A DNA stretch of 64,000 nucleotides. Origin: an uncultured Gemmatimonadota bacterium (GTDB lineage: Bacteria > JAAXHH01). Shown here piece by piece: positions 1 through 64,000 of this stretch (positions within the stretch are counted from its first letter, which is position 1; every line of letters begins with the position of its first letter). Location of the stretch: assembly GCA_951812955.1 (NCBI GenBank), contig OX638340.1, forward strand, positions 3,584,001 through 3,648,000. Direction: 5' to 3'. Both the position numbers and the translations under genes were made by a program. The notes under the pieces were generated by a model. The model was given only the letters and a program-made list of their open reading frames with translations, made no database searches and was not told the DNA's origin.

Positions 1-180
1 TTCGAGGACATAGACTTCGCAGCGGTGGCGAAATCCATGGGGTGCTTAGGGATACGCGTGGAAGACCCGGCGGAAATCCGTCCCGCGTTGGAACGGGCCG
101 TCGCGGTGAACGGACCGGTCGTCGTCGACGTGGCCACCGATATCGATGCCATGGCGCCGACGGCCTACGTGCCGGAGTAA
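1..180 (+). CDS. Thiamine-pyrophosphate-dependent enzyme, C-terminal fragment (5' end outside window)
   Basis: Open in frame from the window edge to TAA 178-180. The tail ...AVNGPVVVDVATDIDAMAPTAYVPE resembles the C-terminal TPP-binding module of acetolactate-synthase-like enzymes. Confidence 0.45.
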   Translation, partial: FEDIDFAAVAKSMGCLGIRVEDPAEIRPALERAVAVNGPVVVDVATDIDAMAPTAYVPE

Positions 181-357
181 AGGCAGGCGATCGTCATTGA
201 TGATCCATGATCTATTCTATCACAGTCCGCGATGGTACCTTTGACGCCCGAACCTGATCAAGAATTGATTTTTTGTTAGATTAATGTTTCGTACGTTAAG
301 AAAAACCGCCTTATTTTCGCTCAGACCATCCAATTAGCTCCATACAGGAGGTCCGTG

Positions 358-1197
358 ATGCGGTACCTGGTATTGACGCTTGCCATGTTCTTCGTCGGAT
401 GTTCATCGCATAACCAACTCGGGTCGGGTGACTCGCGCGGTTCAAGTGCGCTGCCCGGACCGGAATCGACGATAGTTTGGCTGGACAGCCAGGGAGGGTT
501 TCATTCCGTCGGGTTCTTTGACGTGCAGACCATCTTTGACGAAACGGAACTAGAGAGCAGCTATTATGTCCGAGTCGCGGCGTTGCAGGCTACCGGGACG
601 TCGCAGAAGGCCCTTCTTAACGTGTTGCGGCAGCGTGCATCGTCGATAGGAGCGAACAGGCTGCTCATCGTCAAAGCGGAGGAAAAGAAAGAGGAACTCA
701 ATCTGTATTCCAGGCTTGAGAACTTGGCCGGTTTTTTCTCCGGTGAGAAAATGGCCGCGGATCGGAGAGATGAAACATATACGCTTCGGATCGAAGCGAT
801 CGCAATCAGGCTGACTGATGATCGGACAACCCTGGAGCCATCCCGTCAATGGGACGATCGGCCACCAGTGTACAGTCCCCGTCGACCCAATGATCGGCCA
901 ACCGTTTACCGGCCCCGACGACTGGATGACCGGCGAAACGCGAAGCCACTCGGTCGACTGGAGGATCGGCGTTCCGCCAAGCCACCCCGTCGACCGGATG
1001 ACCGGCGAAACCTGAAACCACCCCCACCGCAGGAGAAGCCGGCACCTGTGCAGCCGCCTCCGCCAAAGAATGACCCGCCAAAGGAGAAACCACCTCCTCC
1101 AAAGGACGATCAGCCAGCCAAGAAGCCGCCTCCGCCAAAGGATGACCGGCCAAACCTGAAGCCACCTGGTCTGAAGACAAAGACCCACCGACCGTGA
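358..1197 (+). CDS. Lipoprotein with Pro/Arg/Asp-rich tandem-repeat C-terminal half
   Basis: AGGAGG 345-350, ATG 358 (alternative GTG 355), AT-rich upstream region. Signal peptide plus lipobox (LAMFFVGCSS). Residues ~155-280 are low complexity (DDRPxVYxPRRP, KPPPPK repeats). Confidence 0.55.
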   Translation: MRYLVLTLAMFFVGCSSHNQLGSGDSRGSSALPGPESTIVWLDSQGGFHSVGFFDVQTIFDETELESSYYVRVAALQATGTSQKALLNVLRQRASSIGANRLLIVKAEEKKEELNLYSRLENLAGFFSGEKMAADRRDETYTLRIEAIAIRLTDDRTTLEPSRQWDDRPPVYSPRRPNDRPTVYRPRRLDDRRNAKPLGRLEDRRSAKPPRRPDDRRNLKPPPPQEKPAPVQPPPPKNDPPKEKPPPPKDDQPAKKPPPPKDDRPNLKPPGLKTKTHRP

Positions 1198-1279
1198 AGG
1201 GACACTCGTGTCCTGCAAGTAAAGGATGATGTGTTGGATGCAGGTTTGCCGGCTCAAAAACCATCGGAGACGTTCAGGG

Positions 1280-2122
1280 TCAGAATCTAGCGCTTTCGGC
1301 GTCTGGGAGGATCCCGTCCTCGTCCCGGGGCAGCACGGACAGGGGGAGCGCGATCGATGAACCCGCGTCGACGGGGAGCGTGACCCCCGTGATCCAGCGG
1401 GACTCCTCGCTGGCCAGGAAGACGGCTGCGTGGCCCACGTCCCAGGCCGTGCCCTCGGTGCCGAGTGGCGTGGAGCGCTTCCTGAGTTCCCGGTGAGCGT
1501 CGGAAAGCCCTGCCGTGAAGGACCCGTGCAAGTGGCCGGGCGCAATGCAGTTGACGCGGATCCCGTCCCGGCCGTGCTGAACCGCCATGTTGATGGTGAG
1601 GGCGATGACGCCACCCTTGGACGTCTCGTAGGCGACGTTGTAGGACCACCCGCTACGGAAGCCGTCGATGGACGCCACGTTGATGATGGAACCGCCCCCG
1701 GTCTTCATCATCGCCGGGATGGCATGCCGGCTCGCGAGCATCATGGACTTGATGTTCACTGACATGATCTCGTCCCAGTGTTCCTCGCGCACGTCCACCA
1801 CCGTGCCGGGATAGCTGAGACCCACGTTGTTGAAGAGGATGTGAAGTCCGCCGTAACGGGCAACCGCGGTTTCGGCCATGGACCTGCAGTCCGCCGACCG
1901 GGTCACGTCCCCGGTGAATATAGAGGCTGTTCCCCCTTCTTTCTCGATGGTTTCAAGCGTCCTGCCGGCGTTCTCCTCGCTTCGGTCCGCCAGCAGCACT
2001 TTCGCGCCTTCCCGGGCGAGGAGCACGGCGGTCGCCTGCCCGGTGCCCGCCACGTCGCCTTGCGTGCCCGCGCCCGTCACGATGGCCACCTTGCCGTCCA
2101 GCCTGGGTTTGCGAGTCGTCAT
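1280..2122 (-). CDS. SDR family NAD(P)-dependent oxidoreductase
   Basis: N-terminal GKVAIVTGAGTQGD Rossmann motif, NNVG, catalytic YETSK. 280 aa. Confidence 0.85.
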   Translation of the reverse strand: MTTRKPRLDGKVAIVTGAGTQGDVAGTGQATAVLLAREGAKVLLADRSEENAGRTLETIEKEGGTASIFTGDVTRSADCRSMAETAVARYGGLHILFNNVGLSYPGTVVDVREEHWDEIMSVNIKSMMLASRHAIPAMMKTGGGSIINVASIDGFRSGWSYNVAYETSKGGVIALTINMAVQHGRDGIRVNCIAPGHLHGSFTAGLSDAHRELRKRSTPLGTEGTAWDVGHAAVFLASEESRWITGVTLPVDAGSSIALPLSVLPRDEDGILPDAESARF

Positions 2123-2188
2123 TGAAACTCCCCGTTAATCAGAAAATCTCCGCGCCGCAATCGACAGCCGGGCGTAGCGGCCCGTCCA

Positions 2189-3040
2189 TCAAAAGATCTC
2201 CGCGCCGCCCGCAACGACCAGGTCCACGGCCGTGAGGTAGTCCGATTCGGGCGAGGCCAGGAAAGCGACCGTCTGGGCCACGTCGTCGCCCCGGGCTACC
2301 CTTCCAAGGGGTGAGATGTCGGTTTTTTCCTGGATGAATTCCTGGTGGGCATCGCTGTTTTTCCAGGATTTTCCGAGGATGGCGCCGTCGGATATGGCCT
2401 CGGCAATGAATCCCACGCGTTCGGTGTCGACCGCGGTGGGCGACACGGAATTGACGTTGATGCCGTGTGGACCGAGTTCCTGCGCCAGCGCCTGGGTGAA
2501 ACGGATGATGGCGGCCTTGGAGGCGCAGTAGGCGGAGAACCTCGGACGTCCGATCTTGCCCGACGTGGAGGCGATGTTGATGATCTTTCCGCCGCTTCCC
2601 CGTTCGATCATGTGGCGCGCCGCGGCCCGGCACATGAGGAACACGCCCCGGGCGTTGACGTTCATTTCCTTGTCCCAGGCCTCTTCTTCCATATCGACCA
2701 CGAGGACGCGGTCCTTACCCGGCAGGGAACCGGCGCCGTTCACCAGGATGTCTATGTGACCGAACCGTTCGACCCCCCGCGATACGAGGTCAGCCACGTG
2801 GTCGGACTTCGAGACGTCGGCCAGGATGGCCTCCGCTTCCCGCCCCGCCGCCTCGATCTCCCTGACCACCGAGGGCAAACCCTCCCATTCCGACGAATCT
2901 CCGGGATAGGGATTGGTGATCAGGTCGCTGACGATGACGTCGGCGCCTTCCCGGGCGAGGCGCGTGGCGACGGCCCTGCCGATGCCCCGTTCGCCGCCCG
3001 CACCGGTGACCAGGGCGGTTTTGCCGTGGAGGTTGTACAT
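2189..3040 (-). CDS. SDR family oxidoreductase (3-oxoacyl-ACP reductase-like)
   Basis: Conserved start MYNLHGKTALVTGAGGERGIGRA with AAGGAA RBS upstream, NGAG and YCASK motifs. The 429-aa ORF call is an upstream overprint, so the start is placed at ATG 3038-3040. Confidence 0.85.
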   Translation of the reverse strand: MYNLHGKTALVTGAGGERGIGRAVATRLAREGADVIVSDLITNPYPGDSSEWEGLPSVVREIEAAGREAEAILADVSKSDHVADLVSRGVERFGHIDILVNGAGSLPGKDRVLVVDMEEEAWDKEMNVNARGVFLMCRAAARHMIERGSGGKIINIASTSGKIGRPRFSAYCASKAAIIRFTQALAQELGPHGINVNSVSPTAVDTERVGFIAEAISDGAILGKSWKNSDAHQEFIQEKTDISPLGRVARGDDVAQTVAFLASPESDYLTAVDLVVAGGAEIF

Positions 3041-3066
3041 GGAACGTTCCTTTTTCTGGCTGTTTA

Positions 3067-3954
3067 TCACTCGCCCTCTCTCCGGGGCCGCACCACGGTC
3101 TCGCCATCGTCCTCCACGAGGGGATGGTGATAGATGTAGGGCGGTTCCAGCACGGCGCGCTGCGCCTCGGTCAGCTCCGAGGTCCATTCGGGCAGGTTGG
3201 CCTCGTAGATCCCGCCGGCGTAGTGGAGATACTTGGGCGTATACCGGTACAGGGCGACGCGCCGGTCGTTCCTGCCGCGCCAGGGCAGCGTGCCGTGGGC
3301 GGTAGCCTCGTTGAAGATCACCAGGTCGCCGGCTTTCTGGACGATGTGATGGACCAGGTCCTGGTTGGCCTCCCAGGTCAGGATATCCTCGGGACATGGC
3401 AAGTTGGCCTTGTGGCTGCCCGGTATGACGCAGAGACCGCCCGCGCCGGGATCCACGTCCGCCAGGGCGAACTGGCACACGATGAGGCCCGATCGCATGC
3501 GCCCGTTGTGGTAGTGGTAATAGCGGGAACCGTTGAAGGTCGCGTTTCCCGAGCCGTGGATCTTGAGCCCCTCACACCCCGCTTCGGCGACCAGCACGTC
3601 GACGCCGTGGTCGAGCTTCCAGCCACGCCCGAACAGGGTGTTTAGATAGGGAATGATCTTCGGATGGGCCAGGAGGTCGCGGAAGGGTTGGCACCACGGC
3701 TGCGGCCAGGTGAGCATGCCCTCGTAGTGGCGAAAGGGCGCATGCCGTCCTTCGAAGGGCCTTCCCCGCCAATCGCCGCTGAGTTCGTTGGGTCCGTCGT
3801 AGGACCCGAGCCGGTCCGGATTGGCGTCGAGGGCCTCGTTCAGCGCTTCGACTTCGTCACCGTTCAGGAAACCCCGCACGTGAAGAAAGCCCTGCAGGTC
3901 GTACAGGTACTGCTCCTCTTCACTCATGGTCGAAAAGGCCGGTGTATCGGCCAT
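3067..3954 (-). CDS. Phytanoyl-CoA dioxygenase (PhyH)-family Fe(II)/2-oxoglutarate oxygenase
   Basis: N-terminal YLYDLQGFLHVRGFL motif typical of the PhyH/ectoine-hydroxylase-like family. First gene of an apparent minus-strand operon with the two SDR genes (26- and 66-nt spacers). Confidence 0.75.
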   Translation of the reverse strand: MADTPAFSTMSEEEQYLYDLQGFLHVRGFLNGDEVEALNEALDANPDRLGSYDGPNELSGDWRGRPFEGRHAPFRHYEGMLTWPQPWCQPFRDLLAHPKIIPYLNTLFGRGWKLDHGVDVLVAEAGCEGLKIHGSGNATFNGSRYYHYHNGRMRSGLIVCQFALADVDPGAGGLCVIPGSHKANLPCPEDILTWEANQDLVHHIVQKAGDLVIFNEATAHGTLPWRGRNDRRVALYRYTPKYLHYAGGIYEANLPEWTSELTEAQRAVLEPPYIYHHPLVEDDGETVVRPRREGE

Positions 3955-4262
3955 GGAACGTCCTCCCTGGATGCTGTCCCAAACGATCTGGATGGCGCAT
4001 GCAGAAATTTCTGATGTTATGCACTGAAAGATAGCCTGCGCGGCACCGCGCGCAACGACAAAAAGCGCTTCGAGGACCTCACGTGGGACGAAAAAAAACG
4101 ACGATCTGAAACCCTTCGACGCGTATACAAAATGCCTTGACAGTCCTGCGGGGGCCGGTTAACGTCACGTAGTCCCCGCCATGGGGTGACCACGGGTCTG
4201 TGACCTAAAATGAACGTTGTGTTTTTCCTTAAGAAAACTACGCCCCGAAACTACGGGATGCC

Positions 4263-5225
4263 GTGTCCGAAGAAACCGAAGTACCCGAGCAGATCGAAGC
4301 GCAACATCTCGACCGTCCGACGGTTCCCGAACTGGATGAATTCCTTGGCGTTCCCTTCAAGGTGCTCGACGACGGGTTCGTCCGCGTCGTGGACTACATG
4401 GGCAGCGATCACTCCATCGTGCAGGCCGCCCGTGTTTCCTACGGCGCCGGTACCCGGCAGGTCCACCAGGACCGGGGGCTGATCCGCTATCTCATGCGGC
4501 ATCAGCACACCACTCCCTTCGAGATGTGCGACATCAAGTTTCACCTGCGGGTGCCCATGGACTGCTGGCGCCAGTGGATCCGTCACCGGACGGCCTCTGT
4601 CAATGAATACAGCACCCGTTACTCGCTGGCGATCGATGCGGCGCAGACCACGCCGCCCGATGCGTGGCGGTTCCAGGCGCAGGGCAATCGCCAGGGCAGT
4701 GGCGGTTTCGTCGACGAAGCACAGGGAGCGCGTTTTACTGAGAAGGAACAGGAGCTTCAGGAGGCCGCCCGGTCCCGCTACGAAGAGCGCATCGAAGCCG
4801 GCATCGCCCGGGAACAGGCCCGTAAGGATCTTCCCCTTTCCACGTACACGGAAGCCTACTGGAAAGTGAATCTCCTGAACCTGCTTCGGTTCCTGCTCCT
4901 GCGCATGGACGATCACGCCCAGTGGGAGATCCGGCAGTACGCCCATCTGATCGGACACCGCATCGTGTCCGCCTGGTGTCCCGTGGCGTGGCAGGCCTTT
5001 CTCGACTACAGCGTGAACGCCATGCAGCTGACCCACCTGGACTGGGAGATCATCCGGGCGATTCAGGCTGGAGACGACAAGGCGATTCAGGATCTGCTGC
5101 TGGAGTACCGGTTCGTTTCGAAATCCGGTACCCTGCGCCGCAACCGGGAGCGGGACGAGCTCGAAACCAAGCTTCAGAAGCTGAATATCCCGATTCCATG
5201 GCGATCCGGTGATGATCCCGACTAA
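4263..5225 (+). CDS. thyX: Flavin-dependent thymidylate synthase ThyX
   Basis: ThyX signature RHRTASVNEYSTRYS (RHR-x7-S). GTG start 4263. AT-rich divergent intergenic region upstream. Confidence 0.85.
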   Translation: MSEETEVPEQIEAQHLDRPTVPELDEFLGVPFKVLDDGFVRVVDYMGSDHSIVQAARVSYGAGTRQVHQDRGLIRYLMRHQHTTPFEMCDIKFHLRVPMDCWRQWIRHRTASVNEYSTRYSLAIDAAQTTPPDAWRFQAQGNRQGSGGFVDEAQGARFTEKEQELQEAARSRYEERIEAGIAREQARKDLPLSTYTEAYWKVNLLNLLRFLLLRMDDHAQWEIRQYAHLIGHRIVSAWCPVAWQAFLDYSVNAMQLTHLDWEIIRAIQAGDDKAIQDLLLEYRFVSKSGTLRRNRERDELETKLQKLNIPIPWRSGDDPD

Positions 5226-5291
5226 CGACACCGGGCACGTGGCCAACGCCGGTCGGCCCGCGACCGCGAACAACCCGATATGCGGTAACCG

Positions 5292-6275
5292 ATGAGTCGA
5301 GGCAAACCCGAATCGGTATCCCGGAGGTACGATGTCCCCGACGCCAGCGTCCGGTCCGGTATCCGCGATGCCCTGGAGCGCTTCGGTCCATCTGAGCACA
5401 GGACCGAAGCCTGGTGCGACTGGGTGCTGGTATTCGAAGATGAAAAGGAAAAGCTGGTCCTCAAGCAGTATCGGAAAGGTACCCTGATGATCCAGGGTAG
5501 GGGGGAACACCTGCTCCGGGTGATCCTGCACGTTCTTTCACCCTTTCTGCCAAATACGGGTGAATCGGAAGACTCCGGAGATGGCTCCGGCGGCGCAATG
5601 GCTCGCGGCGGTGAGAAGACCCGAAAGCTTCCTCTTCCGCACATCGGCACGGACGAGTCCGGTAAGGGCGACTATTTCGGCCCGCTGGTGGTGGGCGGCG
5701 TCCTGGTGGAGACGGGATCCCGGGAGAAACTGTCTGCCCTGGGTGTCCGGGACTCCAAGAAACTGGGCGACGGGAAGTGCCGCGAACTGGCGGCCGGGAT
5801 CCGGCGTATCTGTGTCGGAAAGTACCGCGAGATAATCATTCCACCGGAGCGATACAACACGCTGTACGAGGAGTTTCGCCGGGAAGGCAGGAACCTCAAC
5901 CATCTCCTGGCCTGGGCCCATGCCCGCGCCATCGAATCTTTGCTGGAGTGCGCCGCCTGCCGGCTGGCCGTGGCGGACAAGTTCGGCAACGAGCACTACA
6001 TCCGGTCCCGTCTCATGAACAAGGGCCGGGAGATCGAGCTGATCCAGGAACATCGGGGAGAGCGTTACCTGGCCGTCGCCGCGGCGTCGATTCTCGCCCG
6101 CGACCGATTCCTGGAGCACATGGAAAGACTGTCCGGAGAGGCCGGCCTGCCGCTGCCCAAGGGTGCCGGACCGCAGGTCGTAACTGCAGCCAGGAAATTC
6201 GTCGAACGAAATGGCGTGGATAAACTGCCCGCCGTGGCCAAGATGCACTACAAGACCACGGCCCAGGTTGTGTAA
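5292..6275 (+). CDS. rnhC: Ribonuclease HIII
   Basis: Catalytic motif GTDESGKGDYFGPLVVGGV (DESGKGD, RNase HIII type) preceded by a ~110-aa N-terminal substrate-binding domain. 327 aa. Confidence 0.7.
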   Translation: MSRGKPESVSRRYDVPDASVRSGIRDALERFGPSEHRTEAWCDWVLVFEDEKEKLVLKQYRKGTLMIQGRGEHLLRVILHVLSPFLPNTGESEDSGDGSGGAMARGGEKTRKLPLPHIGTDESGKGDYFGPLVVGGVLVETGSREKLSALGVRDSKKLGDGKCRELAAGIRRICVGKYREIIIPPERYNTLYEEFRREGRNLNHLLAWAHARAIESLLECAACRLAVADKFGNEHYIRSRLMNKGREIELIQEHRGERYLAVAAASILARDRFLEHMERLSGEAGLPLPKGAGPQVVTAARKFVERNGVDKLPAVAKMHYKTTAQVV

Positions 6276-6302
6276 ACCCGGTTATTTAGTTAAAATCAGA
6301 CA

Positions 6303-6338
6303 CAGATGTATCGTCGTTCGAAACAGATGTATCGTCGT
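6303..6338 (+). promoter_or_regulatory. Pair of 15-bp direct repeats (CAGATGTATCGTCGT) at 21-bp spacing upstream of abfA
   Basis: Exact repeats at 6303-6317 and 6324-6338 in the 110-bp intergenic region before the arabinofuranosidase gene. Candidate regulator binding site. Confidence 0.25.
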
Positions 6339-6384
6339 GTTTTGGAATGAACCGCTGGATATGTGAACCTGCTGTACAGGGAGC

Positions 6385-7893
6385 GTGCATCGGATGCGAC
6401 AGACGACGCTATACGCGCATACGAGGTTCCAGATCGCGCCGGTAGACCCGAGGATCTTCGGAGGATTCCTGGAGCATATCGGTCGGGCCGTCTACGAGGG
6501 CGTGTATGATCCGGACTGCGCGCATGCGGATGAGGACGGATTCCGGAAGGACGTCATGGAGGCCCTCGAACGCCAGTCCATGACCGTCATGCGGTATCCC
6601 GGCGGGAATTTCGTCTCCGGCTACCATTGGATGGACGGCGTGGGCCCCCAGACCCTGCGTCCCACCGTGCGTGAACTCGCCTGGCAGAGCGTGGAGCCGA
6701 ACGCCTTCGGAACGGACGAATTCATCCGGCTCTGCCGCAAGATGGACTGGCGGCCCACGCTCACGGTCAACCTTGGAACAGGCTCCCCCGAGGAAGCCAG
6801 GAACTGGGTCGAGTACTGCAACTGCCCCGCGGGTACGAGTTACGCGGACCTGCGGGTGAGCAATGGGGAGGAGATGCCCTACGGCATCGACCTGTGGTGC
6901 CTGGGCAACGAGATGGACGGACACTGGCAGCTCGGCCACGTGCCGGCGGACCAGTACGCGATCCGGGCCCAGCAGGCCGCGAAGATGATGAAGGACGCGG
7001 ACCGGCGGATCGAACTGGTCGCCTGCGGTTCCTGCTCCGTGGACATGTTCGACACCTACATGGAATGGGACCGTCAGGTCCTCGACTACCTGGGCGATTA
7101 CGCCGACTACATCAGTCTCCATCGTTACGTGGGCAATCCGGAGGACGACACCCCGGACTACCTGGCGGTCACGAACTCCATCGACCGGCAGATCGAGGAG
7201 ATGGACGCGGTATGCCGTTTCGTTCAGGCAAAGCGACGAAGCCCCAAACGCGCGTACCTGTGCTTCGACGAATGGAACGTCTGGTACAAGAACCACGAAA
7301 CGGACGGAGAGGGCAAATTTGCCCCGCACCTGGTGGAGGAGATCTACAATCTCGAAGACGCCCTCGTCGTGGCCGGTTTCCTGAACAGCTTCGTGCGCCA
7401 TGCCGACACGGTCCGCATCGCGAACATAGCGCAGATCGTCAACGTCATCGCCCCGCTGATGACGCGGGGAGACGACCTGCTCGTGCAGTCCATATTCCAT
7501 CCCTTCACGATGTACGCGGGGCGGCGCGAAGGCACGTCGCTGCGGATAAACGTGGATGGCGCTGGATACAGGAGCGAGCGCTATGGCCGGGTGAATTACA
7601 TTGACTCCGCCATGATACAGAACGACAGCATACTGAACGTCTTTGTGACGAATCGCAGCACGGACACCGCCGTACCCCTGCGCATCGTGCTCGAAGACCG
7701 GCCGATCGAATCGCTGGTCAGCGCCGAGATCCTCACTGGGGGCGAAGATCCCAAGGCCGCCAATTCGTTCGAGCAGCCGGACCGGGTCGGCAAACAGCCG
7801 TTCCGGGAGATAAAGGTCGCCGGTGGCAGGGTGCAGTGCTTTCTTCCCCCGCTGTCCTTCGCGGCCATGACCTTCGAACTCGAGAAATGGTAG
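6385..7893 (+). CDS. abfA: Alpha-L-arabinofuranosidase, glycoside hydrolase family 51
   Basis: N-terminal IFGGFLEHIGRAVYEGVYDP and GNEMDGHWQ blocks characteristic of GH51 AbfA. 502 aa. Confidence 0.8.
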   Translation: MHRMRQTTLYAHTRFQIAPVDPRIFGGFLEHIGRAVYEGVYDPDCAHADEDGFRKDVMEALERQSMTVMRYPGGNFVSGYHWMDGVGPQTLRPTVRELAWQSVEPNAFGTDEFIRLCRKMDWRPTLTVNLGTGSPEEARNWVEYCNCPAGTSYADLRVSNGEEMPYGIDLWCLGNEMDGHWQLGHVPADQYAIRAQQAAKMMKDADRRIELVACGSCSVDMFDTYMEWDRQVLDYLGDYADYISLHRYVGNPEDDTPDYLAVTNSIDRQIEEMDAVCRFVQAKRRSPKRAYLCFDEWNVWYKNHETDGEGKFAPHLVEEIYNLEDALVVAGFLNSFVRHADTVRIANIAQIVNVIAPLMTRGDDLLVQSIFHPFTMYAGRREGTSLRINVDGAGYRSERYGRVNYIDSAMIQNDSILNVFVTNRSTDTAVPLRIVLEDRPIESLVSAEILTGGEDPKAANSFEQPDRVGKQPFREIKVAGGRVQCFLPPLSFAAMTFELEKW

Positions 7894-7947
7894 TCCTTCG
7901 CGGCCATGACCTTCGCGGCCATGACCTTCGAACTCGAGAAATGGTAG
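7855..7947 (+). repeat. Tandem duplication of the abfA 3' terminus, including the stop codon
   Basis: tccttcgcggccatgaccttcgaactcgagaaatggtag occurs at 7855-7893 and again at 7894-7947. The second copy has an internal 15-bp gcggccatgaccttc duplication. Confidence 0.6.
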
Positions 7948-8019
7948 TCCGCAGGCCGCGCGTCGAAACATCCCGATAGATCTAAGGATCCAGTTCCGGC
8001 GTGACCTGCACGCTGCCGC

Positions 8020-9375
8020 ATGCTTCCCATGCCAGATACCCCAGAACGTGACACACTCTCCCGCCGCGCCGCCCTAAAGATCGGTGGCGGCGCCCTGCTC
8101 GGCGCGGCCCTGCTCGGCTGCGGAGGGAGCAGTGACGACCGGAAGGTCTTGCGATTCATGACGGCGCAGACCCTGGAAAAGCACCGGTCCCTCGAGCCGC
8201 TCATCGCCGAGTTCATGGAGATCCATCCCGGTATCCGGATCGAACACGTGAAGGTGCCCTGGGACCAGGCCCATTCGAAGTATCTCACGGCGATCCTCGG
8301 CGGCGCGCCACCCGACGTCATGACCATTCCGAGCTGGTGGGTGACCGAGTTCCGCGCCATGGGCGCCCTCGAGGACCTCGGCCCGTGGGTACGGGACTGG
8401 CCCCATCTGCAAGGGTATACGGAGCAGGTGAAACGGCTGACCCGGGCGACCATGGCCTTCGACGGGGACCGGGTCTTCGGCCTGCCCACGGAAGTAGCCG
8501 TTCGTTCCATGTTCTACCGCACCGAATGGCTCCAGGAACACGGTCTCGAGCCGGCGCAGACGCGCGAGGAGTGGCGCACACTGCTCGAGCAGATCACGGA
8601 TCCGGGCAGGCAGCGCTACGGGTACGCCCTCCGTGGCGCCCGGGGCGGTTTCTGGTCGTGGTGGCCCATTGCCCAGGAATACGCCGGGTCCAACGCGTGG
8701 TTCGACGATGACCACCGGTGCATTATCAATAGTCCGGAGCACGTGGCGGGACTGTCATACTGGAACGACCTCTACCAGGATGGGCTCGCACCCCCCGACT
8801 CACTGAACTGGGGTTTCAACGAGCTGGTCCAGGGATTCTGGTCCGGACTCTGCGGTACGATGGAACAGGATCCGGAGGTGGTCCGGACCTGCCTGGAGCA
8901 CGGCCTGGACGAAGATACGCTCACCATCACGGTCATGCCCACCGGCCCCAGGGCCCGCGTGGCCCTGTCCGACGGGGGGTATACGTCCATGTCTTCGGCT
9001 TCCCGGAACAAGGACGAAGCCTGGACCTTTCTCAGCTGGCTGATGGCGCCCGAGCAGCGGCTTCGGTACTGCAGGGACGTCAACATGATCCCGCCCTTTG
9101 CCGAGAACCTGAGGGATCCTGCGTTCGGGCAGGGCCTCTATCAGTCCTTCGTGGAAATGGTGAGCGATCCGGCAATCATCCAGAACTGGTATCCCAACTA
9201 CCTGCCGGAAATGGGCGAGTTTCTCGAGGTGCGGGTGACCGAGGAGCACCAGAAGATGCTGCTGAAGAGGCAGTCTCCTCGGGATGCCCTCGACCGCCTG
9301 GCCGATTTCCTGACCAGCGCACAGAAGAACTACGTGGACCGTCACGGCCCGGACACGCCCCGGCCGCCGGCATAA
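8020..9375 (+). CDS. ABC transporter substrate-binding lipoprotein (carbohydrate, family 1) with Tat signal
   Basis: SRRAALKIGGGALLGAALLGCGG (twin-Arg plus lipobox). Family-1 solute-binding-protein architecture. 451 aa. Confidence 0.8.
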   Translation: MLPMPDTPERDTLSRRAALKIGGGALLGAALLGCGGSSDDRKVLRFMTAQTLEKHRSLEPLIAEFMEIHPGIRIEHVKVPWDQAHSKYLTAILGGAPPDVMTIPSWWVTEFRAMGALEDLGPWVRDWPHLQGYTEQVKRLTRATMAFDGDRVFGLPTEVAVRSMFYRTEWLQEHGLEPAQTREEWRTLLEQITDPGRQRYGYALRGARGGFWSWWPIAQEYAGSNAWFDDDHRCIINSPEHVAGLSYWNDLYQDGLAPPDSLNWGFNELVQGFWSGLCGTMEQDPEVVRTCLEHGLDEDTLTITVMPTGPRARVALSDGGYTSMSSASRNKDEAWTFLSWLMAPEQRLRYCRDVNMIPPFAENLRDPAFGQGLYQSFVEMVSDPAIIQNWYPNYLPEMGEFLEVRVTEEHQKMLLKRQSPRDALDRLADFLTSAQKNYVDRHGPDTPRPPA

Positions 9376-9431
9376 AGCAGTGGTCCCGCGAGACAGGCCG
9401 CCACGACAGCACAAGGAACAGGATCGATTTG

Positions 9432-10829
9432 ATGCGCCATCACGCGAATCTCGGTTCGAAACCCCGTCGAATTACCCGTCGCGACATGTTGCGGCTCGGT
9501 AGCGCGGCCTTTGCGGGCGCGACGGTCCTCGGCTGCGGCGGTGGAGACGGCCGACGGACCGTCACGGTCTTCAGCCCAATGGGCGAAGTGAAGAATGTCG
9601 CCCTGGGCCGGCAGGTCGAACGCTTCATGGGGTTGCGGGACGACTTGCGCGTGGAGTTGATCCCCGCGCCGTGGGACCAGGGGCACGCCAAGCTGCTGAC
9701 CATGATCGCCGGCGGCAACCCGCCCGACGTGATCACGGCGACGGGCCAGTGGATGGCCGAATTCCGTGCCATGGGTGCCATAGAGGACCTGACACCCTGG
9801 TACGCGTCGTGGCCGCATCGCGATGCCTTCACGCGGACGGGCCTGCTCCGGTGCGAGAGCAGCATGGCCATCGAGGACGGCCGGGTATACGGGCTGCCGC
9901 TGGAACTGACGACGCGGGCCATGTTCTATCGCAGGCGGTGGCTGGACGAGCAGGGCCTGGAACCCGCGGCGACCCGGACCGGGTGGCGCGCGTTGCTCGA
10001 GCAGATTACGGACCGGGACAGGGACCGTTACGGCTACGCCCTGCGCGGGGCCCGGGGCGGATTCTGGACCTGGTGGCCCATACTGGAGGAGTTCTCCGGT
10101 ACGAACGAGTGGTTCGACGGGGATCACAATTGCATCATCAACAGTCCGGCGCACGTGGAAGGGCTGACCTACTGGAACGACATTTACCAGGACGGCCTGG
10201 CGCCGGTGGACTCGGTGAACTGGGGCTACAACGAACTGGTGCAGGGTTTCTGGTCCGGGGTCTGCGGTTGCATCGAACAGGACCCTGAAGTGGTGCGCAC
10301 CTGCCTGGAACACGGCATGGACGAATCGACCCTGATTACCGCCGCCATGCCGGCCGGTCCCCGGGCCCACGTGGCTTCCAACGACATCTGGATCCTCTCG
10401 ATCTCAAGCGGCGCGAAGAATCCGGACGACGCCCTGGCGTTTTACGAATGGATGATGTCGCCGGAACAGCTTATCGCATACAGCAAGGACGCGAGCGTAC
10501 TTCCTACGGTGAAGCAGGGCATGGACGACCCCTATTTCGGCCAGGGATTTCTGCGGCCGTTCATGGACATGGCCACCGACGCGAGGTTCCTGCAAAACTG
10601 GTACCCGAGCTACCTACCGGAAATGGGCGAATTCATCGAGGTGCTGGTCACCGAAGAACAGCAGAAGATGCTCCTGGGAAGGCAGTCTCCGCGGGAAACG
10701 CTCGACCGGCTGGCAGACTTCCTGGACAGGGCCCAGCGGCGTCACGTGGATCGGCACGGTCCCGATACGCCCAGGCCGCCCAGGCCGTCCGCACCAATCG
10801 AATCGTCCGCGCCGTCCGGCACCCTGTAA
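9432..10829 (+). CDS. ABC transporter substrate-binding lipoprotein, tandem paralog of the upstream gene
   Basis: RRDMLRLGSAAFAGATVLGCGG signal. Long collinear identity with the 8020 gene (e.g. WNDxYQDGLAPxDSxNWGxNELVQGFWSG, DPEVVRTCLEHG). Confidence 0.8.
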   Translation: MRHHANLGSKPRRITRRDMLRLGSAAFAGATVLGCGGGDGRRTVTVFSPMGEVKNVALGRQVERFMGLRDDLRVELIPAPWDQGHAKLLTMIAGGNPPDVITATGQWMAEFRAMGAIEDLTPWYASWPHRDAFTRTGLLRCESSMAIEDGRVYGLPLELTTRAMFYRRRWLDEQGLEPAATRTGWRALLEQITDRDRDRYGYALRGARGGFWTWWPILEEFSGTNEWFDGDHNCIINSPAHVEGLTYWNDIYQDGLAPVDSVNWGYNELVQGFWSGVCGCIEQDPEVVRTCLEHGMDESTLITAAMPAGPRAHVASNDIWILSISSGAKNPDDALAFYEWMMSPEQLIAYSKDASVLPTVKQGMDDPYFGQGFLRPFMDMATDARFLQNWYPSYLPEMGEFIEVLVTEEQQKMLLGRQSPRETLDRLADFLDRAQRRHVDRHGPDTPRPPRPSAPIESSAPSGTL

Positions 10830-10840
10830 TCTCCCACGCC

Positions 10841-11722
10841 ATGAAAAGAGCCGAACCCTACCTGCTCCTGACGCCGGCCTACCTGCTCATCGCGGGATTC
10901 CTGTTCTACCCTATGGCCACGGTGTTCCTGCTTTCGCTGCGGGAATACCAGCTCATGGATCCACTTAATACGCCCTTCGTCGGGCTGGACCAGTACGCCG
11001 CCATGGCGGGAGACGAGTACTTCTGGCGAAGTCTATGGAATTCCGTGGTCTGGGTGGTCGTATCGTTGTTCTTCCAGTTCCTGCTCGGATTCTGTCTGGC
11101 GCTGCTGCTTAACAGCACGCGGTTCTGGGGAAGGGGGATCTTCCAGGCTGTCGTTTTCGCCCCGTGGGCGGTATCGGGCTTCCTGATCGCCATCATCTGG
11201 GCATGGCTGCTGAACGGGGAATTCGGGCTGGTCAACGACCTGCTCATCCGGACCGGACTGGTGGATCAGAAAATCGGGTTTCTGTCTCGCGGGGAGACGG
11301 CACTCCTTTCCTGCGTGCTGGCTAATATCTGGTTCGGAGTCACCTTCTTCGCCGTCATGCTCTTCGCCGCCCTGCAAGCCATCCCGCCGAGTCTTTATGA
11401 AGCGGCCGACATGGACGGCGCCACGGCCTGGCAGTCCTTCTGGCGCGTCACCGCGCCCATGGTGAAACCGGCGATCGTCATCACGGTCCTTCTGCGGGCG
11501 ATCTGGATATTCAACTGGGCGGACCTCATCTGGGTCATGACCGGGGGCGGTCCGGCCGGCGCGTCCCGGACCCTGTCCCTCTATGTATTCCAGAAGGCCT
11601 TCCTGGGGTTGGACTTCGGGTATTCGGCCGCACTGGGCGTGGCGTTGACCGTAGTCTCCCTGGTCTTCACCGCCGTTTTCCTCCGGGCAACCAGGTTTTA
11701 CGGCGACGAGGCCGCCCTGTGA
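10841..11722 (+). CDS. Sugar ABC transporter permease (MalF/UgpA type)
   Basis: Six-TM binding-protein-dependent permease with EAA-like loop (EAADMDGATAWQSFWRVTAPM). Start set at ATG 10841 (MKRAEPYLLL). The longer 10448 ORF is overprint across the upstream gene. Confidence 0.8.
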   Translation: MKRAEPYLLLTPAYLLIAGFLFYPMATVFLLSLREYQLMDPLNTPFVGLDQYAAMAGDEYFWRSLWNSVVWVVVSLFFQFLLGFCLALLLNSTRFWGRGIFQAVVFAPWAVSGFLIAIIWAWLLNGEFGLVNDLLIRTGLVDQKIGFLSRGETALLSCVLANIWFGVTFFAVMLFAALQAIPPSLYEAADMDGATAWQSFWRVTAPMVKPAIVITVLLRAIWIFNWADLIWVMTGGGPAGASRTLSLYVFQKAFLGLDFGYSAALGVALTVVSLVFTAVFLRATRFYGDEAAL

Positions 11723-11732
11723 GGAAGGGAAG

Positions 11733-12566
11733 ATGATCCGTACGCATCCATTGCGCCGCCTGCTGCAGGTCACCGGACTGTGCGCGTTTTTTCTCTTCGC
11801 GGTCTTCCCCGTGTACTGGATGGTGGTCACTTCGATAACGCCGGAGAAGGACCTTTTCGTCTGGCCCCTGAAGTATTTCCCATCAGCGCCCACGCTGGAA
11901 CACTACGCCGCGGCCTTCCTCCGCACCGACATTCCACGGTTCTTCACCAACAGCATCATGGTCGCCAGCCTGGCCTCGGCCTGTACGTTGACCGTATCCG
12001 TGATGGGAGGCTACGCCCTCGCGCGCTACCGGTTCCGGGGCCGGAAGGTCACGCTCCTGATGTTCCTGGCGACCCAGATGATGCCCGTGGTGGTGCTGAT
12101 CGTCCCGCTCTTCATCATCTTCCGGATGCTCGGCCTGCTCAACACGCTCTACAGCCTGATGATCGTCTATACCGTGCTGAACATTCCCTTCTGCACGCTC
12201 ATGATGCAGGGCTTCTTCGCGGGCGTCCCGTCGGAACTCGAAGAGGCCGCCATGGTGGACGGGTGCAACCGGATGGGTGCGATCCTGCGCGTGGCCGTGC
12301 CGCTGACCCGGCCCGGCCTGATCGCGACCTTCCTGTTCGCTTTCATAGGCGCATGGAATGAACTGCTCTTCGCGGTGATGTTCCTGAACTCGGAATCCAC
12401 TTTCACCCTGCCCGTCGGCCTGTACAACTTCATCAGCAAGTACGACATACACTGGGGGCGCATGATGGCCGGCGCCACCCTGGCGCTGCTTCCGGCGCTG
12501 GCCGTGTTCGCCTTTGTCCAGCGATATATGGTGCGTGGGCTGGCCCTGGGGGCGGTGAAAGGATAG
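11733..12566 (+). CDS. Sugar ABC transporter permease (MalG/UgpE type)
   Basis: EAAMVDGCNRMGAILRVAVPLTRPGL EAA motif. 277 aa. 10-nt spacer from the upstream permease. Confidence 0.85.
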   Translation: MIRTHPLRRLLQVTGLCAFFLFAVFPVYWMVVTSITPEKDLFVWPLKYFPSAPTLEHYAAAFLRTDIPRFFTNSIMVASLASACTLTVSVMGGYALARYRFRGRKVTLLMFLATQMMPVVVLIVPLFIIFRMLGLLNTLYSLMIVYTVLNIPFCTLMMQGFFAGVPSELEEAAMVDGCNRMGAILRVAVPLTRPGLIATFLFAFIGAWNELLFAVMFLNSESTFTLPVGLYNFISKYDIHWGRMMAGATLALLPALAVFAFVQRYMVRGLALGAVKG

Positions 12567-12660
12567 CGGACCAGGGGGAGCAGGGTCAGGGCAGCAGGAT
12601 CGGGATAGCGGGATTGGAGGAGCAGGAGCAGGATCAGGGCAGCAGGATCGGGCGGACCCA
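12567..12660 (+). repeat. Imperfect low-complexity direct repeats (cagggcagcaggatcggg units) between convergent genes
   Basis: gcagggtcagggcagcaggatcgggatagcggg ... ggatcagggcagcaggatcgggcgg. Overlaps the last codons of the minus-strand 12634 gene. Confidence 0.5.
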
Positions 12661-13434
12661 CACGAGATATACCTGCCCGCCGGAACGGATCGTCTGGTGT
12701 TCGGTCAGCACACGGTATGCTTCGCGGGCCGGTGATCCGGAGAGCGTGCGGTATCCGCGCGGGCGATTCCCCTTCACCTCGGCCAGGTCAATCGAATCCA
12801 GCGGCCAGTCCACGGCTTCACCGGCCTGGTCCGCCATGTACCGGGGCAGCTTCTGCACGGCGATCTCGACGCGATCGGGAACGTAGGGTTCCGCCCTGGG
12901 ATGGGTGAATCCTGCGAGGAACAGGTTGAACTTGTACATGGATCTCCACGCCGGGGCGATCACGTCATTGCCGGAACGGGCCTCGAGCAACGCGGGCGAG
13001 TAGGTGTGCAGGCTTGGGGGAGCGTGCATTCCGATCCAGATGGTCACCTTGTCGTTGTCTTCCCGAAAAGGCTTCTGTATGCTCTGGGCGTAGGGTAATT
13101 CATTATTGAGCCATTCGTTGGTCAGGCTCGTAAGGCCGAAGCTGCTCTGCATGATCACGTACAGTCCGGCGACCTCATGTTCTTCCAGCTTGACCTGCCG
13201 GTGGAGCGCATCGGCATCGTCGTCCCGGAATACGACAATTCCATTTCCGTAGATTACGATCTGCGGTGTGCGCGAAAGAAAAACCTTGTGTACGGTGGTC
13301 GAAGCGCGGACTACTTTACGCCAGATCGCCGGGTCTACATTGGATCCGTGAACCTCACCGGCCATCAGGATCCCCGCCAGCAGGAGCAGTAGGCCGGGGA
13401 CCAGGTTTCTGAGTGTACGTTGGACGCTATTCAT
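12634..13434 (-). CDS. Hypothetical secreted protein
   Basis: N-terminal signal peptide (LVPGLLLLLAGILMAGEVHG). No recognisable catalytic motif. Ordinary amino-acid composition (not a GC-driven shadow ORF). Confidence 0.5.
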   Translation of the reverse strand: MNSVQRTLRNLVPGLLLLLAGILMAGEVHGSNVDPAIWRKVVRASTTVHKVFLSRTPQIVIYGNGIVVFRDDDADALHRQVKLEEHEVAGLYVIMQSSFGLTSLTNEWLNNELPYAQSIQKPFREDNDKVTIWIGMHAPPSLHTYSPALLEARSGNDVIAPAWRSMYKFNLFLAGFTHPRAEPYVPDRVEIAVQKLPRYMADQAGEAVDWPLDSIDLAEVKGNRPRGYRTLSGSPAREAYRVLTEHQTIRSGGQVYLVWVRPILLP

Positions 13435-13662
13435 TGACTGATTTCTCGATCTCAGACTGTTTCCTCGATTTCATACCTATGCGATGCAACCGCTGCAACC
13501 GATCCATGGACGAGGCAAAGCGCAGTTTTCACAAGCAGCGCAAGTGGCGGTGCCCTTCCTGCGGCCGCATCAGGTTCCAGCGTGCCAGGTCCACGGGCCG
13601 GACCGCCCGGTCCGAGAAACACCGCCGCGGAGATTGAATGTTCCGGACGATTTCCCGCCGCA

Positions 13663-14586
13663 TCATGGGTTTAACTGCTCCACACGCTTTTCATAGGTAG
13701 ACTTGTGCGCGGGATCGATCTCCATGAGCACTTCGTAGGCTTCCATGGAAGGTTCCGCATCGGGGACTTCCGTGGGTGATTCCGCACTGAATACGTCCGC
13801 CAGTTGCAGGTAATGGGCGTTCAGAAACTCCTTAAGACGCTCGTCCCTCGCGTTCTTTTTGTGAAGTTCGGCCATCAAATCCACGGCCTCGCGGCATAAC
13901 GTCCGGGCCTCCACAAGCTTGTTTGCCTTCTGTGCCGCCAGCCCGCGGTAATACCGGTTACGGATCAGGCGATAAGGCCTGTAGTCATCTGCCAGAATGC
14001 CGTCGATAAGGTCGAGCCGTTCGTCCCAGCCCCGCTGAAACTCGCGGCTGAACCGTCCGTCCACCGCAATGGCATTGGCGCGCTGGAAATGGCTGTCGCC
14101 GCCGAATTCCGTGTACTTGTCCAACTCGTGTCCGATCATGATGTGAACGTAGTAATCGATCAGCCACGTCAGGCCGTTGAACTGTTGATCGTCGTGCTGA
14201 AGCAGGTCCTCCCGTTCGTACTCGAATAGCCACCACCGGTCCAGGTATTTCAGGTCGGTACCGCTGTACACGGTCAGGCGCGAGCCGTACTGGGTCTTTA
14301 CCGCGCTGCCGAGAAATGCCAGGATGGCTTCGAATCCCACGTGAACCGGCTCGGGAAGGTCTTCTTCCAGCCAGTCCCATTCTTCGATATAGTCGGTCAT
14401 TGAACGGGAGAAGTCCGCCATGTGCTCGCGGTGCAGAACGGGCAGGGCCTCCAGGTGCACCATGATCTCGGCTTCCACCTGCTGCCCGCTGGCTTCGTGC
14501 CACGGAGACACCGCCAGACAGAGCGCCAGCGCGCAGGCCCGTATCCACGCGCGAAGTGGGGTTTTCCAATGTAGCGGCGAATCCAT
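13663..14586 (-). CDS. Hypothetical secreted protein
   Basis: Start placed at MDSPLHWKTPLRAWIRACALALCLAVSPWHEASG (signal peptide). The ORF call upstream of this is probably overprint. Confidence 0.45.
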   Translation of the reverse strand: MDSPLHWKTPLRAWIRACALALCLAVSPWHEASGQQVEAEIMVHLEALPVLHREHMADFSRSMTDYIEEWDWLEEDLPEPVHVGFEAILAFLGSAVKTQYGSRLTVYSGTDLKYLDRWWLFEYEREDLLQHDDQQFNGLTWLIDYYVHIMIGHELDKYTEFGGDSHFQRANAIAVDGRFSREFQRGWDERLDLIDGILADDYRPYRLIRNRYYRGLAAQKANKLVEARTLCREAVDLMAELHKKNARDERLKEFLNAHYLQLADVFSAESPTEVPDAEPSMEAYEVLMEIDPAHKSTYEKRVEQLNP

Positions 14587-14842
14587 ATGCGTGCTTCCGA
14601 TAGCCAGGGTTCCCATTCGGTCGTCTTTCGTCGGAAAGCTAACCGCGGGGACGCGGCATGTCAAGCCTATCCCGTGCGTACGGATCCCACGCGCTCCCAC
14701 AGGCGCGAGCCTTGACACCCGGGTCCCGGTGCTGTATTATGGCCGTCCGTAGCAGATACAGGCACGATTTAACGGCGCGGTGCGGTGGCGGCGGCCGGCC
14801 CGGCCTGAATACGCGGCCGATCAGCGCATTCTGGAAAGGTAC

Positions 14843-16768
14843 ATGATCGAACAAACTAAGGCGCAAACCCTCGCCCGCGAGCGTGGGACCATATACAAGA
14901 AATCGGACGGAAAGGCCGTTCGAATCGCCCTGGTGTATCCCAATACCTACTACCTGGGCATGTCGAATCTGGGTTTTCAGACCATCTACCGGCACCTGAA
15001 CGAACGGGACGACGTGGTCTGCGAACGGGCCTTTCTCCCGGAACCTTCCGACCTGGAAGTTCTGTCCAAATCCCGCAAGCCGCTGGTTACGCTGGAAACG
15101 GGGCTACCACTCGGTTCGTGCGACATCGTGGCCTTCTCCGTCTCCTTCGAGAACGACTACCCGAACCTGATCCGTATCCTGGAACTCGCCCGCATACCCG
15201 TACTCTCGGCTAACCGGACCCACTACGATCCGGTCGTGCTGATCGGCGGCGCGATTACCTACATCAACCCGGAGCCGCTGGCGGAATTCGCGGACGCGAT
15301 GATCATAGGAGACGGCGAAGAGGCGGCCTACGCCTATATCGACCGCTATATCGAGGACCGGGGCCTGGACCGGGAACGCCACCTCGCCGGCACCATGGCG
15401 CTGGCGGGCATGTATGTCCCGTCCCTGCAGCAGGCCTCAACGGGCGACCTGGAGGGGCCGCCGGCCTCCGGACCGGCCGTGGATTCCGGTTGCGAGGCCG
15501 AGGACGCCAGACCAGCTGCTGATGCCGGACCGGTCGTGGAATCCGGTTGCGAGACCGAGGACGCCAGACCAGCTGCTGATGCCGGACCGGTCGTGGAATC
15601 CGGATGCGAGACCGCTGCGTTCGACGCGGAACCTGCGCCCGCCAGCCGGATCGCCAATGCACCCGCCGGCCGGATCGCCAAGCAGCAGGTGCGCGATTTC
15701 GAGGATTACCCCGCCCATTCCGCCGTCCTCACGCCCGACACCGAGTTTGGCGACATGTTGCTGATCGAGATCTCCCGCGGGTGTCCCCGCCGATGCCGTT
15801 TTTGCGCCGTGAGTTATGTGTATCCCAAATTCCGCGCTTTGAAGCCGGAAACGATACTCGACGTCATCCGTGCAAAAAACGCGACGCTGGCGCGCGACGG
15901 CCAGGAGGGGCTGAAAGCGGTGGGCCTGGTCAGTTCGGCCATGTGCGACTATCCCCACCTGGACGAACTCTGTGCGGGCCTTGAGGAAACGGGGCTTCGC
16001 GTGGGGGTTTCGTCGGTCCGGGTCGACCTGGTCCCTGACAGCCTGCTTCGCCTGATGCTGAAGACAGGGCTGCGAACAATGACCATCGCTCCCGAGGCCG
16101 GTTCGGAACGGCTCCGTAAGGCGATCAACAAGCCCATATCCTCAGAAGAAATCCTGACTGGCGCCCGGAGGATTCTCGAGAAGGGCATCAAGCACCTCAA
16201 GGTGTACTACATGGTCGGCCTGCCGACGGAGACAGACGCCGACGTAGAGGAACTCATCGAAATGACGCGCCAGCTTGCCCGGCTACAGAGGGCGTGCGGG
16301 GAACCGGGCGGGCGGCTGAGGTTGAGCATAAATCCTTTCGTGCCGAAGGCGTTGACGCCCTTCCAGTGGAGTCCCATGGCGTCTCCGCGGGAGGTCAAGC
16401 GCAAGCTGAACCACATCAAGAAATCCCTGCGCGGCACGCCGGGAGTGGACGTCAAGCACGAGAGTCTGAAATCCGCGTATTTCGAGGCCATCCTGTCCCG
16501 CGGCGGCCGGGAACTGAGCGAATTTCTGATGGAAACGGTGCGGCAGGACGGCGACTGGAAACGCGCGGCGGCGGAAACGGAGACGGATATCTCGCGATAT
16601 CTCGGGGACATGGCGGACATGCAGTCGCTTCCCTGGGACTTCATATCCACGGAAAAGGAACATCACCGGCTCCAGTGGGAGTACCGGAAGACTCACAACC
16701 TGCCCCATCGCACCCGGCGGCCGGCAGCTCGCGTCAGCCGGACGGATGCGGGGCACCCCGCGGTCTGA
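14843..16768 (+). CDS. B12-binding-domain radical SAM protein (TIGR03960-like family)
   Basis: N-terminal B12-binding-like block IALVYPNTYYLGMSNLGFQTIY. CX3CX2C radical SAM cluster motif EISRGCPRRCRFCAVSY. Start at ATG 14843 (MIEQTKAQ). Confidence 0.75.
   Translation: MIEQTKAQTLARERGTIYKKSDGKAVRIALVYPNTYYLGMSNLGFQTIYRHLNERDDVVCERAFLPEPSDLEVLSKSRKPLVTLETGLPLGSCDIVAFSVSFENDYPNLIRILELARIPVLSANRTHYDPVVLIGGAITYINPEPLAEFADAMIIGDGEEAAYAYIDRYIEDRGLDRERHLAGTMALAGMYVPSLQQASTGDLEGPPASGPAVDSGCEAEDARPAADAGPVVESGCETEDARPAADAGPVVESGCETAAFDAEPAPASRIANAPAGRIAKQQVRDFEDYPAHSAVLTPDTEFGDMLLIEISRGCPRRCRFCAVSYVYPKFRALKPETILDVIRAKNATLARDGQEGLKAVGLVSSAMCDYPHLDELCAGLEETGLRVGVSSVRVDLVPDSLLRLMLKTGLRTMTIAPEAGSERLRKAINKPISSEEILTGARRILEKGIKHLKVYYMVGLPTETDADVEELIEMTRQLARLQRACGEPGGRLRLSINPFVPKALTPFQWSPMASPREVKRKLNHIKKSLRGTPGVDVKHESLKSAYFEAILSRGGRELSEFLMETVRQDGDWKRAAAETETDISRYLGDMADMQSLPWDFISTEKEHHRLQWEYRKTHNLPHRTRRPAARVSRTDAGHPAV
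15466..15613 (+). repeat. In-frame 57-bp tandem repeat (~2.6 copies) inside the radical SAM CDS
   Basis: Unit gccggaccggtcgtggaatccggttgcgagaccgaggacgccagaccagctgctgat. It encodes PVVESGCETEDARPAADAG x2 plus a degenerate first copy. Confidence 0.7.
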
Positions 16769-16823
16769 CCCCGGGATGGGAAGACGGGGCCAAACTATCA
16801 TTCCAAGTCAGTGGAGGCGAAAG

Positions 16824-17441
16824 ATGCAAAGAACGGGTCTATTCATGGCTGCCGTGTCGCTCGTGTTCTTCATGGTGTCCTGCGGCGAATCGTCCGACCA
16901 ACCTGAACCTAGCGGAGAACCCGCAAACATGTTGATTATCGAAACCACCCTGGGCACCATCAAATGCGAGTTGTATCCCGACAAAACGCCGATGACCGTG
17001 GACGTCATTTCCAGCCTGGCCGAAGGCACGCGGGAGTGGACCCATCCGGTAACCGGGCAGATCATGAACGGGGTTCCTTACTACGACGGCGTGATCTTCC
17101 ACCGGGTCATTCCCGATTTCATGATCCAGACCGGGGATCCGGCCGGAACGGGCATGGGCAGTCCCGGGTTCGTATTCGATGATGAGTTGAACGAGGAACT
17201 GCTCTTCGACCAGCCCGGCCGCCTGGCCATGGCGCACCGCGGTCCCAATACCAACGGCGGACAGATCTTCATCACGGTTGCGCCCACGCCCCATCTCAAC
17301 ATGGTTCATACCATCTTCGGCCAGGTCGTGGAGGGACAGGAAGTGGCCGACGCCATCTCAATGGTGCCCGCGGACCAATCCCGGCCGCGCGAGGAGGTCA
17401 GCATCACCAAAGTGATCGTGGTCAGAGGGGAGGGCGAGTAG
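16824..17441 (+). CDS. Peptidyl-prolyl cis-trans isomerase, cyclophilin type (lipoprotein)
   Basis: GGAGG 16812-16816. Signal plus lipobox FFMVSCGES. Cyclophilin blocks FHRVIPDFMIQTGDP and LAMAHRGPNTNGGQIFI. Confidence 0.8.
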   Translation: MQRTGLFMAAVSLVFFMVSCGESSDQPEPSGEPANMLIIETTLGTIKCELYPDKTPMTVDVISSLAEGTREWTHPVTGQIMNGVPYYDGVIFHRVIPDFMIQTGDPAGTGMGSPGFVFDDELNEELLFDQPGRLAMAHRGPNTNGGQIFITVAPTPHLNMVHTIFGQVVEGQEVADAISMVPADQSRPREEVSITKVIVVRGEGE

Positions 17442-17444
17442 AGG

Positions 17445-18104
17445 ATGAAACTGATTCGCAATGCGGCGACGGCCGCCACGCTGGCGATTCTCGTCGCCTG
17501 GTCCGCAAGCAGCCTGGCGCATCTACCCGTTCAGTCGAACGACGCAGCGCAGTCCGAATCCGGTGAGCTGGCCGCCCAGTCCCTGGGACCGGGCACCTAC
17601 GCCGTCTTCAAGACCAACATGGGCGTCATCATTTGCAAGCTGTTCGATAAGCTGGCGCCGGCCACCGTCGATAACTTCGTCGGGCTCGCCGAGGGCACCC
17701 GGAACTTCAAGGATCTAAAAACGGGCCAGGAAACCAGGCGTCCGTATTACGACGGGACCCTCTTTCACCGGGTCATTCCCAACTTCATGATCCAGGGCGG
17801 CGACCCGACGGGATCGGGTCAGGGCGGTCCGGGATACAATATCAAGGGCGAAATCCGGGGCTCGCTGCGCTTCGACCGGCCGGGACGGCTGGCCATGGCC
17901 AACGCGGGATCGCCGGATACCGCGGGCAGCCAGTTCTTCATCACCCACGGTCCGAAGTCCTACCTGGACGGAGGCTACACCATTTTCGGCCAGGTCATGA
18001 AAGGTCAGGAAGTGGTAAACGCCATCGGCCGGGTGCAGACGCGCGCCGACCGTCCCATTTTCGACATCGTGCTGGAGAAACTGACCATTGAACGGGTGGA
18101 GTAA
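17445..18104 (+). CDS. Peptidyl-prolyl cis-trans isomerase, cyclophilin type (secreted), tandem paralog
   Basis: Signal peptide. FHRVIPNFMIQGGDP and LAMANAGSPDTAGSQFFIT blocks. Starts 3 nt after the upstream PPIase stop. Confidence 0.85.
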   Translation: MKLIRNAATAATLAILVAWSASSLAHLPVQSNDAAQSESGELAAQSLGPGTYAVFKTNMGVIICKLFDKLAPATVDNFVGLAEGTRNFKDLKTGQETRRPYYDGTLFHRVIPNFMIQGGDPTGSGQGGPGYNIKGEIRGSLRFDRPGRLAMANAGSPDTAGSQFFITHGPKSYLDGGYTIFGQVMKGQEVVNAIGRVQTRADRPIFDIVLEKLTIERVE

Positions 18105-18223
18105 GCCCGCGCCGGGGACCGCCGGCAGACTGCTACACGGAGCAGTACGCCACCGTCCATGCTCCCATCCTTTTAAGTAAGGTGACCGGAGCGGGTCCCA
18201 TCTTGGATCACGAAGTGAACGGC

Positions 18224-19039
18224 ATGAAGCGCGCATACCACGGGTACGCAGGTTCCATTAGAGCGCTGGCGTCGGCGTGTTCGATCGCCTTCGCGCTCGT
18301 CCTCCTGCCGTCCGAACTGCGGGCCTTTGAACCGCCCGCACCCCATTTGAAAGCCTTTCTTGCCGGGCTGGACCAGCGCATGCCGCAGCCGGTTCCCGAG
18401 GGTCTGAGGACCTTCGCGGGCGACTCCACGGCTCTTCAACTGAGCACCGCTGACTTGGTGGGCATGTTCACCGCCTCGGAGCGGGATTCGCTCGCACTGT
18501 TGCGGGTCAACGTGTTCCTGGCTCGGTGGATCGCCGAAAGGAACGTGCCTGTCTACGCTTCCGGCGAGGCGGTCGACGAAGCCCTGGCGGCGGGTTTTTC
18601 CCTGGGCCTGACCTTTCCGCTCAATCACGTCGCGTATCTTTTCTTCCTCCCTGACACCGCTCAATCAGGCGATTTCCTGATCCACATCCGCGCACTCTAC
18701 GACATGAACTACACGTTCCGATTCGACCGGGATATCCTTGACGCCGACGTGATCGTCCACGGCGCGGAGACCTCGTACGCAGATGACGGCGGTCCCCGTA
18801 CCGGTTACCTCGTGACGATGGAGCTTTACGACGACCTGGCGTGGGCAAGATATACGAACATCGAGGGCATATCGGGAAGGAAGCGGGGCGTAGCGGGGTT
18901 CCTGCAGCGGGTTTTCTTCTTCTTACCGAAGACCCTGGACGGCCTGGAACTGCGGGACGGCCACCTCAAGATCAAGGCCTTCGTGGACCAGAACATCGAA
19001 GACTTCGAGCGTCTGGAACGCTACCGGGTCAGCCGTTAG
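18224..19039 (+). CDS. Hypothetical exported protein
   Basis: Start at MKRAYHGYAGSIRALASACSIAFALVLLPS (signal-like). No identifiable domain. Confidence 0.4.
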   Translation: MKRAYHGYAGSIRALASACSIAFALVLLPSELRAFEPPAPHLKAFLAGLDQRMPQPVPEGLRTFAGDSTALQLSTADLVGMFTASERDSLALLRVNVFLARWIAERNVPVYASGEAVDEALAAGFSLGLTFPLNHVAYLFFLPDTAQSGDFLIHIRALYDMNYTFRFDRDILDADVIVHGAETSYADDGGPRTGYLVTMELYDDLAWARYTNIEGISGRKRGVAGFLQRVFFFLPKTLDGLELRDGHLKIKAFVDQNIEDFERLERYRVSR

Positions 19040-20289
19040 CGATCCTGCTCGCCATGTTGCCCGACAAGCGGGATGCGCCGGGCTAACACGTACCAGGCAA
19101 CCACGATCACAATGCCTGCCGCGCCGGCCAGGAAGGCCACGAGGCGCGCCGCCACCGCGTCCAGCAACAGGCCCGTCGCCAGGGTCGAAATGGAGAAGGC
19201 CAGGGTGAAGAGCCCATGGTCCGCGGCGAATACCCGGCCGCGGTAGTCTTCGTTCACTACGAGTTGTAACCCTAGCGAAGAATACACCCACATCACCATG
19301 CTGCCCGCGGCGGCGAGGCTGATACATGCCGCGGCCAGCCAGATGGACGGGGCCTGCGAAAACAGGATGAAAAAGGCACCGTAACTGATCAGCCCGATCA
19401 GGATGCCGGTCCTCAAACGGCCGAGTCGCATGGTGTCGAAGAATTTGATGAAGACGGCGCCCAGGAGCGTCCCCAGGCCCCTGGCCGTGTACAGGATGGC
19501 AATGCCCGTATCGCCCGCACGATAGACCTGCCCGCCGAACACGGCGTAGAGCAGCACCGCGCCCCCGCCGGCGAGTCCCCACGTCGCCTTGCCCGGCAGG
19601 TAGACCCGCGTGGGCCGGTCGCGTCCGATATACTTCAGCCCCTCGATGAAATCCGACAGGAACCGTACCGGCTGTCCCGCCCCCGACGCGGCGGGTATGG
19701 CAATCCGGGCTACGAAAACCGCCGATACCAGGAAACTGAGGGCGTTCAACTGGAAGGCGGCGGACCGGCCCAGGTGATCGGCCACGAGTCCGCCGAGGGC
19801 GGAGCCGATGGTCAGCATGGCCGCCCAGGTCGTACTGGACAGCGCGTTGGCCGCGAGCAGCGCCTTGCCCTGGGCGATACTTGGCAGCGAAGCCGTGCGC
19901 GTGACGTCGAAGAAGGGCTGGAGACCTGAAAGCAGGGCCATGAAGAGGTACAGCATCCAGACGTCGTCCGCCGTTTCCACCAGCAGGAATCCGAGGGCCA
20001 CCACGGCCCGTAGGATGTCGGCGACGATCATCACCCGCTTGCGGTCGTATCGCTCGGCGACGACGCCGGCCAGCGGGGTCATCAGGAAGGGGGGCAGCAT
20101 CTGGCAGATCGTGACGATACCGAGGGCGAGCCCTGAGCCGGTCAGGGCGAGCGTAAGGCCCAGTACCGCGATCGTGTTGAACCAGTCTCCGGCGTTGGAA
20201 ACAACCTGCGACAGCCATACGAACCGGTAGGTCCGATTCTCCCGGAGCAGCCGGGTGTACGAAAGCGCCGAACCTGTTCTTGTCGCCAA
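19036..20289 (-). CDS. MFS transporter (EntS/DHA3-like exporter)
   Basis: 12 predicted TM segments and typical MFS loop motifs (ERYDRKRVMIVADI). 417 aa. Confidence 0.75.
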   Translation of the reverse strand: MATRTGSALSYTRLLRENRTYRFVWLSQVVSNAGDWFNTIAVLGLTLALTGSGLALGIVTICQMLPPFLMTPLAGVVAERYDRKRVMIVADILRAVVALGFLLVETADDVWMLYLFMALLSGLQPFFDVTRTASLPSIAQGKALLAANALSSTTWAAMLTIGSALGGLVADHLGRSAAFQLNALSFLVSAVFVARIAIPAASGAGQPVRFLSDFIEGLKYIGRDRPTRVYLPGKATWGLAGGGAVLLYAVFGGQVYRAGDTGIAILYTARGLGTLLGAVFIKFFDTMRLGRLRTGILIGLISYGAFFILFSQAPSIWLAAACISLAAAGSMVMWVYSSLGLQLVVNEDYRGRVFAADHGLFTLAFSISTLATGLLLDAVAARLVAFLAGAAGIVIVVAWYVLARRIPLVGQHGEQDR

Positions 20290-20519
20290 GGGCCAGACCT
20301 GGAGGTTGGGGGACGCGGGATCGGATGACGGCTTTCTAATTACAGGCGGGAAGGCAGGATGTCAAGCGGGATGGCCGGGGAAGGACCACCAGGATGCACA
20401 GGGGCGCGCGGAGCGGTGGAAGCCACGCTGTTGCCGTACCCATCCTTGACAGGTAAAGGCCGTGGAGTTACCCTGGTAATATAACCTGCCGATGGCTTGC
20501 GGTCAGAAGCGACGGGGAG

Positions 20520-20804
20520 ATGCTGATGAGCAAACTGAAGTCGATCATGCACAACCGGACACACGGTCACCTGGGGGAAACGCGGCGCACCTGCTCCGAC
20601 TGCGTCCACGTCATGCCCGGCATGAGGGGGGACGAAGTGACCTGCGAGATCTACACGTTCAAACACCAGGCATACAATGTGCCCAGGAGGAGTTCCCTCT
20701 CTCCCGACTTCGCGAACGACTGCGGATTCTACCAGGCCATGACCCCGGTGCAGAAGGCGGAATCCGAGCGGAAGTTCAAGGAGTTCTTCAAGCGGCTCAA
20801 GTGA
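20520..20804 (+). CDS. Small Cys/His-containing hypothetical protein
   Basis: 94-aa ORF with non-shadow composition (K/F-rich C-terminus, CxxC...C...C). No homology recognised. Confidence 0.3.
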   Translation: MLMSKLKSIMHNRTHGHLGETRRTCSDCVHVMPGMRGDEVTCEIYTFKHQAYNVPRRSSLSPDFANDCGFYQAMTPVQKAESERKFKEFFKRLK

Positions 20805-20948
20805 ATCGCGGGTTGAGTCGGATGTGGCCGACGCGAGACATGCTGTCTGCACTTAACCCTGTGACCGGTGCGAGAAAGCCGCTGGCGTCGCCGCGGGGAT
20901 GCCACGACGGGTTGCTGTCCGCGCTGACCATCCGGGCCGCATGCGCCG

Positions 20949-22199
20949 CTACTCGTTCATCGACTTGAGGAAATCCTTGTTCGTGGTGGTCCGTGACAGG
21001 CGCTCGGTCATCAGTTCCATGGCTTCGACCGGTCCGAGGCCGTCCAGGAATTTCCGCAGGATCTTCACCTTGCCCAGGATATCCGGTTCCAGCAGCAGCT
21101 CCGCCTTCCGGGTGGAGGACGCGCTCAGGTCGATCGCCGGGAAAATCCACCGGTTCGCCAGTTTGCGGCTGAGTTCCAGTTCCATGTTGCCCGTGCCCTT
21201 GAACTCCTCGAAGATGCCCTCGTCCATGCGGCTACCCGTCTCGATCAGCGCCGTGGCCACGATGGTAAGGCTTCCGCCTTCCTCGATGTTTCGGGCCGCT
21301 CCGAAGAAGCGCCGCGGTTTCTGCAGCGCGTTGGCGTCGATACCGCCGGACAGGATCTTGCCGCTGTGGGGCGTTACCGCGTTGTGGGCCCTTGCCAGGC
21401 GCGTGATGCTGTCGAGCAGGATGACCACGTCTTTGCCGTGTTCCACCAGCCGTTTGGCCTTCTCCAGGACCATGTCCGAGACCGCCACATGGCGCTCCGG
21501 CGGTTCGTCGAAGGTCGAACTGATCACTTCGCCCTTAACCGACCGTTCCATGTCGGTCACCTCTTCAGGCCGTTCGTCGATGAGCAGGACCATGAGCACC
21601 ACCTCGGGGTGATTGTCCGTGATGGCGTTGGCGATCTCCTGCAACAGCATGGTCTTGCCGGCCTTCGGCGGCGATACGATCAGCCCGCGCTGCCCCTTGC
21701 CGATGGGGGTCAGCAGGTCCATGACCCGCGTGGGCAGTTTATCTTTCTGGTATTCGAGAATGAACCGATCCAACGGATAGATCGGCGTCAGGTTGTCGAA
21801 GAGCGTCCGTTCCTTGGATGCCTCCGGATTGTCGAAATTGACCGTGTCCACCCGCAGGAGGGCGAAGAATCGTTCCCCGTCCTTGGGCGGTCGGATCTGG
21901 CCCGATATGGTGTCTCCGGTCCGCAGGTCGAATCGTTTGACCTGGGACGGCGCCACGTAGATGTCGTCGGGACCGTGCAGGTAGCTGTAGTCCGGCGAGC
22001 GGAGAAAGCCGCAGCGGTTGTCCGGCAGCACCTCGAGCACGCCTTCCCCGAAGATGACGCCTTCTTTCTCCGTCTGCGCCTGTAGAATGCTGAAGATCAG
22101 TTCCTGTTTCCGCAGGCCCGTGTAGCTCTGCAGATCGAGCTCCTGGGCTATGGAATACAGGTCGGGCAGTGTCTTGGTTTTCAATTCCAGAATGTGCAT
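20949..22199 (-). CDS. rho: Transcription termination factor Rho
   Basis: Full-length Rho: N-terminal RNA-binding domain, Walker [18 protein letters not shown]- and R-loops. 416 aa. ~470-nt untranslated leader upstream. Confidence 0.9.
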
Positions 22200-22668
22200 G
22201 CTTCCTTCCCTTTTATAAGGTAAGATTGGCTCCCGCCTGCCGGTCGTTCCTACAATGAAGATTCCCGGGGCGCGGCGAAGGGAGTGTGTTTTCTAACGGA
22301 CTGGGTTGTGAACATTGTGAGCGGCGAAAACGACGGAATGCGGACGGGTCGTTCCCGGTAGTCGGGCCTGGCGAGCCGCGTCTGGAGACGCGCGGTTTTT
22401 CTGCTCTGGTTATGCCATCGGGAATAGGGGCAAACGCAACTTACCTTTGTGATGGAGCAATCCCGTAGAATGCGGTACCGGCCGTCATGAATCTGATCTT
22501 AAGGAAGAATCGGCTTTCCAATGAGGAATCAATCAGGGGAACGTGCAAGGCATCGGGCTGCCGCCGTGACGGCGACACGAGTAATATACGGTTTTAATTC
22601 GCCGTGTCAAGTCCCAGGACCACTTTTTTTCGTAAACCTCTACGCCTCAGGGCCCGACCCGGGTCGGT

Positions 22669-23955
22669 TCACTCGTTCATCTTGGGGTCGAGGGCGTCGC
22701 GAAGCCCGTCGCCCATCAACTGGAATCCGAGCATGGTGAGGGCGATCATGATGGCGGGAAAGGTGGCCAGGTGCCAGTAAGAACGGATATAGTTGGCGTT
22801 CTCCCCGACCATCTGTCCCCAGCTCGGCGTCGGCGGGCTGATGCCGATGCCGATGAAACTCAGCCCGGCCTCCGCGAATATGGCGGAAGGGATCCCCAGG
22901 GCGAGTGCTACGATCAGCGGCGTCATGCTGTTTGGCAGGATGTGGGTCACGACGATACGGAAATGGCTGCCGCCCATGGCCTTGGCGGCCCGGACGAATT
23001 CTTTTTCCTTCAAAGACAGAATCTGCCCCCTCAGAAGACGGCATACCCCTACCCATCCGGTCACCCCGATGGCCACGAAGATGTTGAATAACCCGGCCCC
23101 CAGCCACGACATGATCAGGATGATGAAAAGCAGGCCCGGAAAGGCCGACATGATGTCTACGCCCCGCATGATGACGCTGTCCACGCGGCCTCCGGCGTAT
23201 CCGGCTAGGGCGCCCAGGGGTACTCCGATGGCGAAGATGATGGCCTGCACGAGGACGCCTACCGTCATGGAAATCTCCGCGCCGTAGATGACCCGGCTGA
23301 AGAGATCGCGGCCCAGTCCGTCCGTGCCGAAGGGAAACATCCAGGACGGTTCCTGCCAGGCGACCAGGAAGTTCTGTTTGGTATAATGCAGTGGCGCGAT
23401 CCAGGGCGCGAGCAGCGCCGTGTTGCTCAGCAGCAGGACCAGGAAGAGCCCCACCAGGGAGAGCTTATTGCGGGAAAACCGCCGGGTGGCGTCCGCCCAG
23501 AGCCCGCTGTCGTGTTTCTTGAAATACCGGTAGGCTCGCGGCCAGAGCAGAGTGAACTCCGTGGCCAGCGTGACGCGGAAGATCAGTCCCGCCCAGGAGA
23601 AGAAGGGTTCGAGACCCTCCCAGCTCATGGACTCCGACAGGCTTTCGGGTATGTCTTCCGTGCCGTAAGGGTACAGGTCCATCCAGGGTCCGAGCAGCCA
23701 CCACGCCGCGAGCAAGGCGCCGGCGCCCAGGGCGGCGAAGAGCGGCTTACTCTGGTACGCCCGGTGACAGAAGGACGCCCAACGCCCGGTTTCGTTCTTT
23801 CTTCCCAGGCGGTACATTCGGGGCAGGCTGAGCACCAGCTGGATCGCCAGCGCGATCCGCCCCACCTCGAGGATCATGGTGTCCCAGCTCCATCCCAGGA
23901 TGGCGCCCAGGACCCAGACGAGACTCGCGTCGCCCGGTGTGCCGATCGATTCCAT
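22669..23955 (-). CDS. ABC transporter permease, DppC/OppC family, with ~150-aa N-terminal TM extension
   Basis: Core starts at RRFSRNKLSLVGLFLVLLL. ATG 23955 lies 1 nt after the upstream permease stop (translational coupling), which supports the long form. Confidence 0.7.
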   Translation of the reverse strand: MESIGTPGDASLVWVLGAILGWSWDTMILEVGRIALAIQLVLSLPRMYRLGRKNETGRWASFCHRAYQSKPLFAALGAGALLAAWWLLGPWMDLYPYGTEDIPESLSESMSWEGLEPFFSWAGLIFRVTLATEFTLLWPRAYRYFKKHDSGLWADATRRFSRNKLSLVGLFLVLLLSNTALLAPWIAPLHYTKQNFLVAWQEPSWMFPFGTDGLGRDLFSRVIYGAEISMTVGVLVQAIIFAIGVPLGALAGYAGGRVDSVIMRGVDIMSAFPGLLFIILIMSWLGAGLFNIFVAIGVTGWVGVCRLLRGQILSLKEKEFVRAAKAMGGSHFRIVVTHILPNSMTPLIVALALGIPSAIFAEAGLSFIGIGISPPTPSWGQMVGENANYIRSYWHLATFPAIMIALTMLGFQLMGDGLRDALDPKMNE

Positions 23956-23956
23956 G

Positions 23957-25267
23957 CTAGTCCTTCCGATACCGAATGCGGGGGTCTACCAGGGCGTACA
24001 TGAGATCCGTAATCACGTAGATGACGACGATGAGCGACGACCAGAGCAGGGCCGTGGACATGATCATGGGGTAGTCCCGGGCGAATACGCTCGTGGTGAA
24101 ATACCGCCCCAGGCCGGGAATGCGGAAGATCGTCTCAATAAAAAACGACCCGGTGATTAGGTTGGCCATCATCGGTCCCGCGATGGTCAGCAGGGGGATC
24201 AGGGCGTTCTTGAACACGTGCACCACCACGACCGAGAACTCGGTCAGTCCCTTGGCCCGGGCGGTGCGCACATAGTCGGCCCGGATGGCTTCGATCATGT
24301 TCGACCGGGTGTATCTTGCCACGACGGCCATATCGCCAAGCGACAGGGCGATTACGGGCATAACCCAGTCTTTGGGCGAATTCCAGCCCCCCGTTTCAAA
24401 TAAGTGCAGCCAGAGCGAGAACACGACGGTCAGGCCCACTGCGACGACGAAACTGGGCGTTACGATACTGAACACCGCCGTGAGCGAGGCGACGTAGTCT
24501 ATCCACGAATTCTGGTACACCGCCGCGAGAATACCGAGTAGCAGCCCGCCGGTGAGGGCCACGATCAGGGCCATGCTGCCCAGGTGGACGGATACGGGCC
24601 AGGCCTGGGCAATGAGTTCCTGGCAGGTCTTGCTCTGGTGCTGGAAGGAGTAGCCGAAGTCGCCTCTTACGACGTTGCTCACCCAGGAGATGTACTGAAT
24701 GTGGAGCGGCTGATCGAGATTGTACTTACGCATCAGGTTCGCCCGCACCTCCGGCGTCAGCGGTATGCCGCCGGTCTCGCCGCCGGCGTCGAAAGGACCT
24801 CCGGGCACGGCGTGCATGATGGAAAAGGTGATGACGGATACTGCGAAGAGTACGGGGAAGATCCAGAGTATGCGGCGGACCAGGTACCGGAAGCCCAGGT
24901 TCAGACCGAACAGGAAAATGCTGGTAATCGCAAGCATGATCAGCGTGCGTACCAGCATGACGTTCAGGGAATCGGTTCCCCACAGCGCCAGGCCCACGGC
25001 CGCCAGGGCGATGGTCCGCGCGGCCAGGTTCGGCACGCGGAATCGGCGCAGCAAGGTGGAGGCGGCGACGAACAGGAGAAGCCAGAGCGCCGCGAGGGCG
25101 GTGCCGAACACGCCGAGTTGCGGAGTCGCGACGGCCAGGGCGACGATGGTGATCAACGTCTGGACGCCCTTGACGAAGGTTGCGTCAAGCTTGCGCCGGT
25201 CTCCCCAGTAACCCGCGGCCAGGACGAGCAACAGCCACAGGACGCCAATGATCCCTACTACGGGCAT
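23957..25267 (-). CDS. ABC transporter permease, DppB/OppB family, with ~110-aa N-terminal TM extension
   Basis: Core starts at RYLVRRILWIFPVLFAVSVITF. The true start may be an internal Met. Confidence 0.7.
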   Translation of the reverse strand: MPVVGIIGVLWLLLVLAAGYWGDRRKLDATFVKGVQTLITIVALAVATPQLGVFGTALAALWLLLFVAASTLLRRFRVPNLAARTIALAAVGLALWGTDSLNVMLVRTLIMLAITSIFLFGLNLGFRYLVRRILWIFPVLFAVSVITFSIMHAVPGGPFDAGGETGGIPLTPEVRANLMRKYNLDQPLHIQYISWVSNVVRGDFGYSFQHQSKTCQELIAQAWPVSVHLGSMALIVALTGGLLLGILAAVYQNSWIDYVASLTAVFSIVTPSFVVAVGLTVVFSLWLHLFETGGWNSPKDWVMPVIALSLGDMAVVARYTRSNMIEAIRADYVRTARAKGLTEFSVVVVHVFKNALIPLLTIAGPMMANLITGSFFIETIFRIPGLGRYFTTSVFARDYPMIMSTALLWSSLIVVIYVITDLMYALVDPRIRYRKD

Positions 25268-25505
25268 CCGATCGTCTAATCCTTTGCTTGGATGGGATGA
25301 TTACATGCGATACCGCGGTTCGTAGGATGAGGAAACCGCCTGCATGGGCGAGCCCTTCCGCAAAACGCGGAGCAAACGGAGCCAAGGCCCCGCCGACCGC
25401 CAGACAACGTATAGGCCCCGGATGATTCTGTCAACGTAATTCGGTCGCTTCGCCAGGGCAAAAACCTGTTGATTCGGCGGGCCGTTTTGTTGTTTCATAG
25501 GGGTT

Positions 25506-26198
25506 ATGGACTACCTGCTCAGTGGATTCCTGGAAGCGGTCCGTCTGCTTATGTCCGGTGAATCCGGCGTGTACACCATCGTCGGCGTTTCCGTTTTCGT
25601 CGCGGTGTCCGCGATCCTGCTGGCCTCCGTGATGGGATTGCCCGCTGGCTACTTCCTCGCGACGCACCGGTTTCGGGGCCAGCGGCTGGTAACGACGGTG
25701 CTCAATACGTTGCTGGCCATGCCGACCGTGGTGATCGGCCTCTTCGTGTATTCCCTGATCTCCCGGCGCGGTCCACTGGGCTTTCTGGAACTGTTGTATA
25801 CGCCTCAGGCCATGATTATCGGCGAGACGATCCTCGCCCTGCCCATCGTGGCCGCGTTTACGTTGTCGGCTATCCGCGCTGTTGATTCACGGATCACGGA
25901 GACGGCCCTGACACTGGGCGCGACGACGGCTCAGACGGCCCGCACGCTCATATCCGAGGCCCGGTACGGAATCATGGCCGCGGTGGTCGCCGCCTTCGGC
26001 CGGGTGATCGCCGAGGTGGGCGCGGCCATGATGCTGGGCGGCAATATCAAGGGGAGTACGCGGACCATGACGACGGCGATCGCCCTGGAGAGCAGCAAGG
26101 GGGAGTTCGGACTGGCCATCGCCCTGGGTATCATCCTGCTGCTGACGGCATTCGGCGCGAACATTCTCTTTCACTGGCTGCAGGGATTCGACGACTGA
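25506..26198 (+). CDS. ABC transporter permease, tungstate/molybdate (TupB/WtpB-like) type
   Basis: 5-TM permease with GGNIKGSTRTMTTAIALESSKGEFGLA block typical of TupB-like permeases. Confidence 0.65.
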   Translation: MDYLLSGFLEAVRLLMSGESGVYTIVGVSVFVAVSAILLASVMGLPAGYFLATHRFRGQRLVTTVLNTLLAMPTVVIGLFVYSLISRRGPLGFLELLYTPQAMIIGETILALPIVAAFTLSAIRAVDSRITETALTLGATTAQTARTLISEARYGIMAAVVAAFGRVIAEVGAAMMLGGNIKGSTRTMTTAIALESSKGEFGLAIALGIILLLTAFGANILFHWLQGFDD

Positions 26199-27214
26199 TG
26201 GCCGATCCGATCATCGTGGGCGAGCACATTTCGCACCGTTACGGCGCCGGGTTTCATTTGCATGTCGACCGCCTTGCCCTGTCCGCCGCGAGAACCTATG
26301 CGGTTTACGGGGCGAACGGATCGGGCAAGACGACGCTCTTGAACATACTCGCCCTGCTGACCCATCCGCAGGAGGGCCGGATCCTCCTCGATGGCCGGCC
26401 CGTGAACGATTCGGATCCCGCCCGAAGCCGCGGGTACCGCCGCCGCGTCACGCTGCTCATGCAGCATGTCTACCTGTTCCGGTCCACCGTCTTCGATAAC
26501 GTGGCGTCGGGCCTGCGGTTCCGCGGCGTGGCGAAGGAGGCGCTGGAAGAACGGGTGACGCGCATGCTAAGCAAGGTGGGCCTGGAAAAACTCGCCCACC
26601 GTTCTGCCCACAGCCTTTCGGGCGGCGAAGCCCAGCGCGCCGGCCTGGCCAGGGCACTGGTAACGGAACCCGACGTGCTGCTGCTCGACGAACCCACGGC
26701 CAGCGTCGATGCGGCGCACGGCCGGCAGATCGAAGAGATACTCCGGGAAACCTGTAGACAACGGCGGATGACCGTGGTACTCTCGACACACCAGTACGAC
26801 CAGGCCCATCGCGTCGCCGACGAAGTTCTGATCATGCGCGACGGACGCTTGATCGAGGCGGGACCGGAGAACGTTTTCAAGGGACGTATTGACGAATCGG
26901 TGGACGGACCGGTTGCCAGGCTGGACTGCGGCGTAACGCTACGCACGAACACGGCCGTGCGCGGAGATGCTCTTGTAGCCATTTCACCACGGGAAATTCA
27001 GTTGTCCCGTTCGCCCCACCCTTCGGAAGCCGCGAACAGGCTCGAAGGCGTCCTGAGCGCCGCGGCGGTGGACGGAGACCGCATTCGCCTGGACGTGGAC
27101 GCCGGCCTGCGGTTGACCGTACACGTGGCGCGGGCATCCTTCGCCGGTATGGGGCTTAACGTAGGGGACTCGGTGTACGCCGCCATAGGGGCATCGGCCG
27201 TTCGGACGCAGTAA
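26198..27214 (+). CDS. ABC transporter ATP-binding protein with C-terminal TOBE-like domain (TupC/ModC-like)
   Basis: Walker A GANGSGKTT, signature LSGGEAQR, Walker B LLLDEPT. ATGA overlap with the upstream permease. No cognate binding-protein gene adjacent. Confidence 0.8.
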   Translation: MADPIIVGEHISHRYGAGFHLHVDRLALSAARTYAVYGANGSGKTTLLNILALLTHPQEGRILLDGRPVNDSDPARSRGYRRRVTLLMQHVYLFRSTVFDNVASGLRFRGVAKEALEERVTRMLSKVGLEKLAHRSAHSLSGGEAQRAGLARALVTEPDVLLLDEPTASVDAAHGRQIEEILRETCRQRRMTVVLSTHQYDQAHRVADEVLIMRDGRLIEAGPENVFKGRIDESVDGPVARLDCGVTLRTNTAVRGDALVAISPREIQLSRSPHPSEAANRLEGVLSAAAVDGDRIRLDVDAGLRLTVHVARASFAGMGLNVGDSVYAAIGASAVRTQ

Positions 27215-27365
27215 CGGGACGGGGGTTCCCCGGTGCGGTTCCGGTGTGCGGTTCCCGGGTGCGATTCCCCAGCGCGGTTCATGGGTGCGGTTTCGGGACG
27301 GGGGTTCCCCGGCGCGGTTCCGGTGTGCGGTTCCCCGGTGCGGATCGCAAACGGTTCCGCTCTTG
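27215..27365 (+). repeat. Intergenic degenerate tandem-repeat tract (two ~80-bp units built from ggtgcggttcc-like 11-13-mers)
   Basis: gggacgggggttccccggtgcggttccggtgtgcggttcccgggtgcgattcc... is repeated from 27297. It follows the ATPase stop directly and precedes the PhyH gene at 27427. Confidence 0.6.
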
Positions 27366-27426
27366 CCGTTTTGATTCCTCAAGGATTGCTTTCCTGACTA
27401 CGGAATGACAAACAACGGAGGGAACA

Positions 27427-28332
27427 ATGACCACCCGGGATTCCAGAAGTCTGATCATGGGCAAGGACGAGCTGCTGATGGACGGCAGTTACCTGTCCAC
27501 GCTCCGGGAAGCCAACGAATTGCTGGACGACACGGACGGGCTGCGCGAGCGTATGGCCGAAGACGGCTACCTGCTCATCCGGGGACTCCATGACCCGGAT
27601 AAGGTCCAGGAAGCCCGCAGGGCCGTCCTGGAGAATCTCGACGCCAACGGCCAGATCGACCGGGACTACCCCCTCGATCTGGGTGTAGCGGCGCCGGGAA
27701 AGCGGGGAGCCTTCTTCGGCGGCGCCAAGCAGGTGACCCATACGGACGAATTCCTCGCGGTGGTCAACTCCCCCGAAATCATGGGGTTCTTCGAAGGGTT
27801 CCTGGGGGGTCCCGTCCTTACCTTCGACTACAAGTGGCTGCGGGCAGTGGGCCCGGGAACCAACACCGGGGCGCACTACGACATGGTCTACATGGGACGG
27901 GGCACGCCGAACCTGTATACCGTGTGGACGCCCCTGGACGATGTCACCTACGACATGGGTCCCCTGGTCATTCTGGCTGGATCCCACCAGTTCGAGGCCG
28001 TCAAGGAGACCTACGGCAAGATGGACGTGGACCGCGACCACGTGACGGGCCACTTCACCAACGAGCCCATCGAGATGGTCGACCAGTACGGGGGCCAGTG
28101 GCAGACGAGCGAATTCCGGATGGGCGACGTGATCGTCCTCGGCATGTACACCATGCACGGGTCCATCAACAACGCGTCGAACCGCTACCGCATCAGCACC
28201 GACACCCGCTACCAGTTGGCCACCGAACCCGTCGACCACCGTTGGGTCGGCGAGAACCCCGTCGCCCATTACGCGTGGACCGAGGGCAAGACCGTGTCCA
28301 TGGATGAGATGCGTAAGAAATGGAAGGTCTAG
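27427..28332 (+). CDS. Phytanoyl-CoA dioxygenase (PhyH)-family oxygenase
   Basis: HYDMVYM (HxD) and distal MHGS His. 301 aa. Confidence 0.75.
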   Translation: MTTRDSRSLIMGKDELLMDGSYLSTLREANELLDDTDGLRERMAEDGYLLIRGLHDPDKVQEARRAVLENLDANGQIDRDYPLDLGVAAPGKRGAFFGGAKQVTHTDEFLAVVNSPEIMGFFEGFLGGPVLTFDYKWLRAVGPGTNTGAHYDMVYMGRGTPNLYTVWTPLDDVTYDMGPLVILAGSHQFEAVKETYGKMDVDRDHVTGHFTNEPIEMVDQYGGQWQTSEFRMGDVIVLGMYTMHGSINNASNRYRISTDTRYQLATEPVDHRWVGENPVAHYAWTEGKTVSMDEMRKKWKV

Positions 28333-28473
28333 CGCGTTAATGTCGATCGCGGAATGCCCGGCCGTCCATACCGCCGGGTCGGCGGACCGCCGCACGGTTC
28401 ACTCAATCCTCAAATCGGTCCGGCATAGATCGAATATCCCTGACCACTCACCCGATTACCACGGGAACGCGAA

Positions 28474-31400
28474 GTGCGTCATATGAGAACCATACCCGTC
28501 CTCCTGGCCGGCCTCATCGTGCTGTGTATCATATCCGCCTGTCAGACGACAGGGGTCCGCGAGCGCGTGGCGTTCCAGGCCGAACCAGTCGGCGAAGGTC
28601 AGGTGACCGCCGTGGTCGATTCCACGCGGATCCGGCAGACCATCACAGACCTGGTGTCCTTCGGTTCCCGCGTGGCCGGCTACCCAGGCGCCACCGAAGC
28701 GGCCCACTACCTGGCGGGCCGCATGGACGAGATCGGACTGGAGGACGTGGAGATGGAAGAGTTCGTCGCTTCCGTCCCGCTGGACGAGGGCGGCGAACTG
28801 GTCATCCTGGACGCCACGACCTTCGCAACCCCGTCGATTCCCCTCCACGCCGTGTGGCCCAACCTGGTACGCACTTCCACGACGCCACCGGCCGGGATCA
28901 CGGGCATGCTGCACTACGTGGGCGCCGGCGAATGGACGGACTTCAACGGCATCGATCCCACCGGCGCCGTCTTCCTGATGGACTTCAATTCCGGCGTGAA
29001 CTGGCAACGCGCCGCCATGCTCGGTGCGGGCGCCGTGATCTTCGCGGAACCCGACCACACCACGCGGGTGGACGGCGAGGAGAAATACCTCCAGGTCCCG
29101 GTCAATTTCCCTCGATTCTGGATGGAGAAGGAATGGGCCGGCCCACTCGTGGAGTATCTTGAAGTCAACGGTCCCTTCACCGTCAGGACAAAGGGGCGCA
29201 TGACGTGGAAACGCCTCCCGGCCTACAATGTTATGGGAAAGATCACGGGAACGCACCCTGTGCTGAAGGAAGAAGCCATCGTGCTGGAATCCTACTACGA
29301 TTCCATCTCTCCCGTGCCTGCCGTATCCCCCGGAGCGAACCAGGCATCGGGCGTGGCCGCGCTCCTGGAGATGGCCCGGTACTTCGCAGCCCATCCCCCG
29401 GCGCGCACCGTGTACTTTCTCGCGACCTCAGGGCACTTCCTGTCCCTCAGCGGCGTGAACGACTTCACGAACCGGCATACGCGCAAGACCCCCTATTTCG
29501 CGGAGCAGATCGAAGAACCGATCAACATGAAGCTCTTCGCCGGGATCGACCTCTCGAGCGCCCGGGACCAGATCGGTGTTTATTATGCCGGCATCCTCTT
29601 CGCCGGGAACTCCTTCGAAAAACAACGGTTTTTCACACCTTTCGGCCGGACCTTCATGGGTTACGCGCAGGAGGTGATCCGTCGCGGGGTTTTCCCTTCG
29701 GACGCGCTGATGAACGTGATTACGCCCTCCCAGGGCATACAGAGTACGGAGTTCTTTCCGGCGGGCAACATCGCGCTGGACGCGGAACTGGTCTTCTGGA
29801 CGGGTTTCCCCGCGCTCTCCTTTGCCACGGTTTTCGACGTCCGCGAGTACGTAGACACTCCCCTGGACGATATGGAACGGGTGAATATCCGCAACGTGTA
29901 TACGCAGGCCGTGCTGTTGACGGAACTATTCGGGCGGGCCGTCAACGACCCCATGCTGTTTCCGGACTTCAAGATGCAGCTCGACGATCGTTTCGTGCGC
30001 GGACGAATCCGGGTGGTCGAGTTCGATCCCCGGGAAGACTATATCCCCAGCAAGCCCAAGCCCGGAGCCGTGGTCCGGTTCCGCCGTTACAACAAGAGCA
30101 TCAGCGGGGTCAAGAACGAGATCTTCGTGGTGGCGGACAGCATGGGCGTAGCCGAAAGCACGGAGCTGGAGGCGGGACGCACCTATCCTACCGAGGGATA
30201 CGTCATGGATCCCGATACGGGGGACATCATCTACGCGCCGGACCGGGGTCCCTACGGGGAAGGAGCCTATCCCCTCGAGATTACGATGGACTGGGTGGAC
30301 AAGGAAAAGCCCACGGTAGTCTTCCGTTCCGATGCGACCAACCTGTATGACCTCGTGGATCCGAGGTTCCTTACCCGGCTCAACGAGGCCGTGCTGCTGG
30401 ATGAGTCGGGCAATCCGCCGCTCGAGTGGGGCATGACCTTTCAGGAGGGCGGCTGGACCACGGGTTTCTCCTACGAGGAAGACACGGCCGTCCTTTTCAC
30501 GCCGCCGGAAAGCCGGTTCAAGGTCACCATGTCGAGCGGACTGTTCGGCCGCCGCCTGATCCTTACCAACGCCGGTGAAGACCATCCGGAAGGCATCGGT
30601 TTCGAGTCGGGGATCGGCGCGATTCCCCTGACTTCCTACCAGGTCGCGCGGGACATGTGGCACCTCGACGAAGCGCGGATCGCCGCACTCAAATCCGTGG
30701 GGGTAAGCAACGTCCGGCTGGACGAGTTCCACCAGGAAGCCGGACGCCTGCTGGACCTGGCCGAATCGGCCCGTCAGGACCTGCAGTGGGACCGCTTCAT
30801 AAAGTACGCCCGGGCCGCCTGGGGTTACGAGTCCAGGGCCTACCCCGACGCGACGGGAACGGCCAACGACGTGGTGAGGGGCGTCCTGTTCTACATGGTA
30901 CTGGTGATTCCCTTCGCCTACGCGCTCGAGCGGCTGGTCTTCGGTTTCGCAAATGTCTACAAGCGGATCGCCATGTCCTTTGCCATCTTTCTCGCGGCCT
31001 ACGGCGTGCTTCGATTCACCCACCCGGCGTTCCAGATTACCACGGCGCCCGATATCGTCCTCCTCGCCTTTATAACTTTCGTCCTGGCCGCCGTGGTCAT
31101 CTGGCTCATCTCCCAGCGGTTCAGCCAGACCATGCGGGAGTTCCGGCAGCACACCCACAGCGTGCAGGCCACCGACGTGCGCCGTTCGAGCGCGCTGGCT
31201 ACGGCCTTCGCTCTCGGTATCGGGAACATGCGCAAGCGCAAGGCCCGGACGCTGCTGACCTGCGCCACGCTCGTACTCCTGGTATTCACCGTGCTGTCCT
31301 TTACTTCCGTACAGACCTACCTGCGGATCCAGAAAGTGAGCACGGACGCGGAATCCGTCTACACGGGTTTCCTGGTCAGGAACCCAAACTGGGCGCCGCT

Positions 31401-33069
31401 ACAGAAGCAGACGCACCAGTACGTGCTGTCGGAATTCGGGTCGACAGAGGCCGAAGACGAGGACATCACCATCGTGCCCAGGTCGTGGTACGCCGGCACC
31501 GCGCCGGGGGTGAATACCTACATCAAGGTCGAGCATGACGCCGCGGACAGTTCCGCCCGGTCCACCTACGCGTCGGCCATCCTGGGCCTGCTACCGGACG
31601 AGCGGACGGTCAGCGGCCTGGACCGTATCCTGACGGCGGGAAGGTGGTTCGAGGGGGATGAAAGGGACGTGTGCATCCTTCCCGTTGAGATGGCGCAGCT
31701 GCTCGGGATGTCGGAAGAGGACGCAGGTCAAAAGGAGATCAGGATCTTCGGCAAACCCTTTAAGGTCATTGGCCTATTCGACTCGGCCGCAATGGACAGG
31801 ATCACCGACCTGGACGACGAGCCGCTCACCCCCGTGGATTACACGGCGACGGGGCGCGACCTGATCACAGAACTTGCCATGATGGATTACGATGAGGAAC
31901 CGGTGCAAATGGCCCGATTCGAACACCTCCCGGCCGCGAATCTGATCCTTGCGCCCCATGCCTACGTAAACGACGTCGGGGGAACGCTCCGGTCCGTCGC
32001 GGTCCGTTTCCCCTCGGATGATACCGCCCTCGACCGGATCGAACGCTTCATGCAGCGGCTGGGGATACCCGTGGTGGCCTCCGTGGGCGGAGAGGTCGCC
32101 GTGTACAGCGCCATGGCGCTGAGTTCACTTTCGGGCCTGGGCAACCTGTTCATCCCCATGGTCGTGGCCGCGCTGATCATCCTGAACACCATGATGAACG
32201 CCGTCTATGAACGCTTCAGCGAAATCGGCGTATACAGCGCCGTGGGCCTGGCGCCGGCGCACATTGGCGCGTTGTTCATGGCCGAAGCCGCCATGTACGC
32301 CGTGATCGGCGGCATGTCCGGCTACCTCATCGGGCAGACCGTTGCCCGCGGCATCACGGAATACGAGATGCTTGCGGGGTTGACGCTGAACTATTCCTCC
32401 CTGTCCGCGGTGGCCTCGACGGCCATGGTCATGGTGGTGGTCATGCTCTCGACGATTTATCCAGCGCGCAAGGCCTCCCAGATGGCCGTTCCGGACGTCA
32501 ACAGGCAGTGGTCCTTCCCCGATCCCGAAGGCGACGACTGGCGTTTCGAGTTTCCCTTTACCATCAGCCGCACGGAGACGCTCGGCCTGTGTGCTTATCT
32601 GACCCGGTTCTTCGAGTCCTACGGCGAGAGTACGCTGGGGAGTTTCATGACGGACGAGGTGGGCCTGACGGGCAGGAATGGCGGCGCGACCGGCGCAGAC
32701 GCGGACTCCGCATCGGGCGCGGCTACTGATTCCGCAGCCGGCGGGAACTTCGAATCGGCAGACGCCGCGGCCACGTACGAAATCACCATGAAGACTTGGC
32801 TGGCCCCTTACGACACGGGAGTCAGCCAGCAGGTGACCCTTCACGCGTCGCCCGCCGAGGACGAACACGACCTGTACGCCGTGTGGGTGCACATCTATCG
32901 CCTGAGCGGCGACGTGGATTCATGGCAACGACTCAACCGCCGCTTCCTGAACGTGCTACGCAAGCAGTTCCTGGTCTGGCGCACCGTGGACCAGGAGGTC
33001 AAAACGGTCTACGCGGGTGAGGGGCGGGAGATGATTGCATCCGTAGCGGGAGACGCGGTCGAAGCTTGA
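28474..33069 (+). CDS. Giant lipoprotein fusing a degenerate M28-peptidase/PA-like domain to a MacB/FtsX-type permease
   Basis: Lipobox LIVLCIISAC. M28-like block ESYYDSIS...GANQASGVAALLEMAR...ATSGHF in which Zn-ligand positions are substituted. MacB-type TM1 (NMRKRKARTLLTCATLVLLVFTVL). C-terminal FtsX domain (...MMNAVYERFSEIGVYSAVGLA...STIYPARKASQMAVPDVNR). Asp/Ala/Gly-rich C-terminal tail. Confidence 0.65.
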   Translation: MRHMRTIPVLLAGLIVLCIISACQTTGVRERVAFQAEPVGEGQVTAVVDSTRIRQTITDLVSFGSRVAGYPGATEAAHYLAGRMDEIGLEDVEMEEFVASVPLDEGGELVILDATTFATPSIPLHAVWPNLVRTSTTPPAGITGMLHYVGAGEWTDFNGIDPTGAVFLMDFNSGVNWQRAAMLGAGAVIFAEPDHTTRVDGEEKYLQVPVNFPRFWMEKEWAGPLVEYLEVNGPFTVRTKGRMTWKRLPAYNVMGKITGTHPVLKEEAIVLESYYDSISPVPAVSPGANQASGVAALLEMARYFAAHPPARTVYFLATSGHFLSLSGVNDFTNRHTRKTPYFAEQIEEPINMKLFAGIDLSSARDQIGVYYAGILFAGNSFEKQRFFTPFGRTFMGYAQEVIRRGVFPSDALMNVITPSQGIQSTEFFPAGNIALDAELVFWTGFPALSFATVFDVREYVDTPLDDMERVNIRNVYTQAVLLTELFGRAVNDPMLFPDFKMQLDDRFVRGRIRVVEFDPREDYIPSKPKPGAVVRFRRYNKSISGVKNEIFVVADSMGVAESTELEAGRTYPTEGYVMDPDTGDIIYAPDRGPYGEGAYPLEITMDWVDKEKPTVVFRSDATNLYDLVDPRFLTRLNEAVLLDESGNPPLEWGMTFQEGGWTTGFSYEEDTAVLFTPPESRFKVTMSSGLFGRRLILTNAGEDHPEGIGFESGIGAIPLTSYQVARDMWHLDEARIAALKSVGVSNVRLDEFHQEAGRLLDLAESARQDLQWDRFIKYARAAWGYESRAYPDATGTANDVVRGVLFYMVLVIPFAYALERLVFGFANVYKRIAMSFAIFLAAYGVLRFTHPAFQITTAPDIVLLAFITFVLAAVVIWLISQRFSQTMREFRQHTHSVQATDVRRSSALATAFALGIGNMRKRKARTLLTCATLVLLVFTVLSFTSVQTYLRIQKVSTDAESVYTGFLVRNPNWAPLQKQTHQYVLSEFGSTEAEDEDITIVPRSWYAGTAPGVNTYIKVEHDAADSSARSTYASAILGLLPDERTVSGLDRILTAGRWFEGDERDVCILPVEMAQLLGMSEEDAGQKEIRIFGKPFKVIGLFDSAAMDRITDLDDEPLTPVDYTATGRDLITELAMMDYDEEPVQMARFEHLPAANLILAPHAYVNDVGGTLRSVAVRFPSDDTALDRIERFMQRLGIPVVASVGGEVAVYSAMALSSLSGLGNLFIPMVVAALIILNTMMNAVYERFSEIGVYSAVGLAPAHIGALFMAEAAMYAVIGGMSGYLIGQTVARGITEYEMLAGLTLNYSSLSAVASTAMVMVVVMLSTIYPARKASQMAVPDVNRQWSFPDPEGDDWRFEFPFTISRTETLGLCAYLTRFFESYGESTLGSFMTDEVGLTGRNGGATGADADSASGAATDSAAGGNFESADAAATYEITMKTWLAPYDTGVSQQVTLHASPAEDEHDLYAVWVHIYRLSGDVDSWQRLNRRFLNVLRKQFLVWRTVDQEVKTVYAGEGREMIASVAGDAVEA

Positions 33070-33182
33070 GCGTTCCCCGGTCCCGCCGGGCTCGCAAACG
33101 CGCCAGAGCGCTCCCCGTGGCTGCGGCGGTAGAGATATTGGTTTGAGCGCGGTCCTGATTGTCAGGCTGAAGGAGGAATTCC

Positions 33183-33653
33183 ATGGAAGGCGGCGGCAGC
33201 GAAGGCTCCTGGCTCAACACGCTCATGGGACAGAACGTTCGGGTTATGACGCCGGGATCCGCCACGGAGGATCGCGTGACGGTCATCGAGGCCGTCGAGC
33301 CGCCCCACAGCTCGCCGCCCGTCTTCACCCGCCACGCCTTCATCGAGATGTTCCTGGTCGTCAGAGGTGCCCTGACGTTTCAGTTTCTACACGAAAGCGC
33401 CTTTGTGATCGAAGCTGGCCAGATGGTGACCGTACCCGGCTACCGGCCCCATTCCTTCTGGAACGAGGGGGACGACCCGGCGGCGGTCATGCTGATCTGC
33501 ACGCCCGCGGGGTTGGACCGGTTCTTCGAGGCTTCCGATCGGCTGCTTCGGCGCATGCCGCCGGACACGACCGATCCCGATGAGTTGAAAGCGGAGATGG
33601 CACGCCTTCGGAAGGAGTTCGGGCTGGAACACGTGGCGCCGGCGCCGCGGTGA
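33183..33653 (+). CDS. Cupin domain protein
   Basis: Small beta-barrel cupin-like core (FIEMFLVVRGALTFQF...GQMVTVPGYRPHSFWN). 156 aa. Confidence 0.5.
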   Translation: MEGGGSEGSWLNTLMGQNVRVMTPGSATEDRVTVIEAVEPPHSSPPVFTRHAFIEMFLVVRGALTFQFLHESAFVIEAGQMVTVPGYRPHSFWNEGDDPAAVMLICTPAGLDRFFEASDRLLRRMPPDTTDPDELKAEMARLRKEFGLEHVAPAPR

Positions 33654-33968
33654 GGCTTGATTGTCTTAAGGAGGTAACGCTGTCGTTCAGATATACGTAA
33701 CTTCCCGAAAAGAACGTTACGGTGTCGACGAAACACCGTGGAATAGCACACGATTGAAGGATTTGATGTATCCTATAAACTGAGTTGACCCCGTTTAGTA
33801 CGTATGAATTTTTGTACAACGAGGAGTGTTCGACACAACTCCAAGAAATGTGAATCTGTCTACAAACTGGTAATCTTGGTTTTATGTGCACCGGGTAAAG
33901 TCAGTCCGCGTGGGTATGACAGCGTTTATCGGAAAGCTCGGTCGTATGAGGATCAAGGAGTTGGCGTG

Positions 33969-34394
33969 ATGGCGAGAGTCCGAAAGTCAACTGCAATTGA
34001 ACGATTGCAGAGGTTGGTTGATGAGGCTTCAGAGCTGGATATGGAGGATGATAGCTCTCAGGAAGTTCAAAAATGGATACAGGACGTTTATACCGCTTTT
34101 ATCAACATATTCGGTGAGGATAGTTCTCAGTTTTCACGACTTCCGCAAAGTCACAAAACAACCCCAAGTGGGGTTCGTGAATACCTGAGATCAATGGTTT
34201 CCTGCGTCGCGTCTAGTCTCGATGAGATCAAGTACTTTCGGGAGGATGAAACAGAAACTGTGAAACAACCCTCAGAACAGGGTGACTTAAAAGCACCAGA
34301 TAAGGATTGTTACGACCAGGGATCGGCGACAAAAAAGTCTTTGTCGTTCATGGTCACGACGAGGCCGTCCTGCAGGCGGTTGCGAGATTTCTAG
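33969..34394 (+). CDS. Hypothetical acidic protein (possibly the N-terminal part of a frameshifted TIR-like gene)
   Basis: AAGGAG 33955-33960, ATG 33969. Lower-GC island. Its 3' end overlaps the next ORF by 88 nt, and an A6 run at 34323-34328 separates the two frames. Confidence 0.35.
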   Translation: MARVRKSTAIERLQRLVDEASELDMEDDSSQEVQKWIQDVYTAFINIFGEDSSQFSRLPQSHKTTPSGVREYLRSMVSCVASSLDEIKYFREDETETVKQPSEQGDLKAPDKDCYDQGSATKKSLSFMVTTRPSCRRLRDF

Positions 34395-34768
34395 AAAAGC
34401 TGAAACTCGAACCAGTAATCCTGCACGAACAGGCGAATCAAGGCCGCACGATCATAGAGAAATTTGAGGATCATTCGGATGCGAGTTTTGCCGTGGTTCT
34501 GCTGACACCTGACGACATAGGCGCGGCCGTTACGGATAAGGCCGATCTACGGCACCGAGCTCGTCAGAACGTAATTCTCGAACTCGGATTCTTCATTGGG
34601 AAGTTGGGTCGCAACAGGGTCTGTGCTCTGAAATCGCGTTGTGTCGAAAATCCGTCGGACGTCGATGGGATGGTCTATATCAACCTCGACGAGCCAGATG
34701 CATGGAAGACCGGACTCGTGCGGGAGTTAATGGCAGCTGGTTTCGCCATCGACGCTAACTGGGTTTAG
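34307..34768 (+). CDS. TIR-like (COG4271/CAP12-type) nucleotide-binding domain protein
   Basis: KKVFVVHGHDEAVLQAVARFLEKLKLEPVIL...FAVVLLTPDDIG...RARQNVILELGFFIGKLGRNRV matches the TIR-like COG4271 pattern. Only TTG 34307 is available as a start in this frame. Confidence 0.5.
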   Translation: MLRPGIGDKKVFVVHGHDEAVLQAVARFLEKLKLEPVILHEQANQGRTIIEKFEDHSDASFAVVLLTPDDIGAAVTDKADLRHRARQNVILELGFFIGKLGRNRVCALKSRCVENPSDVDGMVYINLDEPDAWKTGLVRELMAAGFAIDANWV

Positions 34769-34773
34769 CAGCC

Positions 34774-35079
34774 ATGAACGCACAGTTGTCGATTTCCAAA
34801 ACCGAATTGTCAGCCTATTGTAAAAATCATGGCATCCGACGATTAGCAATTTTCGGATCGGTGCTCCGGCCAGATTTTGGCCCGGAGAGCGATATCGACG
34901 TACTGGTCGAGTTCGCACCGAGTCACACTCCCGGTCTGCTGGGCATGGCCGGATTGGAGATTGAACTATCCGAATTGTTTGGCGGTCGGAAGGTGGACCT
35001 GCGGACTCCTGAGGAATTGAGTCGTTATTTTCGACAGAAGGTCATTGACACGGCAGAAGTTCTATATGTGCAGGGATGA
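34774..35079 (+). CDS. mntA: MntA-type nucleotidyltransferase (antitoxin of HepT/MNT toxin-antitoxin pairs)
   Basis: Minimal nucleotidyltransferase motif FGSVLRPDFGPESDIDVLVEF. 101 aa. Confidence 0.7.
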   Translation: MNAQLSISKTELSAYCKNHGIRRLAIFGSVLRPDFGPESDIDVLVEFAPSHTPGLLGMAGLEIELSELFGGRKVDLRTPEELSRYFRQKVIDTAEVLYVQG

Positions 35080-35182
35080 CGAAATCCCATTACAGCACAT
35101 GTTGGACGCCGAGCGGGAGGCAGTGTGTTTTTCACGAGGACACAGTTGGTTGCAGCCGCTAAGTCAAGCCTACCATATCGCG
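35066..35182 (+). pseudogene. hepT: HepT (DUF86) toxin remnant, truncated after 38 codons
   Basis: MCRDDEIPLQHMLDAEREAVCFSRGHSW... matches the HepT N-terminal block, then TAG at 35180-35182. Overlaps the mntA 3' end by 14 nt, as in intact MNT-HepT pairs. Confidence 0.45.
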
Positions 35183-35550
35183 CGTGAATAGTAATCCAGG
35201 ATGGTGGTGTCCGAAGTCACGAGCAGGCATTTGTTCAATTTGGCCGTGGCCACGATCGTGCGGTCGACAGGATCCCGGTGATCCCAGTCCAGTTCGAGAT
35301 TCCCAATCCATGTCCGCACGTCCACTGGACGTACTTCAATCCGTTCGGTCCGTTCCAGATTTTATGCGAAGTCCTGAATGGACAGGGGCAACACAAGATC
35401 GGCCTTTTTCACCCTAACGCCGATCTCCCAGATCGAGATCGAACTGATGCACACGCGGTCGGCTTGTGTAATCGTCTGGTCGTCGATTTTGGACAGGCGT
35501 TCGGGATCCAGTGTCCAGAAAACAAGCGCGGACGTATCCAGTACGACCAT
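35161..35550 (-). pseudogene. VapC-like PIN-domain toxin interrupted by an in-frame TAA
   Basis: MVVLDTSALV...SIWEIGVRVKK...DFA, then TAA (35362-35364), then the same frame continues ...DHRDPVDRTIVATAKLNKCLLVTSDTTILDYYSRAIW* carrying the remaining PIN acidic residues. Confidence 0.6.
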
Positions 35551-35780
35551 TACGTTTCATCCCATTCGTCGATTGTCGGTGTGTCGATGTCTCCATGATA
35601 GACGATCTTTCCCCGCAGTCCATCGAAGATCCTGTCAACCGATTGCTTTGGCTTTATGGGTTTTACACTGAGAACTGGACTCCGGTTATGCGTTACGATC
35701 AGATCCTCGCCCGATTCCTCGATTTCTCGAAATACCCGAAGCATATTGGCCTTCAGCTTGCTCTTCGATTTGAACAGCAT
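35550..35780 (-). CDS. Phd/YefM-family antitoxin
   Basis: KLKANMLRVFREIEESGEDLIVTHNRSPVLSVKP matches the Phd/YefM N-terminal fold pattern. The stop shares a nucleotide with the vapC start (TGATG). Confidence 0.55.
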   Translation of the reverse strand: MLFKSKSKLKANMLRVFREIEESGEDLIVTHNRSPVLSVKPIKPKQSVDRIFDGLRGKIVYHGDIDTPTIDEWDET

Positions 35781-35950
35781 ATGGACTCCAGTCTGTTTAG
35801 TAAAAGACTATGGGCATGACCCTGGTTATATTCGAAGGATTTCCTATGAACCGTCAAGGATTTATCTCATTCTCGGCAACTTAGAAGTCGGATTCCGTGC
35901 GACTATTCCGACTGTATAGGTATGATGTTCAATTCAATGTGTAAGACAGG

Positions 35951-35979
35951 TTGACAATCGACGTCCCGACGTCTAATAT
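35951..35979 (+). promoter_or_regulatory. Near-consensus sigma70-type promoter (TTGACA-N17-TAATAT) with tandem GACGTC palindromes in the spacer; predicted leaderless start for the MTase gene
   Basis: TTGACA 35951-35956, spacer atcGACGTCccGACGTC, TAATAT 35974-35979, ATG 35986. No RBS. Confidence 0.4.
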
Positions 35980-35985
35980 TAAAAT

Positions 35986-37122
35986 ATGGCCACTAACACC
36001 GAAAGATACGCTCCTGGTCGAGTACGAGATGCGATAATCCGGGTGATGAGACTAACGACAGAAGGTTTGTCTGCTAAACAGATCGCAGCGAGAGTTGCAA
36101 AGATAGAGGGCCACATGCCTGAGTCCTCGATCAGGTCTTATCTTCGTCTGAACACTCCAGAGACATTTGTTCGTGAAAGGAGGGGGGTATACCGCCTTAA
36201 GGTAGATCATGACAGCAGTCTGCAACGAACGATGTTCAGGAGTCCACCTTGGCAGGAACCCTTCAAGTTTGGATCGGCTACATTGTTTCATAGTGAATGT
36301 TTGGATTGGCTGGACGCAAGAGATGACCAATCAATCCACGCGATAGTTACCGATCCACCTTACGGTCTGCAGGAATACACAGCGAAAGAGCAGACGAAAC
36401 TCCGAAATAGGAAGGGGGGGATCTGGAGGATTCCTCCTGCATTTGATGGCCACGTTCGTTCGCCGTTACCAAGATTCACTACTTTAACCGATGAACAAAA
36501 ACTTTATCTTCGGGAGTTTTTCTATATCTGGTCTCGTCTACTGATCCCCAAGTTGGTACCTGGCGCCAACGTGGTCGTTGCCTCCAATCCACTACTCTCC
36601 CACATTGTCGCCGGCGCTATAGCGGATTCGGGGCTTGAAAGACGCGGCGACATCGTCAGGCTTGTTATGACTATGCGTGGCGGTGATCGGCCAAAAGCGG
36701 CACATGATGAATTCAAGGACGTCAGTGTGCTCCCCAGATCAATGTGGGAGCCATGGCTGATATTCCGTAGGCCTGTGGAGGGAAGAGTACAGGACAACCT
36801 CAGAAAATGGAAAACGGGAGGGTTTCGACGGCCGACTGGACTCAAGCCATTCGGAGATGTTATTCAATCTTCCCCGACCAGAAAAAATGAGAAGGCGATA
36901 GCACCTCACCCCAGCCTTAAGCCACAATCCTTCTTACGACGCCTCGTGAGGGGTGTTCTTCCACTAGGTGAGGGTATAGTTGTCGATCCCTTTGCCGGCG
37001 CTGGCTCTACTCTCGCGGCCGCTGAAGCAGTTGGGTACGAGTCAATCGGAATAGAAAAGGATTCTCTGTACTTCAATATGGCCAAGGAAGCACTACAGCC
37101 ACTAGCCGAGCTCGAAGTGTAG
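35986..37122 (+). CDS. Beta-class DNA methyltransferase (N6A/N4C type) with N-terminal HTH domain
   Basis: Motif IV TDPPYG upstream of motif I VVDPFAGAGST (beta-class order). N-terminal ~80 aa HTH-like (LSAKQIAARVAKIEGHMPESSIRSYL). Lower-GC island. Confidence 0.8.
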   Translation: MATNTERYAPGRVRDAIIRVMRLTTEGLSAKQIAARVAKIEGHMPESSIRSYLRLNTPETFVRERRGVYRLKVDHDSSLQRTMFRSPPWQEPFKFGSATLFHSECLDWLDARDDQSIHAIVTDPPYGLQEYTAKEQTKLRNRKGGIWRIPPAFDGHVRSPLPRFTTLTDEQKLYLREFFYIWSRLLIPKLVPGANVVVASNPLLSHIVAGAIADSGLERRGDIVRLVMTMRGGDRPKAAHDEFKDVSVLPRSMWEPWLIFRRPVEGRVQDNLRKWKTGGFRRPTGLKPFGDVIQSSPTRKNEKAIAPHPSLKPQSFLRRLVRGVLPLGEGIVVDPFAGAGSTLAAAEAVGYESIGIEKDSLYFNMAKEALQPLAELEV

Positions 37123-37141
37123 GGACTGAAGGAATCCTCAA

Positions 37142-37672
37142 TTACCTGTCTAGGTAAATCCAGTTCTCGCGAAGTTTACTCACGCCAAAGCGGTCAAGTG
37201 TGGCAGTTCGTGTGCCGAGTTCCCCTCTCGGATTGCGTCTAAAGTCTTCGATGGTTACCCTAGATAGGTAGACTTCCCTAAACGTCATTGGAAGTCTTGA
37301 TGAAGAGGGTTCGGTTTTGTTATCGACCTCGTATACAAATACACACATCCACTGGTCGCGCGCGCCATGTGTATCGACCGCACCGCCTTTTTTCTTCGTG
37401 GTTTTGATTTCAAGACCCTGATCTCCCGACTTAACGGAGTTTTCTGCGTAAACTCCCTGAACGAGAAGGTCAGGATGGCCATTGAAGTAGTTGTTTTCAG
37501 TAAGCACCCTTGAATGTTTAGCCAGACTGGCCGTCAGCATGTCCGATAGCACACCAGACATGATAGCGGGTCTCAACATATCGTCAAGCCGTTCCAGTCC
37601 GCGGTCTACCAGATGAGAATTGACATCGTGGAAGAAATCATAAACGTCCTGCATTGCCGACTCGAAATCCAT
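37142..37672 (-). CDS. Putative type II restriction endonuclease (PD-(D/E)xK)
   Basis: Convergent with the MTase, 19 bp tail-to-tail. GHPDLLVQGVYAENSVKSGDQGLEIKT gives PD...EIK spacing. Low GC with a very AT-rich upstream region. Confidence 0.45.
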   Translation of the reverse strand: MDFESAMQDVYDFFHDVNSHLVDRGLERLDDMLRPAIMSGVLSDMLTASLAKHSRVLTENNYFNGHPDLLVQGVYAENSVKSGDQGLEIKTTKKKGGAVDTHGARDQWMCVFVYEVDNKTEPSSSRLPMTFREVYLSRVTIEDFRRNPRGELGTRTATLDRFGVSKLRENWIYLDR

Positions 37673-37864
37673 AATGCGGAGCTGATATGGTAAAGTCGAG
37701 TCAGGATTGAATGATTCTCTTACTACGACATTTCTGGATTGTTTGATCCGTTCGTCTCCTTCATGTTATCTGAATGCATGTTTCAACAAAATGTGATTTA
37801 CTGTGAATTTGTAAACCACTACCTACAATATCATGACCTAGAATCTCATGAAAGTAAAATCAAT

Positions 37865-39019
37865 CTATTCCTCCACGGCCCGCAGATCCAGCGCCAGGTC
37901 GCGGAAGCTCCGCACGCGGTGTAGGGTGACCAGGTTGGTGTCGTGCTGGTTCTTGCCGCCGCGCGCGGTGCGGGCGACGACGAGTAGATCGTCTCCGGAG
38001 ATGACCTGCGAGGCGTAGCTGAAGGACTCCATAATGCTCCTGCTCATGGCCACGCATCCGGCCTGGAACCAGTTGAGGGCGTCCATGCTGTACATAAGCA
38101 TTAGGATACGCCGCTCGTTTCCCGGCGGTCCGCTGAAACCGATTCGCCGAAGGGGTTCCCGGTCCTGCCACGGGTTCGTGGACAGGGTCACCGTGGTCCA
38201 GTAGAGACCGCCTTTATCGTCGTGGACGATCTGAAACTTGCACTGGGCGCCCGGCATGGGGTGGAACTGGAGGAAACGGTAGTCGAGGTTCCGACCGTCG
38301 TCCTCGACCCGTCCGATTGATGCCAGGCTCGACGTCGTGTGGCCATCGACGATCGTGCGCATGACCATCCGGATCTCGCCGTCCACCAGCACGATGTTGC
38401 CCTCCAGGAAGCTGTCGGCCGGCACCTTGTCCTTCAGGCTTTCGGGATATTTCCGCTGCGAGAGCACATCGGGGATACCAGGAAACCGGACGTGATTGGA
38501 CATGCGCCAGGCCGCCGGATCCAGGAGGTCTCGCGCCAGGTCGCCGGCCACCACCAGCGACTTCCAGTCGAAACGGCTGGGCGCGTCGCAGGTCTCGAAG
38601 GCGCGGTAGGCATGCCCGTTGTGGATCAATACCGGCGTCGGTGCGCAGTGGTGCTTCCCTTCGAAGAGCGTGACCGGCCCTTCCCAGGTGAAGCCGCCGT
38701 CCCGGGAGCGGCCGATGACGATGTCCCGGCTTTTGCGCTTGTTTCCGATGAGATAGGCGTCGTCCCCGTAGGCCCAGACGGTCGCCCAGATGAAATCCTG
38801 GCACGACGCGAGGGTCCACGTTGCGCCGTCGTCGTCACTGACCAGTACCTCGGTCTGATCCGGCACGGATTCCTTGAGCGGACTGGGACGGAACCATTCG
38901 TAACTGGCCAGCAGGCGTCCCGAGCGCATCCGCGCGATCGACGGTGAACCGGCGTATACGTTCTCCGGGTCGGGTGACGAGGCCAGTACCTGGTAGTCTT
39001 TGGCGAGCATTCGATTCAT
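37865..39019 (-). CDS. BNR/Asp-box repeat glycoside hydrolase (sialidase-like)
   Basis: Asp-box motifs SDDDGATW and SRDGGFTW. 384 aa. Confidence 0.7.
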   Translation of the reverse strand: MNRMLAKDYQVLASSPDPENVYAGSPSIARMRSGRLLASYEWFRPSPLKESVPDQTEVLVSDDDGATWTLASCQDFIWATVWAYGDDAYLIGNKRKSRDIVIGRSRDGGFTWEGPVTLFEGKHHCAPTPVLIHNGHAYRAFETCDAPSRFDWKSLVVAGDLARDLLDPAAWRMSNHVRFPGIPDVLSQRKYPESLKDKVPADSFLEGNIVLVDGEIRMVMRTIVDGHTTSSLASIGRVEDDGRNLDYRFLQFHPMPGAQCKFQIVHDDKGGLYWTTVTLSTNPWQDREPLRRIGFSGPPGNERRILMLMYSMDALNWFQAGCVAMSRSIMESFSYASQVISGDDLLVVARTARGGKNQHDTNLVTLHRVRSFRDLALDLRAVEE

Positions 39020-39286
39020 GTCTAACGACCTCCTGGTGATTGGGATGTAAAAACGATTCTACCCGGGTGCAACGCGCTTGTCAACGGGAAGGTACCCGCT
39101 GGATCCGCTCGAAATCGCGCTACCCGAATACGAGAGCGCGAGACCTTCCCATAGTTCTTTACACGCGGCGCCATATTGCCCTTGATCTGAATCGCCCCCG
39201 ACCTGTATCATAGAACCGATCACCAGGACAACCATTCCAGATACGAACATAGCGCATCGAACCGGGTCCGCCGGGAGGATACACTT

Positions 39287-40468
39287 ATGGCCGGAAAAAC
39301 CAACCTGTCCCGCAGAGACTTGCTGATCAAGGGAGGGCTCGCGACGGCCGGCATGGCGCTGCTGCCATCCCACGTACTGGCCCAGTTGGCCCAACTGGCG
39401 CGGGACGAGACGCCCGTGGACTGGATCGATGAATTCGGGCCGCCGCAAAGCCCCGATTTCGTCCTGCTGGACTGGAACGGACTCGAATCTTGGATTACGC
39501 CCGTAGACCAGTTCTTCTCGGCGAGCCACTATCCCGAGCCCACCGTGGCCGGAGAGGGCTACAGCCTGGAGGTTTCCGGCGCGGTAAGACAGAAGCTCAA
39601 TCTGAGCCTCGACGAAATCAAGTCCATGCCGAGCAAAGACGTTATCTTCACCCTCGAGTGCTCGGGTAACCGGGGCGTCCCCGTTTTCAGGGGCGGCGTG
39701 TACAACGCCCGGTGGACCGGCACGCCGCTGGCGCCGATCCTGGAACGGGCAGGGATGTGGGGGAACGGTATCGAGGTGGTTTTCTTCGGACACGATGAAG
39801 GGGTCGAGAACATCACGCCAATTCGAAGCGAACCGCTGGCGATGAAACAGAATTTCGCCCGGTCGCTGACCACGAAACAGGCGATGGATCCGGACATCCT
39901 GCTGGCCTATGAGGTTAACGGACAGACGCTGCCGCCGAAGCACGGATATCCCCTGCGGCTCATCGTACCCGGCTGGTACGGCATCACCCAGGTGAAGTGG
40001 CTGAAACGCATCGAGGTGCGCACTACCCGGTACATGGGCAGGTTCATTTCGCGGGATTACGTCACGGTCCGCGAGGAGACCCACAACGGGGAGACCGTAT
40101 GGCGCCAGGAATCTGTTGGAAAAGGCAGGATCAATTCCGTCACGGCACGGGTCACGCGGGTCGGTCCCCTGCACCGGATCTACGGCGCGGTATGGGGCGA
40201 ACCGCTCAGGGAGGTCCAGGTGCGCATCGATGACGGAGCATGGCAGACGGCCGAAATCATCGAGGGGCTGGACGCCGAACACGCCTGGAAGTTCTGGCGG
40301 TTGGACTGGGACAGGCCTTCAGCGGGCGAGCATACGATCACTTCACGGGGCGTAACGACGGGCGGCACGATACAGCCCGCGCCGGACGATCCCTACCTGG
40401 CCGGCAAGAAGACTTACTGGGAAAGTAACGGCCAGGTGACCCGGACTATTCAGATCTTCGAAAGCTAG
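39287..40468 (+). CDS. Sulfite-oxidase-family molybdopterin oxidoreductase with Tat signal
   Basis: SRRDLLIKGGLATAGMA twin-Arg signal. Mo-co binding core (ECSGNRG..., GYPLRLIVPGWYG) plus a C-terminal dimerisation-like domain. Confidence 0.75.
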   Translation: MAGKTNLSRRDLLIKGGLATAGMALLPSHVLAQLAQLARDETPVDWIDEFGPPQSPDFVLLDWNGLESWITPVDQFFSASHYPEPTVAGEGYSLEVSGAVRQKLNLSLDEIKSMPSKDVIFTLECSGNRGVPVFRGGVYNARWTGTPLAPILERAGMWGNGIEVVFFGHDEGVENITPIRSEPLAMKQNFARSLTTKQAMDPDILLAYEVNGQTLPPKHGYPLRLIVPGWYGITQVKWLKRIEVRTTRYMGRFISRDYVTVREETHNGETVWRQESVGKGRINSVTARVTRVGPLHRIYGAVWGEPLREVQVRIDDGAWQTAEIIEGLDAEHAWKFWRLDWDRPSAGEHTITSRGVTTGGTIQPAPDDPYLAGKKTYWESNGQVTRTIQIFES

Positions 40469-40485
40469 GGAACGAATCCCGATCC

Positions 40486-41598
40486 ATGGTCATCGATTCC
40501 CACGCTTACTGTTTTCCTCCGGGAGACGCGAAGGCCGGGTACGCGGACGCAGGTGAACACCTCCGTTGGATACAGGCCGAGCACGCGGTCCACCACCAGC
40601 CGGCCTGGCGGGTCCGTGACCGGGCCGCCGCGTCGTCAGATGCGATCGCTCCCGCTTCGCCCGGGGACTGGTCCACGCTTCCCGACGTGGATTTCCGCGT
40701 CGATCGGACCCATGGCCGGGTGGTGTGGACGATCGACGGCGAAGACTGCACCAAGCAGTTCTACCCGCCCCACCTGCGCAACCTGGAATACACCCCCGAC
40801 GGCCTGATCGCCGAGATGGACTATGCGGGCGTGGACGCCGCCCTGCTCCATACCAATCCCATGCTGAACCGGGACAGCGCGTTTCAGGCCGAATGTATCG
40901 CCGCATTTCCCGACCGGCTGTACTCCATGGCGCCCGTGGAAGAGTGGCGCATCGCGGCGGAACCGGACCGGGTGATCAATGAGATTGAACGGGCCGTGCG
41001 CGTTCGCGGGCTGCACGCCGTCAAGTTCAACGCCACGCTGGCATATCGCGAAAGTGACGAACGCTGGTGCGGTGGCGCCTACCGCCCCTTCTGGGATGCC
41101 GTGGCCACGCTGAAGGTCCCGGTTTTCTTTACCCTGGGCGCCGGACCCGTACTCGGCTACCACAGCGATCTGACGCAGGGCTACTTCAACGAACTCCGCG
41201 TGCTCATGGAATGGATGGACCGGTACCCGGATTCGGTCTGCAGTATCACCCACGGTTTCCCCTGGCGCATGTTTCTCGAAGGCGACCGTCTCGTCTTGCC
41301 TGAGGATCTGTGGAAACCCTACGAGAACCGCAATCTCAGCATGGAAGTCTGCTTTCCCGTGCGCATCGGCGACCTCTTCGACTTTCCCTACAGCGAGGCC
41401 CTACCGGCCCTGGAGGAGTTGGTTGGCCGGATCGGTAGCGACAGGCTGCTGTGGGGCACGGACATGCCCTTCCAGAACAGGTTCTGCACGTATCGGCAGT
41501 CCCGGGACTGGATCGAGAAGTACGCGGGTTTTCTCAGCGAAGCGGACCGTGCCGCGATTATGGGCGGCACCGCCGCGCGAATATTGGGTATTGCGTAG
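40486..41598 (+). CDS. Amidohydrolase-2 (PF04909-type TIM-barrel metal-dependent hydrolase)
   Basis: N-terminal IDSHAY and C-terminal LLWGTDMPF metal-ligand blocks. Confidence 0.65.
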   Translation: MVIDSHAYCFPPGDAKAGYADAGEHLRWIQAEHAVHHQPAWRVRDRAAASSDAIAPASPGDWSTLPDVDFRVDRTHGRVVWTIDGEDCTKQFYPPHLRNLEYTPDGLIAEMDYAGVDAALLHTNPMLNRDSAFQAECIAAFPDRLYSMAPVEEWRIAAEPDRVINEIERAVRVRGLHAVKFNATLAYRESDERWCGGAYRPFWDAVATLKVPVFFTLGAGPVLGYHSDLTQGYFNELRVLMEWMDRYPDSVCSITHGFPWRMFLEGDRLVLPEDLWKPYENRNLSMEVCFPVRIGDLFDFPYSEALPALEELVGRIGSDRLLWGTDMPFQNRFCTYRQSRDWIEKYAGFLSEADRAAIMGGTAARILGIA

Positions 41599-41673
41599 CG
41601 AGCAGCTGACGCAGTGGGAATGTGACGTTCTCGAAAACTGTTAAAAGAATAGATAACTTTGTGATACTTTAAG

Positions 41674-41725
41674 TACCCGGACCTGCACCCGCACCCGGCC
41701 CCGCACCCGGCCCCGAGCCCGCAGG
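41674..41725 (+). repeat. Hexamer/dodecamer repeat tract (gcacccggcccc units) just upstream of the UxuA-like gene
   Basis: cccggacctgcacccgcacccggccccgcacccggccccgagcccgc. Confidence 0.5.
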
Positions 41726-41747
41726 TTTACATAACCCGGAGGATTCC

Positions 41748-42734
41748 ATGCACGTCGGTACCCAGCAGTTTAGCACGGCGGACGAAGACCTGGAGTATCT
41801 CGCCCGCCACGGCGTCTTCAACAAGAACGAGAATAACATTACCTTCCACAGGGAATATGGATGGGACGTGGAGGAACTGGCGGCCAAGAAGGAGAAGTGC
41901 GCCCGGTTCGGCATCAACATGGAGATGGTGGCCCTGCCTATCGCCCAGTTCAACGTCGACGGCGGCCAGGTGCCCAATTACATGCTGGGGAAATACGAGG
42001 AAGGCGACAAGGAAATCGAACTGGTGTGCAACATGGTGCGCCAGGCCTCGGAAGCGGGCATCCCCGCGATCAAATACTACCTTTGCGAGATGGAGAACCA
42101 GCGCACCGAGAGCGATCCGCCCGGACGCGGAGGTTCGATCTACAGCACCTGGGACCTGGAGAAGGCGAAGGACCGGCCGCCGCGGTACGACGAACCCGTA
42201 ACGGCCGAGATGAATTGGGCCCGCATAACCTACTTCCTTGAACGGGTGATCCCCGTGGCGACCGAGTGCAAAGTCCGCATGGCCTGCCATCCCTGCGATC
42301 CGTGGCTGCCGCCCGGCTATCGCTGCGTGGACCGCGTGCTCGGCGGCTTCGACGGGTTCAAGCAATTCATTGAGATCTGTCCCAGTCCGTACCACGGCAT
42401 GAATCTATGCCTGGGTTGCATGGCTGAGAGTTCGCTCGACCCGCGCAACGAGGTGCCTGACATTATTCGATACCTGGGATCGCGGAACAAGATCTTCCTC
42501 TGCCATTTCCGAAACATCGTGGGCGGGAGGAACAAGTTCCAGGAAGTCTGGCCCGACGAGGGCGTCATGAACATGCACCGCAACATGCAAGCGCTCAAAG
42601 AAGTCGGCTACGATCACATGTGCGTGCCCGATCACGCGCCTGGGCACAAGGATCCGGACAGCTACCGGCAGGCCTTCGCCTACGAGTTCGGCTATATTCA
42701 GGCGATGATCCAGGCGGTGATGGACGAGGGGTAG
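41748..42734 (+). CDS. Mannonate dehydratase (UxuA)-like xylose-isomerase-fold enzyme
   Basis: Blocks CHPCDPWLP (compare UxuA VHPDDPP), HFRN and VPDHAPGH resemble UxuA metal-binding regions. Confidence 0.55.
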   Translation: MHVGTQQFSTADEDLEYLARHGVFNKNENNITFHREYGWDVEELAAKKEKCARFGINMEMVALPIAQFNVDGGQVPNYMLGKYEEGDKEIELVCNMVRQASEAGIPAIKYYLCEMENQRTESDPPGRGGSIYSTWDLEKAKDRPPRYDEPVTAEMNWARITYFLERVIPVATECKVRMACHPCDPWLPPGYRCVDRVLGGFDGFKQFIEICPSPYHGMNLCLGCMAESSLDPRNEVPDIIRYLGSRNKIFLCHFRNIVGGRNKFQEVWPDEGVMNMHRNMQALKEVGYDHMCVPDHAPGHKDPDSYRQAFAYEFGYIQAMIQAVMDEG

Positions 42735-42813
42735 GGTGCTGTTTGGCCTGGCGCGGGCAATCGACATGAAGTGAGCCAAATTGCATGGCGGTCCTGTCTT
42801 CGACACGCCACGT

Positions 42814-44592
42814 TCAAATCTGCCACTCGATCAGTTGCTGGTCCTGTTTAAGGCGTGCACGCTGATGCTGGGCGGCAATGAAGATGTCTTCCAACCCGGG
42901 CGTATCGACTTCGAGCCCCGGCAGGGAGTACCGCGCTTCCATGAGAAACCGGTCCTCCTGCGGCGATTGGATCCATGCGTGCCGCCACCACTCCAACATG
43001 CGGCCTCTCGCGTCAGCCATGGCGATGGAGGAGGGCAGCCGGTCGCTCTTTCTGAGGTTGATGTTGCCGCGGGCCGGCAGCAGGTTCCAGAGATCGTTGT
43101 TGCGCCAGCGCGCCCACGGAAAACAGTGGTCGATGTGCGGAGCGGTTCGAATGCGCGACGCAGACCATACGCAGGTAAGCGCGAATCCGTCATCGCGCAA
43201 CTGCTTCGCCCGTTCCAGGGCAACGCTGGTGTCGTAGCGGCTCTCGGTCCATTCGAACGGGTCGTTTGATACCGTTTCAGCCCCGCGATCCCGAACCACA
43301 GCGGCAGATTGATCGGTGGGGGTCGTCCACCGCGCGGTGTTGCGCAGGCTTGCCGAGTCATCCCAATTTGTAGTCAGTTGCCGCCATTCCCTTACGATGA
43401 CCGGCTCCAGCCAGCAGGCGAACTGACCGAGTGACTGCCATAGCAATGCGGGAATCCTGAGGCGACCGAACTGCGTCAGATATTCGCGGGAGAGAACGAT
43501 GGGCCGGGCGGTCGCCTGCGCCCTGGTATATCCTGATTCGAACAACTGCCGGTTGCCGGAAGCTGGATAGGTGATGTAGCGTACAGGCATCCGCTCGATG
43601 TTTACGCAGGCGTCGTTTATAGCATGGGTAAGGATGACGGCCCGGTCCGAATCAAACCTGGCACCCAGCCGAAGGTCGGAAGGCGAGACGTTCCCGAGAC
43701 GGTAGAACGCATCCTTTGCCCAGCCGTATCCGCCCGGTCCCGATGGGCGTTGCGGCAGACGATGATGCAGGACCAGGGGAAGGTATTGCTTCAACCAGTA
43801 CAGACCGACAGCGCCGAAGGGGATTTCTACGTAGTCGTCCGTACGATTGATGACTAACCCCGGCGCCGTTTCAGCGAGTCGTACCAGGATCCGAAGCAGC
43901 CCCAGCTTGTAGGTCGAGGACTTGTTGTCATTCACGATCACGTGGCGCAGCAGCGGCAGGCTGCCGGTGCCATCGTCCGGCATAGAGAAAACCAGCGTTT
44001 CCCAATGTATGCCGGGTCGCGTCAGGTCCGGCTGCGTCGAGTGGTTGCGCAGCGCGATGGCTCGGCGGTTGGCAAAACCGATAAGTTCCTCTGCCGAAGT
44101 GTCATGAAATCCCCGGGCGACATTTTCCGCGGCATCTCCGCCGCGTCGCAGCGTGAATACCAGCAGTCCGGATGGATTGAGCAGCTCGGAAAGGATGCGG
44201 AAGGCCCGTTCCCGGACATTCTGCGCCACGTGCATCCACACAGCGCTCAGTAGAATCAGGTCGAACCGCCGACCGAGCGCACGCAGAACCCTTAGATCCG
44301 GTAGGGCATCATCCATCCAAACCACGCCTGGGTGGGAGCGTTCCGCAGCGAGGTTCCGCAACGCGCTCGGTTCCACTGCCACGACTTCCCATCCTCTGGC
44401 CGCGAGCCAGTTGGCATCGCGTCCCGAACCGGCGCCGATGTCGCAGGCGAATCCAGGTTCTTCACGCAGGTGGGTCGGAGCCCAGTCTTCATGGACGTCT
44501 GCAGCATCGACTCCGTCATACTGGGCGAAGAGAGCATCTGAATTGAGGTCGTAGTATCTGGTGCTGTTCATGCGGATAGGCAAGACTGGCAC
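42814..44592 (-). CDS. Fusion protein: class-I SAM-methyltransferase fold plus C-terminal DUF1524/HNH-like His-Me nuclease
   Basis: Motif I FACDIGAGSGRDANWLAARGWEVVAVEPS. C-terminal HIDHCFPWARWRNNDLWNLLPARGNINLRKSDR matches the GmrSD C-terminal (DUF1524) His-Me finger pattern. 592 aa. Confidence 0.6.
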   Translation of the reverse strand: MPVLPIRMNSTRYYDLNSDALFAQYDGVDAADVHEDWAPTHLREEPGFACDIGAGSGRDANWLAARGWEVVAVEPSALRNLAAERSHPGVVWMDDALPDLRVLRALGRRFDLILLSAVWMHVAQNVRERAFRILSELLNPSGLLVFTLRRGGDAAENVARGFHDTSAEELIGFANRRAIALRNHSTQPDLTRPGIHWETLVFSMPDDGTGSLPLLRHVIVNDNKSSTYKLGLLRILVRLAETAPGLVINRTDDYVEIPFGAVGLYWLKQYLPLVLHHRLPQRPSGPGGYGWAKDAFYRLGNVSPSDLRLGARFDSDRAVILTHAINDACVNIERMPVRYITYPASGNRQLFESGYTRAQATARPIVLSREYLTQFGRLRIPALLWQSLGQFACWLEPVIVREWRQLTTNWDDSASLRNTARWTTPTDQSAAVVRDRGAETVSNDPFEWTESRYDTSVALERAKQLRDDGFALTCVWSASRIRTAPHIDHCFPWARWRNNDLWNLLPARGNINLRKSDRLPSSIAMADARGRMLEWWRHAWIQSPQEDRFLMEARYSLPGLEVDTPGLEDIFIAAQHQRARLKQDQQLIEWQI

Positions 44593-44866
44593 GGGTAGCC
44601 AGAATAGGCGTGCTTAGACAGATAAGCGTTTTCCCGCTTCATGCGGGCGGGCATTGATTCTTGCGGGTATCCTGCGCACGTACATGATAAAGGCGGGAAA
44701 ACGGTTGAATATCCCATGTCGAAGTCATTATCTATGATCATGCCATATTAGTCGGAAAACGGTAGATGTCAAGCAATCCAATGCGTCTGCTAACCGCGAC
44801 TGTCGCTTGTGTTTGCCTGCAGCGATGGCCTGACGTGTTCTGTGTACGCGCCAATCCCGACAGGAG

Positions 44867-45670
44867 ATGACTGTGATCTCAAAACGCATACTGCCCGGCG
44901 AGCGTCTCGACGACGCCTGGATGGAAGAAATACTCACGGACTTTTACAGGGACGGTTTCGCCCTTATACCGGGTGTGTTGACCCGGGATGAAATCGATGC
45001 CCTCCGCGAGGTGACGGACCGCTGCTTCAACGATCCCGTGCTGGCCGGCACTGATTACCTGAGCGGGCAGGGGGACGGATTCGTGCTCCGCAATACATTG
45101 GAACTGGACGCCGTATTCGTGGACATGCTGATTCGGGAGCCGATCCTGAGTCTGGCTGAAGCCGTCGTGGGAGAGGACTGTAAGTTCTGCGGGCAGAACG
45201 TGATCCGGAACGCGCCGGGCCAGGCCATTTCGCTGTGGCACGTGGACGACCGGGTGGAGTTCCCGTTGCCGGAAGACGTGCACCGCCACGACCCCCGCAT
45301 CCGCATGCCGGTGCAGTGGTTCACCATCCAGATGGCCCTGACAGATATCGATTCGGTGGAGGATGGTCCTACGCAGTTCGTGCCGGGCAGCCAGTATTCC
45401 GGCAGAGATCCCAACAGCCAGGAAAATCCGGAGTTCGAAGGCAGAGGACCGGTCTCTGCGTTATGCAAGGCGGGCGACGTCTACCTGCAGAACAACCAGT
45501 GCTGGCACCGGGGAGCGCCCGTCACATCGGATCAGATGCGCTATGTCTTCCAGTCCCAGTACGCCGCCCGTTGGGCCCACAGGCGGTTCAACGAGTATAA
45601 CCACGTACCTGTGCCGCCCACGGTTCTAAGCCGGGCCTCGGACAGGCTGCGTGGGGTGCTGGGTGCGTGA
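44867..45670 (+). CDS. PhyH-family Fe(II)/2OG oxygenase
   Basis: WHVDD HxD motif, distal WHRG. 267 aa. Confidence 0.7.
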   Translation: MTVISKRILPGERLDDAWMEEILTDFYRDGFALIPGVLTRDEIDALREVTDRCFNDPVLAGTDYLSGQGDGFVLRNTLELDAVFVDMLIREPILSLAEAVVGEDCKFCGQNVIRNAPGQAISLWHVDDRVEFPLPEDVHRHDPRIRMPVQWFTIQMALTDIDSVEDGPTQFVPGSQYSGRDPNSQENPEFEGRGPVSALCKAGDVYLQNNQCWHRGAPVTSDQMRYVFQSQYAARWAHRRFNEYNHVPVPPTVLSRASDRLRGVLGA

Positions 45671-45760
45671 CGACATGTGCTCAGGTCGGCTTGGCTATTT
45701 AACGGGGCATCCGGCCGATTGCGCAGGCCGGTACCTGGCATGGCCTGATGTACGTCTTGA

Positions 45761-46966
45761 TTAGTGCACGATAGTATCGAACCGCGCGGGCAGCGCCACC
45801 TCGAGCAGCTCGAGGTCGTCGGAGCGGTCCGTGAGGGACGTTTTCGTGTGCGGCGGAATCACGTAGGCGTCTCCCGCCTCCAGCCGGTGTGCGCCCTGGT
45901 CATCCCCGTTCAGGGTCACCTCGCCTTCCATGACGAAGGTGAAGAGGATATCGCCAGTGTGGCTCGTGACCTGTTCCGCGCCTGACGGGCTTCCCTGTTC
46001 GCCTCCTCCGCCGGGGCCTGCGTATTCGCCGCTGATCGTGCCTCCTTGCGCGGAGCCATTCGAGCCGCTGTTCGCACGTGCGACCTGCACCGATGCTACG
46101 CCGCCCGTCGCCTCGCCGATCCCTGTTTCCCGGGCTTCGAATCCCGCTAGTCTCCAGGGTTTCCAGACCGCGTCTTTGAGCTGATGGCGGCAGAATGTCT
46201 GACCGCCGAAGACACGATCGGGGTTCAGCACTCCTGTCGGCAACTCGACCTCGTGGTCGATGGTGGTCACGTGGTCCGCGGGCACGCCGATTTCGATCAC
46301 CTGCAGGTTGTCGGAAGATTCGAGCACGCGATGCCGGATTTCCGGGGGTTGGATCACGCAGTCCCCCGCCTTGAGCATGAAAGGTGGCCCCTGGTCCTCG
46401 TAGACGAGCTTCACCTCGCCACGGTAACAGAAGATCAACTGGAATCCCACCGTATGATAGTGTACAACGTCGGGAACGGGACCGGCGTCGGGGATCCGGA
46501 TGTGGGAAGCAATGATGCTCCCACCCAGGCGGCCGGGCACCAGGTCGCGGTAGTGCATGCCGGCACGGCCGATTACCCAGGGCGTGTTGTCCTTCAGCCT
46601 CCGCACGAGGAAGGCGTGCTCCGTCGGCGGGATTTCCAGCGGCGGATCGGCCCGCACGATCTCGACCCGTGTGCCGTTCGGCGCGGTGAGTTCGGTCCGG
46701 CCGCCGGCCAGAACCGCCGGATCTCGACACAGGATTCGTATTGTGCCCGGCGGTTCGGACGCGCCCTGCTCCAGCCGGATGGTGAGCCCGTGGCCGGAAA
46801 GTACGGAAACTGACGGGTAGTCGGCGGGGTAGATCTTGTCCATACGGAAACCCAGGGTCTTCATGAAGAAGGCCAGGTCCGCGGACAAGTCCGAGGTCGG
46901 CAGCCGGATCTCGGCGCCCTGGATATTGTCCTCGCGGTTGGTCTGCTTGTCGTCATGCAATTGCAT
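45761..46966 (-). CDS. Bicupin protein
   Basis: Two cupin barrels. Start at MQLHDD with GGGAG RBS; the 47005 call would overlap the upstream gene. Confidence 0.55.
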   Translation of the reverse strand: MQLHDDKQTNREDNIQGAEIRLPTSDLSADLAFFMKTLGFRMDKIYPADYPSVSVLSGHGLTIRLEQGASEPPGTIRILCRDPAVLAGGRTELTAPNGTRVEIVRADPPLEIPPTEHAFLVRRLKDNTPWVIGRAGMHYRDLVPGRLGGSIIASHIRIPDAGPVPDVVHYHTVGFQLIFCYRGEVKLVYEDQGPPFMLKAGDCVIQPPEIRHRVLESSDNLQVIEIGVPADHVTTIDHEVELPTGVLNPDRVFGGQTFCRHQLKDAVWKPWRLAGFEARETGIGEATGGVASVQVARANSGSNGSAQGGTISGEYAGPGGGGEQGSPSGAEQVTSHTGDILFTFVMEGEVTLNGDDQGAHRLEAGDAYVIPPHTKTSLTDRSDDLELLEVALPARFDTIVH

Positions 46967-46979
46967 ATCGCCAGCTCCC

Positions 46980-48101
46980 TTATCCTTCGAAACGATACTT
47001 CTCAACGACGTCCATGTTCAGCTCCGTACCCAGTCCGGGTTTCACGGGGAGCCGGAAATAGCCGCTTTCCACGACCGGCGGATCGGTCAGCAGGTCGTCG
47101 CGCCAGGGCGCGTCCCATTTTTCGTCCACGAACTCCAGCACCAGTGCGTTTGGGATATTGGCCATGACGTGAAGGCTCGCCGTCGTGGACACGGCGCTGT
47201 TCGGATTATGGGGCGAGACCTGCATGTAGTAGCTTTCCGCCATGGCGGCGATCTTCTTGGTCTCCATGATGCCGCCCGTGCGCACAACGTCGGGCATGAT
47301 CATGTCCACCGCCTGGGCGGCGATCAGGTCCCGGAAGCCGAAGCGCGTATACCGTCGTTCGCCCACGCAAACGGGCACGTTGACGGACGCGGTCACCCGG
47401 GCCAGGGCGTCGATGTTCTCCGGGTGGACCGGCTCCTCGTAGAACAGCAGGCCGATTTCCTCGAGCCGGTTGCCGATGCGGATCGCGGCGCTCGTGGTGT
47501 ACCGGCATCCCACGTCGGTACAGAGGTCCACCCCGTCGCCCACGGCCTCGCGGCACCGGCGCATGTGTTCCAGGGCCATCTTCTCTTCCTTCAGCGTGAC
47601 AGAGCGAGGCGAGTCAATGCGTTCCCCTTTGACCAGCGGATCCGAGGGGAAGTACGCCTTGATGGCGGTAACGCCCTTGGCGGCCAGTTCTGCGCACTCC
47701 TCCGGGTCGGAGGCATGGCTGTAGAACCGAATGCGGTTGCGGCACGGTCCGCCGATGAGATTGTAGATGGGCTGACCGGTGACCTTGCCCACGATGTCCC
47801 AGAGGGCGATCTCGATGCCGCTGATCGCCGCGATGACCGTACCAGTCTGCCCGATCTGCTCCAGGGCGTAGTACATACGGTGGTACAGGTACTCTATGTG
47901 GAACGGATCCTCGCCGATGATGAGCTTGCTCAGTTCGTCCACGGACTGTGCGATGATGGTGCCGCCCGGCCAGTTCGTCGCGTCCCCCAGGCCCACGACC
48001 CCCTCGTCCGTGTAGACCTGCACGAAGACCCACGGCGAGCCGATGTCCGTCGATTTGCGCCAGGACTCCACCAGGTGCACTTTCACATCGGTGATTTTCA
48101 T
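46980..48101 (-). CDS. Enolase-superfamily dehydratase (mandelate racemase/muconate lactonizing enzyme family; mannonate/galactonate dehydratase-like)
   Basis: N-terminal capping domain MKITDVKVHLV..., metal-ligand blocks in the barrel (DVGCRY...EEP...). 373 aa. Confidence 0.8.
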   Translation of the reverse strand: MKITDVKVHLVESWRKSTDIGSPWVFVQVYTDEGVVGLGDATNWPGGTIIAQSVDELSKLIIGEDPFHIEYLYHRMYYALEQIGQTGTVIAAISGIEIALWDIVGKVTGQPIYNLIGGPCRNRIRFYSHASDPEECAELAAKGVTAIKAYFPSDPLVKGERIDSPRSVTLKEEKMALEHMRRCREAVGDGVDLCTDVGCRYTTSAAIRIGNRLEEIGLLFYEEPVHPENIDALARVTASVNVPVCVGERRYTRFGFRDLIAAQAVDMIMPDVVRTGGIMETKKIAAMAESYYMQVSPHNPNSAVSTTASLHVMANIPNALVLEFVDEKWDAPWRDDLLTDPPVVESGYFRLPVKPGLGTELNMDVVEKYRFEG

Positions 48102-48215
48102 GAGATGCCTTTGGACTCTTTCATACAGATTCCGGCCGATTTCGTCGCTGGGCGCGCCAGATCATCTCTCCTGACAGACCGCATCGTGCCCGAATTCGAT
48201 GTCAGCCTGCTGGCT

Positions 48216-49019
48216 TCAGTCCCGTCGCAGGTTGCTGAACTCCGGTTTCGGACCGCCCTCTTCACGGTCCCACTGCCACAGTTCCGTGTAGGGCGACTGG
48301 GCGTGGAAACCGAAGATGACCGGTCCGTCTTCGCCCGCCCGTTCGAGCACGTCCGGATTGACCACGCGGGGCATCTCGTACTCGCAACGGGTCCAACGCC
48401 TCCGCCAGGGGCTCAACACCGCATAGCGCGGCTGGTCGGTCTGGTTCTTCGTCGTACCATGCCAGGTATTCACGTCGAAGAGCACGAGCGATCCTTCCGG
48501 GGCGACGGCAGTCCGGGCGTTGCCATAGGCCGAATCGGGCACGTCGAGGTACTCGTACCGGTGGCTGCCCGGGACGAACTCCGTCGCGCCGTTGGTCTCG
48601 GTAAAGGGGCTCAGGCAGAAGATCGTGTTCAAGGCGATCGAGTGGCTCGTGATCCGCCGGCCCTCGTCGGCATCGGGCATGGATGCGTCCCGGTTGTGAC
48701 CGGTGATACCGCTGTCGGAATGCAGCCCGTGTCCGCCTTCACCGGGCATCACCACCGATCCGTACACGGCGCTCAAAAGCGCGTCGGGGCCCAGGAAGTG
48801 TCTCGTCAGCCTCAGATGGTCGGGAAGCTGGTAGAACCGTTCGAACACCCGCGCCTTGTTGAAGAGCCATTCGAAACTGCCCCGCTCGCGGTTGGGGTAA
48901 CGTGTTTCGAGTTCCCTTCGCGCTTCCGCGCATTCCTCTGCCGTCAACTGGTCCGTCAGGATGGTGTATCCCTCAACCTTCAGGTCCAGCACGTGGGCTT
49001 GAAAGGATTCGTCTGTCAT
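48216..49019 (-). CDS. PhyH-family oxygenase
   Basis: HSDSG HxD motif. Start at internal Met (MTDESFQAHVLDL). Confidence 0.6.
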   Translation of the reverse strand: MTDESFQAHVLDLKVEGYTILTDQLTAEECAEARRELETRYPNRERGSFEWLFNKARVFERFYQLPDHLRLTRHFLGPDALLSAVYGSVVMPGEGGHGLHSDSGITGHNRDASMPDADEGRRITSHSIALNTIFCLSPFTETNGATEFVPGSHRYEYLDVPDSAYGNARTAVAPEGSLVLFDVNTWHGTTKNQTDQPRYAVLSPWRRRWTRCEYEMPRVVNPDVLERAGEDGPVIFGFHAQSPYTELWQWDREEGGPKPEFSNLRRD

Positions 49020-49120
49020 AGGTTGATTCCGGCTCTCATGTGATGCTTGTTCGACCAGCGCAGGGTTTGGCGGATCAACGGCCGGTATGGCCATCGCCCG
49101 GTCCGCGGCGTCCGCTCGAA

Positions 49121-49936
49121 TCAGCGTCCGGCCAGGTCGTCTCCGAGGTCGGTTGCGTCCACTTTGCCTTTCTCCAGGCTCACGCCGACGACGAAGAGCT
49201 CGAGGTCATCGTCCGTATGGTTGTAGATTCCGTGAGCACTGCCCAGGTTATTCAGAATGGCGTCCCCGCGGACGACCTCCTCGGTCTCGCCGTCCACCGT
49301 GATCCGGCCCCGGCCGTTCATGATCATGTAGGCTTCGTCCACGATCTCGTGCCGGTGGTAGCCCACGGAAGTACCCGGCGGCAGTAGGATATGGCAGAGG
49401 TATTCGAAATTTGTCGTGAAATCCCGACTTCCCCATACCTCCCGGAAAAGCACTTCGCCCTTTCCACCGTGATGCCGCCGGGGCTTCAGTAAGGCGCGGT
49501 TGAACCGTCCCACGGGCAATCGATCAGCGGACTCCAGCTTGACCTCTATGCGCGGGTCGTCGAAATCCTCGCACATCGGGGTGCGGGTGGGGTCCACACA
49601 GTGGAAGTTGAAGAACCAGGTATCCTGGTCCGAGTGGTTGTAGATGCCGTGGGATTCACCCGAGCGGAGGGGCACCGCCGCGCCGCCGTCGACTTCGGTC
49701 GTGCGGCCGTTGTGGGTGAACTGCATGGCGTTGTCGATGGTGACGAAGATCTCTTCCGAGTGGATGTGCGTGTGTTGCCCGATGCCGCTGCCGGGCGGGA
49801 AGATGACAGAGTGGATGAACGACCAGGGAGACTTGAACGCCGTCGCATCGAACCCCGGGTTGAAATAGCTCGCCGCGGCGCCGCCGTGGCTGACGCCCAA
49901 TCTCATCTCTTCGCGCCTTGTATGGGTTATCCGCAT
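49121..49936 (-). CDS. Bicupin protein
   Basis: Two cupin motifs (GQHTHIHSEEIFV, YHRHEIVDEAYMI). Confidence 0.55.
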   Translation of the reverse strand: MRITHTRREEMRLGVSHGGAAASYFNPGFDATAFKSPWSFIHSVIFPPGSGIGQHTHIHSEEIFVTIDNAMQFTHNGRTTEVDGGAAVPLRSGESHGIYNHSDQDTWFFNFHCVDPTRTPMCEDFDDPRIEVKLESADRLPVGRFNRALLKPRRHHGGKGEVLFREVWGSRDFTTNFEYLCHILLPPGTSVGYHRHEIVDEAYMIMNGRGRITVDGETEEVVRGDAILNNLGSAHGIYNHTDDDLELFVVGVSLEKGKVDATDLGDDLAGR

Positions 49937-49993
49937 GCGGACCGCTCCGGACTCCCCGACGATGGCATCATCCGGGGTGTATCTGTACCAAAG

Positions 49994-50794
49994 CTAAAGG
50001 GCGACTTCCTCGACAGGCTGCGTGCCGGTCTCGTAGGCGGGCCGCCACCGGTCGTGGGCCATGGACTCCTCCTCGCTGAGCCCGCACAGCCAGTTCCAGG
50101 TGTGGATGCGGCGTCTCAGGTCCCGGTAGGATTCCACTCCACTCGTGTATGGCGCGGCCGGCCGGTCGCGGTACACGGGGATTTCTTCCGAATCGATGAG
50201 CCAGTCGCGCTGCGGCGGTGCATTGCGGAAGTAGGAGAATTTGATCATGCTGCGGGGCTTGTGATTGAGCTTCGGGCCCGCCCGGTGCCAGATGCCGTAC
50301 CGGGTGATGGCCACGGTGCCGGCCTTCACTACGAGCGAAAGCTGGCCCGTGAGATCGCCGTAGTGGGCGAGGGCGTCGCGGTTGACCGCCCGGCAGTGGG
50401 AACCGGGCAGGATCATGGTCGGCCCGTCTTCGATCCCCACGTCCTGCGGATAATAGTAGCACTGGAGTTCGTTGATCTCGTAACCCTGGCCGGAAATGCC
50501 GTCCGAATGCCAGTCCTGACCCGCGACGGGCTCGTTTATGAGGTGGTGATGGCCGCCCGTCGGCATCAGGAAGTTGGCACCGAGCAGCGAACGTATCACG
50601 CCTGCCAGCCGCGGATGGAGCAGGACTTCGCGGACGAAATCCGGTGAACCGACCAGTTCCTTCGCGCGGCCGACCTTGACGTTGCGGCACTGCGCGTTGA
50701 AACCGGGATCCACCATTTCTTCAAGCACCGCGTAACCCTTCGCCACGAAATCCATCACGTCGTCGTCGGTCATTGTCGGTCTGATCTCCGCCAT
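49994..50794 (-). CDS. PhyH-family oxygenase
   Basis: WHSDG HxD motif, distal WHRAG. Confidence 0.7.
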   Translation of the reverse strand: MAEIRPTMTDDDVMDFVAKGYAVLEEMVDPGFNAQCRNVKVGRAKELVGSPDFVREVLLHPRLAGVIRSLLGANFLMPTGGHHHLINEPVAGQDWHSDGISGQGYEINELQCYYYPQDVGIEDGPTMILPGSHCRAVNRDALAHYGDLTGQLSLVVKAGTVAITRYGIWHRAGPKLNHKPRSMIKFSYFRNAPPQRDWLIDSEEIPVYRDRPAAPYTSGVESYRDLRRRIHTWNWLCGLSEEESMAHDRWRPAYETGTQPVEEVAL

Positions 50795-50806
50795 CGCAGC
50801 GCCTCC

Positions 50807-51169
50807 TCAGTTCCACTTCTCGAGTATGAAATCGAAACCCACGTAGTCGTTTTCCAGGTCCTTGTACTCGTACAGCTTGGGGATGGGGTACTGCACCACG
50901 CGCCACCCGTCGGCAACGGCCTCCAGCACGGAGTCGTACGGCGGCTCGTCGCCCGGCAGTCTCAGCACGGGCTTCTCGCCGGGAACGAATACCACCCAGC
51001 CCACGATCCCGGACCGCATATTGGTCGACCGTGCGGTCAGGTACATGATCTTCGGCCGGGGCGGGTTTTCCAAGAACGATTCCAGCTTGTCCAGGTCCCG
51101 TTCTTCCAGTGCGCCGTTTTCGAGTTTCCCGCGGCTTTCAGCGATCCACTGCCTGATTTCCGATTGCAT
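50807..51169 (-). CDS. Hypothetical protein
   Basis: Start at MQSEIRQW. No domain recognised. Confidence 0.3.
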   Translation of the reverse strand: MQSEIRQWIAESRGKLENGALEERDLDKLESFLENPPRPKIMYLTARSTNMRSGIVGWVVFVPGEKPVLRLPGDEPPYDSVLEAVADGWRVVQYPIPKLYEYKDLENDYVGFDFILEKWN

Positions 51170-51533
51170 TTCGTGATGTCCCTTTGCCGAGTCTGACGTC
51201 GCGGACAATACAGATGCTAAAGGTGTAATGTACAAGGCGTTCTGATTATCGATGTCAGGAGTACGAATGCTCCTGCAATGGTACAGAGGCTACCGGTACC
51301 GTGTCAAGCAGGAATGAACCGTCTTTTTTGAAGGTGGTTTCGGCATGGAAGCCGCTGGTCTTGACAGCGTCCGGCACGCCGCTTAAGTTGCCTTCTGACG
51401 GTCATCGAAATGCGATCATCCAGGTCATTCAGTTCATTCCGACCAGCTGAACAGCGTGCGCAATTCGGGCAGAAACTTCCGGTCCGTCGATTTCCCGTTA
51501 CCAATTTCGATTCTCAGTTTAAAGGTATTCTAT

Positions 51534-52283
51534 ATGTCCCACGCGCAACCCCTGAATGCCCAGCAGATCGCCTACTTCAAGCTAAACGGCTACCTGGTCC
51601 TGAAGAACGTTTTCGACGAGGGAACCCTGGAGGCATGGCGGCGGCAGATCTGGCGGGCGCTCGATGGCTGCCTCGAAGATCCCGCGACCTGGCCCAGGGA
51701 AACGAGCGGTCTAGACGGGTACGATTACGATCCGCCCGAATCGGCCCTTGTGCACCATCCACAGATGATGGCGATCATCGACCAGCTCAGCGGGGGAACT
51801 TTCGTCGCTGGCGACGGCATTCCGATCATTCGGTGGCCCGATCCAGGAAAGTCCTGGGAAATGCCCCAAACGGGACATATCGATGCCTACGGGGGACGCT
51901 GGCTGCCCTTCATGATCGGCGCGACGACCTACCTGTACGACGTGGAACCCGGCGGCGGAGCCTTGATCTACTGGCCGGGAAGCCACCACGCCGCTCACCG
52001 GTACTTTCTCGAGCATCCCTCGCATGTCGACGGCAGCTTCCTGGAGATCGAGGGGTTTTCGTGGGACGTGTTCTGCGACAACCCGGCCACCGGCGGCCAG
52101 GAGTTTACCGCGAAGGCCGGCGACGTGGTGCTCTGGCATGCCTACCTGACCCACAACGGATCGGAAAATACCAGTCATTCGCCGCGCTTCGCCCTCTTCG
52201 CACGCTGGAACCATGAGAAACACCTGGAGCAGTCCTTCAGATACGAGATCCCCGAGGATCTGTGGAAGTATTGGGCGGTGTGA
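51534..52283 (+). CDS. PhyH-family oxygenase
   Basis: Start MSHAQPLNAQQIAYFKLNGYLVL. HIDAYG HxD motif, distal WHAYLTHNGS. Confidence 0.7.
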   Translation: MSHAQPLNAQQIAYFKLNGYLVLKNVFDEGTLEAWRRQIWRALDGCLEDPATWPRETSGLDGYDYDPPESALVHHPQMMAIIDQLSGGTFVAGDGIPIIRWPDPGKSWEMPQTGHIDAYGGRWLPFMIGATTYLYDVEPGGGALIYWPGSHHAAHRYFLEHPSHVDGSFLEIEGFSWDVFCDNPATGGQEFTAKAGDVVLWHAYLTHNGSENTSHSPRFALFARWNHEKHLEQSFRYEIPEDLWKYWAV

Positions 52284-52452
52284 GAGAGAACGCCTAAACT
52301 GCGGTTGTTTGATAGAAAACCGTCGTCTCGTGTAATGAGGCATACCTTAGAGCTGAAGATCCGTACAGAGATTCCCGGTTCAAGCCGGTTCGCTGTCTCG
52401 CCGTCGACAATATGATTTCGAGAACAGTCGCTGTTCCCCGACTATACTGTCA

Positions 52453-52863
52453 ATGAGCTCAGTACCGGAACCGGATCAAGAGGAAGATCTTATGGGGAAA
52501 ATCATGAATGATTCCGCGAGCGTATCCGTTTTCGAGGTCGTTGGCAACGCTCTTTGCGTTGCTTCCGACGACGGCCAGAGAGTACACGACCGACTTTCGA
52601 CTGCATTGAAGGATAGCCGCCATGTGAATCTTTCTTTTCGCAACGTGACATCGCTTACTTCGGCTTTTCTGAACACCGCGGTCGGCCAATTGTATGGAAC
52701 CTTCAGCGAAGATCATATACGTACGCAGTTGAACATCGAAGAAATGTCCCTGGATGATCTGGTGTTACTCGAGCGTGTGGTCGACACAGCGAAGCAATAC
52801 TTCAAAGACCCTCAAAGATTCGAACAAGCGCTTCGTGAGGAAATGGATGACTATGACGACTGA
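52453..52863 (+). CDS. STAS-like (DUF4325-like) small protein
   Basis: VNLSFRNVTSLTSAFLNTAVGQLYG resembles the STAS-like DUF4325 core. Low-GC islet. Its 3' end overlaps the next gene by 17 nt. Confidence 0.45.
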   Translation: MSSVPEPDQEEDLMGKIMNDSASVSVFEVVGNALCVASDDGQRVHDRLSTALKDSRHVNLSFRNVTSLTSAFLNTAVGQLYGTFSEDHIRTQLNIEEMSLDDLVLLERVVDTAKQYFKDPQRFEQALREEMDDYDD

Positions 52864-53395
52864 TTCCAAGGCGCTCGCGGTGAATGAACACGAATTCAGT
52901 CGTAGAGATAGGTTGTTTCTTGATACTAATATCTGGTTGTATCTATTCGGTCCGCATAAACCCAAGGCAAGAGCGATCGACACGTATTCAAGTGTGCTTA
53001 AGCGGATTCTGGATGCGGGTAGCAGAATCTATATCGACGTTCTGATCGTTTCAGAGTTCATCAACGCATGCGCCAGGTTGAATTGGCATCTTGCAACAAA
53101 CAGGAAAATTGGTTTCAAAGCATTTCGAAATTCGTCATCTTTCAAATCAGTCGCCAGGTCGGTGTCAAGCGACGCCGCGCGGGTTATGTCCCACTGCTTG
53201 CGTGTGGAAAGTGGATTCTCGGACATGGCCGCGACCGAATTGCTCAATGAATTTGTCACCGGAAAATGCGACTTCAACGATCAAGTTATCATAAGACTCT
53301 GTAAAAAAGAAGAACTAACCCTGATTACACACGACGCCGATTTCAAAGGCGCGGGGATTCCGATTTTGACAGCGAACCATCGTCTTCTGAACTAA
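52847..53395 (+). CDS. PIN-domain nuclease
   Basis: LFLDTNIWLY...SEF...FNDQ...ITHDADF gives the four PIN acidic positions. Intact, 182 aa. Confidence 0.6.
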   Translation: MTMTTDSKALAVNEHEFSRRDRLFLDTNIWLYLFGPHKPKARAIDTYSSVLKRILDAGSRIYIDVLIVSEFINACARLNWHLATNRKIGFKAFRNSSSFKSVARSVSSDAARVMSHCLRVESGFSDMAATELLNEFVTGKCDFNDQVIIRLCKKEELTLITHDADFKGAGIPILTANHRLLN

Positions 53396-53399
53396 TCCC

Positions 53400-54227
53400 A
53401 TGCCCGCCTACCCCCGCTACCTCACCAAAGCTCAATTGGAGCAGTTCTGGTCCGACGGCTACCTGGTTTTGAAAGGCACGCTGGATCAAGAAGTGGTAGA
53501 AAAAGCCCGCGAATTCCTGCTGGACCTGATCCCGCGGGACCTGGTCATCCCGGACCACTACCACGCGAACCACGGCCGGTTCAAGCCCCACCACCCCGAC
53601 GGGAATGGCAGCTTTTTTGAACCTGCGATGCTGCCCCTGATGCAGAACGAAGCACTTTACGGCGCTGCCGTGGATATACTGGAGACAGAATACATCCGGG
53701 TGTGGGACGGTTCGGCGGGGATAACGCTAAGAAACCGCGCCATGGAAGGACGGCTCCAGAACCTCCACCTCGACGCTGTACCGGGAGGGCCCGAAGACCT
53801 GAATGAGGGGTTCCTTCGCACGGGAATAGGTATCGGCGGATGTTATTACCTGAACAAGGTTGAAGGTGAGGGCGGCGGCATCCACGTGGTTCCCGGCGGG
53901 CCGAACCGGGTGAGGGATATCATGCTTAACGAACCGGACGGTCTGACGCGCAACAACGGCTGGGGTCATATCACCGATTTTTCGTCGTCCATGGAGGTAA
54001 CCGGTGATGCCGGCGATTTCGTGCTGATGCATCACCTGATGCCCCACTCGGCCAGCGCCAATCACAACGCCGCGCCACGGATCGCCCAGTTCACCCGTCT
54101 GCAGGCCCTGACGGACGATGACGCCCGCCTCGCTCCGGGTCCCGACCGACCCCTGGACCCCGCAGCGCTTGGCGCCCTGACACCCCTGGGACGCAAACTG
54201 TTCCGCCTGGCCCCGTGGATCGGGTAA
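53400..54227 (+). CDS. PhyH-family oxygenase
   Basis: N-terminal LTKAQLEQFWSDGYLVLKG motif, HLD HxD. Confidence 0.6.
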   Translation: MPAYPRYLTKAQLEQFWSDGYLVLKGTLDQEVVEKAREFLLDLIPRDLVIPDHYHANHGRFKPHHPDGNGSFFEPAMLPLMQNEALYGAAVDILETEYIRVWDGSAGITLRNRAMEGRLQNLHLDAVPGGPEDLNEGFLRTGIGIGGCYYLNKVEGEGGGIHVVPGGPNRVRDIMLNEPDGLTRNNGWGHITDFSSSMEVTGDAGDFVLMHHLMPHSASANHNAAPRIAQFTRLQALTDDDARLAPGPDRPLDPAALGALTPLGRKLFRLAPWIG

Positions 54228-54242
54228 TTTGTAGTTCCGCAA

Positions 54243-56216
54243 TTGGAACGGACGTACTCCATGTCCTCTGAACCTCCCCGGTCCCGTGGCCCTTCGGCCA
54301 TATCCCTGCGGGCCGGGATCATCGGGCTCGCGCTCTCCGCCGTGGTGGCTTTCTGGGGCCAGTTCGCCGCCGATCACGCCGGTTACAACTATACCACCTA
54401 CGCCCATATCCCCTCGGCGCTGCTGATCCCCTTCCTGATCCTGATCCTGGGTCCCCACGTCCTGCTCAAGAGGCTGGCGCCCGGGTACGCCCTGACGACT
54501 TCCGAGCTGATCGTGATTTTCGTCATGGGCCTGATCGGTTCGATGGTGCCCGACTGGGGCATGACGAGATACCTGGTCTCCCTCATCACGGGGCCCTTCT
54601 ACCATGCGAGTCCCGAGAACCGCTGGGCGGAGACTTTTTTCGAGACCTTGCCCGGGTGGCTCGTGATCAGCGGCAAGACGGACGCGGTACGGGTTTTCTA
54701 CGAAGGCGCCGCGCCGGGTTACCGGATCCCGTGGATGGCCTGGATCTCGCCCCTGCTGTGGTGGATGTCGTGTTTCGCCGCCCTGATGTGGACGGGCGCA
54801 TGCATCGTGGTCATCCTGCGAAAGCAATGGGTCAGCCACGAAAGGCTGCGCTTTCCCCTGGGGGAGGTATCGCTCAACCTGATGGGCGTGGCGAAGGACC
54901 CGAACGAGCCGCCCATGGTCCGCACGACTGCCTTTCGTATCGGCGCCGGCCTGTCGCTGGCCGTCGTGTGCTGGAACATCGCCTCCTACTGGGACATCGT
55001 TACCCCTATCCCCATCATGGGGCCGGACCTGCTGTATCTGAAGGTCCATCCGTCGATACCGGATCTTCCCATCCGGCTGAATGTCTTCGTACTGTGTTTC
55101 GCTTTCTTCATAAACGCCGAGATCCTGTTCAGCCTGTGTTTCTTCCTGCTCTTCACCACGCTGCAGCGGGGGCTGATGAACATGCTCGGGATCACGGCGG
55201 CCACGACCATGTCTCCTACCGGGCTCGTGGGCACCCAGTCCATCGGTGCCCTGATCGCCCTGGTGGTGTGGGGATTGTGGATGGCCCGTCGTCACCTGGC
55301 CGGTGTGGCCCGGCGGGCGTTTCGAAAGGATCCGTCGATCGATGACAGCAGTGAGTTCTTCTCGTACCGGGTGGCGGTTTTCGGATTGATCTTCGGCATG
55401 CTCTACCTGCTGGCATGGCTTTACAGCATCGGCATGTCGCTGCCCGTCAGCCTTGTCCTCCTGGCCGTACTCTTCATCGTCTACATCGGAATGGCCCGGA
55501 TCGTTGCGGAGGCGGGTCTGGTCGCCATGGACCTGCCGGTAACAGCCAACAACTTCACCGGGGGCATTATCGGCGCCGACAACCTGGACCCGTCCTCGAT
55601 CACCGCTATGGGCATGACGAACGCCTTCGCCCGGAACTGGCGGACCTTTACGATGATCGGGCTGTCTCACGCCGCCTACCTGCAGCGCTGGATGGGGCCG
55701 TCCACCCGGCACCTCTTCCTCTGGATCTGCCTGGCCTTCGCCGTCAGTGTCGTAACTTCCCTCTACTACTACATCAGCGCGGGTTATGCAGTCGGCGCCG
55801 ATAATCTGCTGTCCAAGCCCGGCGACCTCGTACCCTTCTTCTACAACACGATCATGACGTGGAACAGCAGCGCAAGCAGTGTCTCGGAACTGGAACTGAT
55901 CTTCTTCGGGAACGGTATCGTCCTGTACATGCTGATGATCCTCGGACGCTTCATGTTTCTCTGGTGGCCGCTGCATCCCATCGGCCTGGTCGCCGTGGCC
56001 GCGGACACCGTGCGGTTCATGTTCCTACCCTTCCTGCTGGCCTGGCTCGTCCAGGTAATCCTGCTGCGCCTGGGTGGAGGAGCCCTTTACCGCAGAGCGC
56101 AGCCCCTGTTTCTCGGCATCCTGGTTGGATATGTCCTTGGGATGGCCCTCTCATTCCTGGTGGACAGCCTGTGGTTTCCGGCCGCACCGCACCAGTTCGA
56201 ATCCTTTATCAACTGA
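54243..56216 (+). CDS. Large polytopic membrane protein of unknown family (paralog of the 60259 gene)
   Basis: ~14 TM segments. Conserved blocks shared with the paralog (RKQWVSHERLRFPLGE, EFFSYRVAVFG...MARIVAEAGLV, LHPIGLV). Confidence 0.6.
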   Translation: MERTYSMSSEPPRSRGPSAISLRAGIIGLALSAVVAFWGQFAADHAGYNYTTYAHIPSALLIPFLILILGPHVLLKRLAPGYALTTSELIVIFVMGLIGSMVPDWGMTRYLVSLITGPFYHASPENRWAETFFETLPGWLVISGKTDAVRVFYEGAAPGYRIPWMAWISPLLWWMSCFAALMWTGACIVVILRKQWVSHERLRFPLGEVSLNLMGVAKDPNEPPMVRTTAFRIGAGLSLAVVCWNIASYWDIVTPIPIMGPDLLYLKVHPSIPDLPIRLNVFVLCFAFFINAEILFSLCFFLLFTTLQRGLMNMLGITAATTMSPTGLVGTQSIGALIALVVWGLWMARRHLAGVARRAFRKDPSIDDSSEFFSYRVAVFGLIFGMLYLLAWLYSIGMSLPVSLVLLAVLFIVYIGMARIVAEAGLVAMDLPVTANNFTGGIIGADNLDPSSITAMGMTNAFARNWRTFTMIGLSHAAYLQRWMGPSTRHLFLWICLAFAVSVVTSLYYYISAGYAVGADNLLSKPGDLVPFFYNTIMTWNSSASSVSELELIFFGNGIVLYMLMILGRFMFLWWPLHPIGLVAVAADTVRFMFLPFLLAWLVQVILLRLGGGALYRRAQPLFLGILVGYVLGMALSFLVDSLWFPAAPHQFESFIN

Positions 56217-56310
56217 GTACTACCCTCATAAACTCACCAGAACACAGGATCGCGGAACCGTAAATGAAGCCCTGATATCGAAACCGTAAAAGAACGTCTG
56301 ACGAAAGTTC

Positions 56311-56362
56311 GCAATCATCCGAAACGGAAGCGAGACGCAATCATCCGAAACGGAAGCGAGAC
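56311..56362 (+). repeat. Perfect 26-bp tandem duplication (gcaatcatccgaaacggaagcgagac x2) spanning the sulfatase RBS region
   Basis: Copies at 56311-56336 and 56337-56362, 6 nt before ATG 56369. Confidence 0.8.
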
Positions 56363-56368
56363 GCAACC

Positions 56369-57733
56369 ATGGCCACGAAATCCGGACGCCCCAATCTCCT
56401 GTTTATCATGGACGACCAGCACCGGCACGACTACCTGTCCGCGGCGGGAGCGACCTTCGTGCGCACGCCGAACCTGGACTGTTTGGCGGAACGCGGGGTC
56501 CGATTCAGCCAGTGCATAACCAACGCCCCGGTCTGCGCGCCCGCGCGCATCGGCCTGGCCAGCGGCTACCAGCCCGCGCGGCTGGGGTGCCTGGACAACA
56601 ACTGCTACCTGCCCCGCCATATCACGCCCTATTACGTCCGGCTTCGGGACGCGGGATACCGGGTCGGGTGCGTGGGGAAACTCGACCTGGCCAAGCCGGA
56701 TCCCTACAACGGCCGCCACGGCGACCGAGCCCGGGTGTTCGGTTGGGGTTTCACCCATCCCGTGGAATGCGAAGGCAAGATGCACGCGGGCATGGCGGAC
56801 CAGCCGCGGGGACCTTATGGATTCTGGCTTCAGGAGCAGGGACTCTTCGAACGCTTCCGGACGGATTACGCGGCCCGGGGAGCGCGGGGCTGGATCGAGG
56901 GTGCTTCCCATGATTCTATATTGCCTGAGGACGCTTTCGAGGATGCCTACATTGGCCGCCGCGCCGTGGAATGGATGGACACCGTCCCCGACGATTACCC
57001 GTGGCATCTCTTCGTCAGCTTCGTGGGGCCGCACGATCCCTTCGATCCGCCTACGTCATACGCGGAACGATACCGGGGCGCTGCCGTGCCGCCGGCAATA
57101 CGAAGCAACGAAGAGGGGAAGCCGTCCTGGGTCAACGCCCGTCGGCGCGACCTGTCCGAAGATGAAGTGGCAGTTACGCGCCGGCAGTATTGCGCGGTCA
57201 TCGAACTGATCGACGACCAGGTAGGCCGGATCATCGAAGCCGTAGAACGGCGGGGCATGGCGGAGGATACCATCGTCGTGTTCGCCAGCGACCACGGCGA
57301 AATGCTGGGCGACCATGGCCTGTACACCAAATCCGTTCCCTACGAGGTGGCCCTGCGCGTGCCGCTCATTGCCGCTGGACCAGGCATAGCGGGAGGGCGT
57401 ACTTCCGACGCCCTCGTGGAACTGATCGACGTCAATCCGACCCTGTGCGGTCTGGCGGGTCTGCCCGCCCAGGAAGGGCTCGACGCCAGCGACTTCAGCG
57501 CCGTGCTCACCGGGGATCGTTCGACCCACCGCGAGGAAGCGGCCAGCGCGCTTCGCGAATTCCGGCTCGTACGCACGGCGGATCACAAGCTTGTGGTGCA
57601 CCACACGGGTGAAACGGAGCTATACGACCTGAAAAACGATCCTGAAGAGCTTGAAAACGTGGCGGCCGATCGGCCCGATGCGGTCAACGCGCTGCGAAGG
57701 CGTCTGCAGCGGCGATTTCACTTCCCGCCCTAA
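56369..57733 (+). CDS. Cys-type sulfatase (formylglycine-dependent)
   Basis: LLFIMDDQHRHD plus CAPAR (CxPxR) active-site motif. 454 aa. Confidence 0.85.
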   Translation: MATKSGRPNLLFIMDDQHRHDYLSAAGATFVRTPNLDCLAERGVRFSQCITNAPVCAPARIGLASGYQPARLGCLDNNCYLPRHITPYYVRLRDAGYRVGCVGKLDLAKPDPYNGRHGDRARVFGWGFTHPVECEGKMHAGMADQPRGPYGFWLQEQGLFERFRTDYAARGARGWIEGASHDSILPEDAFEDAYIGRRAVEWMDTVPDDYPWHLFVSFVGPHDPFDPPTSYAERYRGAAVPPAIRSNEEGKPSWVNARRRDLSEDEVAVTRRQYCAVIELIDDQVGRIIEAVERRGMAEDTIVVFASDHGEMLGDHGLYTKSVPYEVALRVPLIAAGPGIAGGRTSDALVELIDVNPTLCGLAGLPAQEGLDASDFSAVLTGDRSTHREEAASALREFRLVRTADHKLVVHHTGETELYDLKNDPEELENVAADRPDAVNALRRRLQRRFHFPP

Positions 57734-57787
57734 CGCCGGCGATTTCACTTCCCGCCGTGACCCTCCGTGACCATGCCGGACATGCCG

Positions 57788-58623
57788 TCAAGACCGGCCG
57801 TAAGGCGCGCCATCGGGCGAGGCATGTTGCGGTGAGACGATCTGGCGTCGTTCGGGCGTAAGACGGTCCAGCAGTTCGGGCGAGGGCTGGTACCCGTGGC
57901 GGAAATTGCCCCAGGAAGGTCCGTACCGGTAGACCACGATACGGCGCGTTCCCGCGTTTCGCCGGGTGGCCGAACCGTGGGAGATGCCATCCACGAACAA
58001 CAGGGCGTCGCCGGCCTCCATAAACAGTTCCGCGGAACCGGTAATGCCCTCCACGGAAGCGCCCTTGGGCTTCATGGCGTGCCGGGCGAATTCTGGGTGG
58101 ATGAAGTTGGATTTGTGACTGCCCGGGATGACCATGGTGGCGCCGTCCCCGGGACCGATGTCGGTCAGGGCCATGAGCACATTGACCTGCCCGCACATGA
58201 ACCGGCCGCCGTGGTAGCGGAAGCCGTTGCGCATGATGGGCGGGTATCCCCCGGAATGCAGCCCGATCGCCTCTCCCGGCTCCCGGAAATTTGCGAAGTT
58301 CTCGTCGATGAACAGCGGGCCGTGTGCGTAGTCGAAGGTACCCTCCCCGCCCACGAAATGCTTGACCCGGTCGAACCACGAAGGATGGTCGATCAGGGCT
58401 TCGAACGGGGCGCCCGCTTCGTAAATCTGCTGGAGGTTCAGGCCGTCCACGGTGCCGTAGGTATGGGCGTTGACGAATCCGTGCCATTCGCCCGGCGACA
58501 GGGCCGGGAATTCGTCCAGGGAGGCGTTCAGTTCCGCCACTTCCGCCCTCGACAGGGCCTGCTTCAGATGGAGGAATCCGTTCAGGTCGAAGAGATAGAC
58601 ATCCAGGTCGTCAAGATTGCTCA
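57788..58623 (-). CDS. PhyH-family oxygenase
   Basis: Start MSNLDDLDVYLFDLNGFLHLKQAL. HSGGYP...H motifs. Sits between the two sulfatase genes. Confidence 0.6.
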
Positions 58624-58808
58624 TGGGATTGTACCGTTTCTCCAGGGAAATCCTGTTGATTTGTCCCGCCCGATTCGTTACTCTCTTGATCGGCAATATA
58701 TCTCGCCAACCAGCGATACACAACCCAATTGCACTGGGAACCGCGCGAGACGCCGGCCGGATCCATTCCATCCCGAAATATCCGCGTAGACAGGACGAGG
58801 TAACCTGA

Positions 58809-60182
58809 ATGAAGGCCGTTTCACAGCCCAACGTGCTGATTGTGCTGAGTGATCAACTGCGGCGGCAGGCCCTGTCCACCTACGGCGATCCGAACATCGT
58901 CACGCCTCACGTCGACGACCTGGCCGGCCGGGGTGTTCGATTCGAGAACGCCAGTTCTACCTGTCCCATCTGCGTCCCTTTCCGTTTCACTTTCATGACG
59001 GGGCTGTACGCCCATGACCGGAAGGTACCTGGTATCGAGTACAGGATGTCTCCCGCGGAACGCACCCTGGCCGACGAGTTCAACGAGGCGGGGTACGAAA
59101 CGATCTATACGGGCAAATGGCATCTCGACGGAGGTCACGGCCGCATGGGGTCCGCCCGGCAGTGCGGGCGGATGCCCGTGAAGAAGGCCTACCGGGGCCG
59201 CTGGCAGAAGTGGATGGGTTTCGAACTCAGAAACGGCCCCTTCGATACCTTTTATTTCGAAGACGACGACCCGACGCCAAAACCGGTAGAAGGATACCAG
59301 ACCGACGGGCTTTTCGAGCTCGCCATGGACTACCTCGAGACCCGGGATCCGTCCCGTCCCTTCTGCATGGTGGTTTCCGTCGAGCCGCCCCACGATCCTT
59401 TCGAGGCCCCGGAGGCGATGCAGCGCACCTGGGAGGCGATGGACATCGTGCTTCCGCCCAACGTCGACGCGGCCGACGCCGAGGCCATGGAACGGATCAT
59501 GCTCAACCGGAAGCGGTATTACGCCATGGTGGAAAACCTGGACTGGAACATGGGGCGCCTCGGCGCATTTCTGCTGCGAACCGGCCTCCACGGCGAGACC
59601 GTGGTCGTGTTTCTTTCGGATCACGGAGAACTCGGCGGCGCCCATGGACTCCGGGGAAAGCAGTGGCCTTACGAGGAGTCGACGGGAATCCCCCTGATCG
59701 TGGCGGATCCACGGCACCCGGACCGGGCCGGTGCCTTGATCGAAGATCCGGTCTCCACCGAGGACCTGTTCCCCACCATACTCGGTCTGGCCGGGCTGCG
59801 ACCACGGGACGCCCTTCCCGGCGAAAACCTTGCACCGTTGATACACGGCAACACCGGACGGCTGGAGCGGGAAGGCGTGATGCTCGAGTTCGTGGCTGAA
59901 CTGCGTCAGGGCATGGCCTTCTACGACCAGGTCTGGCGTGGGTACCGATCCGCTCGGTACAAGTATACCGTGTGCGGGGACAACCTCGGCGGCGCCGGGC
60001 CGTGGCAGTTCTTCGATCTGGCGGAGGATCCCTGGGAACAGCGAAATCTCATTGACGATCCCGCTTTCCGGCCGGAGATCACGCGTCACCATGGCCTTCT
60101 CCTGGACAGGATGAAGGAGACCGACGACCACTTCGTACTCCTACCCGCCTTCGGAATGGAAGGATTGAATACCTGGGATTGA
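58809..60182 (+). CDS. Cys-type sulfatase (second, divergent subfamily)
   Basis: NVLIVLSDQLR plus CVPFR (CxPxR) motif. 457 aa. Confidence 0.85.
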   Translation: MKAVSQPNVLIVLSDQLRRQALSTYGDPNIVTPHVDDLAGRGVRFENASSTCPICVPFRFTFMTGLYAHDRKVPGIEYRMSPAERTLADEFNEAGYETIYTGKWHLDGGHGRMGSARQCGRMPVKKAYRGRWQKWMGFELRNGPFDTFYFEDDDPTPKPVEGYQTDGLFELAMDYLETRDPSRPFCMVVSVEPPHDPFEAPEAMQRTWEAMDIVLPPNVDAADAEAMERIMLNRKRYYAMVENLDWNMGRLGAFLLRTGLHGETVVVFLSDHGELGGAHGLRGKQWPYEESTGIPLIVADPRHPDRAGALIEDPVSTEDLFPTILGLAGLRPRDALPGENLAPLIHGNTGRLEREGVMLEFVAELRQGMAFYDQVWRGYRSARYKYTVCGDNLGGAGPWQFFDLAEDPWEQRNLIDDPAFRPEITRHHGLLLDRMKETDDHFVLLPAFGMEGLNTWD

Positions 60183-60258
60183 ACCCCGCGATCCTCGCTA
60201 AGCACCGCACAGGATCCGTCGGCGGCTGTGTCTGAATCCAGAGGAAATCGAAGCATAC

Positions 60259-62250
60259 ATGTCCCAAACCAGCGAGACGACGCCACAGACCGGCGAAACC
60301 GGAAGCGGTGGCGCGGCTAAAACACTGACGACCGGTCTCACCCGCAGGGCCCTGCTGATCGGCATCTTTCTGTCTGTCCTGCTGAACATCTGGACGATTC
60401 ACGCGGGCTACATCAGCCAGTCGTCGTTCATCAGCCTGACCCACCTGCCCGTTTCCGCCCTGTTCCCCTTCCTGCTGGTGCTGCTGGGGCTCAATCCGCT
60501 GTTGAAAGTCTTCTGGCCGTCCAGGGTACTGCACCGCAATGAACTGATAATCGTGTTCTTCCTGGTCTTTACCGCGTCGACCATTCCCGCGTGGCCCTTC
60601 AGTTCCTACTGGATCAGCGGTATCACGGGGCCGTACTATAACGCCACCACGGAGAACCAGTGGGCGGAGCTCTTCTTCCAGTATCTGCCCTCCTGGCTGA
60701 TCGTCCAGGACGAGCAGCGCGCCCTCTCGTGGTTTTTCGAAGGCATCCCTGACAGCCGCCCCCCGGTCTTCGGCATCATTCGCAATGCCTGGACCGTACC
60801 GATGTTCTGGTGGGTCACCTTCTTCCTCGCCATCTTCGTGGTCGGCGCGTCGGCCATGGTCATGCTTCGCAAACAGTGGGTGGAACACGAGCGGCTGTCC
60901 TTCCCGCTCGCCCAGATTCCGCTGATCCTGGTCGAAGAGGAGAAGGGCCGCGCGTTGCCCGCCGTGATGCAATCGAAGCTGTTCTGGTACGCTTTCGGCA
61001 TCACGTTGTTTATTTTCCTCTGGAACATCGTCGGTTTCTTCAACTGGGTCAGCGCCATCCCCATTGGGCCGCTGCACAACTTCCCCGTTGTGATCGCCCG
61101 GGCGTTTCCCGCTATTCCCGTCAAGTTCAATTTCCTGGTTGCGGGCGTTGGATACTTCACGAACCTGAACGTCCTTTTCAGCATATGGGTGTTCTTCGTC
61201 ATCATGACCATTCAGCAGGGCATCATGACCCGCCTCGGCGTGCCCAATGCCTTCGCGGTCGTCAAGTCGCAGCATTCCGGCGGGTTTCTCGTGTTTGCTC
61301 TGTACGCTTTGTGGGCGGCGCGGCGGCACCTGAAGGACGTCGTGATGAAAGCACTGGGCAAGGCGCCCCACGTGGATGATTCGAAGGAGTTCTTTTCCTA
61401 CCGGATGGCCGCGCTGGGCGTCCTGGGTGGCGTTACCTACATCGTGTGCTGGCTTTATGCCACGGGCATGTCCCTCGGAATCATCGCCTTCATGATGGGG
61501 TCGTTGCTGATCATGTTCGTGGGCGTGACGCGCATCGTGGCGGAAACGGGCATCGTGTTCCTTGACCTGCCCTTCGAGACCCACGACTTCACGGTGGCCG
61601 TCATCGGTTCGGGGAGTATCAGTACGCGGGATCTGACAAACCTCGCCATAGCCAATTCCTACGCCCGCAACTGGCGGACGCTCGGCATGTGTTCCATGGG
61701 GCATATCGCCAAGGTCGACGACGAGATGGGCGGTACGGGTAAAGGATCCTTCAAGACGATCACGGCCGTTCTCGCCCTGAGTATAGTCGTGTCGTTGATA
61801 TTCACGATTTACCTGGGATATAACCACGGAGGGGCTTCGCAGTTCTTCGAGCCTGCGTTCACCAACGGGACCAAGCTACCTTACGACAACCTGGTCAAAT
61901 GGATCAATAACAGGGAGGCGATCACCGGGACCGAGTTCTGGTTCATGGTCTTCGGAGGTGTGATTACCACACTGCTGATCCAGGCTCACCACCGGTTCAC
62001 CTGGTGGTCGCTGCACCCCATCGGATTCACCGTTGTGCTGACGCCGGGCATGGCCAGTTCGGCTTTCTCGCTGTTTGTGGTCTGGTGCGTGAAGGCCCTG
62101 CTCCTGAAGATCGGGGGCATCCAGCTGTACAGAAAGGCCGTACCCGCTGTCATGGGCATGCTCGTTGCGTTCGTACTTGGCGTGTTTCTTTCGTACGTGG
62201 CCGACGTCGCCTGGTTTCCCAGGGCAGGCCATCCCGTTCAGAACTGGTAA
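60259..62250 (+). CDS. Large polytopic membrane protein, paralog of the 54243 gene
   Basis: Collinear homology with the 54243 gene. 663 aa. Confidence 0.6.
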   Translation: MSQTSETTPQTGETGSGGAAKTLTTGLTRRALLIGIFLSVLLNIWTIHAGYISQSSFISLTHLPVSALFPFLLVLLGLNPLLKVFWPSRVLHRNELIIVFFLVFTASTIPAWPFSSYWISGITGPYYNATTENQWAELFFQYLPSWLIVQDEQRALSWFFEGIPDSRPPVFGIIRNAWTVPMFWWVTFFLAIFVVGASAMVMLRKQWVEHERLSFPLAQIPLILVEEEKGRALPAVMQSKLFWYAFGITLFIFLWNIVGFFNWVSAIPIGPLHNFPVVIARAFPAIPVKFNFLVAGVGYFTNLNVLFSIWVFFVIMTIQQGIMTRLGVPNAFAVVKSQHSGGFLVFALYALWAARRHLKDVVMKALGKAPHVDDSKEFFSYRMAALGVLGGVTYIVCWLYATGMSLGIIAFMMGSLLIMFVGVTRIVAETGIVFLDLPFETHDFTVAVIGSGSISTRDLTNLAIANSYARNWRTLGMCSMGHIAKVDDEMGGTGKGSFKTITAVLALSIVVSLIFTIYLGYNHGGASQFFEPAFTNGTKLPYDNLVKWINNREAITGTEFWFMVFGGVITTLLIQAHHRFTWWSLHPIGFTVVLTPGMASSAFSLFVVWCVKALLLKIGGIQLYRKAVPAVMGMLVAFVLGVFLSYVADVAWFPRAGHPVQNW

Positions 62251-62298
62251 TCTTGCTGCGTCCTGCTGATCTCCAGCAGGCGCGTGGGAGCGTTGAAA

Positions 62299-62688
62299 AT
62301 GTCGGAAGAACAGGATCCCCAGGAAATACTCGACCGCATCCTGGAAAACGACGGCCGATATCCCAGGAGGGCCTACCTCTTCGTCCTTGAGGCGGTTTCG
62401 TATACGGTGGAGAAACTGTCAGAACGCAGGCACATATCGGGGAAGGAACTTTCCATGGGCATCAGGGATCTCGCCCTCGAAAGGTTCGGCATCGCGGCGA
62501 AACTGGTGTTCGAAGAGTGGAACCTCACCAGAACCCGTCACTTCGGCGACATCGTCTTCAATCTGGTCAACGAGGGGTTACTGCGGAAAACCGAAGAGGA
62601 CGACATCGAGGATTTCGACGAGGTGTTCGACTTCACCACCGCGTTCGAAACCGAGTTCCGGATCACCGTGGAATCGAAGGACGGCTGA
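62299..62688 (+). CDS. Hypothetical acidic protein
   Basis: Start MSEEQDPQEILDRIL. No domain recognised. Confidence 0.35.
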   Translation: MSEEQDPQEILDRILENDGRYPRRAYLFVLEAVSYTVEKLSERRHISGKELSMGIRDLALERFGIAAKLVFEEWNLTRTRHFGDIVFNLVNEGLLRKTEEDDIEDFDEVFDFTTAFETEFRITVESKDG

Positions 62689-62797
62689 TCACCGTTCCCC
62701 ATGGTGTTGTTTCGGTCTGCTTCGGCATCATCCCCCGGGCCTGAATTAGATGGGGCCTTCAGGCCTCAGCGGAATCCCTGACGCCAGATCTTTGGCC

Positions 62798-64000
62798 TTA
62801 TGCCCTCCGGACCGTGCGCTGCCGTCTCCCGAAAGTAGGTTTCGGCGCCTGAGTTTGCGATTCGGACCCGCTTTGGGTATTCGAACCTTCGTCCCGGGAA
62901 TCCGAGCTTGTCTCCGATTGAATGGATGGTTCGTTCACGGCTTCGGGCTTGTCTCCGGCAGCCTTCGCGGTCCTGGATCCGGGCTTGTCTCCGGCAGCCT
63001 TCCTGGTCCTGGATCCGGGCTTGTTTCCGGCAGCCTTCCTGGTCCTGGATCTGGGCTTGTTTACGGTCGCCTTCACGTCCTTGGTCTCGGGTTCATCTCC
63101 GGCAGCCTTTGCGTCCTTAGCCTCGGGCTCGTTTTCGGCAATCTTCACGGCCTTGGTCTCGGGTTCATCTCCGGCAGCCTTTGCGTCCTTGGCCTCGGGC
63201 TCATTTCCGGCAGCCTTCGCGGTCTTGGTTTCGGACTCATTTCCGGCAGTCTTAGCGGTCTTGGTTTCAGACTCATTGGCCACCGCGGTCTCACCGCCGG
63301 ATTCCTCGGCGGTTTCAGCAATGACTGGTTGCGTTTCCACAGTTTCCGGCGAATCGTCCTTTTTCGGTGCAGCATCCTTGCCTCTTCGGGTTCTGCCGGT
63401 CCTGCTCCCTTGACCGTTACCTCTGGAGGCGCGGCTTTTCTTACCGTCGCCTTTTTCCCCGGCCGCGGATGTGTCGCGGTCGCTTCCATCATCGGGCGTG
63501 AGGGCTTTCTCTTCCTGCTGTACGGTTTCATCCTGCGTGTTCGTTTCGTCGGCCGCGGAGGAAGGTGCACCGTTCGTCTGCTGTCGCGTGCCGCGCCGGC
63601 CTCCTGACTGTCGGGGCTTGCCCGATGAGCGCTTTGAACGGCTCGTGCCGGATCTCGCGGATGAACGGGAAGCGGACGGTTTCGCTTCGGCCGCCACCGT
63701 CTCGTCGCCGGTGTCTCCGTTGGCCGCGGGGGGCAGGGAACGGAAGTTGAGCCGGCCGGAAGCGGTCGGCACGGATTTAAGCTTGTTGATCAGTCGCTTC
63801 GGAAAGACCATGCGGGCCGTGATCAGCGGATTCCCCCACTGGCTGACGCGGAGTCCGCCCCCCAGGCTGACCAGGGCGTAGGCCGTATCGTAATCCAGTC
63901 CCTTGTCCTGCGAGATCCATTTCACCATCTCGGTGATCGCCAGTCTGGCAGCCTGGTCGACCGAGGACGCGGAAGTAATGGTGACCCATTCGCCCTTCGA
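62798..64000 (-). CDS. Acetamidase/formamidase-like protein (N-terminus beyond window) with ~300-aa repetitive Lys/Ala/Glu/Thr-rich C-terminal tail
   Basis: The frame is open to the window edge. ...ITEMVKWISQDKGLDYDTAYALVSLGGGLRVSQ resembles the FmdA/AmdA C-terminal block. The tail is made of 12-aa repeats (EPEAKDAKAAGD). Confidence 0.4.
   Translation of the reverse strand, partial: SKGEWVTITSASSVDQAARLAITEMVKWISQDKGLDYDTAYALVSLGGGLRVSQWGNPLITARMVFPKRLINKLKSVPTASGRLNFRSLPPAANGDTGDETVAAEAKPSASRSSARSGTSRSKRSSGKPRQSGGRRGTRQQTNGAPSSAADETNTQDETVQQEEKALTPDDGSDRDTSAAGEKGDGKKSRASRGNGQGSRTGRTRRGKDAAPKKDDSPETVETQPVIAETAEESGGETAVANESETKTAKTAGNESETKTAKAAGNEPEAKDAKAAGDEPETKAVKIAENEPEAKDAKAAGDEPETKDVKATVNKPRSRTRKAAGNKPGSRTRKAAGDKPGSRTAKAAGDKPEAVNEPSIQSETSSDSRDEGSNTQSGSESQTQAPKPTFGRRQRTVRRA
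62930..63290 (+). repeat. 36-bp tandem repeats (about 10 copies) encoding the repetitive tail of the 62798 gene
   Basis: ggcttgtctccggcagccttcgcggtcctggatccg units and variants. Confidence 0.6.

Follow-up and report, generated by a model that had tools for sequence, protein, structure and literature searches.

The 64,000-nucleotide stretch of DNA analysed here (the window) contains a low-GC interval at 33660-37860, which we read, with a probability of about 80%, as the present content of a core defence hotspot that is turned over by recombination and undergoes recurrent toxin decay, with several toxins here broken recently. A defence hotspot between core genes is a well-known kind of locus. 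We propose that the clade loads the slot between a cupin gene and a sialidase-like gene with small defence and toxin-antitoxin modules, which would be gained, swapped and lost via recombination with a shared lower-GC gene pool rather than through a self-mobile element. The slot of this species carries a PDC-S35 TIR gene, an mntA-hepT module (type VII), a phd-vapC module (type II, with a PIN RNase toxin) and a type II restriction-modification pair. Loss of the toxic partners appears to proceed step by step: every contig of the species has hepT disrupted by a deletion and vapC by a nonsense codon, and the 1-nt deletion that splits the TIR gene is confined to this genome. Both antitoxins and the restriction-modification pair are still intact and under purifying selection. 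Because the TIR gene, hepT and vapC are broken while the restriction-modification pair is intact, that pair is likely the only module active in this genome.

Composition and borders of the interval

The interval is compositionally foreign. Its GC content is 48.9%, as compared with 61.6% in the remaining window and 62.5% in the adjoining flanks; the host background of ~64% given in the earlier note was slightly too high. In 1-kb windows, GC averaged 50.2% inside the interval (47.3-53.4%) and 61.6% outside (sd 2.7%), which places the interval at z = -4.2, and GC3 was 0.43-0.68 in the island genes versus 0.79-0.83 in five flank genes. The tetranucleotide L1 distance of 0.471, against a background of 0.147 (sd 0.020, maximum 0.209), made the interval the top tetranucleotide outlier of the window. 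The compositional drop noticed at first reading was thus confirmed by calculation, with sharp edges at ~33.65 and ~37.86 kb. Three AT-rich intergenic stretches had also been described (33660-33960, 35820-35985 and 37673-37860), and all three are indeed low in GC (43.9%, 41.0% and 35.6%); the third is not wholly intergenic, as the endonuclease gene probably begins within it and takes up 37673-37747. Another low-GC islet, smaller than this interval, lies at ~52.0-53.4 kb of the window.

Both anchors are conserved core flanks. The left anchor, a cupin-domain gene (33183-33653, plus strand; 156 aa; Pfam Cupin_2, 3.6e-11), adjoins the slot in 20 of 20 related loci, and the right anchor (37865-39019, minus strand; 384 aa) is 87-97% identical across 17 related loci. 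The earlier naming of the flanks holds for the cupin; the right-anchor gene has no Pfam match, and 'sialidase-like' refers only to a weak match with solved exo-alpha-sialidases (E = 2e-5). The left non-coding end of the insert (33654-33968) has a GC content of 44.8%. A seven-locus alignment showed that ~230 nt of it (33654-33900) are conserved among loci with differing cargo, with a core motif TGAGTTGACCCCGTTTAG at 33781-33798. The left end had no Rfam match, and covariation gave no support for a structured RNA.

Gene content and decay of the toxins

The first gene of the interval (33969-34768, plus strand) is a broken PDC-S35-type gene with a helical N-domain and a CAP12/Pycsar-type TIR domain (PADLOC PDC-S35, 3.6e-72 for the C part and 6e-5 for the N part; Pfam PF10137, 4e-40). 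It had been taken for a pair of TIR-like ORFs, and turned out to be one gene cut in two by a 1-nt deletion at 34322-34329, which shifts the TIR domain to the -1 frame. Since the gene is intact (266 aa) in eight other contigs of the species (L001-L006, L016 and L035), its 'decay' is either confined to this genome or reflects an error in its sequence. It is possible, but in our view unlikely, that the split gene is not a pseudogene, in that the deletion could be an assembly error or a full-length protein could be made via -1 slippage on the in-phase A_AAA_AAG heptamer created by the deletion. Such a reading is favored by the intact conspecific copies, with the remaining island 99.6% identical, by the zero frame of the window, which reads ACA AAA AAG and would after a -1 shift yield the exact conspecific TIR protein, and by the TIR gene of L024, which independently requires a -1 shift at its own A6 run. 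However, a comparison with L016 over ~24 kb gave no other uncompensated coding indel, so errors are not frequent in the assembly, and the homopolymer is simply the most mutable spot of the gene. Because intact homologues in L023, L036 and L037 have no A-run and single ORFs of ~265-271 aa make up most of the 120 best homologues listed, a conserved programmed frameshift is unlikely. The TIR effector of this candidate PDC-S35 system would presumably degrade NAD+ upon infection.

The mntA gene (34774-35079, plus strand) encodes an intact MNT-type nucleotidyltransferase antitoxin of 101 aa (Pfam NTP_transf_2 and Polbeta, ~1e-11; PADLOC PDC-S09, 1e-24; NCBIfam MntA_antitoxin, 4e-10, under that model's cut-off), with dN/dS between lineages of 0.05-0.32. 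In type VII toxin-antitoxin systems, MntA adenylylates the HepT RNase. The hepT remnant claimed at first reading was recovered when the intact HepT of L025 (PF01934, 2e-24) was compared with the window by tblastn: only residues 1-25 matched (35066-35140, plus strand). A deletion has removed the stretch that encodes the RNase motif, and beyond codon 25 the reading frame stays open to 35191 through unrelated sequence. With 25 hepT codons left, mntA is an orphan. Intact hepT (118-120 aa) was found in L015, L023, L024, L025 and L037, and three differing lesions inactivate the gene in the window, L019 and L036. Judging from these sequences, hepT was lost in three independent ways, while each of the eight lineages with mntA has an intact copy.

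The phd-vapC module lies on the minus strand. Both halves of vapC (35170-35550; 126 codons), encoding a PIN-domain toxin, match Pfam PIN in one frame. The gene is a pseudogene as claimed, owing to a single in-frame TAA at codon 63 (35362-35364) and not to a frameshift. Codon 63 is a sense codon (Glu or Lys) in intact genes of 14 other species. The stop is common to the conspecific contigs that were translated (L001 and L016), and vapC is called as two pieces or a 62-aa fragment in L001-L006. The phd-like antitoxin gene (35550-35780; 76 aa; Pfam PhdYeFM, weak, E = 0.046) is intact, its stop overlaps the vapC start (TAATG), and 15 loci share it upstream of vapC, with dN/dS of 0.07-0.20. L015 has lost phd, and its VapC has the substitution E42V at the catalytic WEIG motif. 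A divergent promoter region (35781-35985; 41% GC) separates phd from the methyltransferase gene and contains a sigma-70-like TTGACA-17-TAATAT at 35951-35979, a consensus match only.

The methyltransferase gene (35986-37122, plus strand) encodes a beta-class N6/N4 DNA methyltransferase of 378 aa with an extra N-terminal domain of ~100 aa (Pfam N6_N4_Mtase, 2e-16; PADLOC MTase_II, 1.8e-100). It has the motifs DPPY at residues 123-126 and FAGAGS near the C-terminus, its solved relatives include CcrM, MboIIA and RsrI, and its dN/dS is 0.04-0.08. The convergent gene (37142-37747, minus strand) had no match in Pfam, NCBIfam, PADLOC or PDB sequences. Its P67-D68 and E88-x-K90 (PD..ExK) are invariant, its dN/dS is 0.03-0.16, and in unrelated genomes as well as on plasmids its neighbour is invariably the same methyltransferase gene in convergent orientation. 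The best fold matches of its predicted model (pLDDT 52) were restriction enzymes, at non-significant values (E at least 0.025). The motif, the gene context and this low-confidence model suggest a putative type II restriction endonuclease; the convergent type II pair described in the earlier note agrees with this, with a direct match for the methyltransferase and with PD..ExK and context for the endonuclease candidate. Two starts were considered, an ATG at 37672 (176 aa) and a conserved ATC at 37747-37745 (201 aa), 8 nt downstream of AAGGAG. The 25-codon extension is conserved (dN/dS 0.04-0.48), and the endonuclease appears to start at the conserved ATC codon in this lineage.

The pair is also conserved in contigs labelled Chloroflexi/Dehalococcoidia and on a 4.9-kb ColE1-type plasmid with little other content; plasmids pCAV1321-4938 (Citrobacter, Klebsiella; small ColE1-type) and Gordonia pGRS1 carry the same convergent arrangement. 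Against the plasmid pair, the small protein (201 aa) shows 67-71% identity and the methyltransferase 58%, the latter across its entire length with the N-terminal domain included; the plasmid copies of the small gene start with ATG and those of this clade with ATC. The plasmid protein is named 'hypothetical' in RefSeq, and we know of no enzyme name or recognition site for the family. The endonuclease partner is a member of an unnamed family that also occurs on small ColE1-type plasmids.

Every gene of the interval is defence- or toxin-antitoxin-related, as had been stated, with PADLOC matches (PDC-S35, PDC-S09 and MTase_II) and Pfam TIR, NTase and PIN domains. Decayed toxins beside antitoxins and a restriction-modification pair kept intact were likewise found, with the reservation on the TIR lesion given above.

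A variable slot across the clade

The comparison set consisted of 19 related genomes of sponge- and coral-type bacteria with the same cupin|sialidase-like junction, from a clade of uncultivated bacteria whose records are labelled Latescibacterota or Gemmatimonadetes. Both flanks were visible in 17 of 20 loci, each from a GTDB species representative and one from the window's own species; two further lineages were compared in addition. Where both flanks were seen, the slot was 0.15-6.3 kb in size, and its GC was below that of the flanks in 17 of 17 loci. The slot is empty (146 bp) in L020, holds phd-vapC as the sole cargo in six loci, phd-vapC and the methyltransferase without further cargo in L017, mntA(-hepT) and phd-vapC in L019 and L025, and the full layout of the window in L024, L016 and L036. 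Alternative defence cargo elsewhere included Schlafen/AlbA_2 with HATPase_c_4, a Ppl-like ATPase, HicA, TIR-STAND, a type IIG enzyme and PDC-S06. The phd-vapC module is at the same position in 15 of 18 both-flank species representatives (the window's species included), and the other modules were gained or lost independently among loci. The junction is a long-standing variable slot of the whole clade, not one acquired island. Conservation in syntenic position, which the earlier note had named as counting against its reading, was found for part of the interval and not for the remainder.

The modules and the flanks tell different histories. Compared with L007, the flanks of the window are 95.8% identical, but identity falls to 72% in phd-vapC, 75% in the methyltransferase and 80% in the endonuclease; dS is 0.15 in the flank gene as against 2.6 in the methyltransferase. 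Compared with L017 and L024, the flanks are 85-87% identical, while the methyltransferase is 93-95% and the endonuclease 94% identical (dS against L024, 0.64 for the flank gene and 0.29 for the methyltransferase). Within the species, the island body differs by ~0.4% from L016 and L001 and the flanks by 3-5%, with a sharp switch at both island edges. On these sequence comparisons, we conclude that the interval has been exchanged laterally.

The lateral part of the first reading therefore stands. The rest of it, one recent island borne by a mobile element, inserted at this genome's junction and then decayed, is quite improbable. The sharp compositional edges would fit a single insertion, and a 4.1-kb body far less diverged within the species than its flanks would fit one recent species-wide block event; but nearly all related species fill the slot with subsets of the same modules (phd-vapC 72-80% and methyltransferase 74-95% identical), and the sister species L007 has anciently diverged alleles in the same slot (dS > 1.7). 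We found no tRNA genes and no integrase or transposase domains (Pfam) in the window, and no direct repeats flanking the interval, that is, no scars of a single insertion. A slot gene of L022 was read as an IS256-type transposase, so mobile elements contribute in some lineages. L022 and L023 have no sialidase-like gene within 10 kb, and the slot there can therefore be much larger or rearranged.

A native, vertically inherited region, with low GC from relaxed selection or functional bias of small toxin-antitoxin and defence genes, is hardly tenable: it would suit the position of phd-vapC, the same in 15 of 18 both-flank representatives, and the correlation of its pairwise identity with flank identity (r = 0.66), but not the strong discordance of module and flank divergence in both directions, the ~10-fold lower divergence of the island within the species, the patchy presence and absence with one empty site, or the restriction-modification pair conserved at 80-85% protein identity in contigs labelled as other phyla and at 67-71% on enterobacterial and actinobacterial plasmids. 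For the hotspot reading, the discordant similarity suggests that homologous anchors for recombination are probably provided by the flanks, by the conserved sequence at the left end and by the widespread phd-vapC.

Comparison with known systems and hotspots

Like the CAP12 (CBASS) and PycTIR (Pycsar) effectors, the window TIR gene belongs to subfamily PF10137 and keeps the Glu of the NVILELGFF motif. Unlike those systems, it has no nearby cyclase gene and no nucleotide-sensor domain, its N-domain of ~120 aa is of no recognised type, the gene is filed solely as PADLOC candidate PDC-S35, and its NCBIfam Cap12 score is far under the cut-off (36 versus 450 bits). As in the HepT/MntA type VII system (Yao et al. 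2020, PMC7641770), the MNT-fold nucleotidyltransferase gene overlaps the start of the HEPN RNase gene, and relatives of the window locus keep the full pair with the RNRLVHAY motif, whereas the window itself retains just the hepT fragment.

Defence-island hotspots of Escherichia coli (Hochhauser et al. 2023, PMC10121019) are, as here, discrete sites between core genes with variable cargo and occupancy. Their cargo is almost always on recognisable prophages, ICEs, transposons or satellites, and 18 of 41 are in tRNA loci (PMC10121019); unlike them, the window slot has no such element or tRNA. Closer is the comparison with cDHS1 and cDHS2 of Pseudomonas aeruginosa (Johnson et al. 2023, PMC10250203), where constant core-gene flanks enclose varying immune cargo, GC is under that of the chromosome, and, as in this slot, no single mobile-element family is obvious; scarless transfer through homologous flanks was proposed for them (PMC10250203). 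The slot described here is far smaller (0.15-6.3 kb versus medians of 6-26 kb; PMC10250203), is seen across species of an uncultivated clade and not within one species, is filled mostly with toxin-antitoxin and single-gene modules, and has one module, phd-vapC, that is nearly fixed.

Composition of the insert and its fixed place in the chromosome

The interval 33660-37860 has a GC content of 48.9%, compared with 61.6% for the remaining window. In 1-kb windows, the mean GC content was 50.2% inside the interval and 61.6% (sd 2.7%) outside, and the GC3 of the island genes was 0.43-0.68, as against 0.79-0.83 for the flank genes. The tetranucleotide L1 distance of 0.471 was the largest outlier in the window (background 0.147, sd 0.020), and three AT-rich stretches named in the earlier note had GC contents of 44%, 41% and 36%. 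The edges of the GC profile coincide with the stop codons of the cupin gene (33183-33653, forward strand; stop at 33653) on the left and of the sialidase-like gene (37865-39019, reverse strand; stop at 37865) on the right. The compositional shift described in the earlier note is real and strong by GC, GC3 and tetranucleotide distance alike. A second low-GC islet was seen at 52450-53400, with a minimum of 47.7% GC; by eye, both of the genes that border it look PhyH-like. Its two overlapping genes specify a 136-aa DUF4325 (STAS-like) protein and a PIN-domain protein of at most 213 aa, so that a further toxin-antitoxin-like insert is probable.

With the neighbouring 1531-aa gene as the query, 20 loci were retrieved, each from a metagenome-assembled genome labelled Latescibacterota, Gemmatimonadetes or 'bacterium'; from the isolate names, we read the related genomes as sponge and coral symbionts. 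Homologous loci are designated L001 onward, with L001-L006, L016 and L035 belonging to the window's own species and the others to related species. In 17 of the 20 loci, and also in L036, both flanks were present and the surrounding gene order was the same, with the cupin gene and a giant M28/FtsX gene on one side and the sialidase-like, Mo-oxidoreductase and amidohydrolase genes on the other. An exact look-up of the sialidase-like protein found nothing.

The slot between these flanks was empty (146 bp) in L020, contained phd-vapC alone (about 740 bp) in L008, L009, L010, L012, L018 and L026, phd-vapC with the methyltransferase gene and without the endonuclease gene in L017, and mntA(-hepT) with phd-vapC in L019 and L025. 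The full layout of the window was found in L016, L024 and L036, and other cargo occupied the slot in L007, L011, L013, L015, L021, L022, L023 and L037, including a Schlafen/AlbA_2-HATPase_c_4 protein, a Ppl-like ATPase, HicA, a TIR-STAND protein, a type IIG restriction-methylase fusion and PDC-S06. The genomes differ in their immune systems at this site, with at least 10 module types besides the empty site. The GC content of the slot (47-59%) was lower than that of the flanks (62-66%) in 17 of 17 loci. The slot of L022 has one transposase-like ORF, identified by eye only, and in L011 a tandem repeat array of about 0.9 kb (19700-20600), open in several frames, lies in the hotspot beside vapC.

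The earlier note had taken the interval for one acquired defence island. It was right in spirit, the DNA being foreign, defence-related and in decay, but wrong in form: the locus is best read as a long-lived core defence hotspot, probably driven by recombination, that holds a mosaic of modules of different ages.

Toxin decay and antitoxin retention

The first module is a PDC-S35-type gene (33969-34768, forward strand; PADLOC PDC-S35, Pfam PF10137). The "TIR-like ORF pair" of the earlier note is one gene, since a single PADLOC profile spans both ORFs (profile positions 4-102 in the first ORF, 6e-5, and 118-260 in the second, 3.6e-72) and the gene is uninterrupted in conspecifics, with 266 aa in eight other contigs of the species. 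In the window, no whole-length match in one protein was found, the match being divided between two frames. The second ORF is a CAP12/Pycsar-type TIR domain (PF10137, 4e-40). One base is missing in the window (GCGAC-AAAAAAG, compared with GCGACCAAAAAAG), and the allele at the deletion site, 34322-34329, reads GCGACAAAAAAG. This deletion is the sole uncompensated coding indel over about 24 kb between the window and L016, so a generally error-prone assembly is unlikely; one single error at this position may have occurred. PDC-S35 is a single-gene candidate defence system of PADLOC, and a literature search for the name found no mention of it.

Among the contigs of the species, the TIR gene is broken in the window's genome only. 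Across lineages, it has a frameshift in the window and L024 and an internal deletion in L015, and is intact in L016, L023, L036 and L037. The homologue in L024, from another species, also requires a -1 shift (15790-15800), at an A6 run of its own (AGC AAA AAA TCT); the two lesions at this spot arose independently. As the window and L024 each require a -1 shift at an A6 run, we considered a programmed -1 frameshift or phase variation, which was put aside because intact homologues have no A-run and most of the listed homologues are single ORFs. Two 148-aa TIR-only ORFs (P0180 and P0182), considered as further split genes, are actually intact genes called from an internal Met.

The second module begins with an intact mntA gene (34774-35079, forward strand), encoding an MNT-type nucleotidyltransferase (PF01909 and PF18765 at about 1e-11; NCBIfam MntA score 39.5 bits against a cut-off of 60) in which the GS...DxD motif can be read directly as FGS...SDIDVLV. 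The overlapping hepT remnant (35066-35140, forward strand) retains the first 25 codons only, and no HEPN RNase partner with the Rx4HxY motif is left in the window. In relatives, intact hepT encodes 118-120 aa with the RNase motif included, and the motif is kept in the HepT proteins of L015, L023, L024, L025 and L037. Across lineages, hepT is intact in these five and has been destroyed in three different ways: by a 3' deletion in the window, by an internal deletion and a stop in L019, and by a large internal deletion in L036. The mntA gene is intact in 8 of 8 lineages, with a dN/dS of 0.05-0.32.

The third module consists of a phd-like antitoxin gene (35780-35550, reverse strand; 76 aa) and vapC, a PIN-domain toxin gene (35550-35170, reverse strand). 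The position and size of the antitoxin gene and its TAATG overlap with vapC fit a translationally coupled antitoxin of the Phd/YefM family; the family match is weak (Pfam PhdYeFM, E = 0.046, 13.9 bits against a cut-off of 29.8). The vapC gene stays in one frame and has a TAA at codon 63; Pfam PIN is found as two pieces, leaving no intact PIN toxin in the window, and codons for the acidic active-site residues remain both before and after the stop. In 14 other species, vapC is intact and has a sense codon, for Glu or Lys, at the position of codon 63. Other vapC lesions are a C-terminal stub in L021 and, in L015, the replacement of the catalytic Glu by Val (WEIG to WVIG), where phd has been lost as well. 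At 18141-18433 of L015, phd is mostly gone upstream of vapC and the methyltransferase gene begins 110 nt off. It seems that VapC of L015 was disarmed before, or along with, the loss of its antitoxin.

The proposal that toxins decay while antitoxins persist holds for the window and recurs in several lineages, in the lesions of hepT, vapC and the PDC-S35 gene. The orphan antitoxins have either been retained for cause, such as neutralising incoming copies, or have merely not been lost yet. The locus offers a natural series of toxin loss and antitoxin retention, which bears on the idea of orphan antitoxins as anti-addiction devices.

The convergent methyltransferase and its small partner

The fourth module is a convergent gene pair. 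A beta-class amino-methyltransferase gene (35986-37122, forward strand; PF01555, PADLOC MTase_II 1.8e-100) has the catalytic and AdoMet motifs DPPY and FAGAGS, seen directly in the sequence, and its solved beta-class relatives include CcrM, MboIIA and RsrI. About 100 aa at the N-terminus of the protein (35986-36290) form an extra domain, also kept in the plasmid homologue. This domain has only weak, sub-threshold winged-helix/HTH matches (HARE-HTH, RsmI_C; E = 0.02-0.2) and may be an autoregulatory DNA-binding domain. A sigma-70-like TTGACA-17-TAATAT lies at 35951-35979, ending 7 nt before the ATG; if this candidate is used, the methyltransferase mRNA would be almost leaderless.

The putative endonuclease gene (37672-37142, reverse strand) converges on the methyltransferase gene across a 19-nt gap. 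Its product had no match in Pfam, NCBIfam, PADLOC or PDB, and PDB searches with the single sequence and with a profile found nothing. Homologues number in the thousands, with 8,000 of 8,000 scored candidates at E <= 0.001; the best 120 of these share at least 79% identity, some of them on contigs labelled Chloroflexi and Dehalococcoidia. The residues P67-D68...E88-x-K90 are invariant in 26 homologues and lie on consecutive strands in a structure model (pLDDT 52). The top Foldseek matches of this poor model are EcoRV, NaeI, BglI, HincII and SfiI, none significant (E >= 0.025). Given the shallow alignment of 26 sequences (mean column identity 78%) and the low pLDDT, these matches are only suggestive.

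The small gene is always convergent with a gene for a 364-384-aa N6_N4 methyltransferase in three unrelated chromosomal neighbourhoods, and the two travel as a unit in these and on two unrelated plasmids. One is a 4.9-kb ColE1-type mobilisable plasmid of Citrobacter and Klebsiella, whose other annotated content is mobilisation genes and a 37-aa hypothetical ORF only, and the other is a Gordonia plasmid. Between the window's clade and these Enterobacteriaceae and Actinomycetota plasmids, the small protein is 67-71% identical; the methyltransferase of the plasmids is 58% identical to that of the window. Both genes are under strong purifying selection (dN/dS 0.03-0.16). From these features of the sequences, the two genes form a probable type II restriction-modification pair, one that is abundant and unannotated, passes from phylum to phylum and also reaches small clinical plasmids. 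In L017, the slot methyltransferase (15956-17113; protein 97% identical to the window's) stands without an endonuclease gene, and is an orphan derived from the same pair.

The start of the small gene is unusual. Homologues in other phyla and on plasmids have 200-203 aa and use ATG or GTG as the start codon; at the aligned first position, 6 of 6 clade alleles (the window, L007, L015, L016, L024 and L036) have ATC, although dS is saturated for some allele pairs. In the window, this ATC (37747-37745, reverse strand) stands 8 nt after a purine-rich, Shine-Dalgarno-like AAGGAG (37761-37756), and the stretch from the upstream stop to the internal ATG contains no canonical start. The 25 codons from the ATC to the internal ATG are conserved at the protein level (dN/dS 0.04-0.48), and their alignment to the plasmid proteins begins at residue 3, which argues that the extension is translated and would imply AUC initiation. 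A weak start, we conjecture, would be a simple means of holding the nuclease below the methyltransferase level. The whole reading, that the small partner represents an unnamed, unusually conserved endonuclease family whose AUC start in this clade acts as a throttle, so that the nuclease stays at a much lower level than the methyltransferase, is given about two chances in five.

Lateral exchange and relation to known hotspots

Between the window and L007, the closest other species, the flanks are 95.8% identical, whereas phd-vapC is 72%, the methyltransferase gene 75% and the endonuclease gene 80% identical, and the dS is 0.15 for a flank gene and 2.6 and 1.8 for the restriction-modification genes. 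For the more distant L017 and L024, the order is reversed: the flanks are 85-87%, the methyltransferase gene 93-95% and the endonuclease gene 94% identical, with a dS of 0.64 for the flank against 0.29 and 0.18. The similarities of modules and flanks thus disagree, in both directions.

Within the species, the flanks of the window differ from those of L016 and L001 by 3-5%, and the stretch from about 33800 to 37860 by only about 0.4%; therefore, the common ancestor of the island among strains is much more recent than that of the surrounding chromosome. Precisely at the right edge, divergence is back at about 3%. The pattern suggests either that the island block was transferred recently or that it spread in a gene-specific sweep. 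The stretch 32900-33770, covering the cupin gene and the 3' end of the giant M28/FtsX gene, is 11-13% divergent from conspecifics beside the near-identical island, and looks like a recombination boundary.

The exchange would proceed via homologous recombination, with possible anchors in the flanks, in the phd-vapC module, which is widespread, and in a non-coding sequence conserved at the left end. This sequence of about 230 nt (33654-33900) lies right after the cupin stop, is conserved among loci with differing downstream cargo, and is also found in L007, L011, L015, L019, L023 and L024. Its role may be that of a promoter or leader, or else of an anchor for recombination. As a structured RNA, it had no Rfam match and a weak consensus fold with no covariation. 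It was also considered as a recombination site, but a metagenome scan for its 18-mer gave only one more copy of the same locus and a short contig, taken as a chance hit because the rest of the window has no match in it.

The kind of locus is already known, and none of these findings overturns current ideas; what is most novel is the putative endonuclease family, unnamed and highly conserved, and the conserved ATC at its start in this clade. For the mining of new defence genes in metagenome-assembled genomes, the slot provides a fixed address. In Escherichia coli hotspots, the cargo is carried by recognisable mobile elements (PMC10121019); unlike these, the window yielded no tRNA genes, integrase or transposase domains or flanking repeats when these were looked for. 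The closer likeness is to the core defence hotspots (cDHS) of Pseudomonas aeruginosa, the source of the definition (Johnson et al. 2023, PMC10250203), with which the slot has the defining features in common: constant core flanks, variable immune cargo, low GC content and no single mobile-element family. The core defence hotspot layout thus extends beyond Pseudomonas to uncultivated host-associated bacteria, and persists across species.

What the first reader, a model, noticed from the sequence alone, without database searches (positions are those of the whole stretch)
33969..34768. TIR-like (COG4271-type) ORF split from an upstream acidic ORF by a 1-nt frameshift at an A6 homopolymer
- ORF 34307-34768 carries the TIR-like pattern (KKVFVVHGHD...VVLLTPDDIG...RARQNVILELGFFIGKLGR). 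This is the pattern seen in CAP12/PycTIR-type NAD+-depleting defence effectors.
- Its frame is closed immediately upstream (TAA at 34301). Its only start is TTG 34307, with no spaced RBS.
- The upstream ORF (33969-34394) has a good RBS and overlaps it by 88 nt in another frame.
- Adding one A to the A6 run at 34323-34328 would fuse the two ORFs into one ~267-aa protein reading ...GSATKKVFVVHGHDE....
- Three explanations fit: an unknown N-terminal domain plus TIR-like effector with a sequencing error at the homopolymer, a phase-variable or inactivated gene, or slippage-dependent expression.
- The N-terminal part (MARVRK...KQPSEQGD) is acidic and unrecognised. It could be a novel sensor domain.
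Basis: partly seen in the sequence, partly recalled or inferred. Interest (0 to 1): 0.75.

Follow-up and report, generated by a model that had tools for sequence, protein, structure and literature searches.

The report
Frameshift-broken TIR defence gene copy
The two overlapping reading frames are a single, already catalogued candidate anti-phage gene (helical N-domain plus TIR NADase-type domain) missing one base at a Lys-Lys A-run, most likely a recently inactivated copy and therefore ordinary.

Summary
ORF 33969-34394 and ORF 34307-34768 are two halves of one gene, out of register by one base at an A6 run. That run lies at 34331-34336, not at 34323-34328.

- **What the gene is:** the repaired 266-aa protein matches the PADLOC candidate defence family PDC-S35 end to end (E 2e-80). 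Its C-terminal half is a PF10137 CAP12/PycTIR-type TIR domain (E 1e-39) with the invariant Glu intact.
- **Relatives are unbroken:** more than 100 homologues are single ORFs. Nine independent assemblies of the same low-GC islet, about 99.5% identical, carry the gene intact, as ACC AAA AAA GTC or ACA AAA AAA GTC. The missing base is the only indel across 4 kb.
- **The islet is decaying:** its PIN toxin has a nonsense codon shared by other assemblies, and HepT is truncated. The family is also dead by other lesions in other lineages, including a second one-base loss at the same A-run and a 5-nt deletion.
- **Verdict:** a genuine recent inactivation is most likely (about 0.6), and a long-read consensus error is next (about 0.27).
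- **Recoding:** the zero-frame A_AAA_AAG heptamer could allow trace -1 read-through. Nothing indicates an evolved recoding or phase-variation device.

Interest is low.

The parts
33955..33960 (+). Shine-Dalgarno-like AAGGAG, 8 nt upstream of the ATG of the gene
   Evidence: Read directly from the sequence.
33969..34394 (+). Zero-frame ORF of 141 aa. It comprises the N-terminal helical-bundle domain (residues 1-95), an acidic disordered linker (residues 96-121), Lys-Lys, and then an 18-aa out-of-frame tail ending at TAG 34392-34394.
   Evidence: ORF list and translation. AlphaFold models have helices at 6-22, 31-48 and 66-90, with pLDDT 85-97. This part matches the N-terminal part of the PADLOC PDC-S35 profile.
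34331..34337 (+). Site of the lesion: the A6 run (34331-34336) plus G, giving the zero-frame heptamer A_AAA_AAG. It is one base shorter than every intact allele.
   Evidence: Intact relatives read GCG ACC AAA AAA GTC (7 assemblies), GCG ACC AAA AAG GTC (L164) or GCG ACA AAA AAA GTC (L001). The window reads GCGACAAAAAAGTC.
34307..34768 (+). The -1 frame ORF of 153 aa from TTG, carrying the CAP12/PycTIR-type TIR domain (about 34334-34690). The putative catalytic Glu205 codon GAA is at 34580-34582.
   Evidence: Pfam PF10137 E 1.3e-39. PDB sequence hits to Cap12 and PycTIR align across the RxNVxxExG motif. Foldseek best hits are SfSTING TIR, MyD88 TIR, SpbK and SPARTA TIR. The Glu is invariant in 107 homologues.
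33889..33968 (+). Short relic resembling the C-terminal TIR motif (HRVK-SVRVGMTAFIGKLGRMRIKELA*) in a third frame. Its stop overlaps the ATG of the gene.
   Evidence: tblastn E 0.17. FIGKLGR is identical at protein level, but five of its seven codons differ from the gene's own and every difference is synonymous. The relic is conserved in L001. It is weak evidence and was not followed up.
34774..35079 (+). MntA-like nucleotidyltransferase antitoxin gene, starting 6 nt after the stop of the TIR gene. Intact.
   Evidence: Pfam Polbeta / NTP_transf_2. NCBIfam MntA_antitoxin E 4e-10, which is below the curated cut-off. It sits directly downstream of N-domain+TIR genes in 25 of 69 loci.
35066..35191 (+). 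Truncated HepT toxin remnant of about 41 aa, against 118 aa in L003
   Evidence: ORF translation MCRDDEIPLQHMLDAEREAVCF..., compared with the L003 HepT-like gene and sequence.
35170..35550 (-). PIN/VapC-type toxin pseudogene with an in-frame TAA at 35362-35364, where L001 and L002 have GAA
   Evidence: The same stop is present in L004 and L084. The gene is called as a 62-aa product in L164-L169.
35550..35780 (-). Putative Phd/YefM-like antitoxin of the PIN module
   Evidence: Weak Pfam hit to PF02604, E 0.046. It is syntenic in L001 and L002.
35986..37122 (+). N6/N4 DNA methyltransferase of the same low-GC islet
   Evidence: Pfam PF01555 E 2e-16. An identical protein occurs in five further assemblies.
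37142..37672 (-). 176-aa ORF convergent with the methylase, with no family match. It may be the cognate endonuclease; this is inference only.
   Evidence: No Pfam or NCBIfam hit. Conserved synteny in L002 and L165-L169.
33654..37860 (.). Low-GC islet (45-53% GC against 62-65% in the flanks) that carries all of the above
   Evidence: Composition profile. The islet is 99.5% identical to other assemblies while the flanks are about 97%.

Best explanation
**What it is.** The region encodes one gene of the PADLOC candidate single-gene defence family PDC-S35. The encoded protein has three parts:
- a roughly 95-aa N-terminal helical bundle;
- an acidic disordered linker;
- a C-terminal CAP12/PycTIR-type TIR domain with its conserved Glu.

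**How the intact protein would work (inferred).** By analogy with Cap12 (TIR-STING) and PycTIR, it would act as an abortive-infection NAD+-degrading effector. This has not been tested for PDC-S35.

**What happened here.** In this genome the gene has lost one base at the Lys-Lys A-run, exactly at the linker/TIR boundary. Ribosomes starting at the good RBS therefore make a 141-aa N-domain fragment and terminate at 34394. The TIR frame has only an RBS-less TTG.

**Conclusion.** I judge this a genuine, very recent loss-of-function allele in a horizontally acquired toxin/defence islet that is decaying. The rest of the gene is still perfect. A trace of full-length protein could still arise by -1 slippage on A_AAA_AAG. 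That would be incidental rather than designed.
For: **Shown: it is one gene.**
- The repaired protein matches PDC-S35 end to end.
- The C-terminal half is a TIR domain by sequence and by fold.
- More than 100 homologues are single ORFs.

**Shown: the lesion is unique to this copy.**
- Nine independent assemblies of the same islet carry the gene intact: L001, L004, L084 and L164-L169. They include MEGAHIT- and scaffold-type contigs.
- This deletion is the only gap in about 4 kb at about 99.5% identity.

**Shown: the event is recent.**
- The repaired protein departs from the >=90%-conserved columns of 107 homologues at only one position, R91. The intact sister alleles share that residue.

**Shown: the islet is really decaying.**
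- The PIN toxin carries a GAA->TAA nonsense substitution shared by independent assemblies.
- HepT is truncated.

**Shown: the family is repeatedly inactivated in nature by lesions that cannot be homopolymer miscalls.**
- L170 has a 5-nt deletion between CGA repeats, 20 nt upstream of the same A-run.
- L067, an Illumina assembly, has stops and frameshifts. L064 has many lesions. L061 has a 1.3-kb insertion.
- L015, a different species, has lost one base at the same A-run.

**Shown: the window assembly is otherwise clean.**
- About 50 long uninterrupted ORFs are present, and about 20 other 6-mers lie inside ORFs that remain open.
- A G7 run inside the methylase gene agrees with the other assemblies.
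- Only 5 of the 28 homopolymers of 6 or more bases lie in the islet, so a random miscall would hit this gene infrequently.
- Against the dominant allele (ACC AAA AAA) the missing base is a C of a CC pair, not a long-homopolymer contraction.

**Inferred.** The NADase or abortive-infection function, and selection against a toxic effector.
Against: - No reads are available. The window ORF is recorded on a 3.81-Mb contig, which I take to be a long-read chromosome-level MAG, and the residual errors of such assemblies are homopolymer indels.
- If the true allele were ACA AAA AAA, as in L001, then A7->A6 would be the classic artefact.
- The lesion is unique among ten assemblies of the islet.
- The second case at the same run (L015) also comes from a long-read-type chromosome assembly.
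- With only 3-5 nucleotide differences from the intact alleles, no test for relaxed selection is possible.
Confidence: 0.6

Rival explanations
1. Assembly or consensus error. The organism really carries an intact gene, with A7 or CC+A6, and the long-read consensus dropped one base at or next to the homopolymer.
For: - The exact 153-aa window ORF is recorded on a 3.81-Mb contig, which I take to be a long-read MAG.
- The lesion lies at the longest homopolymer in the gene.
- All nine other assemblies of the islet are intact.
- The rest of the gene is flawless.
- L001, a related long-read contig, shows many single-base indels that break neighbouring genes. This shows such data sets can be noisy.
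- L015, the other one-base case at this run, is also a chromosome-level MAG.
Against: - The 64-kb window shows no other broken ORF, and about 20 other 6-mers inside ORFs leave those ORFs open.
- A G7 run in the methylase gene is read correctly.
- Against the closest alleles the missing base is a C of CC, or the change needs an extra substitution.
- The hit falls on a dispensable toxic gene in an islet with two proven dead toxins. A random miscall would do this in only 1-5 of 28 cases.
- A near-identical relative of L015 from a scaffold-type assembly is dead by a 5-nt deletion. Real inactivation of this gene is therefore common.
Confidence: 0.27
2. The A-run acts as a functional switch or recoding site. 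One version is reversible slipped-strand ON/OFF phase variation of a costly abortive-infection effector. The other is low-level -1 ribosomal frameshifting on A_AAA_AAG, which would yield mostly N-domain fragment plus a small dose of full-length TIR effector, as in a 'savior indel' with compensatory frameshifting.
For: - The zero-frame heptamer A_AAA_AAG is among the most -1-prone motifs in E. coli (PMC4066793).
- The concept of a savior indel with low compensatory frameshifting is established (PMC5009743).
- An AGGGA stretch lies 8 nt upstream of the heptamer (34318-34322).
- A second lineage (L015) has lost one base at the same run.
- Three synonymous or length variants of this 7-nt stretch occur among near-identical alleles.
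Against: - Nearly all homologues are in frame. A runs of 7 or more at this site occur in only 5 of 147 loci, and the run is simply two Lys codons.
- The nearest relatives carry interrupted runs, such as ACC AAA AAG.
- The only downstream hairpin starts 2 nt after the heptamer, which I judge too close to act as a stimulator (own knowledge of typical spacer lengths). It is not significant (z -1.1).
- Without stimulators, the reported motif/background ratio of at most 10 over a 0.055% background implies roughly 0.5% frameshifting at most.
- The flanking sequence is identical in the intact alleles, so nothing has evolved for recoding.
- Clustering of polymorphism at the run is weak. My rough estimate is P about 0.04-0.1.
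Confidence: 0.1
3. The two ORFs are two genuine separate genes: a small acidic protein and a stand-alone TIR protein.
For: - Gene callers annotated TIR-only products of 148 aa in L002 and L003.
- The 153-aa ORF is on record as a called product.
Against: - L002 and L003 are in fact uninterrupted 266-aa-type frames in which the caller chose an internal ATG.
- All close relatives have one ORF.
- The window TIR frame has only a TTG without a spaced RBS, and it overlaps the upstream ORF by 88 nt.
- One profile spans both halves.
Confidence: 0.01

Closest known systems
PADLOC PDC-S35 (Phage Defence Candidate, single gene; PADLOC-DB v2)
   Same: The repaired protein matches profile PDLC05005 over residues 7-264 of 266 (E 1.9e-80), and four further PDC-S35 profiles. 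The architecture is the same: N-terminal helical domain plus PF10137 TIR.
   Different: - This copy is interrupted by a one-base deletion.
- PDC families are predictions by 'guilt by embedding' (PMC12881386).
- I found no paper that names PDC-S35 in the searchable library, so the defence function is untested.
CBASS Cap12 (TIR-STING NAD+ hydrolase; PDB 7UN8, 9LMQ)
   Same: It has the same TIR subtype (PF10137) with a shared RxNVxFExG motif containing the catalytic-type Glu. It gives the best sequence and fold matches in the PDB.
   Different: - There is no STING domain, and no CD-NTase gene is visible in the gene content of the locus.
- The NCBIfam Cap12 equivalog scores are 34 and 29 bits against a 450-bit cut-off.
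- The extra domain here is N-terminal and helical.
Pycsar PycTIR (PDB 8JSJ)
   Same: The TIR domain is C-terminal, as it is here. The PADLOC PycTIR profile hits residues 120-241, and the PDB sequence hit has E 1e-4.
   Different: - The PycTIR profile matches only through its TIR part (profile positions 150-261). The N-terminal part of that profile does not align to this N-domain.
- No cyclase gene is adjacent; the neighbours are a cupin gene and an MntA-like gene.
dnaX / IS911-type programmed -1 frameshift sites (A_AAA_AAG)
   Same: The heptamer is identical and sits in the correct zero frame, and the -1 product is the full-length protein. The motif is ranked among the most efficient in E. coli (PMC4066793).
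   Different: - The frameshift is not conserved in homologues.
- There is no correctly spaced stimulator.
- The configuration arose from a deletion in an otherwise in-frame gene.
'Savior' indels with compensatory low-level frameshifting (herpesvirus thymidine kinase G-run; Atkins et al. 2016, PMC5009743)
   Same: Both involve a one-base indel in a homopolymer of a gene whose full activity is costly, leaving a slippery run that may allow trace expression.
   Different: No expression data exist here. The parallel is purely an analogy.
Type VII toxin-antitoxin HepT-MntA
   Same: The gene is followed 6 nt later by an MntA-like nucleotidyltransferase gene and a HepT remnant. The same order recurs in 25 of 69 N-domain+TIR loci across several phyla.
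   Different: - HepT-MntA is described as a two-gene module.
- A linked TIR gene was not found in the searchable literature.
- Here HepT is truncated.

Membership tests
PF10137 CAP12/PycTIR-type TIR domain | Profile match above the Pfam gathering score | tested here: met
   135.3 bits against a 24.7-bit cut-off, E 1.3e-39, covering profile positions 1-118 of 119.
PF10137 CAP12/PycTIR-type TIR domain | TIR (flavodoxin-like) fold with the conserved Glu in the NVxxExG motif | tested here: met
   - In the AlphaFold model the TIR part has block-mean pLDDT of mostly 76-92, with one block at 60.
- Foldseek top hits are SfSTING TIR, MyD88 TIR and SpbK.
- The Glu is invariant in 107 homologues and present in the window at codon 34580-34582.
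PF10137 CAP12/PycTIR-type TIR domain | NAD+ hydrolase activity | not testable with these tools
   This needs an enzyme assay on the repaired protein.
PADLOC PDC-S35 | Full-length match to the family profile | tested here: met
PADLOC PDC-S35 | Intact, expressible single ORF | tested here: not met
   A one-base deletion at 34331-34337 splits the gene.
PADLOC PDC-S35 | Demonstrated anti-phage activity | not testable with these tools
   The family is a candidate only, and no paper names it.
CBASS Cap12 (TIR-STING) | Equivalog-level match, including the STING domain | tested here: not met
   NCBIfam NF050171 and NF050172 score 34 and 29 bits against a 450-bit cut-off, through the TIR part only.
CBASS Cap12 (TIR-STING) | Adjacent CD-NTase gene | tested here: not met
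   The neighbours are a cupin gene upstream and an MntA-like gene downstream.
Pycsar PycTIR | Match to the N-terminal part of the PycTIR profile, plus an adjacent pyrimidine cyclase gene | tested here: not met
   - The PADLOC PycTIR profile aligns only at positions 150-261 (TIR).
- The N-domain has no Pfam hit.
- No cyclase gene is among the neighbours.
Programmed -1 ribosomal frameshift site (dnaX/IS type) | X_XXY_YYZ slippery heptamer in the zero frame | tested here: met
   A_AAA_AAG at 34331-34337 with zero-frame codons AAA AAG.
Programmed -1 ribosomal frameshift site (dnaX/IS type) | The two-frame arrangement is conserved in homologues | tested here: not met
   - More than 100 homologues are in frame, as are all nine closest alleles.
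- Only one other one-base case, L015, was found.
Programmed -1 ribosomal frameshift site (dnaX/IS type) | Stimulatory structure a short spacer downstream, and/or an SD-like element upstream | tested here: inconclusive
   - The hairpin starts 2 nt after the heptamer and has z -1.1 against shuffles.
- AGGGA lies 8 nt upstream.
- The same flanks occur in the intact alleles.
Phase-variable contingency locus | Long homopolymer tract conserved at DNA level, with length polymorphism between or within strains | tested here: inconclusive
   - Length differs between strains: A6 frameshifted, against A7 or C+A6 in frame.
- The tract is short and interrupted in most relatives, and runs of 7 or more occur in only 5 of 147 loci.
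- Within-population heterogeneity needs reads.
AbiJ-NTD-type N-terminal modules fused to TIR (Anantharaman et al. 2013, PMC3710099) | Sequence match of the N-domain to a described AbiJ-NTD family | tested here: not met
   - The Pfam scan of the N-terminal ORF at E<=1 gave only noise.
- The resemblance is architectural only.

The most novel reading that the evidence does not exclude
The one-base-short allele is not dead but tuned. Ribosomes slipping -1 on A_AAA_AAG, or reversible slippage of the A-run in the population, would keep a very low or switchable dose of a toxic TIR effector. The abundantly made N-domain fragment would act as a decoy or inhibitor. The independent recurrence of the same lesion at the same Lys-Lys run in another species (L015) would then reflect a reused ON/OFF or dosage switch in a defence gene that sits in a conserved [N-domain-TIR]-MntA-HepT cassette.
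Probability: 0.07. Interest if true: 0.5.

Novelty: new member of a known kind. Interest (0 to 1): 0.17.

Why it matters
The finding itself matters little. It is a disrupted allele of a catalogued but untested candidate defence gene, and it should be annotated as a pseudogene or possible sequencing error. It should not be annotated as two genes or as a novel sensor plus effector pair.

Three points have modest value:
- **Natural knock-out series.** Intact and broken alleles at 99.5% identity form a natural series for a TIR effector family that nobody has tested.
- **Repeated inactivation.** The family is killed repeatedly in different lineages, by five further kinds of lesion, in line with a costly abortive-infection toxin.
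- **MntA-HepT link.** The sub-family with this N-domain is tightly linked to an MntA-HepT module across phyla. This suggests PDC-S35 may not act alone and gives a concrete three-gene unit to test.

Tried and rejected
- **Two separate genes.** Rejected. One profile and one frame span both halves in all relatives. The 148-aa 'TIR-only' calls in L002 and L003 are gene-caller choices of an internal ATG within an open 266-aa-type frame.
- **CBASS or Pycsar effector.** Rejected. Only the TIR domain is shared, there is no STING-domain match, the PycTIR profile aligns only through its TIR part, and there is no cyclase neighbour.
- **Evolved -1 PRF signal.** There is no significant, correctly spaced downstream structure. 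The flanks are identical in the in-frame alleles.
- **Conserved contingency tract.** A runs of 7 or more at this site occur in only 5 of 147 loci.
- **N-domain identity.**
  - No Pfam or NCBIfam family matched.
- **Locating the window's own record and reads.**
  - The exact look-ups of the 141-aa and 196-aa ORFs found nothing.
  - The 153-aa ORF is in the protein collection (3.81-Mb contig) but has no retrievable contig. The sequencing technology is therefore inferred, not shown.
- **Selection test on the broken allele.** Not possible, because only 3-5 nucleotide differences separate it from the intact alleles.
- **Literature.**
  - No paper mentions PDC-S35.
  - No paper links MntA/HepT with a TIR domain.
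Full report
**1. Observation**

- ORF 33969-34394 starts at an ATG preceded by AAGGAG at 33955-33960 with an 8-nt spacer.
- ORF 34307-34768 starts at TTG, and its frame is closed just upstream by TAA at 34301-34303.
- The two ORFs overlap by 88 nt, in frames one base apart.
- The A6 run is at 34331-34336, not 34323-34328.
- The zero-frame codons are ACA AAA AAG TCT, so 34331-34337 is the heptamer A_AAA_AAG.
- Adding one base, or a -1 slip, yields a 266-aa protein reading ...GSATKK|VFVVHGHDE....

**2. What the gene is**

Family and domain matches:
- The repaired protein matches the PADLOC profile PDC-S35 (PDLC05005) over residues 7-264 of 266 at E 1.9e-80.
- Its C-terminal half matches Pfam PF10137, the CAP12/Pycsar-effector TIR domain, at E 1.3e-39.

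Structure:
- A profile of 107 homologues finds Cap12 (TIR-STING; 9LMQ, 7UN8) and PycTIR (8JSJ) in the PDB, through the RxNVxFExG motif.
- An AlphaFold model (mean pLDDT 80) shows a helical N-domain, a disordered acidic linker at residues 96-120, and a TIR fold.
- The best Foldseek matches for the TIR fold are SfSTING TIR, MyD88 TIR, SpbK and SPARTA TIR.
- The frameshift sits exactly at the linker/TIR boundary.
- The N-domain has no Pfam or NCBIfam family.

The protein is not a Cap12 or a PycTIR:
- The NCBIfam Cap12 equivalogs score 34 and 29 bits against a 450-bit cut-off.
- The PADLOC PycTIR profile aligns only through its TIR part.
- No cyclase gene is adjacent.

PDC families are 'guilt-by-embedding' predictions (PMC12881386). 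I found no paper that names PDC-S35. The NAD+-depleting abortive-infection mechanism is therefore inferred from the domain, not shown.

**3. The nearest relatives are intact**

The gene lies in a low-GC islet at about 33654-37860, with 45-53% GC against 62-65% in the flanks. The islet also holds:
- an MntA-like antitoxin gene;
- a truncated HepT;
- a PIN toxin gene with its Phd-like partner;
- a DNA methylase gene;
- a 176-aa ORF with no family match.

Nine independent assemblies carry the same islet. They are:
- L001 (ENA contig);
- L004 (Gemmatimonadetes MAG APA_bin_41, JAPOOT010000289);
- L084 (MKWU01003041);
- L164 (ERZ23495265);
- L165, L166 and L168 (three JGI metagenomes);
- L167 (Logan SRR8092709);
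- L169 (ENA k141 contig).

For the eight close copies, excluding the more divergent L001, identity across the islet is about 99.5% and the gene is intact. In every one of those alignments the only gap is this single base.

The alleles at the run are:

| Allele | Where found |
|---|---|
| GCG ACC AAA AAA GTC | seven assemblies |
| GCG ACC AAA AAG GTC | L164 |
| GCG ACA AAA AAA GTC | L001 |
| GCGACAAAAAAGTC | the window |

- More distant syntenic loci, L002 and L003, have uninterrupted frames without any A-run. Their '148-aa' annotations are caller choices of an internal ATG.
- The repaired window protein departs from the >=90%-conserved columns of 107 homologues at only one position, R91 where homologues have W. 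The intact sister alleles L004, L084 and L164 carry the same R91.
- The lesion is therefore very recent, or it is not real.

**4. Real mutation or artefact?**

Reads are not available. The exact 153-aa ORF is on record from a 3.81-Mb contig. I take that contig to be a long-read chromosome-level MAG, a data type whose residual errors are homopolymer indels.

Points in favour of a true deletion:

(a) The 64-kb window is otherwise clean.
- About 50 long ORFs are uninterrupted.
- About 20 other 6-mers lie inside ORFs that remain open.
- A G7 run in the methylase gene agrees with the other assemblies.

(b) Only 5 of the 28 homopolymers of 6 or more bases lie in the islet, and only one lies in this gene. 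A random miscall would seldom hit here. A real frameshift survives only in dispensable genes.

(c) Relative to the dominant and closest alleles, the missing base is a C of a CC pair, or the change needs an additional substitution. It is not a simple long-run contraction.

(d) The islet is demonstrably decaying.
- The PIN toxin has a GAA->TAA nonsense codon at 35362-35364.
- L004 and L084 show the same stop. L164-L169 are called as the same 62-aa product.
- HepT is cut to about 41 aa.

(e) The family is often dead elsewhere, through lesions that cannot be miscalls.
- L067, an Illumina assembly, has stops and frameshifts.
- L064 has many lesions.
- L061 has a 1.3-kb insertion.
- L170 has a 5-nt deletion between CGA repeats, 20 nt upstream of the same run.

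Points in favour of an artefact:
- The lesion is unique among ten assemblies of the islet.
- If the true allele were A7, as in L001, then A7->A6 is the classic error.
- The only other one-base case at this run, L015 (OZ245326.1), which reads AGC AAA AAA TCT where its 99%-identical relative L170 reads AGC AAA AAA ACC, also comes from a chromosome-level MAG.
- L001 shows that related long-read contigs can be noisy. It has many single-base insertions that break genes which are intact in the window.

I put a real deletion at about 0.6 and an artefact at about 0.27.

**5. Recoding or phase variation?**

Points in favour:
- A_AAA_AAG in the zero frame is the dnaX/IS911 heptamer and is among the most -1-prone motifs in E. 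coli (PMC4066793).
- 'Savior' indels with compensatory low-level frameshifting are a known phenomenon (PMC5009743).

Points against:
- Without stimulators, the reported background is about 0.055% and the motif/background ratio is at most 10. That implies roughly 0.5% frameshifting at most.
- The only downstream hairpin begins 2 nt after the heptamer and is not better than shuffles (z -1.1).
- The flanks are identical in the in-frame alleles.
- At this Lys-Lys site, A runs of 7 or more occur in only 5 of 147 homologous loci, and the closest alleles interrupt the run.

Remaining hints:
- The same lesion recurs in L015.
- Variants are mildly concentrated in this 7-nt stretch among near-identical alleles, with a rough P of 0.04-0.1.

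These hints suggest a mutational hot spot. They do not show a designed switch. I give this reading about 0.1.

**6. Mechanism in this genome**

- Shown: initiation signals exist only for the upstream frame. That frame ends at 34394 after an 18-aa out-of-frame tail.
- Shown: the TIR frame has only a TTG with no spaced RBS.
- Inferred: the cell makes a 141-aa N-domain fragment and essentially no TIR effector, apart from possible trace -1 read-through. The putative NADase arm of the islet is off, like its PIN and HepT toxins.

**7. Comparison and novelty**

- The feature works like a PDC-S35-type TIR effector and, once repaired, belongs to that family.
- It shares only its TIR domain with Cap12 and PycTIR.
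- Its heptamer resembles dnaX-type sites but fails the conservation criterion.
- It is a new, broken member of a known kind.
- Interest is low. The correct annotation is 'frameshifted PDC-S35-family TIR-domain gene, pseudogene or possible sequencing error'.

**8. Side observation worth recording**

- Among the fetched loci, an MntA-like nucleotidyltransferase gene lies directly downstream of the TIR gene in 25 of 69 loci whose protein has this N-domain. It is usually followed by HepT.
- The same arrangement occurs in 0 of 81 TIR-only loci.
- The 25 loci span Gemmatimonadota, Alphaproteobacteria, Binatia, Nitrospirota, Gammaproteobacteria, Chloroflexota and Spirochaetia. About eight of them are near-identical sponge-associated copies.
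- No paper in the searchable library links MntA/HepT with a TIR domain.
- The 'single-gene' candidate may therefore be part of a three-gene cassette.

Noticed in passing
window 34774-35191; loci L001-L017, L021, L035, L047, L079, L164-L169: An MntA-like nucleotidyltransferase gene starts within a few nt (6 nt in the window) of the stop of the N-domain+TIR gene in 25 of 69 such loci, and in 0 of 81 TIR-only loci. HepT usually follows. The loci span several phyla, which suggests a mobile three-gene cassette, [N-domain-TIR]-MntA-HepT, rather than a single-gene system. No paper linking MntA/HepT with a TIR domain was found.
   Followed up: partly
L015 about 4357-4362 (OZ245326.1); L170 613 and 632-640: A roughly 70%-identical orthologue in another species is split by a one-base shortfall at the same Lys-Lys A-run (AGC AAA AAA TCT). 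Its 99%-identical relative L170 has that run in frame (AAA AAA ACC) but carries a 5-nt deletion between CGA repeats 20 nt upstream. These are two independent inactivations of one lineage's gene near the domain junction.
   Followed up: partly
window 35170-35550 (-), stop at 35362-35364: The PIN/VapC-type toxin gene has an in-frame TAA where L001 and L002 have GAA. The same stop is in L004 and L084, and L164-L169 are called as the same 62-aa product. It is therefore a real, population-wide pseudogene. Its Phd-like partner at 35550-35780 is intact.
   Followed up: yes
window 35066-35191: The HepT toxin is truncated to about 41 aa. The PIN/Phd module lies immediately downstream and overlaps the remnant's 3' end. 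L003 has a full 118-aa HepT and no PIN module at that place.
   Followed up: partly
window 33889-33968: A third-frame relic, ...SVRVGMTAFIGKLGRMRIKELA*, mimics the TIR motif NVILELGFFIGKLGRNRVCAL. Five of the seven FIGKLGR codons differ from the gene's own, all synonymously. Its stop overlaps the ATG of the gene, and it is conserved in L001. It may be the remnant of an earlier TIR-like gene or cassette.
   Followed up: partly
window 33654-37860 against the flanks 30042-33038 and 37865-38768: The low-GC islet is about 99.5% identical to the other assemblies, while the housekeeping flanks are only about 96-98% identical. This suggests recent exchange or a sweep of the islet among strains of a sponge-associated Gemmatimonadota population.
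   Followed up: no
L001 11900-14500 against window 37865-40468: L001 carries many single-base insertions relative to the window. They split genes that are intact in the window, namely the 384-aa ORF and the 393-aa molybdopterin oxidoreductase-type ORF. L001 is therefore the noisier assembly even though its TIR gene is intact.
   Followed up: partly
window codon 34239-34241 (residue 91): The window and its intact sister alleles L004, L084 and L164 have Arg (CGG/CGT) where 103 of 107 homologues have Trp. The more distant L001 keeps Trp (TGG). This may be an earlier weakening substitution in the N-domain, or a tolerated change.
   Followed up: no
L002 4001-4447; L003 4001-4447: Gene callers annotated 148-aa TIR-only proteins from an internal ATG, although the full 266-aa-type frame is open from 3644. 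Database entries for this family therefore include artificially short products.
   Followed up: yes
window 37142-37672 (-): A 176-aa ORF convergent with the N6/N4 methylase gene has no Pfam or NCBIfam match and is syntenic in all islet copies. It may be an unclassified type II restriction endonuclease.
   Followed up: no

Follow-up and report, generated by a model that had tools for sequence, protein, structure and literature searches.

How an intact antitoxin gene came to stand next to only the first codons of its toxin gene is the question raised by this locus. The window (the whole 64-kb stretch of DNA that was analysed) contains mntA, followed by an overlapping reading frame that begins like hepT and then runs into other sequence (Table 1). 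The first-pass annotation had taken this as loss of the toxin with retention of the antitoxin, that is, an intact mntA beside a 5' fragment of hepT, and this was borne out in the current study. The explanation that accounts best for the results, with an estimated probability of about 85%, is toxin-first erosion of a toxin-antitoxin (TA) pair, in which a single deletion would have taken most of hepT and left mntA intact in a decaying defence island. The loci used for comparison are referred to below by L numbers.

Table 1. Features of the mntA-hepT locus and its surroundings (positions within the window)
Feature	Positions	Strand	Description
Low-GC island	33600-37850		GC 0.45-0.54 against 0.60-0.65 in the flanks; holds the TIR gene, the TA pairs and the methyltransferase
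CAP12/Pycsar-type TIR-domain gene	33969-34768	+	PDC-S35 candidate; ends 5 nt before mntA; 1-nt deletion at ~34329/34330
mntA	34774-35079	+	Intact 101-aa minimal nucleotidyltransferase of the type VII antitoxin family; ATG 34774, stop 35077-35079
hepT 5' stub	35066-35143	+	~26 HepT-derived codons, MCRDDEIPLQHMLDAEREAVCFSRGH; from tblastn, custom HMM and DNA alignments
Deletion junction	35138-35161		~310 bp missing relative to L016
Non-HepT tail of the stub ORF	35144-35191	+	SWLQPLSQAYHIARE plus TAG 35189-35191
vapC pseudogene, PIN-domain toxin	35170-35550	-	Full length, 126 codons; in-frame TAA 35362-35364 (E63 to stop); own stop 35170-35172
vapB-position antitoxin gene	35550-35780	-	Intact, 76 aa; weakly Phd/YefM-like N-terminus
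Type II N4/N6 DNA methyltransferase	35986-37122	+	Pfam N6_N4_Mtase; PADLOC MTase_II, E=2e-100; context, outside the TA pair

The translation of mntA carries G28-S29-(VLRPDFGPES)-D40-I-D42, an exact GSX10DXD motif. This motif was defined for MntA by Yao et al. 2020 (PMC7641770), who also described the AMPylation of a HepT tyrosine by MntA. The protein was matched by the Pfam models NTP_transf_2 (PF01909; 43.2 bits, cut-off 21), which places it in clan CL0260/PF01909 as expected of an MNT antitoxin, and Polbeta (PF18765; 43.9 bits, cut-off 26.9). The NCBIfam model MntA_antitoxin (NF047752) gave 39.5 bits, which is under its equivalog cut-off of 60 bits and indicates similarity at the family level only. 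PADLOC assigned the protein to PDC-S09 (MNT-like protein; E=1e-24), the nearest solved structure was the minimal nucleotidyltransferase 1WOT (E=2e-7), and a homologue search returned 5353 proteins, almost all of them 101 aa long. An intact mntA with a nucleotidyltransferase motif at these coordinates had already been reported in the first-pass annotation, in agreement with the ORF call, the Pfam matches and the exact motif.

The frame downstream runs from ATG 35066 to TAG 35189-35191, comprises 41 codons and reads MCRDDEIPLQHMLDAEREAVCFSRGH-SWLQPLSQAYHIARE (in full, MCRDDEIPLQHMLDAEREAVCFSRGHSWLQPLSQAYHIARE). Its start overlaps the 3' end of mntA by 14 nt, just as the intact hepT genes of relatives do, and the offset of the hepT start within mntA is identical at at least 60 related loci. 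When the intact HepT of L008 (122 aa) was compared with the window by tblastn, only residues 1-27 were aligned, to 35066-35146 (70% identity, E=7e-8), and this search detected no second HepT in the 64 kb, the next best match having E=0.28. A custom HepT profile of 116 positions, built from 33 intact HepT partners of the window MntA family, matched the frame at positions 1-26 (27 bits; E=3.3e-7 when all 1754 stop-to-stop segments of the window were searched). The remainder of the frame consists of former spacer sequence, followed by sequence antisense to the 3' end of vapC.

The earlier statement that the frame starts like HepT is therefore supported by both searches, and the length of 41 codons given there agrees with the ORF call. 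The figure of 38 codons in its heading does not describe the ORF, of which only the first ~26 codons (35066-35143) are HepT-derived, and the stop that had been placed at TAG 35180, with the frame ending at 35182, lies in fact ~9 nt further on. Generic Pfam and NCBIfam models gave zero matches to the fragment, as is to be expected with a stretch of only 26 residues. The lack of a HepT profile match had been named beforehand as an argument against the assignment; taken literally it was observed with the generic models, whereas the family-specific profile did recognize the fragment.

The RX4HXY motif, which contains the catalytic and acceptor residues, was absent from the window, and no adjacent HEPN toxin of PF01934 or PF08780 was found there. 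In the HepT of L008, a PF01934 member, the motif is RNRLVHAY at residues 75-82, and a neighbouring HEPN toxin with RX4HXY is present in both of the syntenic relatives L008 and L025. Since the stub possesses neither the RX4H RNase site nor the AMPylated tyrosine, it is incapable of toxin action. The HepT proteins of the relatives scored 37.8 bits against an NCBIfam equivalog cut-off of 60, and no PDB relative of the L008 HepT was detectable by sequence. In L016, the HepT sequence at the position of the motif is RNRLVHANF.

Decay of the Shine-Dalgarno sequence of hepT was also considered. The stub lineage has GCAGAAGT where L008, L010, L016 and L025 have GCGGAGGT, but GCAGAAGT or GCGGAAGT was also found at several loci with an intact hepT, so that this difference is no sign of decay and was rejected.

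The best studied counterpart of the locus is the Class I type VII HepT/MntA system of Shewanella oneidensis (SO_3166/SO_3165; PMC7641770), in which mntA likewise lies upstream and is overlapped at its 3' end by hepT. The likeness extends to an MntA of ~100 aa with PF01909 and an exact GSX10DXD motif, and to a PF01934 HepT with RX4HXY in the relatives (L008); by analogy, oligo-AMPylation of the HepT tyrosine by MntA would be the expected mechanism. Unlike the Class I system, the window has a toxin gene of 26 codons without RX4HXY, and the pair is no longer functional as a TA system. Furthermore, MntA and the HepT proteins of the relatives score lower than the NCBIfam equivalog cut-offs and represent a separate subfamily, most of whose members are from uncultured MAGs. 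The locus is best described as the eroded descendant of a HepT/MntA pair of Class I type VII, within a family that is already known.

Intact mntA-hepT pairs, whose presence in related contigs had been proposed as a check, were found and place the breakpoint at window position ~35138-35146. The locus L008/L011, on a 3.9-Mb chromosome, encodes an MntA that is 85% identical and has the same left flank (M28-FtsX, cupin, CAP12-TIR, mntA); its intact hepT (122 aa, PF01934) overlaps mntA, and a large Mrr/helicase/methylase gene is located where the window has vapBC. In L016 the order is CAP12-TIR, mntA, hepT (120 aa), a spacer of 57 nt, the convergent genes vapC (126 aa) and vapB, and the methyltransferase of the window. 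L025, a Gemmatimonadetes MAG, shares the chromosomal flanks, and its mntA-hepT pair faces vapC-vapB with all four genes intact.

In the DNA alignments A1 and A2, the window and L007 differ from the intact loci by one gap of ~310 nt. The homology to hepT stops at ~35141-35146 (BLAST homology to L008 at 35124), and by 35161 the window again matches the sequence that adjoins the vapC stop codon. The junction sequence GGACACAGTTG resembles GGACTCAGTTG of the hepT-vapC spacer of L016, with an 11-nt match, GGAC(A/T)CAGTTG (shuffle p about 0.02). The GGAC microhomology hints at a microhomology-mediated deletion; this suggestion and the assignment of the segment 35145-35160 are tentative, because the right end was mapped on L016, in which VapC has a protein identity of just 75%.

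The same stub and gene order were found in L001-L006, L009 and L171, which come from JGI metagenomes, NCBI Gemmatimonadetes MAGs, ENA and Logan, and whose MntA proteins are 99-100% identical to that of the window. L007, with an MntA of 95% identity, has the same junction and an intact vapC (126 aa). In total, the junction is common to at least ten independent assemblies.

These comparisons bear on the idea that an error of assembly or sequencing produced the truncation, or that vapBC was inserted into hepT instead of a deletion having taken place. The window derives from a metagenome-type assembly, and the nearby CAP12-TIR gene has a private 1-nt indel beside a homopolymer, both of which would fit with an artefact; the occurrence of the identical junction in independent JGI, NCBI, ENA and Logan assemblies, however, rules this out. 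Insertion is excluded by L016 and L025, where intact hepT and vapC are convergent neighbours at the same site, and the vapBC genes of the window are not accompanied by flanking repeats or target-site duplications. An explanation of this kind is thus extremely improbable, and by comparison with the syntenic loci the window arrangement is attributed to a deletion of ~310 bp at the meeting point of two convergent TA pairs, which had been neighbours beforehand. The description of the hepT position as occupied by a vapC remnant needs to be amended accordingly: the 3' end of vapC does overlap the tail of the stub, but nothing was inserted and vapC has its full length.

With a single in-frame TAA in an otherwise full-length frame, vapC is not a truncated remnant. 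When X was placed at the stop codon, the PIN domain PF01850 was matched over residues 2-118 (E=7e-15). Codon 63 is GAA in L007 and encodes Glu in L016 and L025, all three of which have intact 126-aa orthologues, and in L001-L006 and L171 the gene is likewise called in pieces owing to the same nonsense codon. The 76-aa partner located upstream of vapC overlaps it by 1 nt and is conserved in L007, L016 and L025; it scored 13.9 bits with Pfam PhdYeFM_antitox, under the cut-off of 29.8, and had no NCBIfam match. The pair resembles type II VapBC systems in its full-length PIN frame and in the upstream 76-aa partner with its 1-nt overlap, and it differs from them in the in-frame TAA of the window lineage and in an antitoxin whose Phd/YefM match remains below the Pfam cut-off.

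The third effector gene of the island encodes the CAP12-type TIR protein. Its C-terminal ORF in the window was matched by Pfam PF10137 (E=4e-40), and the intact 266-aa protein of L001 by PADLOC PDC-S35 (E=2.6e-80, or ~3e-80). The gene is intact (266-267 aa) in L001-L005, L007 and L171, and the L006 call is 321 aa. The frameshift in the window results from the loss of 1 nt beside an A6 run, is private to the window, and could be either a private mutation or an assembly error; the CAP12 gene of L016 is also frameshifted. The upstream TIR and MntA matches, in a low-GC island with a type II methyltransferase, recall the PADLOC candidates PDC-S35 and PDC-S09. These are single-gene candidates, and the PDC-S35 gene of the window is frameshifted.

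The module content of the island varies at the same site among L007, L008, L016 and L025. The methyltransferase is missing in L007 and L025, the former of which also lacks a 176-aa ORF and the latter CAP12-TIR. In the window all three effectors are broken (hepT, vapC and CAP12-TIR), while both antitoxins are intact (mntA and vapB). As to signs of a mobile element, no tRNA and no Rfam family were found in the island, direct or inverted repeats flanking it were limited to short matches at chance level, and there was no excess of promoter or terminator sites.

The close spacing of CAP12-TIR and mntA could mean that MntA and the TIR protein (PDC-S35) form a working two-gene module despite the loss of hepT. 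The genes are immediate neighbours in several phyla, and just 5-8 nt separate the end of CAP12-TIR from mntA in the window clade, L008, L016, L017 and L019; a comparable match, with 4 stop codons, was found in L014, 3' remnants of CAP12-TIR lie at the same position in eight further genomes, and in the Nitrospira loci L048 and L041 the gene is followed by a different MNT paralogue. Among diverse metagenome PDC-S35 loci that extend 350 nt or more beyond the gene, however, none of 63 had MNT or HepT downstream (the positive control gave 91 and 77 matches in the genome loci), the majority of MntA-HepT loci are without CAP12, and the CAP12 frame is broken in the window and in L016. A functional pair as a general rule was therefore rejected, the adjacency being clade-specific, and a module of this type is very unlikely for the present locus as well.

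The frequency of hepT loss was determined in a survey of 80 species-representative genomes that carry the window MntA family, mostly uncultured MAGs from many phyla. To judge from the isolate names, many of these MAGs are presumably sponge or coral symbionts. Loci were classified by the HMM coverage of the gene downstream of mntA in place of a motif regex, which had misassigned some of them (e.g. L016). A full-length hepT was found at 46 loci, and a long partial match that is probably intact at 4. At 7 loci hepT was split by a frameshift or stop, at 8 only a stub or fragment was left, and 15 had no detectable hepT, including L050, which lies at a contig end and is uninformative. Intact hepT is thus missing in about 29 of the 79 informative loci, as a result of stubs of varied length, frameshifts or replacement by other genes, and almost all of the loci concerned retain a full-length MntA (HMM coverage 1-100).

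In other genomes, the stubs comprise ~5-37 HepT codons, after which the sequence is unrelated or belongs to a different gene, for example a DUF3800-like ORF after MIKHD. As the start of hepT lies inside mntA, a stub will survive any deletion that spares mntA. This is relevant to the proposal that the 41-codon ORF is a real small protein, a neo-functionalised N-terminal helix of HepT acting e.g. by binding MntA or as a regulator. The ORF has remained open in L007 despite 9 substitutions, and the changes within the 26 HepT codons comprise 4 synonymous and 2 nonsynonymous ones, but these counts are much too small to indicate selection. The differing end points and unrelated tails of the other stubs show that the ORF is not a conserved small protein, part of its tail is fixed by vapC on the opposite strand, and no Pfam or NCBIfam family was matched. 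Such a protein is accordingly most improbable, and the conserved small protein that the first-pass annotation had listed as the case against its own reading was not observed. The survey agrees with the asymmetry published for Photorhabdus, where pseudogenisation of the toxin only was recorded in 185 cases and of the antitoxin only in 8 (PMC13617665).

The orphan MntA was compared with its relatives for signs of selection. Of the substitutions between the mntA genes of the window and L007, 5 are nonsynonymous and 2 synonymous (omega about 0.8), too few to be interpreted alone; between the window and the paired mntA of L008, omega is 0.17. In relative-rate tests, 8-11 unique amino acid changes were assigned to the orphan MntA and 1-4 to the paired proteins of L010 and L008, the best p values being 0.006 and 0.012, with several of the multiple outgroups non-significant, no correction for multiple tests, and less skew at third positions. 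Some of the changes affect positions conserved in the family (F15Y, A30V and D81E), and these are conservative substitutions. The larger number of changes in the orphan than in the paired proteins suggests, weakly in view of the small counts, that the orphan MntA is under relaxed constraint. The catalytic motif is untouched, so that residual activity is possible, and mntA is identical or near-identical among the closest assemblies. Together with the full-length ORF and the exact motif, this near-identity means that MntA function is not disproved.

The divergence between the window and L007 is unevenly distributed. The two are ~97.5% identical over ~33800-35200, a tract that takes in CAP12-TIR and mntA as well as the stub and junction and reaches into the final few codons of vapC, and only 75-90% identical in vapBC and in the chromosomal flanks; correspondingly, dS is 0.52 for vapC and 0.027 for mntA. 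A tract of high identity within diverged flanks points to a recent recombinational exchange of the toxin-less tract between diverged genomes. Such an exchange would be harmless, as the antitoxin is brought in and the toxin removed.

The retention and apparent exchange of mntA invite the alternative that the orphan MntA was selected as a trans-acting antitoxin, which would AMPylate HepT from other loci of the genome or from plasmids or phages and thus serve in anti-addiction or anti-defence. In keeping with this, the catalytic motif is intact, the gene has been kept in at least ten assemblies, and lineages have recently exchanged the tract that lacks the toxin; MntA works enzymatically (PMC7641770), and the presence of the MntA/HepT family in MAGs of many phyla from one habitat type makes incoming cognate toxins plausible. 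Orphan antitoxins with which phages neutralise TA defence are known (PMC11825919). On the other hand, no second HepT is present within the 64-kb window, the orphan protein evolves faster and shows no tighter constraint, just 2 distant relatives were found in 2.9 million viral contigs, and the adjacent effectors are decaying as well. A trans-acting function is considered unlikely.

About equally doubtful is a more specific version, in which selection would have maintained the mntA allele without toxin as a mobile 'antidote cassette' against incoming HepT-carrying elements (addiction or abortive infection). Its setting would be host-associated symbiont communities, probably of sponges or corals, that swap the MntA/HepT family across phyla, with possible co-transcription of the cassette and the CAP12-type TIR gene. 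If true, it would explain why about one third of the genomes with MntA have a full-length mntA and no hepT, why the 1.4-kb junction tract is ~97.5% identical between flanks differing by 10-25%, and why the catalytic motif is preserved. Anti-addiction immunity had been named in the first-pass annotation beside decay of the TA system. An anti-addiction role of the orphan MntA is improbable and gains no support from the evidence obtained here. Decay is the better supported of the two options, in view of the three broken effectors, the recurrent orphaning and the faster protein evolution of the orphan MntA.

For toxin-first erosion, the course of events may be pictured as follows. In the ancestor, mntA-hepT would have faced the convergent vapC-vapB pair across a short spacer. 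One deletion of ~310 bp, possibly at the GGAC microhomology, would have taken everything in hepT from codon ~27 through the stop codon together with part of the spacer, leaving behind an untouched mntA and a 26-codon hepT stub that reads into the antisense of the vapC 3' end. Deletions on the hepT side would be tolerated because loss of the toxin is harmless, whereas loss of the antitoxin first would be lethal. The toxin-less allele would then have persisted and recombined among related symbiont lineages, and the decay of the island probably continued with the nonsense codon in vapC and, in the window, the frameshift in CAP12-TIR. The orphan MntA is most likely without a remaining target and drifting, its catalytic motif being still intact, so that a loss of function of mntA would belong to the same course of events.

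Toxin-first erosion that leaves an orphan antitoxin is an already documented process in type II systems, and has been described for chromosomal TA loci by Belot et al. 2026 (PMC13617665) and Horesh et al. 2020 (PMC7192599). The cases in these studies resemble the present one in that the toxin is broken or deleted and the antitoxin intact, in their location at spots of high turnover, and in the recurrence of independent losses. They concern type II and type IV systems of Photorhabdus and Klebsiella, whereas the window has a type VII pair. The window also differs from them in that two convergent TA pairs apparently decayed in succession, by the deletion in hepT and then the nonsense codon in vapC, and in that the toxin-less allele appears to have been moved by recombination.

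Taken alone, the locus matters little, other than as a clean and well-resolved case of toxin-first TA erosion. For annotation, the pseudogene label should be given to vapC and, as a fragment of hepT, to the 41-codon ORF. The case extends the pattern to a subfamily of the type VII HepT/MntA systems, and at one hotspot it presents the apparently successive decay of a TIR effector and of two convergent TA pairs, whose antitoxins have both survived. L016 and L025 (intact), L007 (deleted) and the window (further decayed) form a natural series, which would lend itself to testing whether enzymatic antitoxins that have become orphans are still active or provide cross-protection.

A tract of 1.4 kb, comprising the CAP12-TIR gene, mntA, the hepT stub and the deletion junction, was found to be approximately 97.5% identical between the window (~33800–35200) and L007 (~3030–4430), a related assembly with the same deletion junction. 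Outside this tract, the vapBC genes and the chromosomal flanks of the two were only 75–90% identical, and dS between the window and L007 was 0.027 for mntA and 0.52 for vapC. This difference in identity indicates that the toxin-less allele was moved recently by recombinational transfer.

The window copy of the CAP12-TIR gene lacks a C before an A6 run, resulting in two ORFs (33804–34394 and 34307–34768). In seven related assemblies sharing the junction (L001–L005, L007 and L171) the gene was called intact with 266–267 aa, and in an eighth (L006) the gene call was 321 aa. The lesion is a frameshift private to the window or, alternatively, an error of assembly. The CAP12-TIR gene also appears frameshifted in L016 (ORFs 3088–3732 and 3618–4004), a syntenic relative with mntA-hepT.

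Features discussed in this section (window coordinates unless stated)
Feature	Position	Strand	Remarks
CAP12/Pycsar-type TIR gene (PADLOC PDC-S35)	33969–34768		1-nt deletion at 34329–34331
vapC nonsense codon (E63, GAA to TAA)	35362–35364	minus	frame otherwise full length
vapB antitoxin gene	35550–35780		intact, adjoins inactivated vapC
Type II methyltransferase	35986–37122		
176-aa ORF	37142–37672	minus	convergent with the methyltransferase, 20 nt apart
384-aa gene, right flank of island	37865–39019		without family match
L016 HepT	L016 4293–4655		otherwise intact, motif reads RNRLVHANF

VapC is a second toxin inactivated beside an intact antitoxin. The vapC gene calls of L001–L006 and L171 are split where the window has the nonsense codon; L007, L016 and L025 (another syntenic relative) each have an intact vapC. 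In HepT, the Tyr of the RX4HXY motif is the residue AMPylated by MntA. In L016 this residue is replaced by Asn, with the RX4H RNase motif retained.

The module content of the island, which lies between the cupin and 384-aa genes (window 35820–37872), varies among the window, L007, L025, L008 and L016. The methyltransferase and the 176-aa ORF are missing from L007 and L025, CAP12-TIR is missing from L025, and in the syntenic relative L008 vapBC is replaced by a large Mrr/helicase/methylase gene. The site behaves as a high-turnover hotspot for defence and TA genes. The 176-aa ORF had no match in Pfam, PADLOC or NCBIfam, and accompanies the methyltransferase in every case (L001–L006); it is a candidate for the restriction endonuclease partner of the methyltransferase, which would represent an undescribed family. 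At the flank, the L007 counterpart of the 384-aa gene (5106–6265) is divided in the gene calls into ORFs of 175 and 213 aa, which suggests that a frameshift or stop interrupts it there.

Among 80 genome loci carrying the window's MntA family, MntA identity was 55–99%, and, of the 79 loci that were informative, about 29 had no intact hepT. In several Latescibacterota loci (L031 4293–4973; L058 and L072), hepT beyond its first five codons (MIKHD) is supplanted by another gene, beginning ...GMNRCVYIFLDESGNFDF, which may be DUF3800-like; the L031 copy is an ORF of 226 aa, and those of L058 and L072 are truncated in turn. Two Nitrospira/Nitrospirales loci (L048 2758–4637, L041 2011–4637) have the order CAP12-TIR, a second, divergent MNT paralogue (~40–44% identical), mntA-hepT; in L041 this paralogue is present in truncated form, together with an inserted gene of 336 aa.

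The MntA/HepT subfamily occurs in MAGs of many phyla (Gemmatimonadota, Rhodospirillales, Latescibacterota, Binatia, Nitrospira, Chloroflexota, Entotheonellaceae and others), many of them presumably from sponge or coral holobionts, judging by isolate names. This distribution implies that the subfamily is horizontally exchanged on a wide scale.

Follow-up and report, generated by a model that had tools for sequence, protein, structure and literature searches.

A VapC-type PIN toxin gene interrupted by a nonsense codon beside an intact antitoxin gene in an uncultured Gemmatimonadota lineage

Introduction

The VapBC-type toxin–antitoxin (TA) modules that come closest to the locus described here are those of Shigella flexneri (VapBC, PDB 3tnd) and Klebsiella (7by2), together with the FitAB pair of Neisseria (2h1c). 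These modules are bicistronic, with the antitoxin gene placed first and overlapping the start of the toxin gene, and their toxins are PIN-domain proteins (Pfam PF01850) of ~126 aa with four acidic residues; an intact toxin is a defining feature of a working module, and a functional VapC is expected to be an Mg2+-dependent RNase whose toxicity the antitoxin neutralises. The antitoxins in the Shigella VapBC and FitA examples are of the AbrB or MetJ/RHH types. A further kind of pair that is relevant to this locus is MNT–HEPN, in which the gene for an MNT-type nucleotidyltransferase, the antitoxin, precedes an overlapping gene for a HEPN toxin.

How such modules are lost from chromosomes has been documented in Photorhabdus, where pseudogenisation had struck the toxin alone in 185 TA copies and both genes in 186, with only the antitoxin defective in eight (Belot et al., Mol Biol Evol 2026, PMC13617665). 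Toxin-first loss was concentrated there in high-turnover spots and is a documented common route of chromosomal TA loss (PMC13617665). The MAGs considered here may come from marine sponges, to judge by how the isolates are named; we searched the literature on TA systems of sponge Gemmatimonadota and found nothing specific.

Here we describe a locus in a 64,000-nucleotide stretch of DNA from an uncultured Gemmatimonadota bacterium (the window), which is very probably a type II TA module of the VapBC type in which a nonsense mutation at codon 63 has pseudogenised the toxin gene, in a process of toxin-first erosion. We first set out the architecture of the module and its closest relatives, and then discuss the age of the lesion, the island in which it lies and the other readings that the stop codon might be given.

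Architecture of the module

The module occupies the minus strand and consists of the following features.

35550..35780, minus strand: intact antitoxin gene, Phd/YefM-like VapB, 76 aa, full length relative to its orthologues
35362..35550, minus strand: 5' part of the vapC pseudogene, 62 codons and the premature stop, retaining D5 and E42
35362..35364, minus strand: premature TAA, codon 63 of vapC, ancestrally Glu (GAA/GAG)
35170..35361, minus strand: 3' part of the vapC pseudogene, 63 in-frame PIN codons and the original TAG (35170-35172), retaining D96 and D114

The N-terminal part of the vapC frame reads MVVLDTSALVFWTLDPERL... up to the TAA at 35362-35364, past which the frame goes on as NLERTERIEVRPVDVRTWIGNLELDWDHRDPVDRTIVATAKLNKCLLVTSDTTILDYYSRAIW until the TAG, the 63 downstream codons running from NLERTERIEVRPVDVRTW to LVTSDTTILDYYSRAIW. 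Each half is recognised separately by PF01850 (cut-off 23.6 bits), the N-terminal half at profile positions 1-47 with 25.0 bits and the C-terminal half at positions 61-115 with 27.8 bits, while the two joined with the stop masked reach 56.1 bits (E 7e-15) over positions 1-115 of 120. The joined sequence is 76-79% identical to intact homologues across all 126 positions, and its 3' part aligns to intact orthologues without a gap. All four acidic active-site positions (D5, E42, D96 and D114) are kept, in columns that are invariant or nearly so among the homologues. The initial annotation had described a PIN protein that starts MVVLDTSALV and stops after 62 codons, with the remainder of the domain in the same frame beyond the stop, and this layout was reproduced, the C-terminal half passing the family profile by itself; the four acidic positions were likewise confirmed, whereas the domain length of 127 aa given there should read 126 aa. 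No uninterrupted ORF for the whole PIN domain is found in the window or in ten other contigs, all of which carry TAA at codon 63.

In public collections the 62-aa N-terminal product appears as a 'hypothetical protein' (NCBI MCY4545320.1) and is also recorded in JGI, Logan and ENA, and some assemblies call a 51-aa, GTG-started C-terminal piece, also as a 'hypothetical protein' (MCY4545319.1). NCBIfam gave no match above cut-off for either the toxin or the antitoxin protein, and the VapBC proteins themselves match no PADLOC model. An 11-nt inverted repeat (35396-35426, 91% complementary, with a 9-nt loop) falls within the PIN codons for EIGVRVKKADL, ~30 nt 5' of the premature stop, and is probably incidental.

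The antitoxin gene was said from the start to be intact, and it is indeed an ORF of full length. Its product ends in ...DEWDET, followed by a TAA that shares one A with the ATG of the toxin gene (TAATG, a 1-nt overlap). Orthologous antitoxins stop with TGA at the corresponding residue, and most relatives have a TGATG overlap; this was the form first reported for the window, so that the overlap stands and its stated sequence does not. The position of the antitoxin immediately upstream of the toxin, in the same operon, is kept in 28 of 31 related loci (L012-L042).

Unlike the antitoxins of Shigella VapBC and FitAB, that of the window appears to have an N-terminal domain of the Phd/YefM type. Its own match to Pfam PF02604 (PhdYeFM_antitox) is 13.9 bits (E 0.046), which lies below the curated cut-off of 29.8, but the profile was matched by all 15 aligned antitoxin orthologues at E <= 1 (best E 8.3e-8), and an identical protein is named 'prevent-host-death protein' by NCBI (MCY4545321.1). 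A PDB profile search with the antitoxin alignment returned nothing significant, with VapB46 at E 0.79. Scans of the operon region for promoters, terminators and inverted repeats revealed neither a promoter nor an operator that would be convincing on the minus strand ahead of the antitoxin gene, with a promoter scan that may not cover those of the phylum. A tblastn search of the 64-kb window gave no second PIN or antitoxin copy that the orphan antitoxin could serve.

Modelled fold and the truncated product

A PDB sequence-profile search with the PIN alignment gave no match, and a model of an intact orthologue was compared by fold instead. The AlphaFold model of this orthologue (P0001, 79% identical to the joined window sequence) has a pLDDT of 95.5 and a pTM of 0.88, and its best matches in the PDB are all VapC/FitB-type toxins (TM 0.65-0.75, probability 1.00), among them Shigella VapC (3tnd_A), FitB (2h1c_A), a Klebsiella protein (7by2_B) and Rickettsia VapC2 (3zvk). 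The modelled alpha/beta/alpha fold is nearest to the solved VapC toxins, from which the protein is far removed in sequence, with 16-22% identity in the structural alignments.

Residue 63 lies within helix 58-67 of the model, so that the truncated product would comprise strands 1-2, helices 1-3 and half of helix 4. Three of the five modelled strands (71-74, 110-111 and 124-125) would be missing from it, as would two of the four catalytic acids (D96 and D114); with these elements gone, the fold predicts that the 62-aa product cannot form a PIN active site and is non-toxic. In this respect the locus departs from the described VapBC modules, since with the toxin ORF broken at codon 63 an intact toxin is missing.

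Codon 63 in other assemblies and in sister species

An exact look-up found the identical antitoxin on 22 contigs, of which ten were listed and compared with the window: two from NCBI (GCA_001753035.1 and GCA_026713285.1), four from ENA, three from JGI metagenomes and one from Logan (SRR8092709). The gene called after the antitoxin encodes the 62-aa product in all ten, and over the 614-nt module none of them differs from the window at 35362-35364. The TAA at codon 63 is present in the window and at L001-L011, and the stop is found in three haplotypes (the window, L001, and L002-L010). Since L002-L010 are identical across the module and some may be re-assemblies of related samples, the independent observations number fewer than eleven. 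The repaired vapC sequence was also searched against ~5.8 billion protein clusters. Almost all of the 682 homologues so obtained have 126-131 aa; the closest is only 79% identical, and no intact allele of this species was found above that level in the collection. Taken across these assemblies, the nonsense mutation is evidently genuine and present in every sampled genome of the species-level lineage.

Outside the species, loci in which the pair is flanked, as in the window, by a cupin gene and a 384-aa gene (orf384) were found in MAG chromosomes of ~3.7 Mb, namely L012 (OZ253560.1), L013 (OZ252103.1), L014 (OZ245326.1), L016 and L018. The methyltransferase, orf176, MNT and TIR genes recur at these sister loci in varying combinations, and the PIN genes there, which from this shared setting are evidently positional orthologues, are uninterrupted ORFs of 126 aa, those of L016 and L018 having lost some catalytic residues. 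The initial annotation had proposed a comparison of this sort for finding the ancestral sense codon, and the comparison recovered Glu, which is encoded by GAA in L013 and L014 and by GAG in L012, the closest relatives; the change in the window is thus GAA to TAA, a single G-to-T substitution. More widely, codon 63 is a sense codon in 118 of 118 homologues and encodes Asp or Glu in 101 of them, within the consensus FAENLERT, and a stop at this codon is absent from all orthologues of other species that were examined (31 loci).

The PIN family has, as judged from its catalytic residues and ends, lost function independently in other species. D114N is found in both L016 and L032, E42V together with D114N in L018 and D96H in L038, while the gene in L041 is a 5'-truncated remnant without its first 37 codons (the PIN match lies at 6001-6378 in each of these five loci). 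In L018 the antitoxin gene is absent as well, and only 110 nt separate the start of the methyltransferase gene from that of the PIN gene.

Age of the lesion and constraint on the gene

The dN/dS of the window gene against intact orthologues is 0.19-0.21 (dS ~0.6), compared with 0.19-0.23 between intact genes, and this holds for both halves. Among 67 highly conserved columns four are changed in the window (A23D, K46R, L74R and P109L), a number that is reached by 16% of the intact homologues. Together these values indicate that purifying selection acted along nearly the whole branch and that the stop came late; with neither excess divergence nor a rise in dN/dS the pseudogene must be young, and the two tests are unable to date it further.

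Variation within the species offers a second view. Five of 380 nt segregate in the pseudogene and three of 205 in the intergenic spacer, against seven of 2205 in the intact antitoxin, MNT, methyltransferase and orf176 genes (Fisher p = 0.022 for the excess in the pseudogene); the excess depends on five sites, and p becomes 0.17 if the TIR gene, itself variable, is pooled with the intact neighbours. Three of the five pseudogene sites are non-synonymous. Two of them occur in L001, namely R123C and D5N, by which a catalytic Asp is lost, and the third, R79W, occurs in L002-L011. These small numbers point in the direction expected of a gene that is no longer protected. The antitoxin gene has one synonymous site in 231 nt, too few to inform on selection. 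The description of the inactivation as 'very recent' holds in part: it is late relative to the split from the sister species, but it is fixed in every sampled genome and some haplotypes have already acquired secondary lesions.

The surrounding island and the MNT–HEPN pair

The module lies in a low-GC island with the following features, to which the vapC pseudogene and its antitoxin gene are to be added.

~33650..37850, no strand assigned: low-GC island, ~46-53% GC against ~63% in the flanks, between the cupin gene and the 384-aa gene
33804-34768, plus strand: TIR-domain defence gene (PADLOC PDC-S35, E 3.6e-72; Pfam CAP12-PCTIR_TIR)
34774..35079, plus strand: intact MNT-type nucleotidyltransferase gene, antitoxin of an MNT–HEPN pair (Pfam PF18765/PF01909; PADLOC PDC-S09, E 1.3e-24), convergent with the VapBC pair
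35045..35191, plus strand: HEPN toxin remnant, a 48-aa ORF with ~30 homologous codons left, running into the 3' end of the vapC pseudogene
35986-37122: type II DNA methyltransferase gene
37142-37672, minus strand: orf176, 176 aa, convergent with the methyltransferase gene and 19 nt from its end

Among assemblies the island differs by 0-1% and the flanking core genes by 2-5%, a near-identity that points, from the sequences compared, to recent horizontal exchange or a sweep. Identity to L013 and L014 is 96-97% for the methyltransferase protein, 85-92% for the flanking core proteins and 76-77% for the PIN protein, and these unequal values indicate that the island is a recently exchanged mosaic. 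Genomes L012-L018 have the same insertion site with variable content, and neither flanking direct repeats nor a recombinase was evident at the island boundaries.

The MNT protein is 78-87% identical to its orthologues in L012, L014 and L018. As in described MNT–HEPN pairs, an MNT gene followed by an overlapping HEPN gene is the arrangement in the orthologous islands; the window differs in that its HEPN gene is reduced to those ~30 homologous codons, without the catalytic motif. DNA alignment against L014 and L018 shows that ~310 nt have been deleted, including the region of the RX4-6H motif. The HEPN protein of L014 has its full 120 aa with RNRLVH, and only its residues 1-27 are matched by tblastn in the window; Pfam gave no match for the 48-aa remnant ORF. 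With HEPN deleted beside an intact MNT gene, and vapC stopped beside an intact antitoxin gene, each of the two pairs in the island has lost its toxin and kept its antitoxin. A decaying defence/TA island with a second dead toxin is the context that was absent from the initial annotation.

Several other observations were made in and around the island. The HEPN gene of L012 carries a different deletion, which is internal. The TIR gene is split into ORFs of 196 and 153 aa by a 1-nt deletion (~34330/34331) that occurs in the window only (0/10 other assemblies) and could reflect either a mistake in the assembly or a frameshift peculiar to this strain; the complete TIR domain is still encoded in the 153-aa piece. 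The orf176 product has no Pfam or PADLOC match, is 90-94% conserved in L014, L016 and L018, and may be a restriction partner or a controller. Next to the island, a hypervariable stretch (~32400-33700) lies between the end of a 1531-aa peptidase_M28/FtsX gene and the cupin gene; here the 33000 bin has differences at 117-151 of 353 alignment columns and the 33600 bin at 48 of 300, compared with ~1-6% in the other flanking bins.

Other readings of the stop codon

The initial annotation had considered, besides an inactivation, that the TAA might be a sequencing error or, less likely, a recoding event, and neither survived the comparison. Were the stop an error of sequencing or assembly, the toxin gene would really be intact, and for this there is the general prior that single-base errors occur, and also the 1-nt deletion in the TIR gene (~34331), which is unique to the window and suggests that this assembly may contain errors. 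The same TAA is, however, carried by ten other contigs that come from different archives and samples and were produced by different groups and pipelines, in three haplotypes; the 62-aa product is on record from NCBI, JGI, Logan and ENA, and the protein collection holds no intact allele above 79% identity, which leaves an error with practically no probability. It is also extremely unlikely that the stop is a programmed or leaky one, at which a little full-length toxin is still made, by low-level readthrough, through a suppressor tRNA or through codon reassignment, and toxin dosage is thereby lowered. As this reading would have it, the PIN frame past the stop is open and well conserved and has both of its catalytic acids, but the same would be seen in a young pseudogene. 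An alternative code or recoding is rejected, since TAA is an ordinary stop here, which closes the antitoxin gene itself, where orthologues use TGA, and 12 of the window's 45 long non-overlapping ORFs; none of the 31 loci of other species shares the stop at codon 63, and the 91 nt around and after it fold no better than shuffles (z 0.22). No tRNA gene or Rfam element was found within the window, and the D5N, R79W and R123C changes in some haplotypes speak for a frame that has lost its protection.

The gene might instead be split and not dead, with the 62-aa N-terminal or the 51-aa C-terminal fragment (from the GTG at 35325) keeping a function, for example if a fragment binds the antitoxin as a co-repressor or if the halves reassemble into an active PIN domain. 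Both pieces are predicted by gene callers in some assemblies, the N-terminal one is translationally coupled to the antitoxin, and the module is nearly invariant among assemblies, although the whole island is likewise so. Against this, the stop interrupts helix 58-67 halfway along, within one compact domain, no clear ribosome-binding site, judged by eye, precedes the GTG (...GGATTGAAGTACGTCCA GTG), and the catalytic D5 has been lost in L001. Polymorphism in the pseudogene (1.3%) is close to that of the intergenic spacer (1.5%) and ~4x that of the intact neighbours, and no orthologue is divided in such a manner, all of which makes a functional split gene very unlikely. A different proposal concerns the surviving partner: the orphan antitoxin, perhaps together with a co-translated 62-aa PIN fragment, may be under selection as an anti-addiction or immunity factor against incoming VapC toxins. 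The related toxins would in that case arrive on mobile elements at an exchange-prone defence hotspot, and the toxin-dead, antitoxin-alive state, which occurs twice in the island (VapB without VapC, MNT without HEPN), would be an adaptive end point and not transient decay. We regard such selection as improbable.

Toxin-first erosion and its meaning

The reading we prefer is the nonsense pseudogene, and the first claim made for this locus, that a VapC-type PIN toxin has been inactivated by one nonsense codon beside an intact antitoxin, is supported by the TAA at codon 63 and the ancestral Glu. A G-to-T change turned the Glu codon (GAA) of a 126-aa PIN toxin into TAA, and translation, coupled to that of the antitoxin through the TAATG overlap, would now end after 62 residues. 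The 63 codons downstream would be an untranslated remnant that has had too little time to decay. The antitoxin would now be an orphan, which may persist from the short time elapsed, from repression of its promoter or from neutralising related VapC toxins, the last of these, an anti-addiction role, being speculative. A horizontally exchanged low-GC defence/TA island would on this account be eroding toxin-first, as the deletion of HEPN beside an intact MNT gene also suggests.

In its outcome the locus resembles the toxin-first erosion described in Photorhabdus, in that the toxin is pseudogenised, the antitoxin is intact, the setting is a high-turnover chromosomal spot and related genomes show independent losses. 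It differs in that the organisms here are uncultured Gemmatimonadota represented by MAGs and known from sequence, and in that a single island has had two toxins killed, one by a nonsense codon and the other by a deletion.

The locus is an ordinary fixed nonsense pseudogene, and its decay follows the usual route of such modules. MCY4545320.1 (62 aa) and MCY4545319.1 (51 aa) belong together as the two halves of a single vapC pseudogene, and their annotation should say so; beyond annotation the finding is of little importance. It does provide a clean natural case of toxin-first TA erosion in an uncultured lineage, with independent losses of function in the same toxin family among sister species. 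For studies of TA turnover it may be of use as a modest worked example from a defence-island hotspot, and it may supply an orphan antitoxin for work on cross-neutralisation.
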